This document shows positions 1 to 32,000 of a stretch of DNA of 32,000 nucleotides, piece by piece. The stretch comes from Pengzhenrongella phosphoraccumulans (GTDB lineage Bacteria > Actinomycetota > Actinomycetes > Actinomycetales > Cellulomonadaceae), in NCBI RefSeq assembly GCF_045689905.1, contig NZ_CP144210.1, forward strand, positions 357,240-389,239, read 5' to 3'. The position numbers were made by a program, and so were the translations under genes. Every line of letters begins with the position of its first letter. Positions within the stretch are counted from its first letter, which is position 1. Under the pieces are notes generated by a model that was not told where the DNA came from, did no database searches, and was given only the letters and a program-made list of their open reading frames with translations.

Positions 1-179
1 GGGCGCACCCAAGGTGGGCTGGTGCTGGGCGGGCAACCGTCACACGTGGCTCGGGTTCGCCTCCGCCCGGGCGCGCACCGCCTGACCGTGATCCGGCCCG
101 CGTCCGTCCACGCCCGACGCGTTAGCCTTCCCTCAGGGCTGGCCAGCGCCCAGCCGTACGACGCCCGGGGAGCCAGATC

Positions 180-551
180 ATGACGCAGCACCGGATCTTC
201 ACCACCAGCTTCGCCAGCATCTACCCGCTCTACGTGCTCAAGGCACAGCGGAAGAACCGCAGCGCGGCTGAGGTCGACCAGGTCATCTCCTGGCTCACCG
301 GCTACGACGCGGCGGGCCTGCAGCGAACCATCGCCGACGGGGTCGACCTGGAGACCTTTTTCGCCCAGGCTCCTCGGCTCAACCCGCGTGCCGCCCTGAT
401 CACCGGCGTGATCTGCGGGTACCGCGTCGAGGAGATCGAGGATCCGCTGATGCAGAAGATCCGCTACCTGGACAAGCTCGTCGACGAACTGGCCAGGGGC
501 AAGAAGATGACGTCGATCCTGCGGGAGGACGACACCCAGCGCGTGACGTGA
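180..551 (+). CDS. DUF2200 family protein (function unknown)
   Basis: 123-aa ORF with GGGGAG just upstream of ATG 180. Sequence stretches (SFASIYPLYV, EVDQVISWLTGY, ITGVICGYRVEEIEDPLMQKIRYLDKLVDELA) match my recollection of the DUF2200 family. Confidence 0.65.
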   Translation: MTQHRIFTTSFASIYPLYVLKAQRKNRSAAEVDQVISWLTGYDAAGLQRTIADGVDLETFFAQAPRLNPRAALITGVICGYRVEEIEDPLMQKIRYLDKLVDELARGKKMTSILREDDTQRVT

Positions 552-591
552 AGCGGCACGCCGCCGATCCGGCAGCGCGGTCGCAGCCTCT

Positions 592-1026
592 TCAGTCGAG
601 GCAGAACTCGTTGCCTTCGATGTCCTGCATCACGAGGCAGGACTCGTTGACGCCGTCGGCCAGCATCAGTCGCACGCGTGCCGCGCCGAGCGCGAGCAAT
701 CGTGCGCATTCGGCCTCGAGCGCGGCCAGTCGCTCCTCGCCCACCAGTCCGGTGCCGACCCGGACGTCGAGGTGCACCCGGTTCTTAACGACCTTGCCTT
801 CGGGAACGCGCTGGAAGAACAGCCGCGGGCCCACACCCGTGGGATCGACGCACGCGAACGCCGAACCTTGACGCTCCGGCGGCAGCGCGCGATCGAACTC
901 GTCCCAGGTGGCAAACCCCGGGGGTGGTGGCGGTACGACGTACCCCAGCACCTCGCACCAGAATCGGGCGACGCGCTCAGGTACCGCGCAGTCAAAGGTG
1001 ACCTGGATCTGCCTGACCGATGCCAT
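592..1026 (-). CDS. VOC / glyoxalase-like domain protein
   Basis: 144-aa ORF. Pattern (VTFDCAVPERVARFWCEVLGY ... VHLDVRV ... VMQDIEGNEFCLD) is typical of actinobacterial glyoxalase-like VOC proteins. Convergent with the DUF2200 gene. Confidence 0.65.
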   Translation of the reverse strand: MASVRQIQVTFDCAVPERVARFWCEVLGYVVPPPPPGFATWDEFDRALPPERQGSAFACVDPTGVGPRLFFQRVPEGKVVKNRVHLDVRVGTGLVGEERLAALEAECARLLALGAARVRLMLADGVNESCLVMQDIEGNEFCLD

Positions 1027-1161
1027 CGGGCCACCCTAGATGTCCGGGTGAATGTGGGCCACCGGCGGGGCTCCGCTGGTAACCGGGAGCCCGCAGGGAC
1101 AGGCTGGAGCGACGCCGACCGATCGAGGCGCCGACGAGCGGAACCAACGATTGAGGACGCT

Positions 1162-2091
1162 ATGAGCTCGCCCAGGGACATCGAGCACCTTCAGGTCGAC
1201 GTCGAGGACAACCTGCGGGAGTACATCGACCGCCTGATCGCCGAGGGGTACTCGGTGGCGGGCGGCCAGGGCGCGGACCCGTTGCTCATCGACCCGGGTG
1301 GCAAGGCGGTGGAGACCTGGCGCGAGGACTACCCGTACGACGAGCCGCTCGATCGGGACCTCTACGAGGAGCAGAAGTACCTCCTGCAGATCGAGCTGCT
1401 CAAGCTCCAGTACTGGGCGGAAGATCACGGCGAGCGCCACATCATCGTGTTCGAGGGGCGCGACGCCGCCGGCAAGGGCGGCACGATCAAGCGCTTCATG
1501 GAGCACCTCAACCCCCGGGCCGCGCGTGTGGTCGCATTGACCAAGCCCACCACCACCGAGGCCGGCCAGTGGTACTTCCAGCGCTACGTGCAGAACTTCC
1601 CCACGTCGGGCGAGATCGTGCTGTTCGACCGGTCCTGGTACAACCGGGCCGGGGTGGAGCGCGTGATGGGCTTCTGCACCGACGAGCAGTACGAGGTCTT
1701 CATGAAGCAGACGCCGGAGTTCGAGCGGCTGATCGTCGACGCCGGCATCCACCTGACGAAGTTCTGGTTCTCCGTGACCCGCCGCGAGCAACGCACCCGG
1801 TTCGCCATCCGCCAGATCGACCCCGTGCGTCGCTGGAAGCTGTCCCCGATGGATCTGGAGTCGCTGGGCCGGTGGGACGCCTACACCGACGCGAAGCGGG
1901 AGATGATCGCGGGCACCGACACCGACTACGCTCCCTGGATCACGATCCGCAGTAACGACAAGAAGCGGGCGCGGCTCGACGCGATGCGCTACTTCCTGAG
2001 CCAGTTCGACTACGAGGGCAAGGACCACGCGACCGTCGCCGCGCCGGACCCGCTGATCGTGATGCGCGCCCGCGACGCCGTCGGCGACTGA
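1162..2091 (+). CDS. ppk2: polyphosphate kinase 2 (PPK2)
   Basis: In-frame ATG at 1162 preceded by GAGGAC. Walker-A-like FEGRDAAGKGGTIKR, then FDRSWYNRAGVERVMGF and RWKLSPMD motifs characteristic of PPK2. The ORF-track extension back to 772 overlaps the VOC gene antisense and is not used. Confidence 0.9.
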   Translation: MSSPRDIEHLQVDVEDNLREYIDRLIAEGYSVAGGQGADPLLIDPGGKAVETWREDYPYDEPLDRDLYEEQKYLLQIELLKLQYWAEDHGERHIIVFEGRDAAGKGGTIKRFMEHLNPRAARVVALTKPTTTEAGQWYFQRYVQNFPTSGEIVLFDRSWYNRAGVERVMGFCTDEQYEVFMKQTPEFERLIVDAGIHLTKFWFSVTRREQRTRFAIRQIDPVRRWKLSPMDLESLGRWDAYTDAKREMIAGTDTDYAPWITIRSNDKKRARLDAMRYFLSQFDYEGKDHATVAAPDPLIVMRARDAVGD

Positions 2092-2106
2092 TTCCGCTCG
2101 ACCTCG

Positions 2107-2667
2107 CTAGTCCTCGATGACGTCGAGCCCCTGCTCCCGGAGCTGGGCGAGATGGTCGAGCATTCCTTTGAGCACCTCGGGGGCGTGGCCCTGCCACGTC
2201 TCCAGCTCGGCGACGACGCGAAGCGGGTGGCGCGTCCGGTAGGACTGCGTGGGGTTGCCGGGGAACCGCTTGTTGGTCACGTTCGGGTCGTCCTCGAACG
2301 GCCCCAGGGGCTCGACGACGTAGATGTGCCCCCGCTCCGCTGTGCCAGCCTGCGCGGTCGCCAGCTCCGCCGTGCCAGCCTGCGCGGTCGCCAGCTCCGC
2401 CGTGCCAGCCAGCGCGGTCGCCAGCTCCGCTCCCCAGGCGGCCGTGTCCACGAGCGCCGTGAAGTAGATGTTGTGGGACACCCGGCCCGCCTGGAAGTTG
2501 GAGCCGAAGCCGGGGACGAGCTCGGTACCGACCGCGAGCGCCGACTTCGTGCCATGGAAGAACGGGCCCTCGACGTGGGCGCAGCTGTCGTAGGTGACCG
2601 GCTGGGAGGCCGACTGCTCGTCCTGCCAGGCGGCCGGGCGCTTCGTTCCGAAGGCTTCGGATGACAT
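2107..2667 (-). CDS. arr: NAD+-rifampin ADP-ribosyltransferase (Arr family) with internal repeat expansion
   Basis: 186-aa ORF with Arr hallmarks: GPFFHGTK, HNIYFTAL, AAWGAELA, YVVEPLGPFEDDPNVTNKRFPGNPTQSYRTRHPLRVV, C-terminal VIED. Nearly collinear with Arr-2/Arr-ms as I remember them, except for the repeat insertion. Confidence 0.9.
   Translation of the reverse strand: MSSEAFGTKRPAAWQDEQSASQPVTYDSCAHVEGPFFHGTKSALAVGTELVPGFGSNFQAGRVSHNIYFTALVDTAAWGAELATALAGTAELATAQAGTAELATAQAGTAERGHIYVVEPLGPFEDDPNVTNKRFPGNPTQSYRTRHPLRVVAELETWQGHAPEVLKGMLDHLAQLREQGLDVIED
2341..2430. repeat. 3 x 30-bp head-to-tail tandem repeat inside arr
   Basis: Units are 2341-2370, 2371-2400 and 2401-2430 (consensus cgtgccagcctgcgcggtcgccagctccgc). 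Unit 1 differs from the consensus at 1 base, unit 2 matches it, and unit 3 differs at 1 base. On the minus strand they encode AELATALAGT / AELATAQAGT / AELATAQAGT in frame. Confidence 0.95.
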
Positions 2668-2718
2668 GGCGTGATCGTAGTGACCACCTCCACCCTCCGC
2701 TGCCCCACCGGTGCTCGA

Positions 2719-3873
2719 TCAGGGACGCGGTGGTCCACCGGCCGCAGGCAGCGTGATCCGGAACACCGCACCGGAACCGACCCCGCTCGTGGCGGTGAGC
2801 GTCCCCCCGTGCGCCTCGACGATCGCGCGGGCGATCGTCAGACCGATCCCGCTCCCCGCCGACGTGCGGGTCCGGGACGCGTCGGTGCGGTAGAACCGTT
2901 CGAAGATCCGCTCGGCGTCCGCCGGGTCGAAGCCCTCGCCGGAGTCGATCACCTCGAGCACGGCGGTCGCCGGTGGCGTCTCGCCCTCGCCTGCCCGCAC
3001 GACGACGCGCACCTCGCCACCGGCGGCGGTATGCCGCAGCGCGTTGTCGAGGAGATTCGCCACGACCTCGGCGAGCCGCTCCGGGTCGACCCGCACGAGC
3101 GGAGCCTCGTCGTCGATCTCGACCTCGAGGCGCACGTGCGCCGCCGCGAACCGGGCACCCGCCGCACCCACCGCCCCCGTTGCCAGGCCGGCCGCGGGCA
3201 GCACCCGCGGGCGCAGGTCGAGCTGGCGCTCCTCGGCGCGCGACACCGCCGCCATGTCGGCGACGAGGTGCTGCAGGCGGGTCGTCTGCTCGCTCAAGGT
3301 GGCCAGCGTGGCGCCGTCGGCGGGCAGGACGCCGTCAACCACGGCCTCGACGGTGGCCTCGAGCGACGCCAGCGGCGTGCGCAGCTCGTGCGCGAGGTCG
3401 CCGATGAGGCGCCGCCGGGTGGTCTCCGTCTCGGCCAGCCGTCCGGCCATCGCGTTGAACGCGTCGGCGAGCTGGACGAACTCCGGTCCGATGGCCGGGA
3501 CCTCGACCCGGGCCTGGAGGTCACCCGCCGCGATGCCCTCGGCGGCGGCGGCGACCGCGGCGACCGACCGGCCCAGGCGCTGCGCCACGACCCACGTGAT
3601 CGCGAACGCCGTGATCAGCGCGACGGGCAGCGCCACCGCGAGCGCGACCAGGACAGCGTTCGCGAAGGCGTCGTCGATGTGGGCCTGCAGCCCGGGCTCG
3701 ATCGCCCCGCCGGGCACGTCGAGCAGGTGCGAGTGGAAGATCTGCGGCGCGATCGCCAGCGCGACGCCGAGCAGGGTCAGCGCGCCCGCGAGCACGACCA
3801 GCCCGAGCGCGACCATGAGGCGCCAGGCGAACCCGAGCGGGGCCCGCGGCAGGCGTGCCCGCGCGCCGGTCAT
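2719..3873 (-). CDS. two-component sensor histidine kinase (2 TM, HAMP, HisKA, HATPase_c)
   Basis: ATG at 3873 overlaps the regulator stop (ATGA). Two TM helices flank a short His-containing loop (QIFHSHLLDVPGG..QAHIDD). H-box is LAHELRTPLASL and G-box is GSGIGLTIARAIVEAHGG. The 640-aa ORF-track version is an artefactual upstream extension. Confidence 0.9.
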   Translation of the reverse strand: MTGARARLPRAPLGFAWRLMVALGLVVLAGALTLLGVALAIAPQIFHSHLLDVPGGAIEPGLQAHIDDAFANAVLVALAVALPVALITAFAITWVVAQRLGRSVAAVAAAAEGIAAGDLQARVEVPAIGPEFVQLADAFNAMAGRLAETETTRRRLIGDLAHELRTPLASLEATVEAVVDGVLPADGATLATLSEQTTRLQHLVADMAAVSRAEERQLDLRPRVLPAAGLATGAVGAAGARFAAAHVRLEVEIDDEAPLVRVDPERLAEVVANLLDNALRHTAAGGEVRVVVRAGEGETPPATAVLEVIDSGEGFDPADAERIFERFYRTDASRTRTSAGSGIGLTIARAIVEAHGGTLTATSGVGSGAVFRITLPAAGGPPRP

Positions 3874-4586
3874 CCCGGACCGATGCGGTAGCCGACGCCA
3901 CGGACGGTGCGGATGTAGCGCGGCGCCGCGACGTCGTCGTCCAGTTTGTGTCGCACGTGCCCGATGTGGATGTCGACGAGCCGCTCGTCGCCGACCCAGC
4001 CCGGGCCCCAGACGCGCTCGATGAGCTGGGTGCGGGTGAACGCGGTGCGGGGTCTCGACGACAGGGCGTCGAGCAGGTCGAACTCCGTGCGGGTCAGGTC
4101 GACCAGCTGCCCGTCGAGCCGCACCTCGCGCGCCTCGGGGTCGATCGAGACCGCGCCCACCCGGCGCACGGTCGTCGCCCCCGCGGGTTCGACCCCCGTG
4201 CGCGGCCGGCGCAGCAGGCTGCGGATCCGCGCGACGAGCACGCGCGACGAGAACGGCTTGGTCAGGTAGTCGTCCGCGCCCACCGACAGCCCGATGAGGG
4301 TGTCGATCTCGTCCACCCGGGCCGTGAGCATGATCACGTAGGCGTCGCTGAACGTGCGCAGCTGCCGACACACCTCGATCCCGTCGATCCCGGGCATCAT
4401 CACATCGAGGACGACGACGTCCGGTGCACTCGCGCGCGCCGAGGCGAGGGCCGAGGCGCCGTCGGCCGCGGCCACCACCTCGAAGCCCTCGCGTTCGAGA
4501 TAGGCCGCGACGACCCGGACCAGCGCCGGCTCGTCGTCGACGACGAGGGCGCGGATGCGTTGCTCGGTACTCAGGGGTTCTCCCAC
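3870..4586 (-). CDS. OmpR-family response regulator
   Basis: Receiver motifs (RALVVDDEP, VVLDVMMPGIDG, DDYLTKPF) plus a winged-helix C-terminus (TRTEFDLL, VRGVGYRI). Start taken as GTG 4586, which is uncertain. Confidence 0.88.
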   Translation of the reverse strand: MGEPLSTEQRIRALVVDDEPALVRVVAAYLEREGFEVVAAADGASALASARASAPDVVVLDVMMPGIDGIEVCRQLRTFSDAYVIMLTARVDEIDTLIGLSVGADDYLTKPFSSRVLVARIRSLLRRPRTGVEPAGATTVRRVGAVSIDPEAREVRLDGQLVDLTRTEFDLLDALSSRPRTAFTRTQLIERVWGPGWVGDERLVDIHIGHVRHKLDDDVAAPRYIRTVRGVGYRIGPG

Positions 4587-4933
4587 CCACGCATGTGGTC
4601 TCGGCGATCAGTCCGCGGCCCGGGCCGCTCCGTGCGGTCACCGTCGCCCATCATCCCCGGACCGCGGTCGCCGCCGCGCCAGAACTGATGGGTGCCGTCG
4701 CCGGGACCCATCCGGTCTGAGTAACCCGACCCAGGACCCACCGCGCCGGTCAGGGCGGCGACGGCGACGAACGAGCCGAGCAGGAGCGCCACGGCGGCGA
4801 CCAGCGCCGTGACCAGCCAGCCGCGGCGATGGTTTCGGGGCTGGGGCGCCACTGGCGGCGGGGTCGGAGACTGCATGGTCGGGGACTGCGGGTCGGGCGT
4901 GGTTGCAGCCGGTTCCATCGGGGTCGCGGCCAT
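4571..4933 (-). CDS. hypothetical single-pass membrane protein (Pro-rich N-terminus, Gly/Met/Asp/His-rich C-terminus)
   Basis: 120-aa ORF with one clear TM helix (WLVTALVAAVALLLGSFVAVAAL), high GC3, and 1-nt overlap (TGATG) with the upstream SHOCT gene. It overlaps the regulator start by 16 nt. No family recognised. Confidence 0.5.
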   Translation of the reverse strand: MAATPMEPAATTPDPQSPTMQSPTPPPVAPQPRNHRRGWLVTALVAAVALLLGSFVAVAALTGAVGPGSGYSDRMGPGDGTHQFWRGGDRGPGMMGDGDRTERPGPRTDRRDHMRGWENP

Positions 4934-5259
4934 CAGACACCGCCTCGGGCCGCGATCAGGGCCGCACGGTGAGCCTGGTAGGTCTCCAGGTCGATCTCAC
5001 CCTGCGCGAACCTGCGGTCGAGGATCTCCACGGGCGACTCGAGCGCGCCGTGCCCGGGCGCGAGCGGCAGGGCCGACGTCGGCTGCTGCGCCATCGCCGG
5101 GCCGGTCGACCGCCCGTTCGATGGAACGAGGCGGATCACGAGCCAGACGATCGCCGCGATCAGAGCGACCCAGAACAGGACCATGAGGATCCACAGTCCC
5201 CCGCCCATCCCGCCGCCGTACAGCCGCATCATGTCCAGCGGCATCCTGTCCAGCACCAT
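4933..5259 (-). CDS. SHOCT-domain membrane protein
   Basis: ATG at 5259 is preceded by a perfect AAGGAG 6 nt upstream. The ORF-track GTG at 5274 lies inside that RBS region. The Gly-rich N-terminus and TM helix (LWILMVLFWVALIAAIVWLVI) are followed by a C-terminal ILDRRFAQGEIDLETYQAHRAAL that looks like a SHOCT domain. Confidence 0.65.
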   Translation of the reverse strand: MVLDRMPLDMMRLYGGGMGGGLWILMVLFWVALIAAIVWLVIRLVPSNGRSTGPAMAQQPTSALPLAPGHGALESPVEILDRRFAQGEIDLETYQAHRAALIAARGGV

Positions 5260-5413
5260 GTCGATCTCCTTCACTCGTGTGAAACGTCCCGCGGGTGGAC
5301 CGTCCCCACGGGTACTGCGTCCAGCCTTGCGCGCCTCGACGAGGATCGCGACGAGGAAGCATGAAGATCCGACGAAGTTCCACGGTTGACCGGGCCGCCA
5401 CCAGCAGAGCGTA

Positions 5414-5427
5414 TGATGAAATCATCA
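5414..5427. promoter_or_regulatory. palindrome TGATGA-AA-TCATCA in an AT-rich patch upstream of arsR (candidate operator/promoter)
   Basis: Perfect 6-bp inverted arms sit within 5411-5450, the only clearly AT-rich segment in this region. It lies about 60-75 nt upstream of ATG 5488, in the divergent intergenic region. Confidence 0.35.
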
Positions 5428-5487
5428 ACTGATTAATTCAAGAACTTTGAGTCCTCCTGGACCCGACGCAGAAGGACGAACCCCGCC

Positions 5488-5835
5488 ATGCCGGAACCGA
5501 TCGACAGGCTGAAGGCCGAGTTCTTCAAGACGCTCGGGCACCCTGCCCGGATCCGCATCCTCGAGCTGCTCTCGACCGGCGAACGGTCGGTCGGCGAGCT
5601 GATGCCCGAGCTCGGTCTCGAGGCCTCCCACCTGTCCCAGCAGCTCGCGGTGCTGCGCCGGGCCGGCGTCGTCGTGGCCCGCAAGCAGGGCAACACCGTG
5701 ATCTATTCGATGGCCTCCGCGGACATCGCCGCACTGCTGCAGCTCGCCAGGAAGGTGCTGACGGGTCTGCTCGCCGAGCAGATGGACCACCTGTCCGACA
5801 TCCAGGCGACCGGGCAACCGGCCGCCAGCAGCTGA
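5488..5835 (+). CDS. ArsR/SmtB-family transcriptional regulator (Cys-free)
   Basis: RBS GAAGGA before ATG 5488. Typical wHTH (LGHPARIRILELL...RSVGEL...LSQQLAVLRRAGVV). The protein contains no cysteine. Positioned like Rv0081 in front of the hyc-like operon. Confidence 0.9.
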   Translation: MPEPIDRLKAEFFKTLGHPARIRILELLSTGERSVGELMPELGLEASHLSQQLAVLRRAGVVVARKQGNTVIYSMASADIAALLQLARKVLTGLLAEQMDHLSDIQATGQPAASS

Positions 5836-5968
5836 GTCCGGCGCCACTGCGCACGGCCCGCACCACCGCGCACGACCCGCACCATCCACACGATCGGCCC
5901 CACCCTTGCGGGCGAACTGGGCCCGCACCTCGCACCCGAAGAGCACGTCGCAGACGAAAGAGGCACTC

Positions 5969-6448
5969 ATGACCTGGATCGGCAAGATCCGCCGAGTCGG
6001 GCGCGTCGTCGAACCCGCGAACGACGCCCCCGCGGACACGATCACGCCGCCGACCGGGGTGACCGGGTCGCTCCAGCTGCGGCACGTCGACGCCGGGTCG
6101 TGCAACGGGTGCGAGCTCGAGATCACGGGCGCCTTCTCCCCCGTGTACGACGCCGAGCGGTTCGGGGCACGGCTGATCGCCTCCCCGCGCCACGCCGACG
6201 GCATCCTCGCGACCGGGGTCGTGACCCACAACATGCTCCAGCCGTTGCTCAACACCCTGGATTCCGTGCCCGAGCCGCGCGTCGTGATCGCCGTCGGGGA
6301 CTGCGCGTGCAACGGCGGGGTGTTCCGCAAGGGCTACGGCGTCGTCGGCTCCGTCGCGGACGTGGTGGACGTCGACGTGCAGGTTCCGGGTTGCCCGCCC
6401 ACGCCCGACCAGATCGTCGCCGCCCTACGGACGGTGACCGGCCGGTGA
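5969..6448 (+). CDS. NuoB/HycG-like Fe-S small subunit of a group-4-hydrogenase-related complex
   Basis: ATG 5969 follows GAAAGAGG. The [4Fe-4S] Cys pattern is retained: GSCNGCE, GDCACNGG, GCPP. The 159-aa size matches the Rv0082-type protein as I recall it. Confidence 0.88.
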   Translation: MTWIGKIRRVGRVVEPANDAPADTITPPTGVTGSLQLRHVDAGSCNGCELEITGAFSPVYDAERFGARLIASPRHADGILATGVVTHNMLQPLLNTLDSVPEPRVVIAVGDCACNGGVFRKGYGVVGSVADVVDVDVQVPGCPPTPDQIVAALRTVTGR

Positions 6449-8448
6449 GCACCACCCTGCACCTGCCCGCGCCCGTCGAGGAGCTCGGCGAAGGGCCCCG
6501 CACGGCCCGCCGCGCCCGCGAGGCCCTGCTGTCGGGTGCCGTGACGACATTCCTTGGCGCCGCCGGCCTGGTCCTCGGCCTGACTGTGATCTTCGGACCC
6601 ACCCGGCACCTGCGCATCGCGTGGCTCCTCCCGCTCGTCGGGGTCCGGTTCGACCTCGACCCGCTCAGCGGGATCTTCGTCGCCGCGACCGGCGCCGTGG
6701 CGATCGCCGTCGGGATCTACGCCATCGGCTACGCCCAACGCGAGCACTGGGCGCGGTTCCCGATGGTGGTGCTGCCGCTGTTCGTGGGCGGCATGCTGCT
6801 CGTCCCGGCAGCGGGATCGGTCACGACGTTCCTGCTCGCCTGGGAGCTGATGGCCGCAGCGTCGCTCGTCCTGGTGCTCACCGAGCACCAGCGCGGGGCC
6901 GTCCGGTTCGCCGGGGTCTTCTACGCGGTCATGACCCAGCTCGGCTTCGCGATGATCCTGCTCGCGCTCGTGCTCCTGTCGGCGGCTGCCGGGGGTGACG
7001 CGTTCACGATGATCGCGGCCCACGCGGCGGGCATGTCGCCGGGCACCCGCACCGCGGTCTTCCTGCTGACGGTCCTGGGGTTCGGCTCGAAGGCCGGGCT
7101 CCTTCCGCTGCACGCCTGGCTGCCGAAGGCGCACCCCGAGGCCCCGAGCCCGGTCTCGGCGCTGATGAGTGCCGCGATGGTCAACATGGGCATCTACGGC
7201 ATCATCCGCATCGACCTGCAGATCCTCGGGCCGGGCCCGCACTGGTGGGGCCTGACGCTGATGATCCTCGGCGCCGTCTCGGCGGTCTTCGGCGTGCTCC
7301 AAGCCTCGGTGGCCACCGACCTGAAGCGGCTCCTGGCCTACTCGACCACCGAGAACATGGGTCTCGTGACGCTCGCGCTCGGCGCCGCAGCGCTGCTGAG
7401 CGCGTCCGGTGCGCCGGGGGTGGCCACGATCGCCATGACAGCGGCGCTCCTGCACGTGCTCGCGCACGCCGCGTTCAAGACGTTGGCCTTCCTCGCTGCC
7501 GGCTCGGTCCTGGCCCAGACGGGCCTGCGTGACCTCGACAAGCTCGGCGGGCTCGCCCGCCGCATGCCGGTGACCACGGTGATGTTCGGGATCGGCGCGC
7601 TCGGCGCGTCCGGGCTCCCGCTCGGCGCCGGGTTCGTCAGCGAGTGGCTGCTGCTCCAGAGCCTGATCCACTCCCCGCACGACGGCAACACGCTGCTCGC
7701 GCTGGCCATGCCGTTGTCGGTGGGCGCTGTCGCGCTCACCACCGGGCTCGGCATCGCTGCGATGGTCAAGGCGTTCGGGGTCGGCTTCCTGGCCCGACCC
7801 CGGTCGGTCGCCGCCGAGGACGCGCACGAGGCGTCGTCGAGCATGCTCCTCGGGATGGGCGTCGCGGCCACGGCCTGCGCGGTCTTCGCCTTCTCGCCCG
7901 CCCTGCTCGGCCCCGCCCTGGGCCAGGTCCTCGCCGAGCTGCCGAGCATCACCGGCGAGGCGGCCGGCCCGCGGCTGGGCACGTTCCTGCGCCTGCCGGG
8001 CGTCACCGGTTCGATGTCCCCGGCCCTGCTCGCGATCGCCCTCGTGGTCGGCGTGCTTGTCGCACTGGCGCTGTCGCGCTGGGGCGCTCGGCACCGGCCG
8101 GCGCCGCGCGTCGCCCCGCTGTGGGCCTGCGGCGGCGACTCGCTCAGCCCCCGCATGCAGTACACCGCGACCTCGTTCGCCGAACCGCTGCAGCGCGTGT
8201 TCGACAACGTGCTGTCGCCCGATACCGACGTGGAGGTCACTCATTTCGCCGAGTCCCAGTACCTGGTCGAGAAGGTCACGTTCCACACCCGGCTCGCCGA
8301 TCCGGTGGAGCAACGGCTCTACACCCCGGTGGTGCACGCCGTGACGGCGCTGGCCCAGACGATCCGGCGCGCCCACAACGGCAGCGTCCACCTCTACCTC
8401 ACGTACGGCGCCCTCGGGCTGCTCGTCGTGCTGCTGGCCGCGCAGTGA
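6445..8448 (+). CDS. NuoL/HyfB/HycC-like proton-conducting antiporter-type membrane subunit
   Basis: GTG 6445 overlaps the upstream stop (GTGA). Polytopic, with WLPKAHPEAPSPVSALMSA, TENMG and LAYST motifs typical of Mrp/NuoL-type subunits. Confidence 0.85.
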   Translation: MSTTLHLPAPVEELGEGPRTARRAREALLSGAVTTFLGAAGLVLGLTVIFGPTRHLRIAWLLPLVGVRFDLDPLSGIFVAATGAVAIAVGIYAIGYAQREHWARFPMVVLPLFVGGMLLVPAAGSVTTFLLAWELMAAASLVLVLTEHQRGAVRFAGVFYAVMTQLGFAMILLALVLLSAAAGGDAFTMIAAHAAGMSPGTRTAVFLLTVLGFGSKAGLLPLHAWLPKAHPEAPSPVSALMSAAMVNMGIYGIIRIDLQILGPGPHWWGLTLMILGAVSAVFGVLQASVATDLKRLLAYSTTENMGLVTLALGAAALLSASGAPGVATIAMTAALLHVLAHAAFKTLAFLAAGSVLAQTGLRDLDKLGGLARRMPVTTVMFGIGALGASGLPLGAGFVSEWLLLQSLIHSPHDGNTLLALAMPLSVGAVALTTGLGIAAMVKAFGVGFLARPRSVAAEDAHEASSSMLLGMGVAATACAVFAFSPALLGPALGQVLAELPSITGEAAGPRLGTFLRLPGVTGSMSPALLAIALVVGVLVALALSRWGARHRPAPRVAPLWACGGDSLSPRMQYTATSFAEPLQRVFDNVLSPDTDVEVTHFAESQYLVEKVTFHTRLADPVEQRLYTPVVHAVTALAQTIRRAHNGSVHLYLTYGALGLLVVLLAAQ

Positions 8449-9407
8449 GCGCCCTGTCGATCGTCGCGGCGGCCCTGCAGGTCGTCGTCGTCCTCGTCGG
8501 CGCGCCCTTCGTGGTCGGCGGGATGCGCCAGGTGCGCGCGCGCCTCGAAGGCCGCGCCGGGGGCGGCGTCGGGCAGCCCTGGCGCGACCTGCGCAAGCAG
8601 CTCCGCAAGCAGCAGATCACCCCGCGCGGCACGACGATCGTGTTCGCGATCGCACCGGCGGTCGCGGCCGGCACGACACTGCTCATCGCGGCGATCCTGC
8701 CGATCTTCGCGCTCGGCTCGCCGCTGGACTCGGTCGCGGACCTGTTCGGCGTCGTCGGCCTGCTCTTCCTCGGGACGGTCGCCCTCACGCTCGCCGGCCT
8801 CGACACGGGCACCGCGTTCGGCGGGATGGGGTCGAGCCGCGAGATCACGATCGCCGCGCTCGTCGAGCCGACGATCCTGCTCGCCGTGTTCGCCCTGTCG
8901 ATCCCGGGCCAGTCGGCCAACCTGTCGGCCATCGTCTCGGCCACCCTGGACGATCCCGGTCAGGTGCTCTCGCTCGGCAGCGTGCTCGCCTTCGTCGCGC
9001 TGGTCATCGTCATCATCGCCGAGACCGGCCGGCTGCCCGTCGACAACCCGTCGACGCACCTCGAGCTGACGATGATCCACGAGGCGATGGTCCTGGAGTA
9101 CTCGGGCCCGAAGCTCGCGCTCATCGAATGGGCGAGCGGCATGCGCCTGACCGTGCTGCTCGCCCTGCTCGCGAACCTGTTCCTGCCCTGGGGCATCGCG
9201 GGCGCCGACCCCTCGCTGCTGGCGGTGCTGCTCGGCGCCGTCGCGATCGCCGTCAAGGTCGCGGTGCTGGCCGGACTGCTCGCGGCGGGCGAGGTCTTCA
9301 TCGCCAAGCTGCGGTACTTCCGGGTGCCCGAGCTGCTCGCGGGTTCGTTCCTGCTCGCGCTGCTCGCGGTGACCGCGTCCTACTTCCTCGCCACCCCGAC
9401 CCAATGA
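8445..9407 (+). CDS. HycD/HyfC/NuoH-like membrane subunit
   Basis: GTG 8445 overlaps the upstream stop (GTGA). A 320-aa polytopic protein with [26 protein letters not shown], a NuoH/HycD-like loop. Confidence 0.85.
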
Positions 9408-9423
9408 CCGGACGGATTCGCTG

Positions 9424-10086
9424 ATGTCCCTCGCGACCTATACCGGCGTGCTCGACCTCACCGCGGGAGCTTTCCTGCTCACCGCGGTGCTCATCGTGTG
9501 GCGCCGCGAGCTCCGCTCCATCGTGCACCTGCTGGCCTGGCAGGGCGCGGCCCTCGCCGCGATCCCGCTCACCGAGGGGCTCTACCAGCGCGACCCCGGC
9601 CCGGTGATCGTCGGGCTCGTCGTGCTCGCGCTGCGCGCCGGGGTGCTGCCGGTCCTGCTCCTGCGTGCGGTGGGCACCGCCGACAACGAACGTCGCGAGA
9701 GCACGCCGCTGGTCAACACGACGTCCTCCCTGCTGATCACGGCCGCGCTCACCGTCCTGGCGTACGCGGTCACCCGGCCGATCATCGCGCTCGACCCGAC
9801 ACCGGCCACCCGCGCGGTCCCGGCCGCGTTCGCCGTGATCCTCATCGCGCTCTTCGTGATGGTCAGCCGGCGGCGCGCGCTCTCGCAGGCGGTCGGGTTC
9901 CTCATGCTCGACAACGGCATCACGGCCACGGCCTTCCTCATCACCGGCGGCGTCCCGCTGATCGTCGAGCTCGGCGCGTCCCTCGACGTGCTGTTCGCGG
10001 TCTTCGTGCTGGGACTGCTCACCGGCCACATGCGTCGCGCCTTCGGTGGCACCGACCTCGACCAGCTACGGGAGTTGCGCGACTGA
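9424..10086 (+). CDS. HyfE/HycP-like small membrane subunit
   Basis: 220-aa multi-TM ORF in the position and size of HyfE / Rv0085-type proteins. Confidence 0.7.
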
Positions 10087-11555
10087 TGGGCCTTGTCCTG
10101 CTCGTACCGATCCTTGCCCCGCTCGTCGCCGCCGGCCTCGCCGCAGCGCTCGGGTGGCGCCGACTGACCGCCTACGTGACCCTCGCCGCCGCCCTGAGCG
10201 TGCTGGTCACGGGCATCCTGCTCGCCACCCGGGTCGAGTCCGGGGCGCGCTTCGCCGTCGACCACCTGCTGCGGGCCGACTCGCTCAGCGTCACCATGCT
10301 GCTGGTCATGGGGACGGTGGGCACGCTCGCGACCTGGGCCAGCGTCGGCTACATCGACGCCGAGCTGCGCGACGGGCACACCGACCGCCGCGGCGCGCAC
10401 CTGTACGGCGTGCTGCTTCCGCTCTTCCTCGCCGCGATGGCCCTGGCCGTGCTGGCGAACAACATCGGCGTCATGTGGGTGGCCATCGAGGCCACCACCG
10501 TGGCGACGGCGTTCCTCGTCGGCCACCGCCGCACCCGGTCCGCGCTCGAGGCGACCTGGAAGTACGTCGTGATCTGCTCGGTCGGGATCGCGCTGGCGTT
10601 CCTCGGCACCGTGCTGCTCTACTTCGCGAGCCTGCACGCCGGCGCCTCGAGCGCGCACGCGCTGGACATCGACACACTACTCAACAACGCGGCCCAGCTC
10701 GACCCGGACGTCACCCGCCTCGCGGCAGGGCTCCTGCTGCTCGGGTACGGCGCCAAGGCGGGGCTCGTGCCCTTCCACACCTGGCTCGCCGACGCCCACA
10801 GCCAGGCTCCCGCGCCGGTCTCCGCGCTGATGAGCGGGGTGCTGCTCTCGGTCGCGTTCGCGTGCCTGCTACGCGTGAAGTCGGTCGTCGACCTCACGCT
10901 CGGCACCGGGTTCCTGCGGACCGGGCTGCTCATCGTCGGGCTGCTGACGCTGCTGATCGCCGCGTCGTTGCTCGTGGTCCAGACGGACTTCAAGCGCATG
11001 CTCGCCTACTCCTCGATGGAGAACATGGGCCTCGTCGCGATCGCCGCGGCTGCGGGCACCGAGCTCGCGATCGCCGCGCTGCTGCTGCACGTGCTGGCGC
11101 ACGGTATCGGCAAGTCGCTCGTGTTCCTCGCCTCCGGTCAGCTGCAGGCCGCCCACGAGTCGACCGCGATCAGCGCGGTCACCGCCGTCCTCTCGCGCTC
11201 ACGTCTCGTCGGCGTGTCGTTCGCCGTCGGACTCGCGGTCCTGATCGGGCTGCCCCCGTTCGCGATGTTCGCGAGCGAGCTGTCCATCTCGCGCGCCCTC
11301 GCGGGGGCCAACCTCGCCTGGGTGCTCGGCGCGACGCTGCTCCTCATGACCGTCGCGTTCACCGCCCTGGTCCGCAACGGCAGCCGCATGCTGCTCGGCA
11401 CGCCGCAGCCGAACGCCCCGGTGATCGCCCTGCCGGGCACGATCGCCGCAGCGCTCGTCACGGGGATGATCCTCAGCCTGGCCCTCGGGCTGAGCGCGGG
11501 CCCCCTCACCCAGCTCTTCCAGTCCGCTGCCACCCAGCTCGGAGCAAGCTCATGA
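10086..11555 (+). CDS. HyfF/HycQ/NuoN-like antiporter-type membrane subunit
   Basis: ATG 10086 overlaps the upstream stop by 1 nt (TGATG). A 489-aa polytopic protein with WLADAHSQAPAPVSALMSG and LAYSSMENMG motifs. Confidence 0.85.
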   Translation: MGLVLLVPILAPLVAAGLAAALGWRRLTAYVTLAAALSVLVTGILLATRVESGARFAVDHLLRADSLSVTMLLVMGTVGTLATWASVGYIDAELRDGHTDRRGAHLYGVLLPLFLAAMALAVLANNIGVMWVAIEATTVATAFLVGHRRTRSALEATWKYVVICSVGIALAFLGTVLLYFASLHAGASSAHALDIDTLLNNAAQLDPDVTRLAAGLLLLGYGAKAGLVPFHTWLADAHSQAPAPVSALMSGVLLSVAFACLLRVKSVVDLTLGTGFLRTGLLIVGLLTLLIAASLLVVQTDFKRMLAYSSMENMGLVAIAAAAGTELAIAALLLHVLAHGIGKSLVFLASGQLQAAHESTAISAVTAVLSRSRLVGVSFAVGLAVLIGLPPFAMFASELSISRALAGANLAWVLGATLLLMTVAFTALVRNGSRMLLGTPQPNAPVIALPGTIAAALVTGMILSLALGLSAGPLTQLFQSAATQLGASS

Positions 11556-13093
11556 CCGTCCCCTTCGCCCCGACCGGCGTTCCCGTCGGCGTCCACCGCA
11601 CCAGCCGGACGCTGCTGCCGGAGGAGATCGCCGACCAGTCCGCCTGGCTGCTCGCGGCCGGATTCCGCCTCGGCCTCGTCGCCGCGCACGACGACGGCGC
11701 GACGCTGCGGGTCGTCTACCTGTTCCTCGCCGGCAGCCCCGACCGCCGCGTCGAGCTGCAGGTCCGGCTGCCCGCCGACGACCCGCGGATCGGCTCGCTC
11801 GCCCCGCTGTCGTTCGCGGCCTCCCGGTTCGAGCGCGAGATGCACGACCTCTACGGCATCGTGCCGGTGAACCACCCGCTCCCCCGCCGCATGGTGCGCC
11901 ACGCGCACTGGCCGGCGGGCTGGTACCCGATGCGCCACGACGCCGGCGACCCGCCGCCGTTCCACGAGACCGGCGCCGACGCCTACCCGTTCATCGCGGT
12001 CGAGGGTGACGGCGTCTACGAGATCCCCGTCGGCCCGGTGCACGCCGGTGTCATCGAGCCGGGCCACTTCCGCTTCTCCGTCGTCGGGGAGTCCGTGCTC
12101 AAGCTCAAGGCCCGACTGTGGTTCACCCACCGCGGCGTCGAGAAGCTCTTCGAGGGGCTCGAGGCCACCGAGGCGATCCACCTGGCCGAGCGCATCAGCG
12201 GGGACACGTCCGCCGCGCACGCGCTCGCCCACACGCTCGCCGTCGAGGATGCGCTCGGCATCACGATGACCGAGCCGGCGCAGCGGCTGCGCGCGCTCTT
12301 GGTCGAGCTCGAGCGCCTCTACAACCACGCCGCCGACCTGGGGGCGCTGGCCAACGACGTCGGCTTCTCGCTCGCCAACGCGCACGCCCAACGGATCCGG
12401 GAGCAGCTCCTGCGGATCAACCTCGCGGTCACGGGCCACCGGCTGCTGCGCGGCGCGATCCGCCCCGGCGCGGTCGAGCTCCTCAGTTTGCCGGACCCCG
12501 CCGAGCTCGACCGGATCGCCGCGGACCTCGCGGAGGTCGTCGAGCTCTCGCTCGAGAACTCGGTGATCCGCGAGCGGTTCACCGGCACGGCCAGGCTCAC
12601 CCGCACGCAGGCGCACGACCTCGGCTGCCTCGGCTACGTCGCCCGCGCGAGCGGGGTGGCCACCGATGCGCGGATCGATCACCCGACGGTCCCGCTCGCG
12701 GTGACCCCCGCGACCGGGGCCGACGGCGACGTGCTCGCGCGCTACCTGATCCGACGCGACGAGTTCGCCACGTCGATCCGGATCGTCAAGGCGCTCATCC
12801 GGTCGGCCGGACCGCTCCGTTTCCTGGCTGCGCCGGACGGGACCGGAACGACCGACCCGACCGAGGAGACCGCTGCGGTCCGCAGCGGCGTCGGCATCGT
12901 CGAGGGCTGGCGCGGGACGATCGTGCACCGCGTCGAGGTGGCCCCCGACGGGCGCCTGACGCGCGCGAAGATCGTCGACCCGTCGTGGTTCAACTGGCCG
13001 GCCCTGCCGCTGGCGATGGCCGACACGATCGTGCCGGACTTCCCCGTCACCAACAAGAGCTTCAACCTGTCCTACGCCGGCAACGACCTGTAG
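11552..13093 (+). CDS. HycE-like fused NuoC-NuoD 'large subunit' lacking all Ni-Fe cysteine ligands (Ehr-type)
   Basis: ATG 11552 overlaps the upstream stop (ATGA). The NuoC-like N-terminal domain (FEREMHDLYGI) is followed by a NuoD/HycE-like domain (GPVHAGVIEPGHFRF, RLWFTHRGVEKL). The RxCGxCxxxH position reads RISGDTSAAH (12191-12220). The C-terminal DPCxxCxxR position reads NLSYAGNDL (13064-13090). Confidence 0.9.
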   Translation: MTVPFAPTGVPVGVHRTSRTLLPEEIADQSAWLLAAGFRLGLVAAHDDGATLRVVYLFLAGSPDRRVELQVRLPADDPRIGSLAPLSFAASRFEREMHDLYGIVPVNHPLPRRMVRHAHWPAGWYPMRHDAGDPPPFHETGADAYPFIAVEGDGVYEIPVGPVHAGVIEPGHFRFSVVGESVLKLKARLWFTHRGVEKLFEGLEATEAIHLAERISGDTSAAHALAHTLAVEDALGITMTEPAQRLRALLVELERLYNHAADLGALANDVGFSLANAHAQRIREQLLRINLAVTGHRLLRGAIRPGAVELLSLPDPAELDRIAADLAEVVELSLENSVIRERFTGTARLTRTQAHDLGCLGYVARASGVATDARIDHPTVPLAVTPATGADGDVLARYLIRRDEFATSIRIVKALIRSAGPLRFLAAPDGTGTTDPTEETAAVRSGVGIVEGWRGTIVHRVEVAPDGRLTRAKIVDPSWFNWPALPLAMADTIVPDFPVTNKSFNLSYAGNDL

Positions 13094-13100
13094 CGGGCGT

Positions 13101-13117
13101 CGCCCCGGGCTGGGGCG
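13101..13117. terminator. GC hairpin between convergent genes (possible bidirectional terminator)
   Basis: CGCCCC-GGGCT-GGGGCG (6-bp stem, 5-nt loop) in the 30-nt gap between stop 13093 (+) and stop 13124 (-). There is no T-tract. Confidence 0.3.
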
Positions 13118-13123
13118 GGAGGG

Positions 13124-13459
13124 TCAGCCGTGCCGGCGCCGGCCGCTCGCGACGCCACCACCGGCGCCGCCCGAGAAGATCATGCTCACGCCGAGCATGA
13201 AGCCGAAGTTGTACCAGTTGCCGTTGTTGTGGATCTCGTAGATGCCCACGTCCGGGTTGAACAGCGACACGATGAACGTGATCGGGCTGATCAGGCCCTG
13301 CCACAGGCCGAGCCAGAAGCCCGCGACGTCGGGGTCGCCGACCCCGGCCGCCTCGTTCGGCCCCGCCGCGCACGCGGCGAGCCCGAGCACGCCGACCACC
13401 ACCATCACTGCGACGAGCAGCACCGTCCGCACCCGCCGGGTCCGCCTCAGTTGCGCCAT
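13124..13459 (-). CDS. small putative lipoprotein / membrane protein
   Basis: 111-aa ORF with a basic N-terminus, hydrophobic core and lipobox-like LGLAAC, followed by two hydrophobic segments. No family recognised. Confidence 0.5.
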   Translation of the reverse strand: MAQLRRTRRVRTVLLVAVMVVVGVLGLAACAAGPNEAAGVGDPDVAGFWLGLWQGLISPITFIVSLFNPDVGIYEIHNNGNWYNFGFMLGVSMIFSGGAGGGVASGRRRHG

Positions 13460-13470
13460 CCCCGCAGTCT

Positions 13471-13561
13471 GTCAGCCGAGCACGTAGTCAGCAGGACGCA
13501 GCGTCAGCAGGATGCAGCGTCAGCAGGACGCGTCAGCAGGACGCAGCGTCAGCCGAGCACG
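13471..13561. repeat. minisatellite: four ~16-bp units (gtcagcaggaYgcagc) bracketed by a 14-bp direct repeat (gtcagccgagcacg)
   Basis: Flanking copies are at 13471-13484 and 13548-13561. The second contains the stop codon and last codons of the 13549..14355 gene. Internal units are 13487-13502, 13503-13518, 13519-13531 (truncated) and 13532-13547. Confidence 0.9.
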
Positions 13562-14355
13562 ACCGCGGGCGACGGCACGGCGAGCGAGTTGATCGCCGCG
13601 AGCTGCCGGCCCGACCGGTAACGCAGCGCGGCCAGCCGCTGCGGGCTCAACCGCTCGCACACCCAGTCCCAGTGCAGCGAGCACCAGTCGCCCGGGAGCA
13701 ACGGACCGGCCAGCCCGAGCCCGTCCACCGCCGTGACCACCTGCTCGACGACGACCGGCCCCTCCCGCAGCGCGCGGCCGTCCCACTGCAGGGGGCGGCT
13801 GCGCACGAGGGCGCGGTCGTCGACGACCTCGATCACGCGGCCCCACCGGATCCGGCACCGGTCGAGCACCCGGAGCGGCTCGTCGACCCGGCCGCCACGC
13901 AGCAGCCCGAGCCAGGGGTAGACACCGAACACGTGGAAGCTGTGATGGGGCTGCGCGCCCGGCACGGCCGCGGCGAGCAGCGACCACGACCGCCCGGCGC
14001 GCGCGCGGAACCGGTCCTCGATCGACCCGCCCATCATCGACAACGGCACCCGGTCGAGCAGCACGTTGCCCACCCAGTACGCCTCGACCACGCGCGCGTC
14101 GAGGGGATCGGCGATGCCGTTCGCCGCGGCGATCAGCTCGAGGTACGGCCACGCGCCCGTGAACCCGCGCGCGAGGTGACGCAGATCGCCGTCGTCCACC
14201 CCACTGCTGGCCTGCTCGAGCAGCTGACCGGCGGCGTCCGGGCCGCAGAAGCCCAGCTCGTTGGGCGGGTAGGCGTACCGGGCGAACAGCAGAGGCCCGC
14301 TCGTCCGCGCGCCGGCGGCCGCCCGGCCCATGCCGCCGACGCCGTCAGCCACCAT
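13549..14355 (-). CDS. conserved hypothetical protein, last gene of the hydrogenase operon (possibly DUF6390-like)
   Basis: 268-aa ORF with high GC3. The motif FARYAYPPNELGFCGP resembles a family I recall next to actinobacterial hydrogenase maturation genes, but the family name is uncertain. Confidence 0.55.
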   Translation of the reverse strand: MVADGVGGMGRAAAGARTSGPLLFARYAYPPNELGFCGPDAAGQLLEQASSGVDDGDLRHLARGFTGAWPYLELIAAANGIADPLDARVVEAYWVGNVLLDRVPLSMMGGSIEDRFRARAGRSWSLLAAAVPGAQPHHSFHVFGVYPWLGLLRGGRVDEPLRVLDRCRIRWGRVIEVVDDRALVRSRPLQWDGRALREGPVVVEQVVTAVDGLGLAGPLLPGDWCSLHWDWVCERLSPQRLAALRYRSGRQLAAINSLAVPSPAVVLG

Positions 14356-14386
14356 CGTCCCTCTCCCCCCGCCCGACCCGGTCCCG

Positions 14387-15304
14387 CTAGACGCCGACCT
14401 CGCGCGGCAGCGTCTCCGGGGCGCTCCACACGCGCCAGGACACGAGCATCCCGCCGGAGAGCAGCATCGCGAGCCAGACGAGCTGGGGCGCGACCCCGAC
14501 GCCCTGCACCGTCGCCTGCAGAGCCGCCGTCACGAGAGCGCCGAGCACGAGCACCGCTGTCACGTCGAGCGCCTGCGCACGGGCCAGCGCGGCGAACCAC
14601 GTCGCGACGTACGCCGCGAGGATCACCCCGGTCAGGAGCACCCAGCCCCACTGGGTGGCATCCATCGACAGCAGCATCGAGGCCTGCCCGCGCACCACGA
14701 CCCACGCGACGAGCAGGATCGACCCGATCCCCATCCGGGCCAGCCCGACGGTCCACGACGACACCCCGGCAAGCAGCCGCTTGGCGACGATCACCTCGAC
14801 GGACCAGAACAGGGTCGCGGCGAGGATCATGAGCTCGCCCGAGCCGAGGTCGGTCGAGACGCCGCCGACGAGCCCGATCTGGCCGATCACCAGCAGCCCT
14901 ATCGCGACCCAGTGGAAGGCGGACATCCGCTCCCCGAGCAGCGCGACCGCGAGCACCGCGACCCAGACCACCAGGGTCTTGTGGATGAATGCGGACTGCA
15001 CCGACGACGCCCGCGCGAGCCCCTCGAAGAAAAGCAGGAACGGCACGGAACCACCGATCACCCCGACGGTCACCAGGCCGAGCCACTGCCGGGTGCCCTC
15101 CGGCCGGGTGACCCGCGCGCCGGCGCCGCGCCCGAGGGTCACGACGGCGAGCAGGACGGCGGCCGCCACGAGGTTCTTGGCGGTGGTGTAGACGGAGGCG
15201 TTGCCGAACGCCTTGACGCCGTAGCCGTTGAGGAAGACCGCGAACCCGCTGATGCAGGCCGTGGCGAGCGCGAGAAGTAGCCCTGTCCGTCGGGTGCTGG
15301 TCAT
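14387..15304 (-). CDS. EamA/DMT-superfamily permease
   Basis: 305-aa protein with about 10 TM helices in a two-EamA-repeat architecture. Its ATG overlaps the hypC stop (ATGA). Confidence 0.8.
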   Translation of the reverse strand: MTSTRRTGLLLALATACISGFAVFLNGYGVKAFGNASVYTTAKNLVAAAVLLAVVTLGRGAGARVTRPEGTRQWLGLVTVGVIGGSVPFLLFFEGLARASSVQSAFIHKTLVVWVAVLAVALLGERMSAFHWVAIGLLVIGQIGLVGGVSTDLGSGELMILAATLFWSVEVIVAKRLLAGVSSWTVGLARMGIGSILLVAWVVVRGQASMLLSMDATQWGWVLLTGVILAAYVATWFAALARAQALDVTAVLVLGALVTAALQATVQGVGVAPQLVWLAMLLSGGMLVSWRVWSAPETLPREVGV

Positions 15305-15600
15305 GCCGATCCCTCCCAGGGGGTGCGGTGTGCAGCGGTGGCTGCCGAGCGCCCAGCGCGCACGGGCGCTGGCAGAACGGGGGGTTGGGACGCGCCGGCG
15401 CGCAGCGCGAGGGCCTCGGCGGCCTCCTGCGCGCCGAGCCGCTCGAGCGCGAAGCCGGAGTGGACCACGACCCAGTCGCCCACGGCGACGGCGTCATCCA
15501 GGGTCACCAGCGACACGGCGACCGTGCGGTCCGCGGTCGCGACGATCCCGGTGGCCCCGGGGCGGACCTCGACGAGTCGGCCGATCTCACCGAGACACAT
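15301..15600 (-). CDS. hypC: HypC/HybG/HupF-family [NiFe]-hydrogenase assembly chaperone
   Basis: Begins MCLGEIGRLVEV, with the invariant N-terminal Met-Cys. The core reads VSLVTLDDAVAVGDWVVVHSGFA. It has a roughly 35-aa Ala/Pro-rich C-terminal tail. The ORF-track start at 15720 is rejected. Confidence 0.85.
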   Translation of the reverse strand: MCLGEIGRLVEVRPGATGIVATADRTVAVSLVTLDDAVAVGDWVVVHSGFALERLGAQEAAEALALRAGASQPPVLPAPVRAGRSAATAAHRTPWEGSA

Positions 15601-16087
15601 CGGCGACCACCCCCTGCGCGGCAACGTGGCACGCACCCAGGACCGCGGCGACCGCACCGTCCAGCGCCGACCGAACCCCGGGCGACAGCGCCGCACCGTG
15701 CTCGACCGTGGCGGCCTCAACCCCGACGAGCACGAGGCGGCGCGGGAGCGAGTGCAGCGCGCGACCCAGCTCGACGGCGGCGGCGAGCCCGAAGGCGTGC
15801 GTGCCGCCCCGGCCGGTACTGGCCCAGGCGTCCGCGGTGAGCGGCGCGGCTTCGGTCCCGGCCTCGAGCACGAGCAGCGTCCCGGGCGGAGCGCCCGATG
15901 TCACGGCGTCGACCACGACGGCGAGCTCCGACCCGCGCCACAGGTCGATCAGGCCGGTCGGGTCCTCGTGCTCGACGACGACGACGTCCGGCGGCGCGAG
16001 CTCGGCGACCCGGCGCGCGACCCAGAGCCCGACGGCGTCGTCGCCGCCGTCGGGGCTGCCGAGCCCGATCACGAGGGTGGCCGTCAC
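15587..16087 (-). CDS. hydrogenase maturation endopeptidase (HycI/HybD/FrhD family)
   Basis: GTG 16087 overlaps the large-subunit stop (GTGA). Motifs LVIGLGSPDGGDDAVG, VVDAV and GTHAFGL are typical of the family. Confidence 0.8.
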   Translation of the reverse strand: MTATLVIGLGSPDGGDDAVGLWVARRVAELAPPDVVVVEHEDPTGLIDLWRGSELAVVVDAVTSGAPPGTLLVLEAGTEAAPLTADAWASTGRGGTHAFGLAAAVELGRALHSLPRRLVLVGVEAATVEHGAALSPGVRSALDGAVAAVLGACHVAAQGVVADVSR

Positions 16088-17390
16088 GACCGCTCCACCG
16101 TGAGGTCGAGGAAGTGCGTCGCGCACGAGATGCACGGGTCGTAGTTGCGGATGGCCGCCTCGCACCGGTGGGATAGGTCGTGGTCGGACAGCTCGACCCA
16201 GCGCTCGGCAAGAGTGCGCATGTCCGCCTCGATGCTCGGCTGGTTCTGCGAGGTCGGCGGCACGATCTGCGCGTCCAGGATCGTGCCGGCCGCGTCCAGG
16301 CGGTACCGGTGGAAGAGCACCCCGCGGGGGCCTCGGTCGCACCGAAGCCCTCCCCGGCGCGCGCGGGCACGGGGACCGAGGGCGGCACGCCGTCGCGCCA
16401 GGCGTCGATGATCGCCAGCGCCTCGTGGAAGATCTCGACCAGCTCGACCGCGCGCACGATGATCGACCGGAACGGGTTGCGGCACGTCTCGCCGAGCCCC
16501 GCCTCCCGGGCCGCCTGCTGGGCGAGCGGCGACAAGCGGTCGAAGTTCAGCGTGTAGCGGGCCAGGGGGCCGACGACGTAGGGGCCGCCGCCGTCGAGCC
16601 GCGCGTGCAGCGAGTTCGAGTGCGCGACGTGGAACTCGGTGATGTGCTCGGTGAACTCGCGCACGTCGAACGCGGTCCCGGCGGTCGTCACGACGTTGCC
16701 CGACTCGATCGGGTACCCGCTCTCGGGGCGCAGCGAGAGGTAGGTGTACGGCTGCTCGAAGTCGGGGAAGTCGAACGTCGACACCAGACGCACCGTCTCG
16801 AGCGCATCCTCGAGCGCTCGCTCGAGGGCCGGCCGAAGTCCCATGAGCTCGGCCACCGTGGGCATCCGGTAGAAGCCGCCGAGCTTGACGTTGATCGGGT
16901 GCACCGAGCGGCCCCCGACCAGGGTCATCAGCTGGTTGCCGACCTTCTTCAGCCGCAGGCCACGTTCGACGGCGTCCGGGAAGTCCTTCGCCATCTCGAT
17001 CGCGCCGGGGTACCCGAGGAAGTCGGGGGTGTGCAGCAGGTAGATGTGCAGCGCGTGGCTCTCGATCCACTCGCCGCAGTACAGCAGCCGCCGCATGGTC
17101 CGGATCGTGTCGGGCACGCTGACACCGCACGCGTCCTCGAGCGCGAAGCACGCGCTGAACTGGTAGGCGACCGGGCAGATCCCGCAGATGCGGGCGGTGA
17201 TGTCCGGCGGCTCGGTCCACGCCCGACCCCGCAGGAACGCCTCGTAGAAGCGGGGCGGCTCGAAGATCCGCAGCTCGACCGCGCCGACGTGACCGTCCTT
17301 GATCTCGAGGTGCATGCCCCCCTCGCCCTCGACGCGCGACAGCGTGCCGACGTGCAGCACCTGACCGCCGTCGGTCAGCTTGTGGCTCAT
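16084..17390 (-). pseudogene. hyhL: [NiFe]-hydrogenase group 3b large (alpha) subunit, interrupted by a 1-nt frameshift as assembled
   Basis: The N-terminal frame (17390 down to ~16330) has RVEGEGG and RICGICPVAY and ends at ..GFGATEAP. The C-terminal 81 aa (RGVLFHRY...NYDPCISCATHFLDL, stop 16084) continue in the -1 frame. The junction is at the G5 run 16326-16330 (C5 on the coding strand). One extra C would give an intact 435-aa protein. This may be a sequencing error. Confidence 0.85.
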
Positions 17391-18196
17391 GTCATCGCCC
17401 CCTCGTCGCGCGCGGGCTCATGTCGTTCGCTCTCGCGGCGGAACGGCTCGGACGCGGCATTGAACGTCCGATAGATGCGCATGACCTCGTCGTCGGCCAT
17501 GCCGAGCGCGATCAGGCGGTCCGAGAGCGCGACGGTGTTCGGGGAGTCCTGCGGCCCGAAGCAGCCGTAGCAGCCGCGCGCGAACGCCGGGCAGAGCGCG
17601 CCGCAGCCCGCCTGCGTGACCGGTCCGAGGCACGGCGTGCCGTTCGCGACCGCGACGCACACCGCACCGCGCCGCTTGCACTCGACGCACACGCTGTAGG
17701 TCGGGATGCGCGGCACGCGACGCTGGATGTAGGCCGCGAGGACCTCGAGCAGCTGGTTCTTGTTGATGGGGCACCCGCGCAGCTCGAAGTCCACGCTGAC
17801 GTGCGCCGAGATCGGCGTCGACCGCGCCAGGGTCGACAGGTACTCCGGGTGCGCGTACACGATCGACCGGAACTCCGCGATGTCCCCGAAGTTGCGCAGC
17901 GCCTGGATCCCGCCGCTCGTCGCGCACGCGCCGATGGTCACGACGTGCTTCGACATCTCGCGGACCTGGCCGATGCGTTCGATCTCCTCGGGGGTCGTGA
18001 CCGATCCCTCGACGAGGGACACGTCGTAGGGCCCGTCCACGACGGCGCGCGTCGCCTCCGGGAAGTAGGCGATCTCCACCTCCCCCGCGAGGGCCATGAG
18101 CTCGTCCTCGCAGTTGAGCAGGGTCAGCTGGCAGCCGTCGCACGAGGCGAACTTCCACACGGCCAGCTTGGGCAGGGTCGACGACTGGGTGGTCAT
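17387..18196 (-). CDS. hyhS: [NiFe]-hydrogenase group 3b small (delta) subunit
   Basis: [16 protein letters not shown] and GCP motifs plus a Cys-rich C-terminal half ([31 protein letters not shown]). Its stop overlaps the hyhL ATG (ATGA). Confidence 0.88.
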
Positions 18197-18197
18197 G

Positions 18198-19070
18198 TCA
18201 CAGCTCCCGACTCGACAGCAGCGGCGCGAGGCGGTCGTAGGTGAGCACCGGCCCGTCGACGCAGACGAACAGCTCCCGGAGCTGGCAGTGCCCGCACAAC
18301 CCGACGCCGCACTTCATGTTGCGCTCCATGGACATTCGGATCCGATGCTCCCGAACGCCCCGGTCCACGAGGGCTGCGGCGGAGAACCGCATCATCACCT
18401 CGGGCCCACACACGAACGCGGTCGTGTGGCGCGGGTCGAAACCCGCCCGCGGGATCAGCTGGGTGACGAGCCCGACCTTGCCGCGCCAGGCGTGCTGGCC
18501 GTTGTCGACCGTGACCTCGACGACGATGCCGTGGTCGTGGGCCCAGGTGCGCAGCTCGTCGCCGAACAGGATGTCCTCCGGGGTGCGCACGCCGTAGAGC
18601 AGCAGGACCCGGTCGTACCGGTCGCGGTGGGCGATCAGCTCGCAGATCGCCGGCCGCAGCGGCGCGAGGCCGATCCCGCCGACGACGAACACGACGTCGC
18701 CGCCCGCGGCCGAGGCCATGTCCCACGAGGTCCCGTACGGTCCGCGGACCCCGAGCAGCGAGCCGACCGGGGCGGCGATGAGCGCGTGCGTGACGACGCC
18801 GACGTCGCGGATCGTGTGCTCGAGCGGCCCACCGAGGGCCGGGTCACCGCTGATCGAGATCGGCACCTCGCCGACCCCGAAGGCGTCGAGCATCGTGAAC
18901 TGACCCGCCGCGTACTGCATCGGGGGCGCGTCCACGGGGTCGAGCTTGAGCGTGAAGGTGTCCCGCGTGTCCTGCCGGGTGTGCCCGATGCGGTACCGCC
19001 GCGGGCGCATCGGGTCGATGGCCGCCGCGGCGGCCGCCCCGGTTCGGTGGTGACTGTCGAGCATGCTCAT
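18198..19070 (-). CDS. hyhG: group 3b hydrogenase gamma subunit (FAD/NAD(P)-binding, [2Fe-2S])
   Basis: Ferredoxin-NADP-reductase-like fold ([16 protein letters not shown]) with a C-terminal [10 protein letters not shown]...C cluster motif. Confidence 0.85.
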
Positions 19071-19100
19071 CGCGAAGCTCCCGCCCGTCCGACGTTCCCT

Positions 19101-20252
19101 CTAGCTGCGGCCCGCAGCCGGTTGCGGGGTCCAGCGCAGCGCTGCGGCCTCCGCGGTGATGTCGATCGCGGCCGGGCACCAGGTGATGCACCGGCCACAA
19201 CCCACGCAGCCCGACATGCCGAACTGGTCCTGCCAGGCCCCGAGCTTGTGCGTGATCCACTGCCGGTAGCGCGACCGGATCTCGGGTCGGATGCTGCCGC
19301 CGTGGATGTAGGAGAAGTCCTCCGAGAAGCACGAGTCCCACACGCGATGACGCTCGGCCACCTCGCCGGTGAGATCGGCCACGTCCTCGACCGAGGTGCA
19401 GAAGCAGGTCGGGCACACCAACGTGCAGTTGGTGCACGCGAGGCAGCGCGACGCGACGTCGTCCCAGCGCGGGCTGTCGACGCTGGCGTACAGCAGGTCC
19501 TTGATCCCGTCGGTGTCGAGCGTTCGCCCCATGTGCGCGACGGACCAGGCGACGACGTCGTCGGCCGCCTGGACGTCCTCGTCGGGCGCCTCAGCCGTCG
19601 GGACCTCTGCGAGGACCTCCGCGCCTCGCTCGGTGCCGACATCGACGAGGAACCGGTGTGGGCCGTCGTCGAGCAGCTCTGTCAGCGCAAGGTCGTAGCC
19701 GGCGTCCGGCCGCGGACCGGTCCCCATCGAGGCGCAGAAGCAGGTGCCGCCAGGATCGGTGCAGGTCACCGCCACGACGAACGCCCCGGACCGCCTCGCC
19801 GCGTAGCGGACGTCCGTGTGGTCGCGACCGAGCAGCACGACGTCGTGGATGGCCAGGGCGTGCAGGTCGCACGAGCGGACACCGAAGAGCGCGTACGGCC
19901 TGCCGTCGCCGGCAGCCGGGTCGCCCGGTTCGACCTCGTTGACCGTGAACTCCTCGCCCGTGCGCCGACCGCGCCAGATGAGCTCCTCGGCCGGGAACAG
20001 CACCGGCTTGGGTGACTGCGCGCCCGCGGCGTACCCGAAGAGCGCGTCATCGTTGCGGCGCCGGAGCCGGTAGTGCGCGGCATCCTGCTCGTCACCCCAT
20101 CCGCGAGGCAGGTCGTCGATCGTGGCGATGGGTGCGTGCACGATGGCGCCGTCCCGAACGGTCGGTCCCATCACGCCGTAGCCGCGAGCACTGAGGGCAT
20201 CGATCAAGCCCTGGAGCCCGGCAAGATCCAGCAACCGCTCCTCGTGCACCAT
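19101..20252 (-). CDS. hyhB: group 3b hydrogenase beta subunit (4Fe-4S dicluster protein)
   Basis: ATG at 20252 (MVHEERLLD). [16 protein letters not shown] and [12 protein letters not shown] ferredoxin motifs. The 952-aa ORF-track version is an artefactual extension antisense to the HNH gene. Confidence 0.85.
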
Positions 20253-20310
20253 GAGATGCCTCCCCGTCGAGTCCCTACCCACGCTTGCACGCGGTGGTGA
20301 GTCCGATAAA

Positions 20311-20324
20311 GGGACCTTTGTCGC
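20311..20324. promoter_or_regulatory. DosR/DevR-like box (proximal), GGGACCTTTGTCGC
   Basis: Matches 11 of 14 positions of the core GGGAC-TWWA-GTCCC. Centred about 65 bp upstream of the hyhB start. Confidence 0.35.
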
Positions 20325-20365
20325 ATACCTCCCGCGATCGGCGAGGGAGAGGCGGGATGACGGCG

Positions 20366-20379
20366 GGGACTCGAGTCCC
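20366..20379. promoter_or_regulatory. DosR/DevR-like box (distal), perfect palindrome GGGACTCGAGTCCC
   Basis: Both GGGAC / GTCCC half-sites are intact with the canonical 4-bp spacer. Only the two central W positions differ from the consensus. It lies 55 bp centre-to-centre from the proximal box. Confidence 0.45.
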
Positions 20380-20520
20380 GCGCCTGCATCGGCCTTGCAT
20401 GTGGGCGGCGCGCGGTTCGCTGCCGTGCTGCAGCTGTGCGCACGATGCCCCGGGAATCGCGCCAGATCATTGCATCGGAACCCTTGACCGTTTCGTCCTG
20501 GTTCGGTACGATTAGCACGG

Positions 20521-22188
20521 GTGTTCGATCTTCTGACTCGGTTCTGGCGACTCGATGGCGAGGGGGCGGCTGTGGACGTGACCGGTGCGCCTCTCGCCAG
20601 CATGGTGGCCGCCACCCACGGTCCTGGGGTGGCCGACGGCGGTTCGGTCGCGCGACTCGCGTGCGGGGTGGGCGGCGAGGTGGCCGCGTTGCGCGCGGCC
20701 GCTGCGGCGTTGGCCGCCGCTGCCGCGGGGGCGCCCCAGTGGGCCGGGCCCGAGCGGCAGAGCATCCTCACCGAGCTGAACCTGACCATCGACACCCTGC
20801 AGGCGATCCGGTCGAGCGTGCTCATCGCCGAACGCGACGCCGAGACGTGGCGCGGGTCCGGGGACCCGACCTTCGAAGCGTGGGTCGGACGCAAGACCCG
20901 CCTCGGCAAGCGCGGCGGGGCCGCGCGGGTGCGCCAGGCCGCCGAGCTCGACACCGTCCCCGACGTGCGCGAGGCCGTGACCGAGGGGCGTATCCCGCTG
21001 GAGCACGCCGGGATCATCGCCAAGGTCGCCGCCACCGGCACCCCCGCCCAACGCGAAGCCGCCACCTCTCCCGCCGGGCAGGAGACGTTGTTGGGGTTGG
21101 CTGCCGGGCAGGACGCGGGCACGTTCGCGCGCACCGCGGACCGGTGGGCCGCCCACGTGGACCCCGCCGGCCTGGAACGCGACCACCAGGCCCAACGCCG
21201 CGCGAGGTTCCTGCACCTGACCCACACCCCGCACGGCACCCACCTCAAAGGGCTGCTCGACTCGATCACGGGCCACCAGGTCGCCCTCGCCCTGGAAGCG
21301 GCCACCCCGCGACCGGCCGCCGACGACGACCGCGACTTCGGCCAACGCAACGCCGACGCCCTGGCCACCATCGCCGACCGCATCCTGGCGTCGGTGGACA
21401 CCAAACCCGGCGCGCACGTACCACCCCAGGTCTCCGTCATCCTCACCGAAGCGACCTGGGCCGCCGCCCAAGCCGACCGCGACCGCCGCCGCACCGCCCT
21501 AGCCACCTTCGGCTTCACCACCGACGACGACGGCGAGGTTTCCGGGCGCAGCGACACGACGAACGACTCGCGGTGCGGGGCGGGACCTGCGGTGCTCCCC
21601 GTCCTGGGGTACGCGCCGGCGACCCTCGAGGACGGCACACCCGTGCCCGCCAGTGAGCTCGGCGTGATCATGTGCGACTGCGAACTGACCCGCATCGTCA
21701 TCAACGCCGACGGAGTCCCCCTAGACCTCGGGCGCACCGAACGACTGTTCACCGGACCCCAACGCAAAGCCGTCATCGCCCGCGACCGCGAATGCGCCTG
21801 GCCCGACTGCCACGCCCACGCCCGCTGGTGCCACATCCACCACCTCGCCTGGTGGCAACGCGACGGCGGAGCCACCTCCGTGGAAAACGGTGCGTTGCTG
21901 TGCAACTTCCACCACCACGAAGTCCACCGACTCGACCTCACCCTGACCCGCCACACCACACGCGACTACAACGCCATCACCGGCATCGCCCGCGTCTGGT
22001 ACCAATTCACCGACCCCACCGGACGACAACTCCGACAGACCGAACCACCCGGGATCCAACCACCCGCACCACCACGACCACCCGAACCACCGAACGAGCT
22101 CGACCTCACTCAGGTCGATGCGCCGATCGACGCGCGCGAGATCTACCCCGACGACCTCTTCCAGACGTCAGACGCTCGCGTTGCCTGA
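20521..22188 (+). CDS. DUF222 / HNH endonuclease-domain protein (REP13E12-like)
   Basis: 555 aa with a GTG start. The C-terminal HNH region reads RDRECAWPDCHAHARWCHIHHLAWWQRDGGATSVENGALLCNFHHHEVH. The long N-terminal DUF222-type region is typical of actinobacterial 13E12-repeat proteins. Confidence 0.85.
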   Translation: MFDLLTRFWRLDGEGAAVDVTGAPLASMVAATHGPGVADGGSVARLACGVGGEVAALRAAAAALAAAAAGAPQWAGPERQSILTELNLTIDTLQAIRSSVLIAERDAETWRGSGDPTFEAWVGRKTRLGKRGGAARVRQAAELDTVPDVREAVTEGRIPLEHAGIIAKVAATGTPAQREAATSPAGQETLLGLAAGQDAGTFARTADRWAAHVDPAGLERDHQAQRRARFLHLTHTPHGTHLKGLLDSITGHQVALALEAATPRPAADDDRDFGQRNADALATIADRILASVDTKPGAHVPPQVSVILTEATWAAAQADRDRRRTALATFGFTTDDDGEVSGRSDTTNDSRCGAGPAVLPVLGYAPATLEDGTPVPASELGVIMCDCELTRIVINADGVPLDLGRTERLFTGPQRKAVIARDRECAWPDCHAHARWCHIHHLAWWQRDGGATSVENGALLCNFHHHEVHRLDLTLTRHTTRDYNAITGIARVWYQFTDPTGRQLRQTEPPGIQPPAPPRPPEPPNELDLTQVDAPIDAREIYPDDLFQTSDARVA

Positions 22189-22262
22189 CGGCCGACCCAG
22201 CGCGTCGCATGACGGCGAACCCGGCGCGTTGGCTGACGCCAGATACCGGCTGACAAGCGCGG
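22186..22262. repeat. degenerate ~24-bp tandem repeat beginning at the HNH stop codon
   Basis: Unit 1 is 22186-22209 (tgacggccgacccagcgcgtcgca). Unit 2 is 22210-22233 (tgacggcgaacccggcgcgttggc), with 18/24 identity. Decaying TGAC-initiated units follow at 22234 and 22251. Confidence 0.5.
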
Positions 22263-22272
22263 ATCGACCAAC

Positions 22273-23502
22273 TCAGGTCGCGAGTGGGAGCCATTCCCGG
22301 GCTGCCGCGACAAGTGCGGCCACCCCGATCGTGAGCGTCGGTTCGATCACGGGCGCGAACAACGGCGAGTGGTTGGACGGCAGCGCCACGGACCGGGCGG
22401 CAAGTTCAGCGAACGTCGTCGCCCCGGCGAACTCGGCCGGGTCGGCGCCGCCGAGCAGCCAGTACACGCACGGCGCGTCCGCCGCATCCGCGAGCAGGCC
22501 GACATCCTCGCTTCCCGTGACGAAACCCGGGTCGATGACCTTGGCCACCCCCGCGAGCGCGGGCTCGGTACGCACGACGGCCCCAGGATCGTTCACCACG
22601 GCCGGCGCCGTGAGGAACAGTTCGATCTCGGGCTCGCGCGGGGCCCCGGATGCGGCGGCCTCTGCCCGGACGATCCTCGTGATCGCCGCGAGCACCCGCG
22701 CGCGGACGTCGACGTCGTAGGTGCGCACGTTGACGAGCAGCTCGGCATCGTCAGGGATGACGTTGGCTGTGGTGCCCGACCGCAGCGCGCCGATGGTCAG
22801 CACGACGGTCTCGGTGGCGGCCACCTCGCGCGCAACCACCCCTTGCAGCCGCAGGACCGTCGCAGCCGCCATCACCACCGGGTCCACCGACGCCTCGGGG
22901 CGCGAGGCGTGCGCACCACGACCGAACATCGTGATGCGCAGCGAGTCCGCCGCGGCGAACGCCGCCCCGGACCGCAGCCCGATCACACCGGCCGGGAGCG
23001 GGGCGACGTGCTGACCGAGGATGACGTCCGGCCGCCCGACCCGGTCGTACAGGCCGTCGTCGAGCATGGCGCGCGCGCCGAGCACGTTCTCCTCTGCGGG
23101 CTGGAAGACCACCAGCAGGGTCCCCGCCCACGTCGAACGCTCGGCGGCCAGCCGCTCGGCGGCACCGAGCAGGCAGGTCACGTGCACGTCGTGCCCGCAG
23201 GCGTGCATCACCGGTACCTCGGCCCCGGTCTCGTCCGTGCCCGACGCCGTGCTCGCGTACGCCAGCCCCGTCCGTTCGCCCACCGGCAGGCCGTCCATGT
23301 CGGCGCGCAGCAGCGCTGTCGGACCGGCGCCGTTGTGCAGCACCCCGACGACCCCGGTCACCCCGACGCCGGTCGTGACCTCGTAGCCGCAACGCGTCAG
23401 CCAGGCCGCGACGATCGCAGCGGTGCGGGTCTCGGTGAACGCGAGCTCGGGGTGCGCGTGCAGGTCGCGGTAGACCTCACCGAGGTCGGTCGTGGCGGTC
23501 AC
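22273..23502 (-). CDS. M20-family amidohydrolase (M20D, hippurate hydrolase / N-acyl-amino-acid amidohydrolase type)
   Basis: GTG 23502 (VTATTDLGEVYRDLHAHPELAF). HACGHD metal motif and FQPAEE. The upstream 85 aa of the ORF-track version are Arg-rich and overlap the neighbouring gene. Confidence 0.85.
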   Translation of the reverse strand: MTATTDLGEVYRDLHAHPELAFTETRTAAIVAAWLTRCGYEVTTGVGVTGVVGVLHNGAGPTALLRADMDGLPVGERTGLAYASTASGTDETGAEVPVMHACGHDVHVTCLLGAAERLAAERSTWAGTLLVVFQPAEENVLGARAMLDDGLYDRVGRPDVILGQHVAPLPAGVIGLRSGAAFAAADSLRITMFGRGAHASRPEASVDPVVMAAATVLRLQGVVAREVAATETVVLTIGALRSGTTANVIPDDAELLVNVRTYDVDVRARVLAAITRIVRAEAAASGAPREPEIELFLTAPAVVNDPGAVVRTEPALAGVAKVIDPGFVTGSEDVGLLADAADAPCVYWLLGGADPAEFAGATTFAELAARSVALPSNHSPLFAPVIEPTLTIGVAALVAAAREWLPLAT

Positions 23503-23530
23503 GCGACCGCGCTGACGCTCGAGTCCGAGC

Positions 23531-23944
23531 TCACTTCGGCAACGCCCGAACGCGGTTGTTGCGCGCGTCGTGCGTGAGCTCCACGAGACCGAGCGCCTCG
23601 AGCAGCGGAGGCAGGTACATGCCGAACCGGCCGCGATAGCCGTTGCGCAGCCCGTACCACCCGCCCACGGGGTTGTCCGACGACCGGCCCCACGCCTCGA
23701 CGGTTCCGTCCGCGACGGGCTTCTTCTCGTCGGCCGCACCCAGATCAACCCAGTCACCCTGCTCGCGCAGCCACGCAGTCAGGTCCTCGATGGCTCGGGC
23801 GTGGTACTTCAGCGTCGTCGATCCGACCTGGCACACGAGCGCGGGCGGATCGGCCTGGTCATCGACGTACATCGTGTAGCCGGACGTGCCCGGTGCCGTC
23901 GTGAGCGCCCACGGATCGGCCTTGGTACCACTTCCCTGAGCCAT
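23531..23944 (-). CDS. conserved hypothetical protein
   Basis: ATG 23944 is preceded by GAGAGGA. This 137-aa ORF (DPWALTTAPGTSGYTMY..LVCQVGSTTLKYH..GGWYGLRNGYRGRFGMYLPPLLEALGL) resembles a widespread actinobacterial hypothetical. The family name is not recalled. Confidence 0.55.
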   Translation of the reverse strand: MAQGSGTKADPWALTTAPGTSGYTMYVDDQADPPALVCQVGSTTLKYHARAIEDLTAWLREQGDWVDLGAADEKKPVADGTVEAWGRSSDNPVGGWYGLRNGYRGRFGMYLPPLLEALGLVELTHDARNNRVRALPK

Positions 23945-24106
23945 CTTGTGGTTCCTCTCGCGTGGTCCGTGAGTTCGCCCGCCTGCCACCGTCTCGTGCA
24001 GGGGTGCCTCGACATTACCGATCCCGGACGCGGCCGGACAGTGTTTGGCGAGCTCGGATCCGGTCCGTGAGCGGCCGGTCCACGGCCCACCGGGACACCG
24101 GACTAA

Positions 24107-24122
24107 ATACCCCACGGGGTAC
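24107..24122. promoter_or_regulatory. CsoR/CstR-type operator ATACCCC-AC-GGGGTAC
   Basis: GC-core palindrome TACCCC-N2-GGGGTA, about 125 nt upstream of the SQR-like gene. A nearly identical copy lies at 26547-26562. This resembles the C4/G4-tract operators known for CsoR-family repressors. Confidence 0.6.
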
Positions 24123-24124
24123 AT

Positions 24125-24138
24125 GGGACCTTGGTCAC
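24125..24138. promoter_or_regulatory. DosR-like box GGGACCTTGGTCAC
   Basis: Matches 11 of 14 core consensus positions and is identical at 12 of 14 positions to the proximal hyh box (20311-20324). It lies 2 nt from the CsoR-type operator. Confidence 0.3.
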
Positions 24139-24246
24139 TCACCAACCGGATCCGAGGTTCCTAGCGTGGAGTGCGAGGTCAAGTCACCGATGGGTTCATC
24201 ACAAAACTGCATTCGACACATCACCGCAGATGCGAAGGAGCAAGCC

Positions 24247-25512
24247 GTGAAGAAGCGACTACTGGTGCTGGGAGCCGGCACCGCCGGCACGATGATCGTC
24301 AACAAGCTGCGACACCGCCTGAGCTCCGCCGAATGGAGCATCACGGTCGTCGACCGCGACGACGTCCACCCCTACCAGCCGGGCTACCTGTTCCTGCCGT
24401 TCGGCATGCTCGCCCCCGAACAGATCACGCGCTCACGGCACACGTTCCTGCCCGACGGGGTGGACTTCGTCATCGCCGACGTCGACCGCGTGGACGGCCC
24501 GGCGAGCACGGTGACCCTCACTGACGGGCGCACGCTGGAGTACGACTACCTCGTGATCGCGTCGGGCACGACGCCCCGGCCCGACCAGACCCCCGGGATG
24601 CTCGGGGACGAGTGGCAGCGCAGCATCTTCGACTTCTACACGTTCGAGGGGGCCCAGAAGCTGTCCGCGGCGCTCAAGTCGTTCGACCACGGCCGGCTCG
24701 TCGTGCACATCACCGACATGCCGATCAAGTGCCCGGTCGCCCCGCTCGAGCTGACGTTCCTCGCGGACGCGTGGCTGCGGGAGCGGGGCCTGCGGGACCG
24801 CGTCGAGATGGTCTACGTGACCCCGCTGCCCGGCGCGTTCACCAAGCCGATCGCCTCCGAGGCTCTGGGGTCGATGCTCGACGAGCGCAAGATCGTGGTC
24901 GAGCCCGACTTCCTCGTCGAGCACATCGACAACGAGCGCAAGACCCTGGTCTCGTACGACGAGCGCGAGGTGCCGTTCGACCTGCTGATCACGATCCCGC
25001 TCAACATGGGGGCCGACTTCGTGGCCCGGTCCGGGCTGGGCAACGAGCTCAACTACGTCCCGGTCGACAAGCAGACGCTGCAGTCCACCGCCCACCCGAA
25101 CATCTTCGCGGTCGGTGACGCGTCGGACATCCCGGCATCCAAGGCGGGCTCGGTCGCGCACTTCTCGGTCGAGATCTTCGTCGACAACTTCCTGCAGCTC
25201 ATCGCCGGCAAGCCGATGACGGGCTCATTCGACGGGCACGCGAACTGCTTCATCGAGACGGGGAACGGCAAGGGCCTGCTGATCGACTTCAACTACGAGA
25301 CCGAGCCCTTGACGGGCAAGTACCCGTTGCCGGTCGCCGGGCCGTTCGACCTCCTCAAGGAGACCCGGGCGAACCACCTCGGGAAGGTCGCGTTCCGCTG
25401 GATGTACTGGAACATGCTGCTCCCCGGCCGTCCGATCCCGCTGCCCGCGCACATGTCCATGGTCGGCAAGACGCCGGCGAACGGCACCGCCAAGAAGCTC
25501 GCCACCAAGTAG
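24247..25512 (+). CDS. SQR/FCSD-like FAD-dependent pyridine nucleotide-disulfide oxidoreductase
   Basis: GTG 24247 lies 6 nt after GAAGGAG. The N-terminal Rossmann motif is LLVLGAGTAGT. Only two Cys are present, in IKCPVAP and ANCFIETG, positions that resemble the redox Cys pair of sulfide:quinone reductases. GDASDIPASK is an FAD motif. The upstream ATG 24190 is rejected because GC3 is low there. Confidence 0.75.
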   Translation: MKKRLLVLGAGTAGTMIVNKLRHRLSSAEWSITVVDRDDVHPYQPGYLFLPFGMLAPEQITRSRHTFLPDGVDFVIADVDRVDGPASTVTLTDGRTLEYDYLVIASGTTPRPDQTPGMLGDEWQRSIFDFYTFEGAQKLSAALKSFDHGRLVVHITDMPIKCPVAPLELTFLADAWLRERGLRDRVEMVYVTPLPGAFTKPIASEALGSMLDERKIVVEPDFLVEHIDNERKTLVSYDEREVPFDLLITIPLNMGADFVARSGLGNELNYVPVDKQTLQSTAHPNIFAVGDASDIPASKAGSVAHFSVEIFVDNFLQLIAGKPMTGSFDGHANCFIETGNGKGLLIDFNYETEPLTGKYPLPVAGPFDLLKETRANHLGKVAFRWMYWNMLLPGRPIPLPAHMSMVGKTPANGTAKKLATK

Positions 25513-25527
25513 AGGAGTAAGACCACC

Positions 25528-25842
25528 ATGCCCGTGACCACGCTCAACGGCCACCAGATCCACGTCAACGACGAGGGCTTCCTCACCGACCCGAAGGAGT
25601 GGGACGAGGAGCTGGGCGACGTGCTCGCCGCTCAGATCGGCATCACCATGACCGACGAGCACTGGAAGGTCGTGCACTACCTGCGCGCGGACTTCGAGAC
25701 CCAGGGCGAGACGGCCACCCTGCGCCGTGTGTCCACCAACGGCGGCATCCCGGTCAAGGAGCTCTTCGCGCTGTTCCCGCAGAAGCCCGCCAAGAAGATG
25801 GCCTACATCGCGGGCCTGCCCAAGCCGGTGGGCTGCGTCTGA
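25528..25842 (+). CDS. TusE/DsrC-family sulfur-relay protein (single C-terminal Cys)
   Basis: GAGGAG RBS. 104 aa ending ...GLPKPVGCV, the family's penultimate-Cys tail. No second Cys lies about 10 residues upstream, so it is TusE-type rather than DsrC-type. Confidence 0.85.
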   Translation: MPVTTLNGHQIHVNDEGFLTDPKEWDEELGDVLAAQIGITMTDEHWKVVHYLRADFETQGETATLRRVSTNGGIPVKELFALFPQKPAKKMAYIAGLPKPVGCV

Positions 25843-25900
25843 CCACCCCCGCCCGCCACCCCGCCTGCCCCGCCAGTCCTTCTGAGAGGAAACGCTCGTC

Positions 25901-26413
25901 ATGACCACCAACACGGAACCGGCCATCGTCCCCAGCTTCGACACGAGCGCGAGCGAGGGTCGCAAGCTCGCCATCATCTGCTCCAAGGGGAACCTGGACA
26001 TGGCCTACCCGGCCCTGATCCTGGCGAACGCGGCCCTCGGCGAGGGCGTGGAGACCCACCTGTTCTTCACCTTCTGGGGCTTCGACATGATCAACAAGAA
26101 GACGATGGGCGATCTGAAGTTCACGATGCTCGGCAACACCGCCACGCACATGCCCCAGGGCCTGGGCGGGCTGCCGGGCATGACTGCCATGGCGACCTCG
26201 CGGCTGAAGAAGTCCATCGCCGACCTCGACGTCCCGGAGGTGCCCGAGTTCCTCGACCAGATCGTGGCCTCGGGCGGGCACCTGTGGGCCTGCCGGCTCT
26301 CGGCCGACATGAACCACCTGGAGGCGGCCGACCTCTACGACGACGTCGAGGGGATCATCAGCGCGAGCGACTTCATCGAGAAGACCGACGGCGCCCAGCT
26401 GATGTTCATCTAG
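25901..26413 (+). CDS. DsrE/DsrF-like family sulfurtransferase-like protein
   Basis: 170 aa with RKLAIICSKG, FFTFWGF and HLWACRLSADM, as in DsrE-like proteins found in cst/yrk-type sulfur clusters. Confidence 0.78.
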   Translation: MTTNTEPAIVPSFDTSASEGRKLAIICSKGNLDMAYPALILANAALGEGVETHLFFTFWGFDMINKKTMGDLKFTMLGNTATHMPQGLGGLPGMTAMATSRLKKSIADLDVPEVPEFLDQIVASGGHLWACRLSADMNHLEAADLYDDVEGIISASDFIEKTDGAQLMFI

Positions 26414-26434
26414 GTCCTCGACCTCCGCGCACCC

Positions 26435-26476
26435 GCGCCCGGCCCCCGGCACAGCACACCGCCGGGGACCGGGCGC
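26435..26476 (+). terminator. strong GC hairpin after the DsrE-like gene
   Basis: GCGCCCGGCCCCCGGC (26435-26450), a 10-nt loop, then GCCGGGGACCGGGCGC (26461-26476). The stem is 16 bp with one mismatch and starts 22 nt after the stop codon. Confidence 0.55.
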
Positions 26477-26546
26477 GCACCGCGTGCCGGGTCACACCCC
26501 GGGCGGGGCTGCACGGAAGCAGGTTCGTCATCAACTCGCCAGATAG

Positions 26547-26562
26547 ATACCCCCCGGGGTAT
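26547..26562. promoter_or_regulatory. CsoR/CstR-type operator ATACCCC-CC-GGGGTAT
   Basis: Perfect 7-bp inverted arms. It overlaps a TATAGT -10-like hexamer (26560-26565) that lies only 11 nt before the rhodanese ATG (26577). Confidence 0.65.
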
Positions 26563-26576
26563 AGTGACGGCGACGA

Positions 26577-26975
26577 ATGGAGCACACCTTGACCAACGCA
26601 TCCGCCCCCGAATCCACCCTCCTCGATCGGCTCCGCCGCCTGTTCGGCGGCACGCCGAGCGACGGCCGTCTCGGCTCGTCGGTCAACGCCGCACGCGCGC
26701 TCGAGCTGGTGAAGGACGGCGCGAGCCTGCTGGACGTGCGCGAGTCGAGCGAGTGGAAGTCGGGTCACGCCCCGCGCGCCCTGCACATCCCGCTGGGCCA
26801 GATCGACCAGGCCGCCCGCCGGCTGAAGAAGGACCGCCCGGTCGTCGTGGTGTGCGCGAGCGGGATGCGGTCGCGCACCGCGGCCAAGCACCTGCGGGGT
26901 CTCGGTTTCGAGGCCGCGAGCCTGTCGGGCGGCATGCCCGCGTGGCAGCGCGCCGGCGGGGAGGTCAAGCGATGA
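26577..26975 (+). CDS. single-domain rhodanese (sulfurtransferase)
   Basis: 132 aa with LLDVRESSEWKSGHAP, the active-site loop CASGMRS, and LSGGMPAW. Confidence 0.85.
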   Translation: MEHTLTNASAPESTLLDRLRRLFGGTPSDGRLGSSVNAARALELVKDGASLLDVRESSEWKSGHAPRALHIPLGQIDQAARRLKKDRPVVVVCASGMRSRTAAKHLRGLGFEAASLSGGMPAWQRAGGEVKR

Positions 26976-28764
26976 CCACGCCGACCGAGACCACGATCAT
27001 CACCGAGACCGACCCCTCGATCGAGGAGGGCCGACGCCGGATCGTCATCGTCGGAGGCGTCGCCGGGGGCATGAGCGCCGCGGCGCGGGCCCGCCGGCTC
27101 GACGAGCACGCCGAGATCATCGTGCTCGAGCAGGGCGACTACGTGTCCTTCGCGAACTGCGGCCTGCCGTACCACCTATCCGGGGAGATCACCCGGCGCG
27201 ATGCGCTGCTGCTGCACACCCCCGCCTCCCTGGCCGCCTCCTTGAACCTGGACGTCCGCACCGGAAACCGGGTCGTCGAGATCGCGCGCGGGGCGCAGGA
27301 GGTCGTCGTCCAGACGGCCGAGCGCACCTACCGCCTCGCCTACGACGCACTGCTGCTCGCGCCCGGCGCGGTCCCGGTGCGGCCGCCGATCACCGGCCTG
27401 GACCACCCCTCGGTGCACTCGCTGCGCACGGTTCCCGACGTCGATGCCCTGCGAGGAACCGTCGACGGCCTGCTCGCGGATCGTCCCGCCGGGCCCCCGC
27501 CCCGCGCGCGGTCGTCGTCGGCGCCGGCTTCATCGGGCTCGAGGCCGTCGAGGCGCTGGCCTCGCGCGGGCTCCAGGTCCACCTGGTGGAGCTCGCCGAT
27601 CACGTCCTGCCTCCCCTCGATGCGGAGCTGGCCCCGCTGCTCGCGGCCGAGCTCGCCCACCACGGGGTAGACCTGCGCCTGGGCGTCTCGGCCCAGTCCG
27701 TGTCCCCCGTCGAGCCTGCGGCCACCGAGTCGAGCGAGACCGGCCCGACCGGCGTCGTCACGGTCACCCTGTCCGACGGCGTGTCCCTCACCGCCGACCT
27801 CGTCATCGTCAACGTCGGGGTCCGCCCGGCGAGCACCCTCGCCCGGGAGGCCGGTCTCGACCTCGGGGCCACGGGCGCGATCGTCGTCGACGGCGACCAG
27901 CGCACCTCCGACTGGCGCATCTGGGCCGTCGGCGACGCGGTCGAGGTCACCCACGCAATCACGGGCACGACGGGACCGGTGCCGTTGGCCGGTCCGGCCA
28001 ACCGCCAGGGCCGACGCGCCGCCGACTCCATCTGCGGGCACGCCACCACTCCTCAGGCCGCCGTACTGGGCACCGCGATCGTGCGGGTGTTCGACCTCAC
28101 CGCGGCGACCACCGGCGCCAACCAGGTCACGCTGCACCGCGCGGGCATCGCCCACGAGGTCGTGCACCTGCACGCGGGTCATCACGCGGGGTACTTCCCC
28201 GGCGCCGAGACCGTGCACCTGGTCGCGAGCTTCGCGCCCGACGGCACGCTGCTCGGTGCCCAGGCGGTCGGCCGGGCGGGGGTGGACAAGCGCATCGACG
28301 TGCTCGCGACCGCGATCCGGGCGGGGATGACCGCCGATGACCTCGCCGAGCTCGAGCTCGCCTACGCCCCGCCGTACGGTTCCGCGAAGGACGTGGTGAA
28401 CATGCTCGGGTTCGTGGCCCAGAACGTCCTGGACGGGACGATGCCGCAGTGGCAGGCCTGGGACCTGGACAAGGTCATGGCGAACTCGCTGGTGCTCGAC
28501 GTGCGTTCGCGCGCCGAGTACGCCGAGGGGCACCTCGACGGCGCCCTCAACATCCCCCACCTCGAGCTGCGCGAGCGGCTCGAGGAGGTCCGGGCCGCAG
28601 CCGACGGTCGAGAGATCAGCGTGCACTGCGCGAGCGGCGTGCGGTCCTACCTCGCGACTCGCATCCTGATCGGCGAGGGCTTCGACGCCCGCAACCTCTC
28701 CGGCGGGTGGTTCACCCTTCAGGCGGTCCTCGCCGCATCGCGATCCCTCGTGGCCGTCGTGTGA
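26972..28764 (+). pseudogene. CoA-disulfide/persulfide reductase with C-terminal rhodanese domain (CoADR-RHD), interrupted by a 1-nt frameshift as assembled
   Basis: ATG 26972 overlaps the rhodanese stop (ATGA). The N-terminus reads IVIVGGVAGGMSAA and SFANCGLPY (redox Cys). After ..DGLLADRPAGP the conserved sequence (AVVVGAGFIGLEAVEALASRG...) continues in the -1 frame. The junction is in the C-runs at 27494-27503. The C-terminal rhodanese has CASGVRS, with the stop at 28764. One extra base would give about 597 aa. Confidence 0.85.
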
Positions 28765-28765
28765 G

Positions 28766-28802
28766 TAACTCCTACATTTGATCGGTTCCATTAACGGAGT
28801 TA
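28766..28802. promoter_or_regulatory. inverted repeat TAACTCC-N23-GGAGTTA in the fur upstream region
   Basis: A relatively AT-rich 48-nt intergenic region separates the CoADR stop from fur ATG 28813. Arms are at 28766-28772 and 28796-28802. Function is unclear (operator or weak terminator). Confidence 0.25.
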
Positions 28803-28812
28803 TCGTAGGCGC

Positions 28813-29256
28813 ATGATCACCTCGGCCGACCTCCTGCGCGACCGGCACCTTCGGGTGACGGCCGCGCGGGTGGCCGTGCTCGAGGTGCTTGCCGAACGGA
28901 GCCACCTCACCACCGACCAGGTGGCCACCGGGGTACGCGCCCGGATCGGCTCCGTCTCGACGCAGGCGAGCTATCACGTGCTCGACACCCTCGCCGCCGC
29001 CGGTCTGGTGCGCCGCATCGAGGTGGCCGGCAGCGCGGCGCGGTACGAGCGTCGCGTCGGAGACAACCACCATCACCTCGTGTGCCGCTCGTGCGGCGAG
29101 GTGTCCGACGTCGATTGCGCGACCGCGTCGGGCCCGTGCCTCACCACCACCGCGCCCGCGGGTTACGAGATCGACGAGGCCGAGGTCGTCTTCTGGGGCA
29201 CCTGCCCCCGCTGCCAGACGCCGTCGGCCCCCACCCCTATCACCACCAGGAGCTAG
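28813..29256 (+). CDS. Fur-family transcriptional regulator (probably peroxide-responsive, PerR/CatR/FurA-like)
   Basis: RVTAARVAVLEVL wHTH, the DNHHHLVCRSCGEV motif, and a second CPRC pair (structural Zn CxxC x2). It is tightly linked to dps. Confidence 0.8.
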   Translation: MITSADLLRDRHLRVTAARVAVLEVLAERSHLTTDQVATGVRARIGSVSTQASYHVLDTLAAAGLVRRIEVAGSAARYERRVGDNHHHLVCRSCGEVSDVDCATASGPCLTTTAPAGYEIDEAEVVFWGTCPRCQTPSAPTPITTRS

Positions 29257-29258
29257 AC

Positions 29259-29735
29259 ATGACCCAGCAGACGATCGACATCGGGATCCCCGCCGCCAAG
29301 CTCACGGACATCGTGGCGGGCCTGTCGAAGGTGCTCGCCGACTCGTACACGCTGTACCTGAAGACCCACAACTACCACTGGAACGTCGTCGGCCCGATGT
29401 TCCTGTCGCTGCACGCGATGTTCGAGGTCGAGTACACCGAGCTGGCCCTGGCGGTCGACGAAATTGCCGAGCGCATCCGCGCGCTGGGCGCCCCGGCCCC
29501 GGCGAGCTATCACCAGTTCGCCGCACTGACCGTCGTGCCCGAGGACACCGACCTCCCCGACGCGCAGGAGATGGTGCGCCGCCTGGTGTCGGCGCACGAA
29601 GCCACGGCGCGGACCATCCGTACGCTGATGCCGCTCGCCGAGGGGGCACCGGACCAGGTCACCGTCGACCTGCTCGTCCGACGCCTCGACGTCCACGAGA
29701 AGACCGCCTGGATGCTCCGCAGCATCCTCGCCTGA
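29259..29735 (+). CDS. dps: Dps-family DNA-protection / ferroxidase protein
   Basis: ATG lies 2 nt after the fur stop, with a CAGGAG RBS. Motifs YTLYLKTHNYHWNVVGPMFLSLHAMFEVEY and DEIAERIRALG are ferroxidase-centre motifs. Confidence 0.9.
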   Translation: MTQQTIDIGIPAAKLTDIVAGLSKVLADSYTLYLKTHNYHWNVVGPMFLSLHAMFEVEYTELALAVDEIAERIRALGAPAPASYHQFAALTVVPEDTDLPDAQEMVRRLVSAHEATARTIRTLMPLAEGAPDQVTVDLLVRRLDVHEKTAWMLRSILA

Positions 29736-29761
29736 GCGCTACATCCTCGTCTGAGCGCTAC
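29724..29761. repeat. 2 x 19-bp tandem duplication spanning the dps stop codon
   Basis: atcctcgcctgagcgctac (29724-29742) and atcctcgtctgagcgctac (29743-29761) differ at 1 position. Copy 1 holds the dps TGA. Copy 2 overlaps the stop of the convergent minus-strand gene. Confidence 0.9.
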
Positions 29762-30687
29762 GCAGCGCAGGTGCTCGCGTTCGTCAGTCGCTGACGCAGC
29801 CCGAACCCCGCGACGCCGACCGCCAGGATCGCGGTCGGCACGTCGTGGGGGGTCGAGGTCAGGACGGCGGCGGCGATGACCACGCTCAGCGCCGCGACCG
29901 ACGCGCAGGGCGTGCAGCCAAGGTCGAGCCGGCGACCGGCTCCCGGGAGCGGCAGGTAGGTCGCGAGCGTCGTCGCCGACGTCGCGGCGATCAGCGCGAC
30001 GAGCGCGGTCCACCCGCCCGGGATCGCCGTCGCCCGCCCGCCCGAGACCGCCACAAGCACGACCATCAGCGCCGGGGTCAGCGCGACGACGGCCGCGATC
30101 CGGCGCACCGGCCACAGCGCGCGCGCTCGGGCGAACCGCCGGCCCGACGAGGCTGGGCCGCTGCCGAGGTCGTCCTCGGGGCGCGCGGCACCCGCTGCTG
30201 CGAGCGCGTCCAGGACGGGAAGGTCCGGCCGGACCACCACGACACCATCGAGCTCTCGATCGGTCCGAGGCACCACATCACATCCTTCGTCGTCGTGCGG
30301 ACCTTCGTTGTCGTCGTTCGACTGGTCGCGGATCAACTGGTCGAGCGCATCCATCCCCCCGGCGAGGTAGCCGGCCCAGTCCGGCCCGGATCGACCGGCT
30401 GTGCCGGACTCACCGCGCCAGCGCGCGCCGACGCCGAGGAGGGCGGCGCGGACGTCGTCCGCCGCGACGTCCCCCGGGATCGACACCACGGCCTGGCGGG
30501 CCTCGAACAGAGCAGCAACCGCCCCTTCGTGGTATTTGGCTGCCGGGACGGACTCCCCCGCGCGGGACAGCGAGCACAACGAACGCCCGGCGGTGACGAC
30601 CCCCCAACGCTCGAGCGCGGCGCCCTCGCGTGCCCGGCACGACTCGATCGCCACGGTACGCACGGTCAACACCGGCTCGATTGCCAC
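29758..30687 (-). CDS. hypothetical protein with soluble acidic N-terminal part and C-terminal 3-4 TM domain carrying a CxxC
   Basis: GTG 30687 chosen to avoid overlap with the upstream gene (10-nt gap). The TM region (IAAVVALTPALMVVLVAV, WTALVALIAATSATTLATYL, GCTPCASVAALSVVIAAAVL, AILAVGVAGFGL) is clear. No family recognised, and the start is uncertain. Confidence 0.45.
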   Translation of the reverse strand: MAIEPVLTVRTVAIESCRAREGAALERWGVVTAGRSLCSLSRAGESVPAAKYHEGAVAALFEARQAVVSIPGDVAADDVRAALLGVGARWRGESGTAGRSGPDWAGYLAGGMDALDQLIRDQSNDDNEGPHDDEGCDVVPRTDRELDGVVVVRPDLPVLDALAAAGAARPEDDLGSGPASSGRRFARARALWPVRRIAAVVALTPALMVVLVAVSGGRATAIPGGWTALVALIAATSATTLATYLPLPGAGRRLDLGCTPCASVAALSVVIAAAVLTSTPHDVPTAILAVGVAGFGLRQRLTNASTCAA

Positions 30688-30697
30688 CCGCTCGGTC

Positions 30698-31306
30698 CTA
30701 GTCAGTGCGGTACACCTCGACGACAGCATCGAGCGCCGTGGCCGACCCGACAGGGCGTTCGCGCCGTTCGGCCCGACGGACCTCGAGCCCGCCGAGCCCG
30801 GCGAGGTCGGCTACGACGTCCGCCGCGGTGAAGAGGATGGCGGGGTCGGTCGGGCCGCCTACGCCCTCGGCGGGGTTGGTGGAGTCGTGCCCGACGACGA
30901 GCAGGAGGCCGCCGACCGCCACCGCGGCAGCGGCAACCCGCACGAGCTCGCGCCGCTGGGCCGCCGGGAGGTGGACGTACATCACGACCACGGCGCCGCT
31001 GGAGCGCGGCTCCGGGACGTGGTGCAGCAGGTCCGCGCGCACCCACGTCACGCGCCCGACCGTCTCGGGGGCGTGCGCCGCCTGGACCGCCTGACCCTTG
31101 CGGATCGCTTCGCGGGAGAAGTCGACCGCCGTGACGTCCCAGCCCCGGCGGGCGAGCCACAGGGTGTTGCGCCCCTCCCCCGCCCCGAGGTCGAGCGCTA
31201 CCCCGGGTGGCCGATCCGCCAGGGCCTCGACCAACCATCGGTTGGGCTCTGGGGTCCAGATGAGTTCATCCGTCGCGTAGCGCACGTCCCAGGCGGCTGC
31301 ATCCAT
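30698..31306 (-). CDS. class I SAM-dependent methyltransferase (TehB/thiopurine-MT-like small-molecule type)
   Basis: Motif I is ALDLGAGEGRNTLWLARRGWDVTAVDFS. Post-I and later motifs are present. 202 aa. Confidence 0.78.
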   Translation of the reverse strand: MDAAAWDVRYATDELIWTPEPNRWLVEALADRPPGVALDLGAGEGRNTLWLARRGWDVTAVDFSREAIRKGQAVQAAHAPETVGRVTWVRADLLHHVPEPRSSGAVVVMYVHLPAAQRRELVRVAAAAVAVGGLLLVVGHDSTNPAEGVGGPTDPAILFTAADVVADLAGLGGLEVRRAERRERPVGSATALDAVVEVYRTD

Positions 31307-31318
31307 GGTCGTGACCTT

Positions 31319-31660
<342 letters not shown>

Positions 31661-32000
31661 TCAGGACACGGACTGGCGGGCGGCGTCCTGCGCGGCGATC
31701 TGGGCGCGGACGTCGTCCATGTCCAGGCCCTTGACCCCGCTGATGACCTGCTCGAGCGCGACAGCGGGCAGCGCACCGGGCTGGGAGAACACGAGCACGT
31801 TCTCGCGGAACACCATCAGTGTCGGGATCGACGTGATGCCGGCCTGGCCGGCCAGGACCTGCTCGGCCTCGGTGTCGACCTTGCCGAACACGATGTCCGC
31901 GTGCTCCTCGGACGCCTTGTCGAAGATGGGCGCGAACTGGCGGCACGGGCCGCACCACGCGGCCCAGAAGTCGACCAGGACGATGTCGTTGCCCCGGATC
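31661..32000 (-). CDS. thioredoxin (5' end beyond window)
   Basis: The minus-strand translation from the window edge reads IRGNDIVLVDFWAAWCGPCRQFAPIFDK...GITSIPTLMVF. The WCGPC active site is present, and the stop is at 31661. Confidence 0.85.
   Translation of the reverse strand, partial: IRGNDIVLVDFWAAWCGPCRQFAPIFDKASEEHADIVFGKVDTEAEQVLAGQAGITSIPTLMVFRENVLVFSQPGALPAVALEQVISGVKGLDMDDVRAQIAAQDAARQSVS

Follow-up and report, generated by a model that had tools for sequence, protein, structure and literature searches.

The window, i.e., the whole 32,000-nt stretch of Pengzhenrongella phosphoraccumulans DNA that was analyzed, contains a gene for an ArsR-family repressor followed by six closely packed genes (positions 5969 to 13093), which we designate ehrS and ehrA, -B, -C, -D, and -L (Table 1). 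Of the five junctions between the six ehr genes, the first two are GTGA overlaps, the third is a gap of 16 nt, the fourth is a TGATG overlap of 1 nt, and the last is an ATGA overlap. The gap between arsR and ehrS is 133 nt, versus ∼0 to 70 nt in most other loci. Recomputed gene coordinates agree with the order, sizes, and junctions of the seven genes given in a preliminary description of this DNA.

Table 1. Features of the arsR-ehr locus (positions counted from the first nucleotide of the window)
Feature	Position	Strand	Length	Description
arsR	5488-5835	+	115 aa	ArsR/SmtB-family repressor, Rv0081 type
EhrS (gene B)	5969-6448	+	159 aa	NuoB/HycG-like small subunit
EhrA (gene L)	6445-8448	+	667 aa	HyfB/HycC/NuoL-like antiporter-like subunit
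EhrB (gene H)	8445-9407	+	320 aa	HycD/NuoH-like membrane subunit
EhrC (gene E)	9424-10086	+	220 aa	HyfE-like membrane subunit
EhrD (gene F)	10086-11555	+	489 aa	HyfF/NuoN-like antiporter-like subunit
EhrL (gene CD)	11552-13093	+	513 aa	NuoC-NuoD/HycE-like large subunit, without NiFe ligands
Operator-like 6-2-6 palindrome TGATGAAATCATCA	5414-5427	no strand		60 nt upstream of the arsR start codon

The kinship with group-4 hydrogenases proposed in that description was upheld by a subunit-by-subunit HMM search, which gave Pfam and NCBIfam family assignments far beyond chance. EhrS matches Oxidored_q6 (Pfam, 3e-28), and its best relatives of solved structure are HycG (7z0s_G, 4e-34) and MbhJ (2e-32), with which the cluster cysteines align. 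C45, C48, C112, and C142 are invariant in 60/60 sequences, and EhrS is predicted to carry one [4Fe-4S] cluster. EhrA matches HyfB (NCBIfam, 1.9e-169), Proton_antipo_M (Pfam, 7e-53), and HycC (7z0s_C, 1.4e-56), EhrD matches HyfF (NCBIfam, 2.7e-102) and Proton_antipo_M (7.6e-46), and EhrB matches NADHdh (Pfam, 1.4e-39). EhrC matches the NCBIfam family "hydrogenase 4 membrane subunit" at 2.3e-19, under the cut-off, and had neither a Pfam match nor a detectable relative in a sequence search of solved structures; its position is identical in 59/59 complete loci. The NCBIfam scores for HyfB, HyfF, and HyfE were all under the equivalog cut-offs. In EhrA, residues E134, K216, H223, K345, and E400 are invariant family-wide; E141, D200, E207, and E218 of EhrB and K224 and K343 of EhrD are also invariant, with E213 of EhrB conserved at 97% and E135 and E398 of EhrD at 99% and 92%, respectively. 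The channel residues that we checked (Glu, Lys, and one Asp) are thus 92 to 100% conserved.

EhrL contains the Pfam domains Complex1_30kDa and Complex1_49kDa (4e-24) and the N-terminal part of NiFeSe_Hases (5e-10), and it aligns with E. coli HycE (7z0s_E) with an E value of 3e-57. In this alignment, the four NiFe cysteines are replaced (C to S, C to T, C to S, and C to G): the L1 motif RxCGxC reads R214-I-S-G-D-T219, and the L2 motif DPCxxC reads N505-L-S-Y-A-G510 within the C terminus SFNLSYAGNDL. Among 81 sequences, G217, D218, and H223 are conserved at 100%, S216 at 95%, and T219 at 85% (with Ser in 11 of the remainder), and the columns of the C-terminal NKSFNLSYAGNDL reach 88 to 98% each. 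A strictly conserved polar pocket, S-G-D-T/S...H plus N-L-S-Y-A-G-N-D-L, hence takes the place of the NiFe cysteines and of the quinone dyad. The quinone ligands of complex I NuoD (H38 and Y87 in Thermus thermophilus Nqo4) were located in a local HMMER alignment to Aquifex NuoCD (7q5y_B), based on sequence and not on structure; the His of "THG" corresponds to I168 and the Tyr of "RMDY" to G217, both of which are invariant in the family. E169 aligns with a Glu present in HycE and MbhL, presumably the proton-relay Glu of [NiFe] hydrogenases; it is just 81% conserved, otherwise being Gly, which counts against the explanation that we favor below. The S-G-D / S-F-N-L-S-Y-[AS]-G signature is found in most of 104 full-length representatives (35 to 60% identity), and 18 relatives at 37 to 46% identity retain both CxxC pairs.

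The cassette is conserved outside its source genome, with 80 related actinobacterial loci examined together with at most 10 kb of flanking sequence on each side (less at contig ends). The search for the seven-gene synteny across Actinobacteria revealed the same gene order in 59/59 loci with all six genes, 47 of which have an ArsR homologue within 2.6 kb of the cassette. The closest named relative is Pengzhenrongella frigida (87% identity). The 60 to 81 sequences in which the EhrS cysteines and the replaced EhrL site were followed are 53 to 87% identical. Mean column identity is 0.67 for EhrS and 0.63 for EhrL, versus 0.59 for EhrA and 0.60 for EhrD: the peripheral subunits are conserved as well as the membrane subunits.

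We also analyzed the regulator and its putative operator. ArsR matches HTH_5 (Pfam, 9e-13) and HTH_metalloreg (NCBIfam, 6.5e-24), and the protein of the window has no Cys; among the loci with arsR upstream, 33/37 orthologues are likewise devoid of Cys and 4/37 have one. Conservation extends to the recognition helix, S-x-L-S-Q-Q. Rv0081 of Mycobacterium tuberculosis is an autorepressor with no Cys and no metal site, and it contacts DNA through S48, S49, S52, and Q53. The palindrome, a putative operator by its sequence, is the sole match in the window (0.03 expected by chance, with at most 1 mismatch); exact copies are found immediately upstream of arsR in 7 other loci, and ∼15 more have near-matches. 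From TGAT on, 14/17 bases are those of the experimentally used Rv0081 operator oligonucleotide TATCTGATAAATTCTTCAACT, the comparison being between the published TATCTGATAAATTCTTCAAC and TGATGAAATCATCA at 5414 to 5427.

Judged by its large-subunit motif and subunit composition and not by clustering with reference EhrL sequences, the locus very probably encodes an Ehr complex of the ehrABCDLS type and not a hydrogenase. The large subunit is group-4/NuoD-like, both CxxC motifs are gone, and the six-subunit makeup includes no ferredoxin-type subunit. The Ehr class had already been proposed in the preliminary description, and it stands: all four NiFe cysteines are replaced relative to HycE, and these substitutions hardly vary among 80 loci. 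The ehrABCDLS composition and the Ehr class, of undetermined function, are in published work (PMC7894505, PMC6688271, PMC6349859), and the Pengzhenrongella locus adds a member to this class, not a new kind.

Our best explanation, to which we assign a probability of roughly 60%, is an Ehr complex orthologous to Rv0081-Rv0087 that performs redox-coupled ion translocation; for the single-cluster translocator taken by itself, we put the chances slightly above even. The peripheral arm consists of EhrS, with its one predicted [4Fe-4S] cluster, and EhrL, a NuoC-NuoD fusion, and the membrane arm of NuoH-like EhrB, HyfE-like EhrC, and antiporter-like EhrA and EhrD. We infer that the complex neither makes nor splits H2; one-electron transfer via the single EhrS cluster would be coupled to the movement of H+ (or Na+) through EhrA and EhrD, and this coupling may run in either direction. 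Since there is no NuoI/HycF-type wire, a soluble carrier, with ferredoxin as the most plausible candidate, would dock directly on the EhrS/EhrL arm. The second substrate would bind in the remodeled EhrL/EhrS/EhrB pocket, and menaquinone is the leading candidate, albeit a weak one because the canonical quinone ligands are absent; ferredoxin:menaquinone as the specific substrate pair is doubtful. By analogy with Rv0081, ArsR may repress the ehr operon until a signal of hypoxia or reductive stress relieves the repression, the hypoxia link being carried over from M. tuberculosis. One [4Fe-4S] cluster offers little on which to base two-electron chemistry, which counts against the translocator. Our sequence, neighborhood, and conservation analyses of the ehr loci identified no donor or acceptor, and we found no biochemical data for Ehr complexes in the literature examined.

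The lack of an electron-input module, reported for this locus in the preliminary description, extends to its relatives. In the 32-kb window, no HycF/NuoI-type, formate dehydrogenase, or NuoEFG gene was found besides a separate group-3b-type hydrogenase operon, convergent to the cassette, which encodes the sole 2x[4Fe-4S] protein of the window. hypC and a maturation protease gene lie near the cassette, and these hyp genes are part of the adjacent group-3b operon. An ORF with the ferredoxin-type motif CxxCxxCxxxCP adjoins the cassette in 0/80 loci, and a consistently adjacent HycF-like or dehydrogenase partner was likewise absent from the 80 related loci: ArsR alone recurs across the actinobacterial loci, and no ferredoxin-type, formate dehydrogenase, or NuoEFG neighbor does. 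Ferredoxin-motif ORFs occur only in 3 loci and the window; three of these four encode group-3b beta subunits, and all lie apart from the cassette. A group-3b hydrogenase is a neighbor in 3/81 cases (the window and loci L001 and L033). Because the class and its six-gene makeup (ehrABCDLS) are already published, the missing HycF subunit is characteristic of the family and not specific to the Pengzhenrongella locus.

These neighborhoods bear on an alternative that we consider unlikely, namely, that the six genes encode just the membrane/adaptor part of a larger enzyme, with an input partner that is specified at another site in the genome and attaches to EhrS/EhrL. Candidates for this partner are a HycF/NuoI-type ferredoxin subunit, a formate dehydrogenase, a NuoEF-like module, and the diaphorase subunits of the neighboring group-3b hydrogenase. 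To our knowledge, all characterized relatives (FHL, MBH, MBS, and complex I) use a NuoI-type subunit, and P. frigida, like the window, has the convergent group-3b-type operon. A larger enzyme is also favored by the FDH-Ehr complex proposed for Margulisbacteria and Saganbacteria (PMC6349859) and by the increase of Geobacter Ehr subunits on formate (PMC7894505). However, no partner gene recurs within the flanks of the 80 loci, the few ferredoxin-motif ORFs do not abut the cassette, hydrogenase neighbors are rare, and exactly six genes are tightly coupled in every complete locus (59/59).

The charged residues of EhrA and EhrD, which carry the full canonical set, and the inclusion of MrpA and MrpD among the relatives of these subunits would also suit an Mrp-like, redox-independent cation/proton antiporter for pH or Na+ homeostasis, with a structural or regulatory peripheral arm, and a role in pH homeostasis has been suggested for ehrABCDLS of Methylacidiphilum (PMC6688271). 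We regard this as improbable: Mrp does not need NuoB, NuoD, and NuoH homologues, yet these are conserved here like the membrane subunits, and a vestigial arm would hardly explain cluster cysteines and a remodeled pocket that do not vary within the phylum or outside it. The MrpA-G composition includes no Fe-S or NuoD/NuoH-like subunits, whereas the cassette encodes conserved NuoB-, NuoCD-, and NuoH-like subunits. A true group-4 [NiFe] hydrogenase or formate hydrogenlyase, as stated by the source annotations ("Ni,Fe-hydrogenase III large subunit" and "formate hydrogenase") and suggested by E. coli FHL being the best solved relative and by the nearby hypC and maturation protease genes, is hardly credible and is refuted at the sequence level, as conserved nonthiol residues replace all four Ni/Fe-ligating cysteines of L1 and L2, the HycF/NuoI-type subunit and the input enzyme (HycB and FdhF) are missing from the window outside the group-3b operon and from the immediate neighborhood of the cassette in 80 loci, the hyp genes belong to the group-3b operon, and in M. 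tuberculosis an operon of this kind occurs in the absence of NiFe maturation genes (PMC6728331).

The Ehr translocator that we favor can be compared with several known systems. The published Ehr complexes (Geobacter sulfurreducens GSU0739-45, Methylacidiphilum, Nitrospira, and Margulisbacteria), compared by description, have the same six subunit types, a large subunit without CxxC motifs, and no ferredoxin-type subunit; the Pengzhenrongella locus differs in its gene order, which begins with the small-subunit gene (S-A-B-C-D-L), and in having a repressor gene, arsR, at the head of the operon. E. coli FHL/hydrogenase 4 (Hyc/Hyf; 7Z0S) provides the closest solved relatives of EhrL, EhrA, and EhrS, and the HyfB, HyfE, and HyfF subunit types are common to hydrogenase 4 and the Pengzhenrongella locus. 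In contrast to the E. coli systems, the Pengzhenrongella locus lacks the NiFe site, HycF/HyfH, HycB/HyfA, FdhF, and HyfD, which would make a hydrogenlyase function impossible. Complex I and the ferredoxin-dependent photosynthetic NDH-1 share NuoB, NuoC-D, NuoH, and NuoL/N homologues with conserved cluster ligands and channel residues, which suggests the same coupling principle. The complex I-type content is limited to homologues of B, C-D, H, and two of L/M/N, plus the HyfE-like protein; Pfam and NCBIfam detected no NuoI, -A, -J, -K, or -E to -G homologues among the cassette genes. Respiratory complex I (NDH-1) itself was rejected, as the positions aligned to the quinone His and Tyr are Ile168 and Gly217 and the eleven-plus core subunits are not present. 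Pyrococcus MBS/MBX (6U8Y), which derives from a hydrogenase and has no NiFe site, offers a precedent: in this group-4-derived complex, hydrogenase chemistry was lost and redox-driven ion translocation was kept, although it is far more distant from EhrL in sequence (6u8y_L, 2e-14). The 13 subunits of MBS include a NuoI-like one, and its proximal cluster may reportedly itself be catalytic.

The resemblance to Rv0081-Rv0087 of M. tuberculosis, pointed out in the preliminary description, was substantiated by the published gene order, the Cys-free regulator, and the operator match. That locus, annotated as a "formate hydrogenlyase" hyc locus, is listed as a regulator, two "oxidoreductases," HycD, HycP, HycQ, and HycE (PMC6901956), and its homology to EHR complexes, a class of undetermined function, has been described (PMC6728331); its gene order matches that of the Pengzhenrongella cassette, with an ArsR-type regulator, the hub regulator Rv0081, in first position. 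The Pengzhenrongella host belongs to a different order, Micrococcales, a group-3b hydrogenase operon adjoins its cassette, and no Rv0088-like gene was seen downstream. In Mycobacterium loci L021 and L023 to L025, EhrL is 66 to 68% identical, and the layout is equal as far as the contigs reach. Compared by gene list, regulator properties, and operator oligonucleotide, the Pengzhenrongella locus thus appears to be orthologous to Rv0081-Rv0087 in gene content and regulation.

All seven genes lie exactly where the preliminary description had placed them, and each of its family assignments for the six-gene energy-converting-hydrogenase-related (Ehr) cassette was backed by Pfam and NCBIfam profile searches. 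In this window (GC content, ~72%), arsR is separated from ehrS by a 133-nt gap, the next two junctions are both 4-nt GTGA overlaps, and these are followed by a 16-nt gap and then by overlaps of 1 nt (TGATG) and 4 nt (ATGA). Since none of the matches reached an NCBIfam equivalog cutoff, the cassette proteins are relatives of the named enzymes rather than those enzymes. Their predicted folds are not in doubt, with E values of 1e-34 to 1e-57 against subunits of formate hydrogenlyase (FHL); a sequence search for a solved homologue of EhrC detected none. Scans for sigma-70 promoters and intrinsic terminators (around arsR and 3' of ehrL) gave no matches, which is uninformative at 72% GC in an actinobacterium.

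Features of the window, with positions, predicted lengths, and family matches
Feature	Position	Strand	Length (aa)	Family match or remark
Upstream genes	180-4641			DUF2200, PPK2 polyphosphate kinase; unrelated to cassette
Rifampin ADP-ribosyltransferase	2107-2667	-		Arr type; unrelated to cassette
Histidine kinase	2719-4641	-		HAMP/HisKA; unrelated to cassette
Palindrome TGATGAAATCATCA	5414-5427			Perfect 6-2-6, 60 nt 5' of arsR
arsR	5488-5835		115	Pfam HTH_5
CCCGCACCA-type copies	5838-5939			Abutting pair at 5838-5875; two more at 5876-5893 and 5922-5939
ehrS, NuoB-like	5969-6448	+	159	Pfam Oxidored_q6
ehrA, HyfB/NuoL-like	6445-8448	+	667	Pfam Proton_antipo_M; NCBIfam HyfB 2e-169
ehrB, HycD/NuoH-like	8445-9407	+	320	Pfam NADHdh
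ehrC, HyfE-like	9424-10086	+	220	NCBIfam HyfE 2e-19
ehrD, HyfF-like	10086-11555	+	489	Pfam Proton_antipo_M; NCBIfam HyfF 3e-102
ehrL, NuoC-NuoD/HycE-like	11552-13093	+	513	Pfam Complex1_30kDa, Complex1_49kDa, and N-terminal part of NiFeSe_Hases
Convergent ORF	13124-13459	-	111	31 nt downstream of ehrL; lipoprotein-like N terminus (…LGLAAC…)
Group-3b-type [NiFe] hydrogenase operon	15301-20200	-		Convergent to cassette; Fer4_22 beta, NAD-binding/FeS gamma, small and large subunits, HycI-type protease, HypC
Frameshift in large-subunit gene	near 16322-16326
Long antisense ORF	19101-21959			Overlaps DUF222 ORF; probably spurious past beta-subunit gene
DUF222-family ORF	20488-22188			Between hydrogenase operon and M20 peptidase gene
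Sulfur-trafficking/redox cluster	23962-28764			Pyr_redox_2 protein and the next three entries
DsrC/TusE-like	25528-25842
DsrE-like	25901-26413
Overlapping ORFs	26564-28764			Pyr_redox_2 and rhodanese matches
FUR	28795-29256			Neighbor of sulfur/redox cluster
Ferritin-like	29082-29735			Neighbor of sulfur/redox cluster
CsoR-type repressor	31319-31660			Neighbor of sulfur/redox cluster
Thioredoxin	31661-31999			Neighbor of sulfur/redox cluster

With a single genome per species, a pattern scan yielded 80 related loci with EhrL identities of 53 to 87%, covering Micrococcales, Mycobacteriales, Pseudonocardiales, Kribbella, Streptomyces, Streptosporangiales, Frankiales, and Acidimicrobiia. Among named relatives, Pengzhenrongella frigida was the closest (87%). 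The gene order was identical in all 59 loci holding the six genes, so the conservation outside this genome on which the preliminary description depended does exist. In Pseudonocardia acaciae the cassette is present twice, on separate scaffolds (L031 and L032), and a locus binned as Gemmatimonadota (L052; 74 to 75% identical to the window) looks like a misbinned actinobacterial contig. In a Dermatophilaceae metagenome-assembled genome (L008), ehrD and ehrL, which in the window and many other loci either overlap or directly adjoin each other, are split by an opposite-strand ORF of 399 aa (8529-9728 of that locus), which by eye resembles a TnpB/IS605-OrfB-type transposase and has two CxxC pairs near its C terminus.

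We clustered the likely-coding, high-GC3 ORFs located within 5 kb of the cassette across the 80 loci. ArsR was the sole recurrent neighbor (40 loci), every other cluster being present in at most 6 loci. Among the 59 complete loci, 47 had an arsR gene within 2.6 kb of the cassette; it lay upstream in 39 and downstream in 12, including 4 loci with a copy on each side. The window and the 80 loci, with up to 10 kb of flank per side, were also scanned in six frames for CxxCxxCxxxCP, which occurred in four ORFs: three beta subunits of group-3b hydrogenases (in the window and in related loci L001 and L033) and, in L073, an unrelated small ORF lying ∼10 kb away from the cassette. We rejected the idea that the group-3b hydrogenase supplies the missing input module, as it adjoins the cassette nowhere but in the window, L001, and L033; the remainder of the 32-kb window contains neither a formate dehydrogenase nor NuoEFG. 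The initial view that the complex has no electron-input module thus holds, no HycF-like or dehydrogenase partner recurring near the cassette in the 80 loci, and the six-gene set appears self-complete across Actinobacteria, with no displaced partner. That such a partner is encoded elsewhere in the genome seems unlikely to us.

Compared to P. frigida, the large-subunit gene of the group-3b operon has a 1-nt deletion in the conserved EAPRG motif (GAGGC-CCCCGCGGG in the window versus GAGGCACCCCGCGGC), which puts its RICGIC and DPCISCATH halves in different frames and points either to an assembly error in a homopolymer or to a pseudogene. The 111-aa ORF downstream of ehrL has no Pfam match, and its conservation extends to P. 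frigida (72% identity) but to none of the other loci. Actinobacterial DUF222 proteins often have an HNH endonuclease domain; none was reported on the DUF222 ORF of the window. The sulfur/redox cluster showed no linkage to the Ehr cassette in the other loci.

The nearest solved relative of EhrL is E. coli HycE (7z0s_E; 3e-57). In their alignment, R-V-C-G-I-C...H of HycE corresponds to R214-I-S-G-D-T219...H223 of EhrL, and D-P-C-Y-S-C-T-D-R corresponds to its C terminus, N505-L-S-Y-A-G-N-D-L513, all four Ni/Fe-ligating cysteines being substituted. Alignment to Aquifex NuoCD (7q5y_B) placed I168 and G217 at the positions of the quinone-ligating His and Tyr of complex I, and EhrL is thereby predicted to lack the canonical dyad. 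Across 81 sequences, G217, D218, and H223 are unchanged, S216 is kept in 95% and T219 in 85% (with Ser in 11 of the remainder), and the C-terminal NKSFNLSYAGNDL shows 88 to 98% conservation per column. The pocket motif, Ser-Gly-Asp-Thr/Ser...His plus Asn-Leu-Ser-Tyr-Ala-Gly-Asn-Asp-Leu, is cysteine free and invariant throughout the phylum. EhrS aligns with HycG (4e-34) and MbhJ (2e-32) with the four [4Fe-4S] cysteines in register, and C45, C48, C112, and C142 are unchanged in 60/60 sequences. The charged channel residues that we checked in EhrA (E134, K216, K345, and E400), EhrD (E135, K224, K343, and E398), and EhrB (E141, D200, E207, E213, and E218) are invariant or nearly so, and conservation of the peripheral subunits equals that of the membrane subunits. 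The remodelled pocket and the single predicted EhrS cluster appear to be under strong purifying selection. A redox-independent, Mrp-like antiporter is opposed by the invariant cluster ligands and the invariant pocket, and we consider it quite improbable.

An exhaustive EhrL search over 1.84 billion cluster representatives (E ≤ 1e-3) matched 6174 representative clusters, true hydrogenases and NuoD-type relatives included. Among the 104 full-length sequences within the best 150 of these 6174, 65 have cysteine at neither site, and most show the signature S-G-D...H plus S-F-N-L-S-Y-[AS]-G-x-D-L (35 to 60% identity). Both cysteine pairs (C-G-x-C and C-Y-x-C) are kept in 18 of them (37 to 46% identity), which are predicted to be true hydrogenases. 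Since the cysteine-free pocket is kept in most of the 104, it is probably an old, selected trait of a large clade and not the product of decay. A true hydrogenlyase in the window is excluded at the sequence level and hardly credible.

The ArsR protein of the window contains no cysteine, like 33 of its 37 cassette-linked orthologues (the other 4 have one), and a S-x-L-S-Q-Q helix is present in all 37. A BigR-like sulfite/persulfide sensor was rejected as its identity (58 bits against a cutoff of 155, and no cysteines). The palindrome upstream of arsR is the single match in the window (0.03 expected by chance), and comparable palindromes lie 5' of arsR in many of the related loci. Binding by Rv0081, the ArsR-type regulator of the M. 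tuberculosis Rv0081-Rv0087 operon, was demonstrated with the oligonucleotide ATCCGCACTATCTGATAAATTCTTCAACTCGTC, to which the palindrome region is identical at 14/17 bases from TGAT onward. Rv0081, which lacks both cysteines and metal-binding residues, acts as an autorepressor and contacts DNA through S48, S49, S52, and Q53 (bioRxiv 10.1101/465575). An Rv0081-type regulator and its candidate operator seem to be conserved well outside mycobacteria. A repeat search over positions 5250-5990 found short, chance-like repeats and imperfect 18- to 19-nt CCCGCACCA-type copies in the arsR-ehrS gap; because this gap is ∼0 to 70 nt in 27/37 measurable loci versus 133 nt here, the array looks like a local expansion.

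Sequence comparison establishes which subunits are present, one predicted [4Fe-4S] cluster, the lack of NiFe ligands and of the complex I quinone dyad, intact channel residues, and an ArsR gene with a candidate operator. We tentatively propose (probability, about 0.3) that Ehr works as a minimal, self-contained respiratory ion pump in which a soluble carrier directly feeds one [4Fe-4S] cluster, that the invariant pocket is a new type of catalytic or ligand site, distinct from both a NiFe site and the quinone dyad of complex I, and that aerobic Actinobacteria, including M. tuberculosis, use Ehr for redox balance and membrane potential in hypoxia. With no NuoI/HycF wire present, ferredoxin or another soluble one-electron carrier would have to reach EhrS directly. 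Electron transfer via the single EhrS cluster would most likely be coupled to the movement of H+ or Na+, whichever way the reaction runs. A second substrate would occupy the remodelled pocket where EhrL, EhrS, and EhrB meet; menaquinone would be the most obvious candidate in Actinobacteria, weakened by the missing His/Tyr dyad. By analogy with Rv0081, ArsR probably represses the ehr operon, and hypoxic or reductive stress would relieve this repression.

Ehr complexes hold an evolutionary position between group-4 hydrogenases and complex I. They are common, as the 6174 clusters indicate (a number that includes true hydrogenases and NuoD-type relatives), and M. tuberculosis carries one under a hypoxia hub regulator. 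Finding an Ehr locus will not surprise a specialist. The conservation of regulator and operator beyond mycobacteria makes regulation and biochemistry approachable in fast-growing, nonpathogenic hosts, and a complete six-gene set with a selected pocket and cluster makes the substrate question easier to attack.

Among known systems, E. coli FHL differs in that HycE keeps both NiFe cysteine motifs, of which EhrL has neither, and complex I in its His/Tyr quinone dyad, replaced by I168/G217 in EhrL. The six-subunit makeup is that of ehrABCDLS from Geobacter and Methylacidiphilum (PMC7894505, PMC6688271), and with the NiFe cysteines gone, the suggested membership of the Ehr class was confirmed. Published accounts describe the Ehr of Nitrospira and Margulisbacteria as devoid of CxxC motifs and of no known function (Margulisbacteria, PMC6349859). 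The proposed likeness to Rv0081-Rv0087, an operon annotated as formate hydrogenlyase, also held: its published order (regulator, oxidoreductase, oxidoreductase, HycD, HycP, HycQ, and HycE; PMC6901956) is that of the window, the structural genes being compared by this gene list. Together with the cysteine-free regulator and the palindrome, this order indicates that structural genes, regulator, and operator are all common to both loci. The M. tuberculosis operon has been described as homologous to Ehr complexes and as almost certainly encoding no hydrogenase (PMC6728331). The window locus is a new member, not a new class, of this known kind, to which our comparison adds the apparent lack of a displaced partner across Actinobacteria, an invariant cysteine-free pocket, and a putative Rv0081 operator kept outside mycobacteria.

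Follow-up and report, generated by a model that had tools for sequence, protein, structure and literature searches.

The 32,000-nucleotide stretch of DNA analysed here (the window) stems from a Micrococcales-like host whose closest named relative is Pengzhenrongella frigida (87%). It holds a seven-gene cassette in the order ArsR, NuoB-like, HyfB-like, HycD-like, HyfE-like, HyfF-like and HycE-like (Table 1); the NuoB-like and HycE-like products are termed EhrS and EhrL in the following. The GTG start of the HyfB-like gene overlaps the EhrS stop by 4 nt, and the EhrL ATG overlaps the stop codon of the gene directly upstream. For the regulator, the best PDB match was M. tuberculosis Rv0081 (6jmi, E 3.4e-36) over the full length, and most related loci likewise have an ArsR regulator ahead of the other cassette genes.

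Among the membrane subunits, the HyfB-like protein scored 565 bits against the NCBIfam model for hydrogenase 4 subunit B, which is under the cutoff of 667. The HycD-like subunit matched HycD best among PDB entries (3.9e-36) and keeps the acidic 'ETGRLPVD...E...E..EYSG' stretch. In the HyfF-like subunit, the channel residues E135, K224 and H335/H339/K343 are intact and identical in MbsH and MbhH, with E135 and K224 being identical in M. smegmatis NuoN as well.

Table 1. Features of the cassette, with positions counted from the first letter of the window.
Feature	Position	Strand	Remarks
ArsR/SmtB-family regulator	5488..5835	+	Pfam HTH_5; zero Cys
Small subunit EhrS, NuoB/HycG-like, 159 aa	5969..6448	+	One predicted hydrogenase-type [4Fe-4S] site
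Cys45 and Cys48 codons (CNGC)	6101..6112	+	Hydrogenase-type CxxC, not complex I tandem CC; HycG/MbhJ alignment
Cys112 codon, third cluster ligand	6302..6304	+	HycG/MbhJ alignment
Cys142 codon (GCPP), fourth cluster ligand	6392..6394	+	HycG/MbhJ alignment
HyfB/NuoL-like antiporter-like membrane subunit, 667 aa	6445..8448	+	Pfam Proton_antipo_M 7e-53
HycD/NuoH-like membrane subunit	8445..9407	+	Pfam NADHdh 1e-39; link between peripheral and membrane arm
HyfE-like small membrane subunit	9424..10086	+	NCBIfam hydrogenase 4 membrane subunit 2e-19, below cutoff; conserved in cassette
HyfF/NuoN-like antiporter-like subunit	10086..11555	+	Pfam Proton_antipo_M 8e-46
Large subunit EhrL, 513 aa	11552..13093	+	NuoC-like N-terminal domain fused to NuoD/HycE-like domain; Ni-Fe ligands absent
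Glu169, beta1-beta2 loop	12056..12058	+	Equivalent to HycE Glu193 and complex I His38/His95; alignment and PMC9474812
Former L1 motif, R-I-S216-G-D218-T219-S-A-A-H223	12191..12220	+	Cys to Ser, Cys to Thr, new invariant Asp
Asp269, Nqo4 Asp139 equivalent	12356..12358	+	89% Asp among cysteine-less relatives; mostly Gly in the Cys-bearing sisters
Former L2 motif, N505-L-S507-Y-A-G510-N-D512-L513, then stop	13064..13090	+	Cys to Ser, Cys to Gly, canopy Asp to Asn

Cofactor ligands in the small and large subunits

EhrS belongs to the Oxidored_q6 family (Pfam, 3e-28), with HycG (4e-34) and MbhJ (2e-32) as best PDB matches. When aligned to these two proteins, C45, C48, C112 and C142 occupy the ligand positions of the proximal cluster, forming the CxxC...C...C pattern of group 4 [NiFe] hydrogenases, and all four are invariant in 56 orthologues. 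An earlier note on this DNA, which had the small subunit retaining its [4Fe-4S] cysteines, was thus correct on this point. A CxxC pair is the hydrogenase version of the site, as opposed to the tandem CC of complex I cluster N2 (PMC8165549, PMC9474812).

EhrL matched the Pfam families Complex1_30kDa, NiFeSe_Hases (N-terminal part only) and Complex1_49kDa, and among solved structures HycE (3e-57, best), MbhL (3e-26) and Nqo4 (1e-23). The flanking strings described before as conserved (GPVHAGVIEPGHFRF, WFTHRGVEKL and IVEGWRG) are all present. Neither the L1 motif RxCGxCxxxH nor the L2 motif [DE][PL]CxxCxx[HR] of group 4 [NiFe] hydrogenases occurs in the protein: positions 12191-12220 translate to RISGDTSAAH and 13064-13093 to NLSYAGNDL plus stop. 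In the HMMER alignment with E. coli HycE (7z0s_E), 'drvCgiCgfaH' pairs with 'erisgdtsaaH' and 'sldpCys' with 'sfnlSya'. This alignment ends one residue before the fourth ligand, and Gly510 was placed by gapless extension over the last four residues. Ser216, Thr219, Ser507 and Gly510 therefore stand at the Ni-Fe ligand positions, that is, all four cysteines are replaced, as the earlier note had claimed from the translation. With its four ligands replaced, EhrL cannot bind a canonical Ni-Fe centre, and the claim that the complex is not a hydrogenase stands. The C-terminus of EhrL coincides exactly with the end point of mature hydrogenases.

Sequence constraint and genomic context

We compared 64 EhrL orthologues, which span Micrococcales to Mycobacterium. 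S216, G217, D218, H223, S507, Y508, G510, N511, D512 and L513 are invariant in this set, and Thr219 is kept in 61 of the 64. Among the 120 closest database relatives, the C-terminal NKSFNLSYAGNDL is present in all, and an SGD-type L1 string was found in 116, the search pattern giving no match in the other four. In 64 cysteine-less sequences, each standing for one cluster at 50% identity, the signature residues are 86-100% conserved, and the S-G-D...N-L-S-Y-x-G-x-D-L signature holds down to approximately 37% identity. EhrL evolves under purifying selection, with a median dN/dS of 0.225 (NG86, 1990 pairs), in line with the previous statement that the complex is maintained. A pseudogene reading is ruled out by this ratio of about 0.2. 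The motif pattern is not due to chance, and the replacement of the cysteines is not decay.

As a comparison set we used 80 related loci, among which M. tuberculosis itself is not represented. The cassette is syntenic at about 60 loci from two actinobacterial orders, dozens of these being in mycobacterial genomes and MAGs. Clustering of GC3-filtered ORFs from the 80 loci yielded no conserved gene beyond the seven-gene cassette and no linked electron donor or acceptor gene. A 2x[4Fe-4S] subunit of the NuoI/HycF/EchF type, searched for as CxxCxxCxxxCP, was absent from the cassette and from the 80 loci; the sole match to this ferredoxin motif was HyhB of a separate group 3b hydrogenase. No hyp maturation genes were linked to the cassette in the window or at the other loci. 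The group 3b hydrogenase next to the cassette was considered as a conserved partner and rejected, since the two are neighbours only in the window and in P. frigida.

Pocket residues compared with HycE and Nqo4

Around the lost metal site, most equivalents of the hydrogenase second sphere and proton path are kept. EhrL has the group 4 hallmarks, namely the beta1-beta2 Glu169 (HycE E193; 97% conserved among cysteine-less representatives), the canopy Arg454 (R478) and the proton path residues His259 (H284), Glu404 (E437) and Arg365 (R395). Asn258, which aligns with HycE S283, is listed among the kept second-sphere positions. The strict canopy Asp (HycE D529) is not kept, being Asn505 in EhrL and Asn in 86% of cysteine-less relatives. 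Ten pocket positions change together between cysteine-less and Cys-bearing relatives, among them Ser216, Asp218, Asp269, Asp476-Pro477, Asn505, Ser507, Gly510 and Leu513. By homology, the pocket residues would lie close together in three dimensions. An AlphaFold2 model of EhrL, built on an alignment of 30 sequences (73-92% identity), reached a mean pLDDT of 60.8, with values below 50 over residues 110-195, 344-393 and 478-513, the pocket included.

The earlier note had further suggested a quinone-like or other substrate pocket as in complex I, and here the comparison with T. thermophilus Nqo4 points the other way. The quinone ligand Tyr87 aligns with the invariant Gly217, and the redox-Bohr histidine His169 (a numbering that agrees with H38 and Y87) aligns with Leu. 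The His38 position is occupied by Ile168 in the sequence alignment and by the hydrogenase-type Glu169 when the structural equivalence of the beta1-beta2 loop is applied, in which HycE Glu193 corresponds to complex I His38/His95 (PMC9474812). With the tandem-Cys N2 motif missing too, Asp269, equivalent to Asp139, the partner of His38, is the only complex I-like residue in the pocket. As judged from these alignments, the predicted EhrL pocket is a hydrogenase pocket minus the metal, not a complex I quinone site.

Affiliation with the Ehr class

The operon encodes an actinobacterial Ehr (energy-converting hydrogenase-related) complex, a class that has already been described; the earlier note is right about the missing Ni-Fe site and overlooked this membership. 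By the published definition, Ehr complexes are related to group 4 hydrogenases, lack the CxxC motifs, are located near group 4f and have no function assigned. EhrL is homologous to group 4/NuoD large subunits, both of its CxxC motifs are missing, and NuoB-like, NuoH-like, HyfE-like and Mrp/antiporter-like subunits are co-encoded. The class (2013, BBA 1827:198) includes Geobacter sulfurreducens GSU0739-0745; the NuoL-like and HyfE-like membrane subunits reported for Geobacter have counterparts in the cassette, next to the NuoB-like small subunit. Nothing essential differs from other Ehr complexes; the actinobacterial subclade is set apart by the fused NuoC-NuoD large subunit and the ArsR regulator.

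Given the regulator match, the synteny and the mycobacterial orthologues, we read the locus as the probable orthologue of M. tuberculosis Rv0081-Rv0087, which likewise comprises one ArsR regulator and six genes in the same order. EhrL shares 66-71% identity with its orthologues from many Mycobacterium species, and all mycobacterial members of the 64-orthologue set carry S216, S507 and G510. Rv0081-Rv0087 ('hyc', or predicted formate hydrogenlyase) has been published as an EHR that is 'not a functional hydrogenase', M. tuberculosis is reported to be without Ni-Fe maturation genes, and the locus has been tied to the hypoxia response through Rv0081 and DosR. In contrast, neither control by DosR/MprA nor a neighbouring Rv0088 is evident at the window locus.

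Among the Cys-bearing proteins, the nearest are putative group 4f-like [NiFe] hydrogenases (ERxCGxC...SFELCYxCxDR; 37-42% identity), which form one cluster in a crude neighbour-joining tree; in the literature, Ehr is placed beside group 4f. They share the fused architecture, the C-terminal end and nearly all other conserved residues with EhrL. However, all four cysteines are in place in these hydrogenases, where Gly stands at the position of Asp269, Ser-Ala at that of Asp476-Pro477, Glu at that of Asn505 and Arg at that of Leu513. Of the solved structures, that of the E. coli Hyd-3 FHL complex (PDB 7Z0S) gave the best match for three subunits, namely the large, the small and the NuoH-like one; EhrL shares its proton path (R478/H284/E437/R395) as well as Glu193, whereas its Ni-Fe cysteines, canopy Asp529, HycF, HycB and FdhF have no counterpart in the cassette. 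Like EhrL, the complex I/NDH-1 Q-module (Nqo4/Nqo6) has lost the four Ni-Fe cysteines and has the Asp139 equivalent, and NuoH-like and antiporter-like subunits are common to both complexes. Unlike complex I, the window complex is without Tyr87, His38, His169, tandem-Cys N2 ligation, NuoI and the N-module. In P. furiosus MBS/Mbx (PDB 6U8Y) and the alpha-proteobacterial 'hyq', Ni-Fe binding was lost from a hydrogenase-derived complex as it was here, but MBS has two vestigial cysteines and a three-Cys proximal cluster, its proposed catalytic site, while EhrL has no ligand cysteine and EhrS a four-Cys cluster.

Discussion

We consider it the most probable reading (roughly 60%) that the cassette encodes a six-subunit Ehr complex under an Rv0081-type ArsR regulator which is neither a hydrogenase nor a canonical quinone reductase and which would perform redox- or charge-coupled ion translocation. 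The single cluster would exchange electrons with a partner encoded elsewhere, and its redox state would be coupled to the protonation of a rebuilt polar pocket (Glu169, Ser216, Asp218, Asp269, Asn505, Ser507, Asp512, Arg454). The resulting change in pocket charge might then reach the two antiporter-like subunits by way of the HycD-like one, so that electron transfer would drive ion translocation, or the reverse. Such coupling by charge movement is the favoured model for the whole superfamily (PMC9474812). Against this reading, the 80 loci show no NuoI/HycF-type ferredoxin subunit or other conserved neighbour that could carry electrons in and out; ferredoxin and menaquinone would be the obvious donor and acceptor candidates in an actinobacterium.

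A complex I-like menaquinone reductase, with the quinone bound in the former Ni-Fe pocket, reduced by the [4Fe-4S] cluster and driving proton pumping, is unlikely. Actinobacteria possess menaquinone, the NuoH-like subunit is present, the layout agrees with a Q-module plus P-module, and Asp269 is conserved in the cysteine-less clade and not in the hydrogenase sisters. However, Gly217 in place of Tyr87, Glu at the His38 position, Leu for His169 and the missing tandem-Cys N2 motif all argue against quinone binding, as do the hydrogenase-type canopy Arg in place of Lys and the gain of acidic, not hydrophobic, residues. Furthermore, Ehr complexes, albeit of a different subclade, occur in Riflemargulisbacteria genomes in which the full quinone biosynthesis pathway was not found.

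Could the correlated switch at about ten positions have turned the pocket into a polar site for a hard metal ion, a small polar substrate or proton loading? We regard this as doubtful. If true, the rebuilt pocket would represent chemistry new to the complex I superfamily, including the hypoxia-linked Ehr of M. tuberculosis.

We give still less weight to an Mrp-like cation/proton antiporter in which the single cluster senses O2, NO or redox state and gates ions while no substrate is turned over. The conserved hydrogenase proton path, most of the canopy residues and the coordinated rebuilding of the pocket are more in keeping with a site of chemistry or of proton handling than with a passive cap, and the superfamily offers no precedent for such a sensor. 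The single cluster, the lack of an input module and of a conserved redox partner, the intact antiporter-like subunits and the tie of the M. tuberculosis orthologue to hypoxia through Rv0081 and DosR would all fit it.

Novel catalysis at a pocket lined by Ser, Asp, Asn and Glu, with either a hard metal ion (Mg, Mn or Fe) or some small polar substrate bound in it, appears quite improbable. Asp218, Asp269, Asp476 and Asn505 were gained in correlation, together with Ser216 and Ser507, and position 218 matches the residue between the two N-terminal cysteines that faces the active site of standard hydrogenases (compare the gas-channel residue Val74 of D. fructosovorans). Serine is, however, a poor metal ligand, and the clustering of these residues in space is itself a prediction from homology.

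For practical purposes, the selection analysis refutes a decaying or non-functional formate hydrogenlyase relic: the catalytic ligands are gone and the partners FdhF, HycB and HycF are absent, but a dN/dS of about 0.2, invariant residues at the substituted positions and intact, translationally coupled reading frames with synteny across two actinobacterial orders speak against decay. A working hydrogenase with non-cysteine ligands can be dismissed with similar ease despite the retention of most second-sphere hydrogenase residues, as we know of no [NiFe] centre without Cys ligation, hyp genes are unlinked in the window and at the other loci, and M. tuberculosis, with its orthologous locus, is reported to be without Ni-Fe maturation genes.

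The window locus brings no new kind of system. Ehr complexes are widespread and hold an evolutionary position between membrane-bound hydrogenases and complex I; the one of M. tuberculosis answers to hypoxia-linked regulators. The comparative result narrows the options to a metal-free hydrogenase pocket with a conserved Ser/Asp/Asn signature, in a complex that has one cluster and is not linked to an electron-input module. These features give targets for mutagenesis and biochemistry of the mycobacterial complex.

Results

The NuoC+NuoD/HycE-like large subunit is encoded in a window of 66–74% G+C, and its start codon shares an ATGA with the stop of the gene before it. Translation returned RISGDTSAAH and NLSYAGNDL, the latter followed by the stop codon, at the former Ni-Fe motifs, exactly as read in the earlier note. 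In a HMMER alignment with E. coli HycE (7z0s_E, E 3e-57), 'drvCgiCgfaH' of HycE stands opposite 'erisgdtsaaH' and 'sldpCys' opposite 'sfnlSya'. The alignment reaches one residue short of the fourth ligand; extended ungapped to the C-terminus, it pairs the ligand cysteines with Ser216, Thr219, Ser507 and Gly510. The substitution of all four Ni-Fe ligands is confirmed and robust. The protein ends at the same position as mature hydrogenases. An AlphaFold2 model of it (pLDDT 60.8) was too poor for use.

The small subunit keeps its Fe-S cysteines, as had been claimed: CxxC, C and GCPP are each present opposite HycG and MbhJ, and all four cysteines are invariant among 56 orthologues. A fifth, Cys114 (DCAC), lies two residues past the ligand Cys112. 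Since only 9 of the 56 orthologues have a cysteine there (Leu, Ile or Val in the rest), Cys114 is unlikely to be a cluster ligand.

Coordinates of features in the window
Feature	Position	Strand	Remark
Rifampin ADP-ribosyltransferase (Arr-ms) homologue	2107–2667	-	Pfam E 1e-41
Histidine kinase	about 2719–3900		two-component system adjoining Arr-ms homologue
Response regulator	3870–4586		same system
ArsR-family regulator	5488–5835	+	head of six-gene operon
NuoB-like small subunit	5969–6448	+	aligns with HycG and MbhJ
Cys114 codon	6308–6310		in small subunit
NuoC+NuoD/HycE-like large subunit	11552–13093	+	ATG at 11552, stop 13091–13093, 513 aa
Unannotated 111-aa ORF	13124–13459	-	between the two operons; in P. 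frigida (L001) at 73%
DUF6390 protein	13549–14355	-	between the two operons; in L001 at 81%
Group 3b-like hydrogenase operon	15587–20252	-	complete; convergent to Ehr operon
HycI-type protease	about 15587–16087	-	group 3b-like operon
Large subunit, group 3b-type [NiFe]	16084–17390	-	split over two frames
Small subunit	17387–18196	-	group 3b-like operon
NAD-binding/Fe-S gamma subunit	18198–19070	-	group 3b-like operon
Fer4 beta subunit	19101–20252	-	group 3b-like operon
DUF222-domain protein	20521–22188	+	directly beside hydrogenase operon
Sulfur-trafficking/sulfide-detoxification-like cluster	23962–28764	+	
Same cluster	31319–31651	-	
Fur-family regulator	28813–29256		near sulfur cluster

Six translationally coupled genes follow the ArsR regulator, in the order NuoB-, HyfB/NuoL-, HycD/NuoH-, HyfE-, HyfF/NuoN- and NuoC+NuoD/HycE-like. 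The operon encodes no NuoI/HycF-type ferredoxin, HycB or formate dehydrogenase, and a CxxCxxCxxxCP scan matched solely the beta subunit of a group 3b hydrogenase, which is a separate enzyme encoded on the opposite strand. The HyfF-like subunit still has Glu in TM5 (E135), Lys in TM7 (K224) and the H335-x3-H339-x3-K343 motif, all opposite identical residues in MbsH and MbhH, and the HycD-like subunit retains the acidic 'ETGRLPVD...E...E...EYSG' stretch common to HycD. With these channel residues and the acidic stretch in place, the ion-translocation capacity of the membrane arm looks intact.

The closest named relative is Pengzhenrongella frigida (87%). Scanning one genome per species, we found 339 relatives. 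The best 80 of the 339 (66–87% identity) come from Micrococcales, Dermatophilaceae and Cellulomonas and from many Mycobacterium, Mycolicibacter and Gordonia. Among these 80, practically all loci of sufficient length show the seven genes in synteny, and no neighbour outside this cassette is conserved. In 64 full-length orthologues S216, G217, D218, H223, S507, Y508, G510, N511, D512 and L513 are invariant, and position 219 is Thr in 61. Nei-Gojobori dN/dS was 0.20 against the closest orthologue (median 0.225, n=1990 pairs); since third-position G+C exceeds 85%, dS may be underestimated and the real ratio lower. A decaying pseudo-complex is excluded by these ratios and by substituted positions that are invariant or nearly so. 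The earlier view of a complex that is not a hydrogenase, yet under selection, was right.

When 1.8 billion cluster representatives were searched exhaustively with HMMER, 856 matched at E<=1e-30. Among the top full-length representatives, E-R-x-S-G-D-x-x-x-x-H ... S-F-N-L-S-Y-[AS]-G-x-D-L is seen down to about 37% identity; 19 relatives with ERxCGxC...SFELCYxCxDR form one cluster in a rough NJ tree. Nearly all conserved residues are common to both groups; about ten positions switch jointly (Cys-bearing/cysteine-less: 216 Cys/Ser, 218 Val or Ala/Asp, 219 Cys/variable, 269 Gly/Asp, 476–477 Ser-Ala/Asp-Pro, 505 Glu/Asn, 507 Cys/Ser, 510 Cys/Gly, 513 Arg/Leu).

The complex-I-like quinone pocket suggested in the earlier note found no support. 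In HMMER alignments with T. thermophilus Nqo4 (residue numbers as we take them from its sequence, which reproduce H38 and Y87), Tyr87 stands opposite the invariant Gly217, the redox-Bohr His169 opposite Leu, and His38 opposite Ile168/Glu169 of the beta1-beta2 loop; Asp139 was the only tested residue with an equivalent (Asp269). The FHL structure paper places HycE Glu193 where complex I has its histidine (PMC9474812), and neither the tandem Cys nor the redox-Bohr His that go with cluster N2 occur in enzymes of the MBH type (PMC9474812; PMC8165549). The window complex has Glu169 at the histidine position and CNGC, not a tandem Cys, in the small subunit; it also lacks the two vestigial Cys and the three-Cys cluster typical of MBS. 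The FHL canopy and proton-path residues R478, H284, E437 and R395 are kept as R454, H259, E404 and R365; S283 (N258) aside, only the 'strictly conserved' D529 is changed (N505). With these residues kept and the Nqo4 quinone ligands unmatched, the alignments point to a hydrogenase pocket minus its metal, enriched in Asp and Asn, and not to a complex-I-like quinone site.

The group 3b-like operon adjoins the Ehr (energy-converting hydrogenase-related) operon only in the window and in P. frigida, being absent beside it in the other 79 loci. Its large subunit shifts frame at about 16329/16330, where, compared with P. frigida, one base is lost in 'GAGGC-CCCCGCGG' within the conserved EAPRG motif, leaving N-terminal RICGICP and C-terminal DPCISC in separate frames. 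The gene may be a true pseudogene, or the shift may come from a sequencing error in a homopolymer. The neighbouring DUF222 gene, possibly of mobile-element type, is overlain by long spurious antisense ORFs in high-GC sequence. The sulfur cluster includes a pyridine-nucleotide disulfide oxidoreductase, DsrC/TusE-like and DsrE-like proteins, a rhodanese and an oxidoreductase-rhodanese fusion; close to it are a CsoR-family metal-sensitive repressor and the Fur-family regulator.

Discussion

The locus fits the published Ehr definition; in the literature, Ehr complexes are placed phylogenetically close to group 4f and carry Mrp-antiporter-like subunits (PMC6349859, PMC4758237, PMC7304191, PMC10284858, PMC7894505). 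In M. tuberculosis, the annotated regulator Rv0081, oxidoreductases Rv0082 and Rv0083, and hycD, hycP, hycQ and hycE (PMC6901956) have the same make-up as the cassette, and Rv0081 (6jmi) is the top solved-structure match of the window regulator (E 3.4e-36, full length). On the gene list and this match, we file the locus as an Ehr complex and the putative orthologue of Rv0081–Rv0087. In several mycobacterial loci (L025, L028, L034, L038, L039, L045, L051, L057, L066, L070, L077) a second ArsR paralogue, 54–59% identical to the window regulator, lies directly downstream of the large-subunit gene; no upstream copy passed filters in L039, L066, L070 and L077.

Beyond the observed parts and their conservation, we infer a mechanism. 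Its most economical form would have the single hydrogenase-type cluster swap electrons with a partner whose gene lies outside the locus; protonation of the polar pocket and the HycD-like subunit would link the change in the cluster's redox state to the antiporter-like pair. Such charge-movement coupling has been argued for the whole superfamily (PMC9474812). A menaquinone reductase, a redox-sensing antiporter, or a new metal or substrate site would be less economical rivals. The phenomenon itself has been described before, under the name Ehr and, for mycobacteria, as the hyc/Rv0082-87 locus, and the only new handle on the function of the class that this locus provides is its conserved signature.

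Follow-up and report, generated by a model that had tools for sequence, protein, structure and literature searches.

Two sulfur operons of Pengzhenrongella phosphoraccumulans share an upstream palindrome, the predicted operator of a CstR-type repressor

The cst operon of Staphylococcus aureus consists of tauE, cstA, cstB, and sqr, where CstA is a multidomain sulfurtransferase and CstB is a PDO-rhodanese. As is proposed for the locus described here, a persulfide-sensing repressor of the CsoR family stands over a sulfide:quinone oxidoreductase (SQR) and sulfurtransferases (PMC8643695, PMC11672702). Enterococcus faecalis and Streptococcus mitis have a cst-like operon (rhdA-coaP-rhdB) in which a CsoR-family dithiol repressor likewise controls a rhodanese and a CoA-disulfide-reductase/rhodanese fusion (CoADR-RHD); the promoter of this operon contains a C-tract/G-tract palindrome flanked by AT (PMC8643695). 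ScCsoR, a CsoR-family repressor of Streptomyces coelicolor, has two Cys and lacks the Cu-ligand His (Lu et al. 2020, PMC7533328); it binds ATACC-N6-GGTAT, is released by polysulfide via its two Cys (PMC7533328), and reacts differently from S. aureus CstR (PMC7533328, PMC11672702). ScCsoR and Rv1766 are included in SSN cluster 3 of Fakhoury et al. 2021 (PMC8643695), and the x-C-x-C actinomycete cluster has been assigned as candidate persulfide sensors (PMC8643695, PMC11672702). The Cu(I) sensor CsoR of Streptomyces lividans has the same fold and the same TAC...GTA GC-tract operator logic and binds as two tetramers per operator, but it uses C-H-C copper ligands and targets copZA (PMC3902906). 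In the verrucomicrobial Methylacidiphilum fumariolicum SolV, genes for a small sulfur carrier and then DsrE2 come after a type III SQR gene, and these genes are up in sulfide-adapted cells and induced by H2S (PMC10205796).

The window, a 32-kb stretch of the P. phosphoraccumulans genome, contains two operons resembling these systems, each preceded by the same palindrome (Table 1). The sequences of both sites, ATACCCCACGGGGTAC and ATACCCCCCGGGGTAT, were confirmed at their coordinates. Exact matches to TACCCCNNGGGGTA number two in the window and zero in 100 dinucleotide-preserving shuffles, and a first-order Markov model gives an expectation of ~1.6e-4 for TACCCC-N2-GGGGTA per window (P(≥2) ~1e-8). 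With up to two mismatches allowed, a single additional match appears (TACGCCGAGGGGCA at 28519, intragenic). A PWM built from 150 orthologous sites scores the pair at 29.0 and 24.9 bits and everything else in the window below 8 bits. The initial annotation had reported this pair without a third copy in the window, as these counts bear out, and had read it as a CsoR-family operator type, in agreement with the published operators (PMC7533328, PMC8643695, PMC3902906).

Table 1. Coordinates of the operators, promoter elements, and genes discussed in the text
Feature	Position	Strand	Details
Operator 1, ATACCCCACGGGGTAC	24107..24122	.	upstream of the SQR promoter element, with a gap of 2 nt; TACC start 54 nt ahead of the -10
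Upstream promoter element, GGGACCTTGGTCACTC	24125..24140	+	family consensus GGGACCTTnGnCCCTG; centre about -42 from predicted TSS
Predicted -10 of SQR operon, TAGCGT	24162..24167	+	predicted TSS near 24174
Type III SQR	24247..25512	+	421 aa; GTG start; AAGGAG RBS
TusE/DsrC-family sulfur carrier	25528..25842	+	104 aa; PF04358, 112.6 bits; TIGR03342, 81.9 bits (cutoff 53.5)
DsrE/DsrF-like (DsrE2-like) sulfur carrier	25901..26413	+	170 aa; PF13686, 97.4 bits
Operator 2, ATACCCCCCGGGGTAT	26547..26562	.	right arm fused to -10 TATAGT; -35-like TCGCCA at 26536-26541
Single-domain rhodanese	26577..26975	+	132 aa; active site CASGMRS; PF00581, 67 bits
CoADR-RHD fusion (CoA-persulfide-reductase-like)	26972..28764	+	frame broken
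Membrane protein	29758..30729	-	C-terminal transmembrane region with GCTPC
SAM-dependent methyltransferase (TehB/TPMT-like)	30698..31306	-	PF13649, PF03848, PF05724; downstream of regulator, same orientation
CsoR-family repressor, actinomycete CstR-like clade	31319..31582	-	87 aa; alternative ATG at 31651
Thioredoxin (WCGPC)	31661..32000	-	cut by window end; directly upstream of regulator, co-oriented

Profile matches support the sulfur-gene identities that had been given for both operons. The SQR is matched over its full length (3-408) by NF049943 with 632.7 bits, above the curated cutoff of 525 for type III SQR, and also matches PF07992. NF049943 is named after a selenoprotein subtype; the window SQR has no in-frame TGA. 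The next gene product belongs to the TusE/DsrC family, with TIGR03342 above its cutoff and a C-terminal Cys, and because the C-terminus (...PKPVGCV) has only this one Cys, the protein is TusE-like and not of the two-Cys DsrC type. The DsrE-like protein scores 87.7 bits with the NF047629 DsrE2 model, under the cutoff of 210. This SQR-TusE-DsrE2 order is kept in nearly all of 80 metagenome loci.

In the second operon, the frame of the CoADR-RHD gene is broken by a 1-nt deletion in a GGGCCCCCGCCCC run at ~27487-27500, where alignment with intact orthologues (L007, L084, L010) reveals the missing base. The N-terminal frame runs from 26972 to ~27490 and the C-terminal part, 27502-28764, lies in another frame; both domains can be recognized, as can their Cys motifs (SFANCGLP, HCASGVRS). 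The frameshift reflects an error in sequencing or marks the gene as a pseudogene. Downstream of this operon lie genes for Dps and a PerR-like Fur regulator, without an operator site and without synteny in other loci.

This gene content agrees with the proposed parallel to CstR-controlled cst operons, in that SQR, rhodanese, and CoADR-rhodanese stand behind palindromes of the CsoR-family operator type. It also differs from each described system. S. aureus has CstA, CstB, and TauE; the window has separate TusE and DsrE2 carriers after a type III SQR, and neither PDO nor TauE, both reported as absent in the initial annotation, was found among the window ORFs scanned. The E. faecalis and S. mitis operon has no SQR or TusE/DsrE module, whereas the window has both and its CoADR-RHD is frameshifted; the S. 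mitis operator, ATACCCTTATGGGGTAT, has one central base more than the window sites (PMC8643695). The S. coelicolor sites share the N6 spacing, lie at and upstream of the promoter (-9, -48), and control a rhodanese gene, but that regulon consists of persulfide dioxygenase, rhodanese, a TauE-type sulfite exporter, and the regulator (PMC7533328). Here it would be type III SQR-TusE-DsrE2 and rhodanese/CoADR-rhodanese, and a thioredoxin gene precedes the regulator. The middle gene of the M. fumariolicum operon is annotated as TusA-like, in contrast to the TusE/DsrC family here, and no CstR-type operator is described for it (PMC10205796).

The regulator belongs to the CsoR/RcnR superfamily (PF02583, 83.9 bits against a cutoff of 22.8), its PDB matches are all CsoR-family chains, and it is 100% identical to an 87-aa P. 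phosphoraccumulans protein. The initial annotation had placed a CsoR-family gene lacking the Cu-binding His at 31319-31651; the family and the missing His stand, but the start is most likely at 31582 (87 aa) rather than 31651. Cys35, Gly60, and Cys64 are invariant in 90 orthologues (x-C-G-C), which gives the CstR-type x-C-x-C pattern of two Cys without the Y-position His. Gly60 aligns with the Cu-ligand His of GtCsoR in a pairwise alignment and with the wedge Asn, N55, of SpCstR. The best PDB match is SpCstR (7MQ1-3), by a slim margin of 58 bits against 57 bits for 6AHX, which has a His at the position equivalent to the Cu ligand. Because Gly60 replaces the wedge Asn of the Firmicute x-C-N-C repressors (PMC8643695), we rejected membership in the Firmicute CstR clusters; the regulator instead fits the actinomycete group, which does not conserve this Asn (PMC11672702). 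Taxonomy, the x-C-x-C pattern without Asn, and the same operator spacing make it a candidate member of the actinomycete persulfide-sensor cluster with ScCsoR and Rv1766.

Judged by gene arrangement, the regulator is co-transcribed with the thioredoxin gene, and the order trx then regulator, with a palindrome ahead, recurs at many orthologous loci. The gap between the two genes (78 nt to the regulator start) contains no palindrome. Their promoter lies past 32000, so autoregulation is seen in the orthologues only (60/80 loci). The methyltransferase gene is a probable member of the same operon, and its homologues adjoin regulators in L009, L068, L082, and L159. No Pfam or NCBIfam match was obtained for the membrane protein; its homologues recur next to the regulator in L003-L007, L009, and L011, and the one in L007 immediately follows a site. 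At least three regulator paralogues (P0008, P0036, P0117), 85-100% identical, are encoded on the same 4.96-Mb record of P. phosphoraccumulans. Their alpha-1 DNA-reading helix is identical, which makes assignment of the two sites to the window gene ambiguous.

We examined 1.42 Mb around orthologous regulator genes in 80 other actinobacterial genomes and observed 126 TACC-N6-GGTA sites against 1.67 expected, an enrichment of ~75-fold. The remaining spacings from N3 to N10 gave one to nine sites each, with nine for N7. Seventy-two of the 126 sites are within 1 kb upstream of a regulator gene, and at least one such site is present at 60 of the 80 loci. When the first gene within 300 bp of a site was tabulated (162 loci), seventy-two were rhodanese/CoADR-RHD, sixty-nine thioredoxin/regulator, and eighteen SQR; copper-efflux genes (copA/copZ), PDO, or TauE clusters adjoined none of the sites in the 162 loci surveyed. 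The co-conservation of motif and genes in relatives, which had been suggested as a check, was thus directly observed: at 160 independent loci, the motif is tied to this regulator clade as well as to genes for type III SQR, thioredoxin, and rhodanese/CoADR-RHD, and a palindrome confined to copper-efflux genes, named as the contrary outcome, was not what we found. L083 and L084, which are close relatives, have the SQR, CoADR, and trx-regulator operons side by side, with one site each. Read from these sequences, the operator consensus is A-TACCCC-N2-GGGGTA-T. As in a CstR-type regulon, GC-tract palindromes with TAC/GTA ends stand in sulfur-gene promoters and are linked to the regulator gene.

We consider the palindromes to be, in all probability, operators of a CstR-type repressor of the actinomycete x-C-x-C clade (here x-C-G-C), namely the 31319-31582 product and/or its near-identical paralogues. 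The reduced, tetrameric repressor would bind ATACCCC-N2-GGGGTAT. At the rhodanese/CoADR operon, the right arm of the operator is fused to the predicted -10 (GGGGTATAGT), so binding would block promoter recognition, and the transcript would be nearly leaderless. The TATAGT at 26560-26565 is the only sigma70-like match in 23700-29300, and 11/13 of the orthologous rhodanese/CoADR sites displayed have the operator fused to TAnnnT with an ATG 6-11 nt later. The operator of SQR-TusE-DsrE2 is separated by 2 nt from a conserved -35-region element downstream of it, and binding would probably occlude this element or its reader. Family membership and gene content point to persulfide as the inducer: sulfide oxidized to sulfane sulfur would lead to per- or polysulfidation of Cys35/Cys64 and release of the repressor. 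Derepression would reach SQR and the two carriers as well as the rhodanese/CoA-persulfide-reductase pair; orthology would add the operon of thioredoxin, regulator, methyltransferase, and membrane protein.

The same operators could be occupied by another protein. In this unlikely but not negligible case, both sites are bound by a paralogue encoded elsewhere, and the 31319-31582 gene controls only its own trx-regulator-methyltransferase operon. The presence of three proteins 85-100% identical in P. phosphoraccumulans is consistent with this, as are the flanking sites and adjacent CoADR gene that P0117 has for itself (metagenome contigs L001, L002). With an identical alpha-1 helix, however, all three should recognize the same operator, and L083 and L084 keep the three operons together, each with a site. 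It is less likely again that the same repressor and operators respond to general thiol-oxidative or electrophile stress (H2O2, disulfide, HOCl-type), with a thiol-redox repair set as the regulon. Co-transcription with thioredoxin, in the window and at many orthologous loci, would suit such a signal, and so would the Fur and Dps genes downstream of the second operon, but the latter have no site and are not syntenic elsewhere. CstR does react rapidly with H2O2 in vitro, and the oxidant profile of the actinomycete clade, which lacks the wedge Asn, may differ (PMC11672702). Yet the great majority of genes adjoining the sites encode sulfane-sulfur enzymes (SQR, rhodanese, CoADR-RHD, TusE, DsrE) and not peroxidases or functions in general redox repair, and ScCsoR, the closest studied relative, responds to polysulfide (PMC7533328).

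A copper regulon under a Cu(I)-sensing CsoR is very improbable, even though the Streptomyces Cu-CsoR operators are very similar GC-tract palindromes with TAC/GTA ends (PMC3902906). We rejected this assignment because Gly occupies the His position of the C-H-C ligand set in 90/90 sequences of the regulator clade, copA/copZ adjoin none of the ~160 sites, and the spacing differs: the Streptomyces consensus ATATACCCCTNAGGGGTATAT is TACC-N7-GGTA (PMC3902906), whereas the sites here are TACC-N6-GGTA and N7 is not enriched (9 vs 126). The last alternative, that these GC-rich inverted repeats arose by chance or are RNA hairpins such as terminator remnants, with no protein partner, is effectively refuted. 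Operator 2 does lie 134 nt past the stop codon of DsrE2, and a 6-bp hairpin could fold from it; however, neither palindrome has a T-tract or a predicted terminator, an Rfam search returned no match, and the significance in the window, the 75-fold spacing-specific enrichment across 80 genomes, and the fixed offsets between site and promoter all argue against chance.

With a CstR-type repressor as the preferred reading, the locus is very probably, on sequence grounds, a sound new example of a known sulfur-sensing switch and not a new kind, and the concept of persulfide sensing is unchanged. The actinomycete CstR-like branch has thousands of members, one of which (S. coelicolor ScCsoR) has been studied experimentally. 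Together with 160 related loci, the window offers a testable picture of this branch: its operator consensus, its promoter geometries, and a predicted regulon of type III SQR-TusE-DsrE2, rhodanese/CoADR-rhodanese, and thioredoxin-regulator. A one-base spacing rule separates the sites of the branch from the Streptomyces Cu-CsoR consensus. The gene content suggests that Micrococcales from soil and cold environments handle sulfide via SQR, carriers, and CoA-persulfide reduction, not persulfide dioxygenase.

The SQR promoter has additional structure. Operator 1 had been placed in the promoter region, and it is indeed near the promoter, but it lies upstream of the SQR core promoter and not over it; its centre is ~-59 from the predicted TSS, which is unusual for simple steric repression. 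Among seventy-six SQR upstream regions, thirty-seven have the element GGGACCTTnGnCCCTG 21 (20-22) nt before a TAnnnT hexamer, whether the palindrome is present or not, and TAGCGT/TACCGT is near-invariant. The site itself is absent from 59/76 of these regions. Relative to the conserved core promoter, operators occur at three discrete positions, -54, -12, and 0 from the -10 hexamer, which argues for repeated selection of such control; -54 ± 1 is kept in nine orthologous SQR loci. We tentatively suggest that GGGACCTTnGnCCCTG + 21 nt + TAGCGT may be a conserved actinobacterial SQR promoter cassette whose element, centred near -41.5, is read by some factor (an activator or an unusual RNA polymerase contact), with the CstR-type operator grafted independently at -54, -12, and 0. 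The repressor in the window would then block this factor, not RNA polymerase, and SQR expression would integrate two signals. Among the fourteen closest SQR homologues, eight have an exact site within 300 bp upstream and two more have a one-mismatch site. L030 belongs to the six that lack a site immediately ahead of SQR; its site precedes an OsmC-like first gene that is followed by SQR, and an identical site sequence stands ~560 bp ahead of SQR in L090. In L158 and L160, the -10 hexamer is 10 nt before the start codon, a leaderless geometry.

Both 16-bp palindromes proposed in the initial annotation were found in the sequence at their claimed positions, and its claim that the window holds only two such sites stood up to an exact search, shuffling and a weight matrix. 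The pattern TACCCCNNGGGGTA matches exactly twice in the window and not once in 100 dinucleotide-preserving shuffles. Under a first-order Markov model (71% G+C), 1.6e-4 sites are expected in the window and the probability of two or more is about 1e-8. Allowing up to two mismatches adds a single match, which is intragenic (28519). A weight matrix trained on orthologous sites gives the two palindromes 29.0 and 24.9 bits, with the rest of the window below 8 bits. The consensus across the family, A-TACCCC-NN-GGGGTA-T, is the same as the window palindromes. Profile matches also bore out the gene content described downstream of both sites. The scanned ORFs in the rest of the window include no persulfide dioxygenase (PDO) or TauE-type exporter, as had been claimed, and no copper-efflux genes.

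Palindromes, promoter elements and neighbouring genes in the window
Feature	Sequence	Coordinates	Strand	Remark
Site 1	ATACCCCACGGGGTAC	24107-24122		read in the sequence
Upstream element	GGGACCTTGGTCACTC	24125-24140		conserved in aligned SQR upstream regions
Hexamer	TAGCGT	24162-24167		fits actinobacterial -10 pattern TAnnnT
SQR (type III sulfide:quinone oxidoreductase)		24247-25512	+	
TusE/DsrC-family protein		25528-25842		downstream of site 1
DsrE/DsrF-like protein		25901-26413		downstream of site 1
Site 2	ATACCCCCCGGGGTAT	26547-26562		read in the sequence
Rhodanese		26577-26975		downstream of site 2
CoA-disulfide-reductase/rhodanese fusion (CoADR-RHD)		26972-28764		downstream of site 2
PerR-like Fur-family regulator and Dps		28813-29735	+	49-nt gap after CoADR-RHD gene
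Membrane protein, 323 aa		29758-30729	-	no match in Pfam or NCBIfam
CsoR-family regulator		31319-31582	-	
Thioredoxin (trx)		31661-32000	-	directly upstream of regulator, co-oriented, cut by window end

The CoADR-RHD gene is divided over two reading frames. Alignment against three intact orthologues shows one base missing in a GGGCCCCCGCCCC run (~27487-27500), and the gene is either a pseudogene or was misread at a homopolymer in sequencing. In Georgenia daeguensis (locus L009, ~14154) the CoADR homologue was matched as two abutting tblastn segments, which may reflect a frame break. The Fur and Dps genes have no palindrome and their synteny is not kept in other loci; they may be transcribed by read-through from the second operon. 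The minus strand carries, in order, trx, the CsoR-family gene, a TehB/TPMT-like methyltransferase and the membrane protein. The CsoR-family gene starts 78 nt past the thioredoxin stop codon; there is no palindrome in this gap, and the trx promoter lies outside the window, where a palindrome ahead of trx is predicted. The membrane protein consists of a conserved, soluble N-terminal part and, at the C-terminus, a transmembrane region with GCTPC. Its homologues adjoin the regulator in seven of our numbered loci from other genomes and metagenomes (L003-L007, L009, L011), and in L007 the homologue comes right after a palindrome; it is a possible, uncharacterised member of the regulon.

The motif and its gene neighbours are co-conserved in related genomes, a check that the initial annotation had proposed. 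We examined 80 loci of other species that encode an orthologue of the regulator (among the matches listed; 66-85% identity, 1.42 Mb). These yield a total of 126 TACC-N6-GGTA sites where 1.67 are expected, and each of the other spacings from N3 to N10 gives one to nine, so the enrichment is spacing-specific (both tallies are raw and still include a coding mimic within SQR genes, described below). The 1 kb ahead of the regulator gene holds 72 of the 126 sites, and at least one is present there in sixty of the eighty listed loci. Pooling 162 loci and taking the first gene no more than 300 bp from each site gives 72 with rhodanese domains (including CoADR-rhodanese and YgaP-like membrane rhodaneses), 69 thioredoxin or regulator genes and 18 type III SQRs; the remainder are singletons, with no PDO or TauE cluster. 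Close relatives such as L083 and L084 have the CoADR, SQR-TusE-DsrE2 and trx-regulator units side by side. Both of these loci have a site ahead of the SQR and trx units, and L084 also has one ahead of its rhodanese-CoADR unit. The trx-regulator pair recurs behind a palindrome in many actinobacterial loci, a pairing absent from the main text of PMC8643695. A role for the thioredoxin in resetting the sensor, or in reducing persulfides, is possible.

The regulator is a member of PF02583. The MELDP start, with ATG or GTG in 95% of 90 orthologues, favours an 87-aa product over the 110-aa ORF, and the regulator is 100% identical to an 87-aa Pengzhenrongella phosphoraccumulans protein. In pairwise alignments with solved structures, the two cysteines of CsoR/CstR proteins are matched by Cys35 and Cys64, and Gly60 occupies the slot of both the Cu-ligand His of GtCsoR and the wedge residue Asn55 of SpCstR. 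All three residues are 100% conserved in 90 orthologues from other genomes, in agreement with the earlier statement that the regulator lacks the Cu-binding His. Single-sequence and profile searches identified S. pneumoniae CstR (7MQ1-3) as the closest solved relative. Its lead over 6AHX, which has a His equivalent to the Cu-ligand His, is just 1 bit, so likeness to solved structures is not decisive. A large actinomycete x-C-x-C cluster that includes S. coelicolor ScCsoR and M. tuberculosis Rv1766 comprises candidate persulfide sensors without the wedge Asn (PMC8643695, PMC11672702). At least three CstR-like paralogues (P0008, P0036, P0117) occur in one 4.96-Mb P. phosphoraccumulans genome record; they are 85-100% identical and share the same alpha-1 helix. 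The P0117 sequence is also found on two metagenome contigs (L001, L002), with a palindrome 47 nt upstream and a second palindrome before a CoADR gene. These repressor paralogues may be redundant, and such redundancy could explain tolerance of the broken CoADR-RHD copy.

It is very unlikely that the palindromes are Cu(I)-CsoR operators of a copper regulon. In the Streptomyces Cu-CsoR consensus, ATATACCCCTNAGGGGTATAT, the centre is five bases long, corresponding to TACC-N7-GGTA (PMC3902906), whereas both window palindromes have N6 spacing, and N7 is not enriched around the orthologous regulators in the 80 loci among the matches listed. Glycine at the His position of the regulator likewise speaks against copper. 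Copper-efflux genes downstream of the motif, which the initial annotation had regarded as evidence against its own reading, form no cluster among the first genes of the 162 pooled loci, and cop genes are similarly absent by the sites among the scanned window ORFs. By contrast, ScCsoR of S. coelicolor, a sulfane-sulfur sensor, binds ATACC-N6-GGTAT and is released by polysulfide via its two cysteines (PMC7533328); the predicted system resembles it in clade features and operator spacing. These comparisons support the CstR-type persulfide regulon predicted in the initial annotation. The data leave room for a signal broader than persulfide, namely thiol stress, in that the regulator is linked to thioredoxin and CstR is known to react with H2O2 in vitro (PMC11672702).

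As a predicted persulfide regulon, the window can be set beside several known systems. The second operon mirrors the CstR-controlled rhodanese/CoA-persulfide-reductase operon of E. faecalis and S. mitis (PMC8643695), and the first resembles the H2S-induced type III SQR-carrier-DsrE2 operon of M. fumariolicum (PMC10205796). The window's predicted regulon differs in having neither PDO nor TauE among the scanned ORFs, in the addition of TusE and DsrE2, in the thioredoxin found with the regulator, and in the wedge residue, which is Gly and not Asn.

The SQR-TusE-DsrE2 triad is kept in almost all of 80 metagenome loci found via the SQR protein. Of 75 loci, 17 have an exact site in the 300 bp ahead of SQR (a raw count, coding mimic included), among them eight of the fourteen closest, and two more of those fourteen have a one-mismatch site in the same place. 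In one locus (L030, 13136-13695) an OsmC-like gene stands between palindrome and SQR, and the operator there is predicted to control an OsmC-SQR-TusE-DsrE2 unit; the same palindrome sequence occurs in L090 at position 896, ~560 bp upstream of SQR (1462). An intragenic TACCAGCCGGGGTA in SQR homologues (e.g. L083:1309, L091:1477, L103:3651) was rejected as a coding mimic, since it encodes P-Y-Q-P-G-Y. Its window counterpart (24373-24386) reads TACCAGCCGGGCTA (...GGGCTA) and does not match the operator pattern. The mimic was left out of the weight matrix and of the first-gene, SQR-offset and -10-fusion counts. The gene divergent from SQR, a DUF6855 gene (23531-23944, minus strand), starts at 23944, 163 nt from site 1.

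Upstream of SQR, GGGACCTTnGnCCCTG and, 21 (20-22) nt further on, TAGCGT or TAnnnT were found together in 37 of 76 regions, whether or not a palindrome was present. In L158 and L160, TAGCGT lies 10 nt before the start codon, the geometry of a leaderless gene; given this and its fit to TAnnnT, the hexamer is probably the -10 of the SQR promoter. Transcription of the window SQR would then start near 24174, with the upstream element centred at about -42. The palindrome takes only three offsets from this core promoter: -54 in the window and nine loci; -12 in L144 and L149, where its terminal TA is the start of the -10; and 0 in L051, L105, L109, L110 and L160, where the palindrome's own left arm, TACCnT, serves as the -10. 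That a single promoter is found with the palindrome at three different positions argues for repeated selection of this control over SQR.

Other readings of the SQR upstream region were set aside. The upstream element lies 21-25 nt from TAGCGT, too long for a sigma70 -35, and an ECF or sigma54 promoter was dismissed by eye on spacing; sigma54 is not known from Actinobacteria, a further ground against the latter. No conserved regulator gene was found beside SQR in 20 cassette-bearing loci that lack the palindrome, the upstream ORFs all being singletons. A short leader peptide (ATG 24123 to TAG 24162) was rejected because of 1-nt indels among orthologues. Rfam gave no match in 23900-26700 at E<=1. 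RNAalifold predicts weak pairing (-5 kcal/mol) of GCTTCC with the ribosome-binding site in the SQR leader, and with TAGCGT as the -10 the GCTTCC segment would be untranscribed.

At site 2, TCGCCA-18-TATAGT (26536-26565) is the only sigma70-like promoter call in 23700-29300, and its -10 starts within the right arm of the palindrome. A tetramer bound here would directly cover the -10. The rhodanese operon is predicted to be transcribed from about 26572-26577, nearly leaderless. Eleven of the thirteen orthologous rhodanese/CoADR sites shown have the right arm fused to TAnnnT (TATAGT, TATCGT, TATTCT and others), with an ATG 6-11 nt after it, which indicates leaderless or near-leaderless transcripts. 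One-sided TAnnnT fusion occurs in 74 of 160 sites overall, coding mimic excluded.

Elsewhere in the window, four minus-strand genes (15717 to ~20100) are like the alpha, delta, gamma and beta subunits of an NAD(P)-dependent group 3b [NiFe] hydrogenase (sulfhydrogenase), all with matches below equivalog cutoffs. None has a palindrome, and the SQR operon is 4-8 kb away. At 19101-21959, a 952-aa ORF is probably over-extended, because its ShyB/HydB match is limited to residues 655-935 and a DUF222 gene (20521-22188, plus strand) overlaps it on the opposite strand. In a plus-strand stretch (5488-13093), an ArsR-family regulator (5488-5835) precedes a Hyf/Mrp-like membrane subunit, which scores 565 bits as hydrogenase 4 subunit B-like, and a fused NuoC/NuoD-like [NiFe] large-subunit protein. 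The set resembles a complex of the group 4 membrane-bound hydrogenase type. Unrelated neighbours include a PPK2 polyphosphate kinase (772-2091) and an Arr-type rifampin ADP-ribosyltransferase (2107-2667, minus strand).
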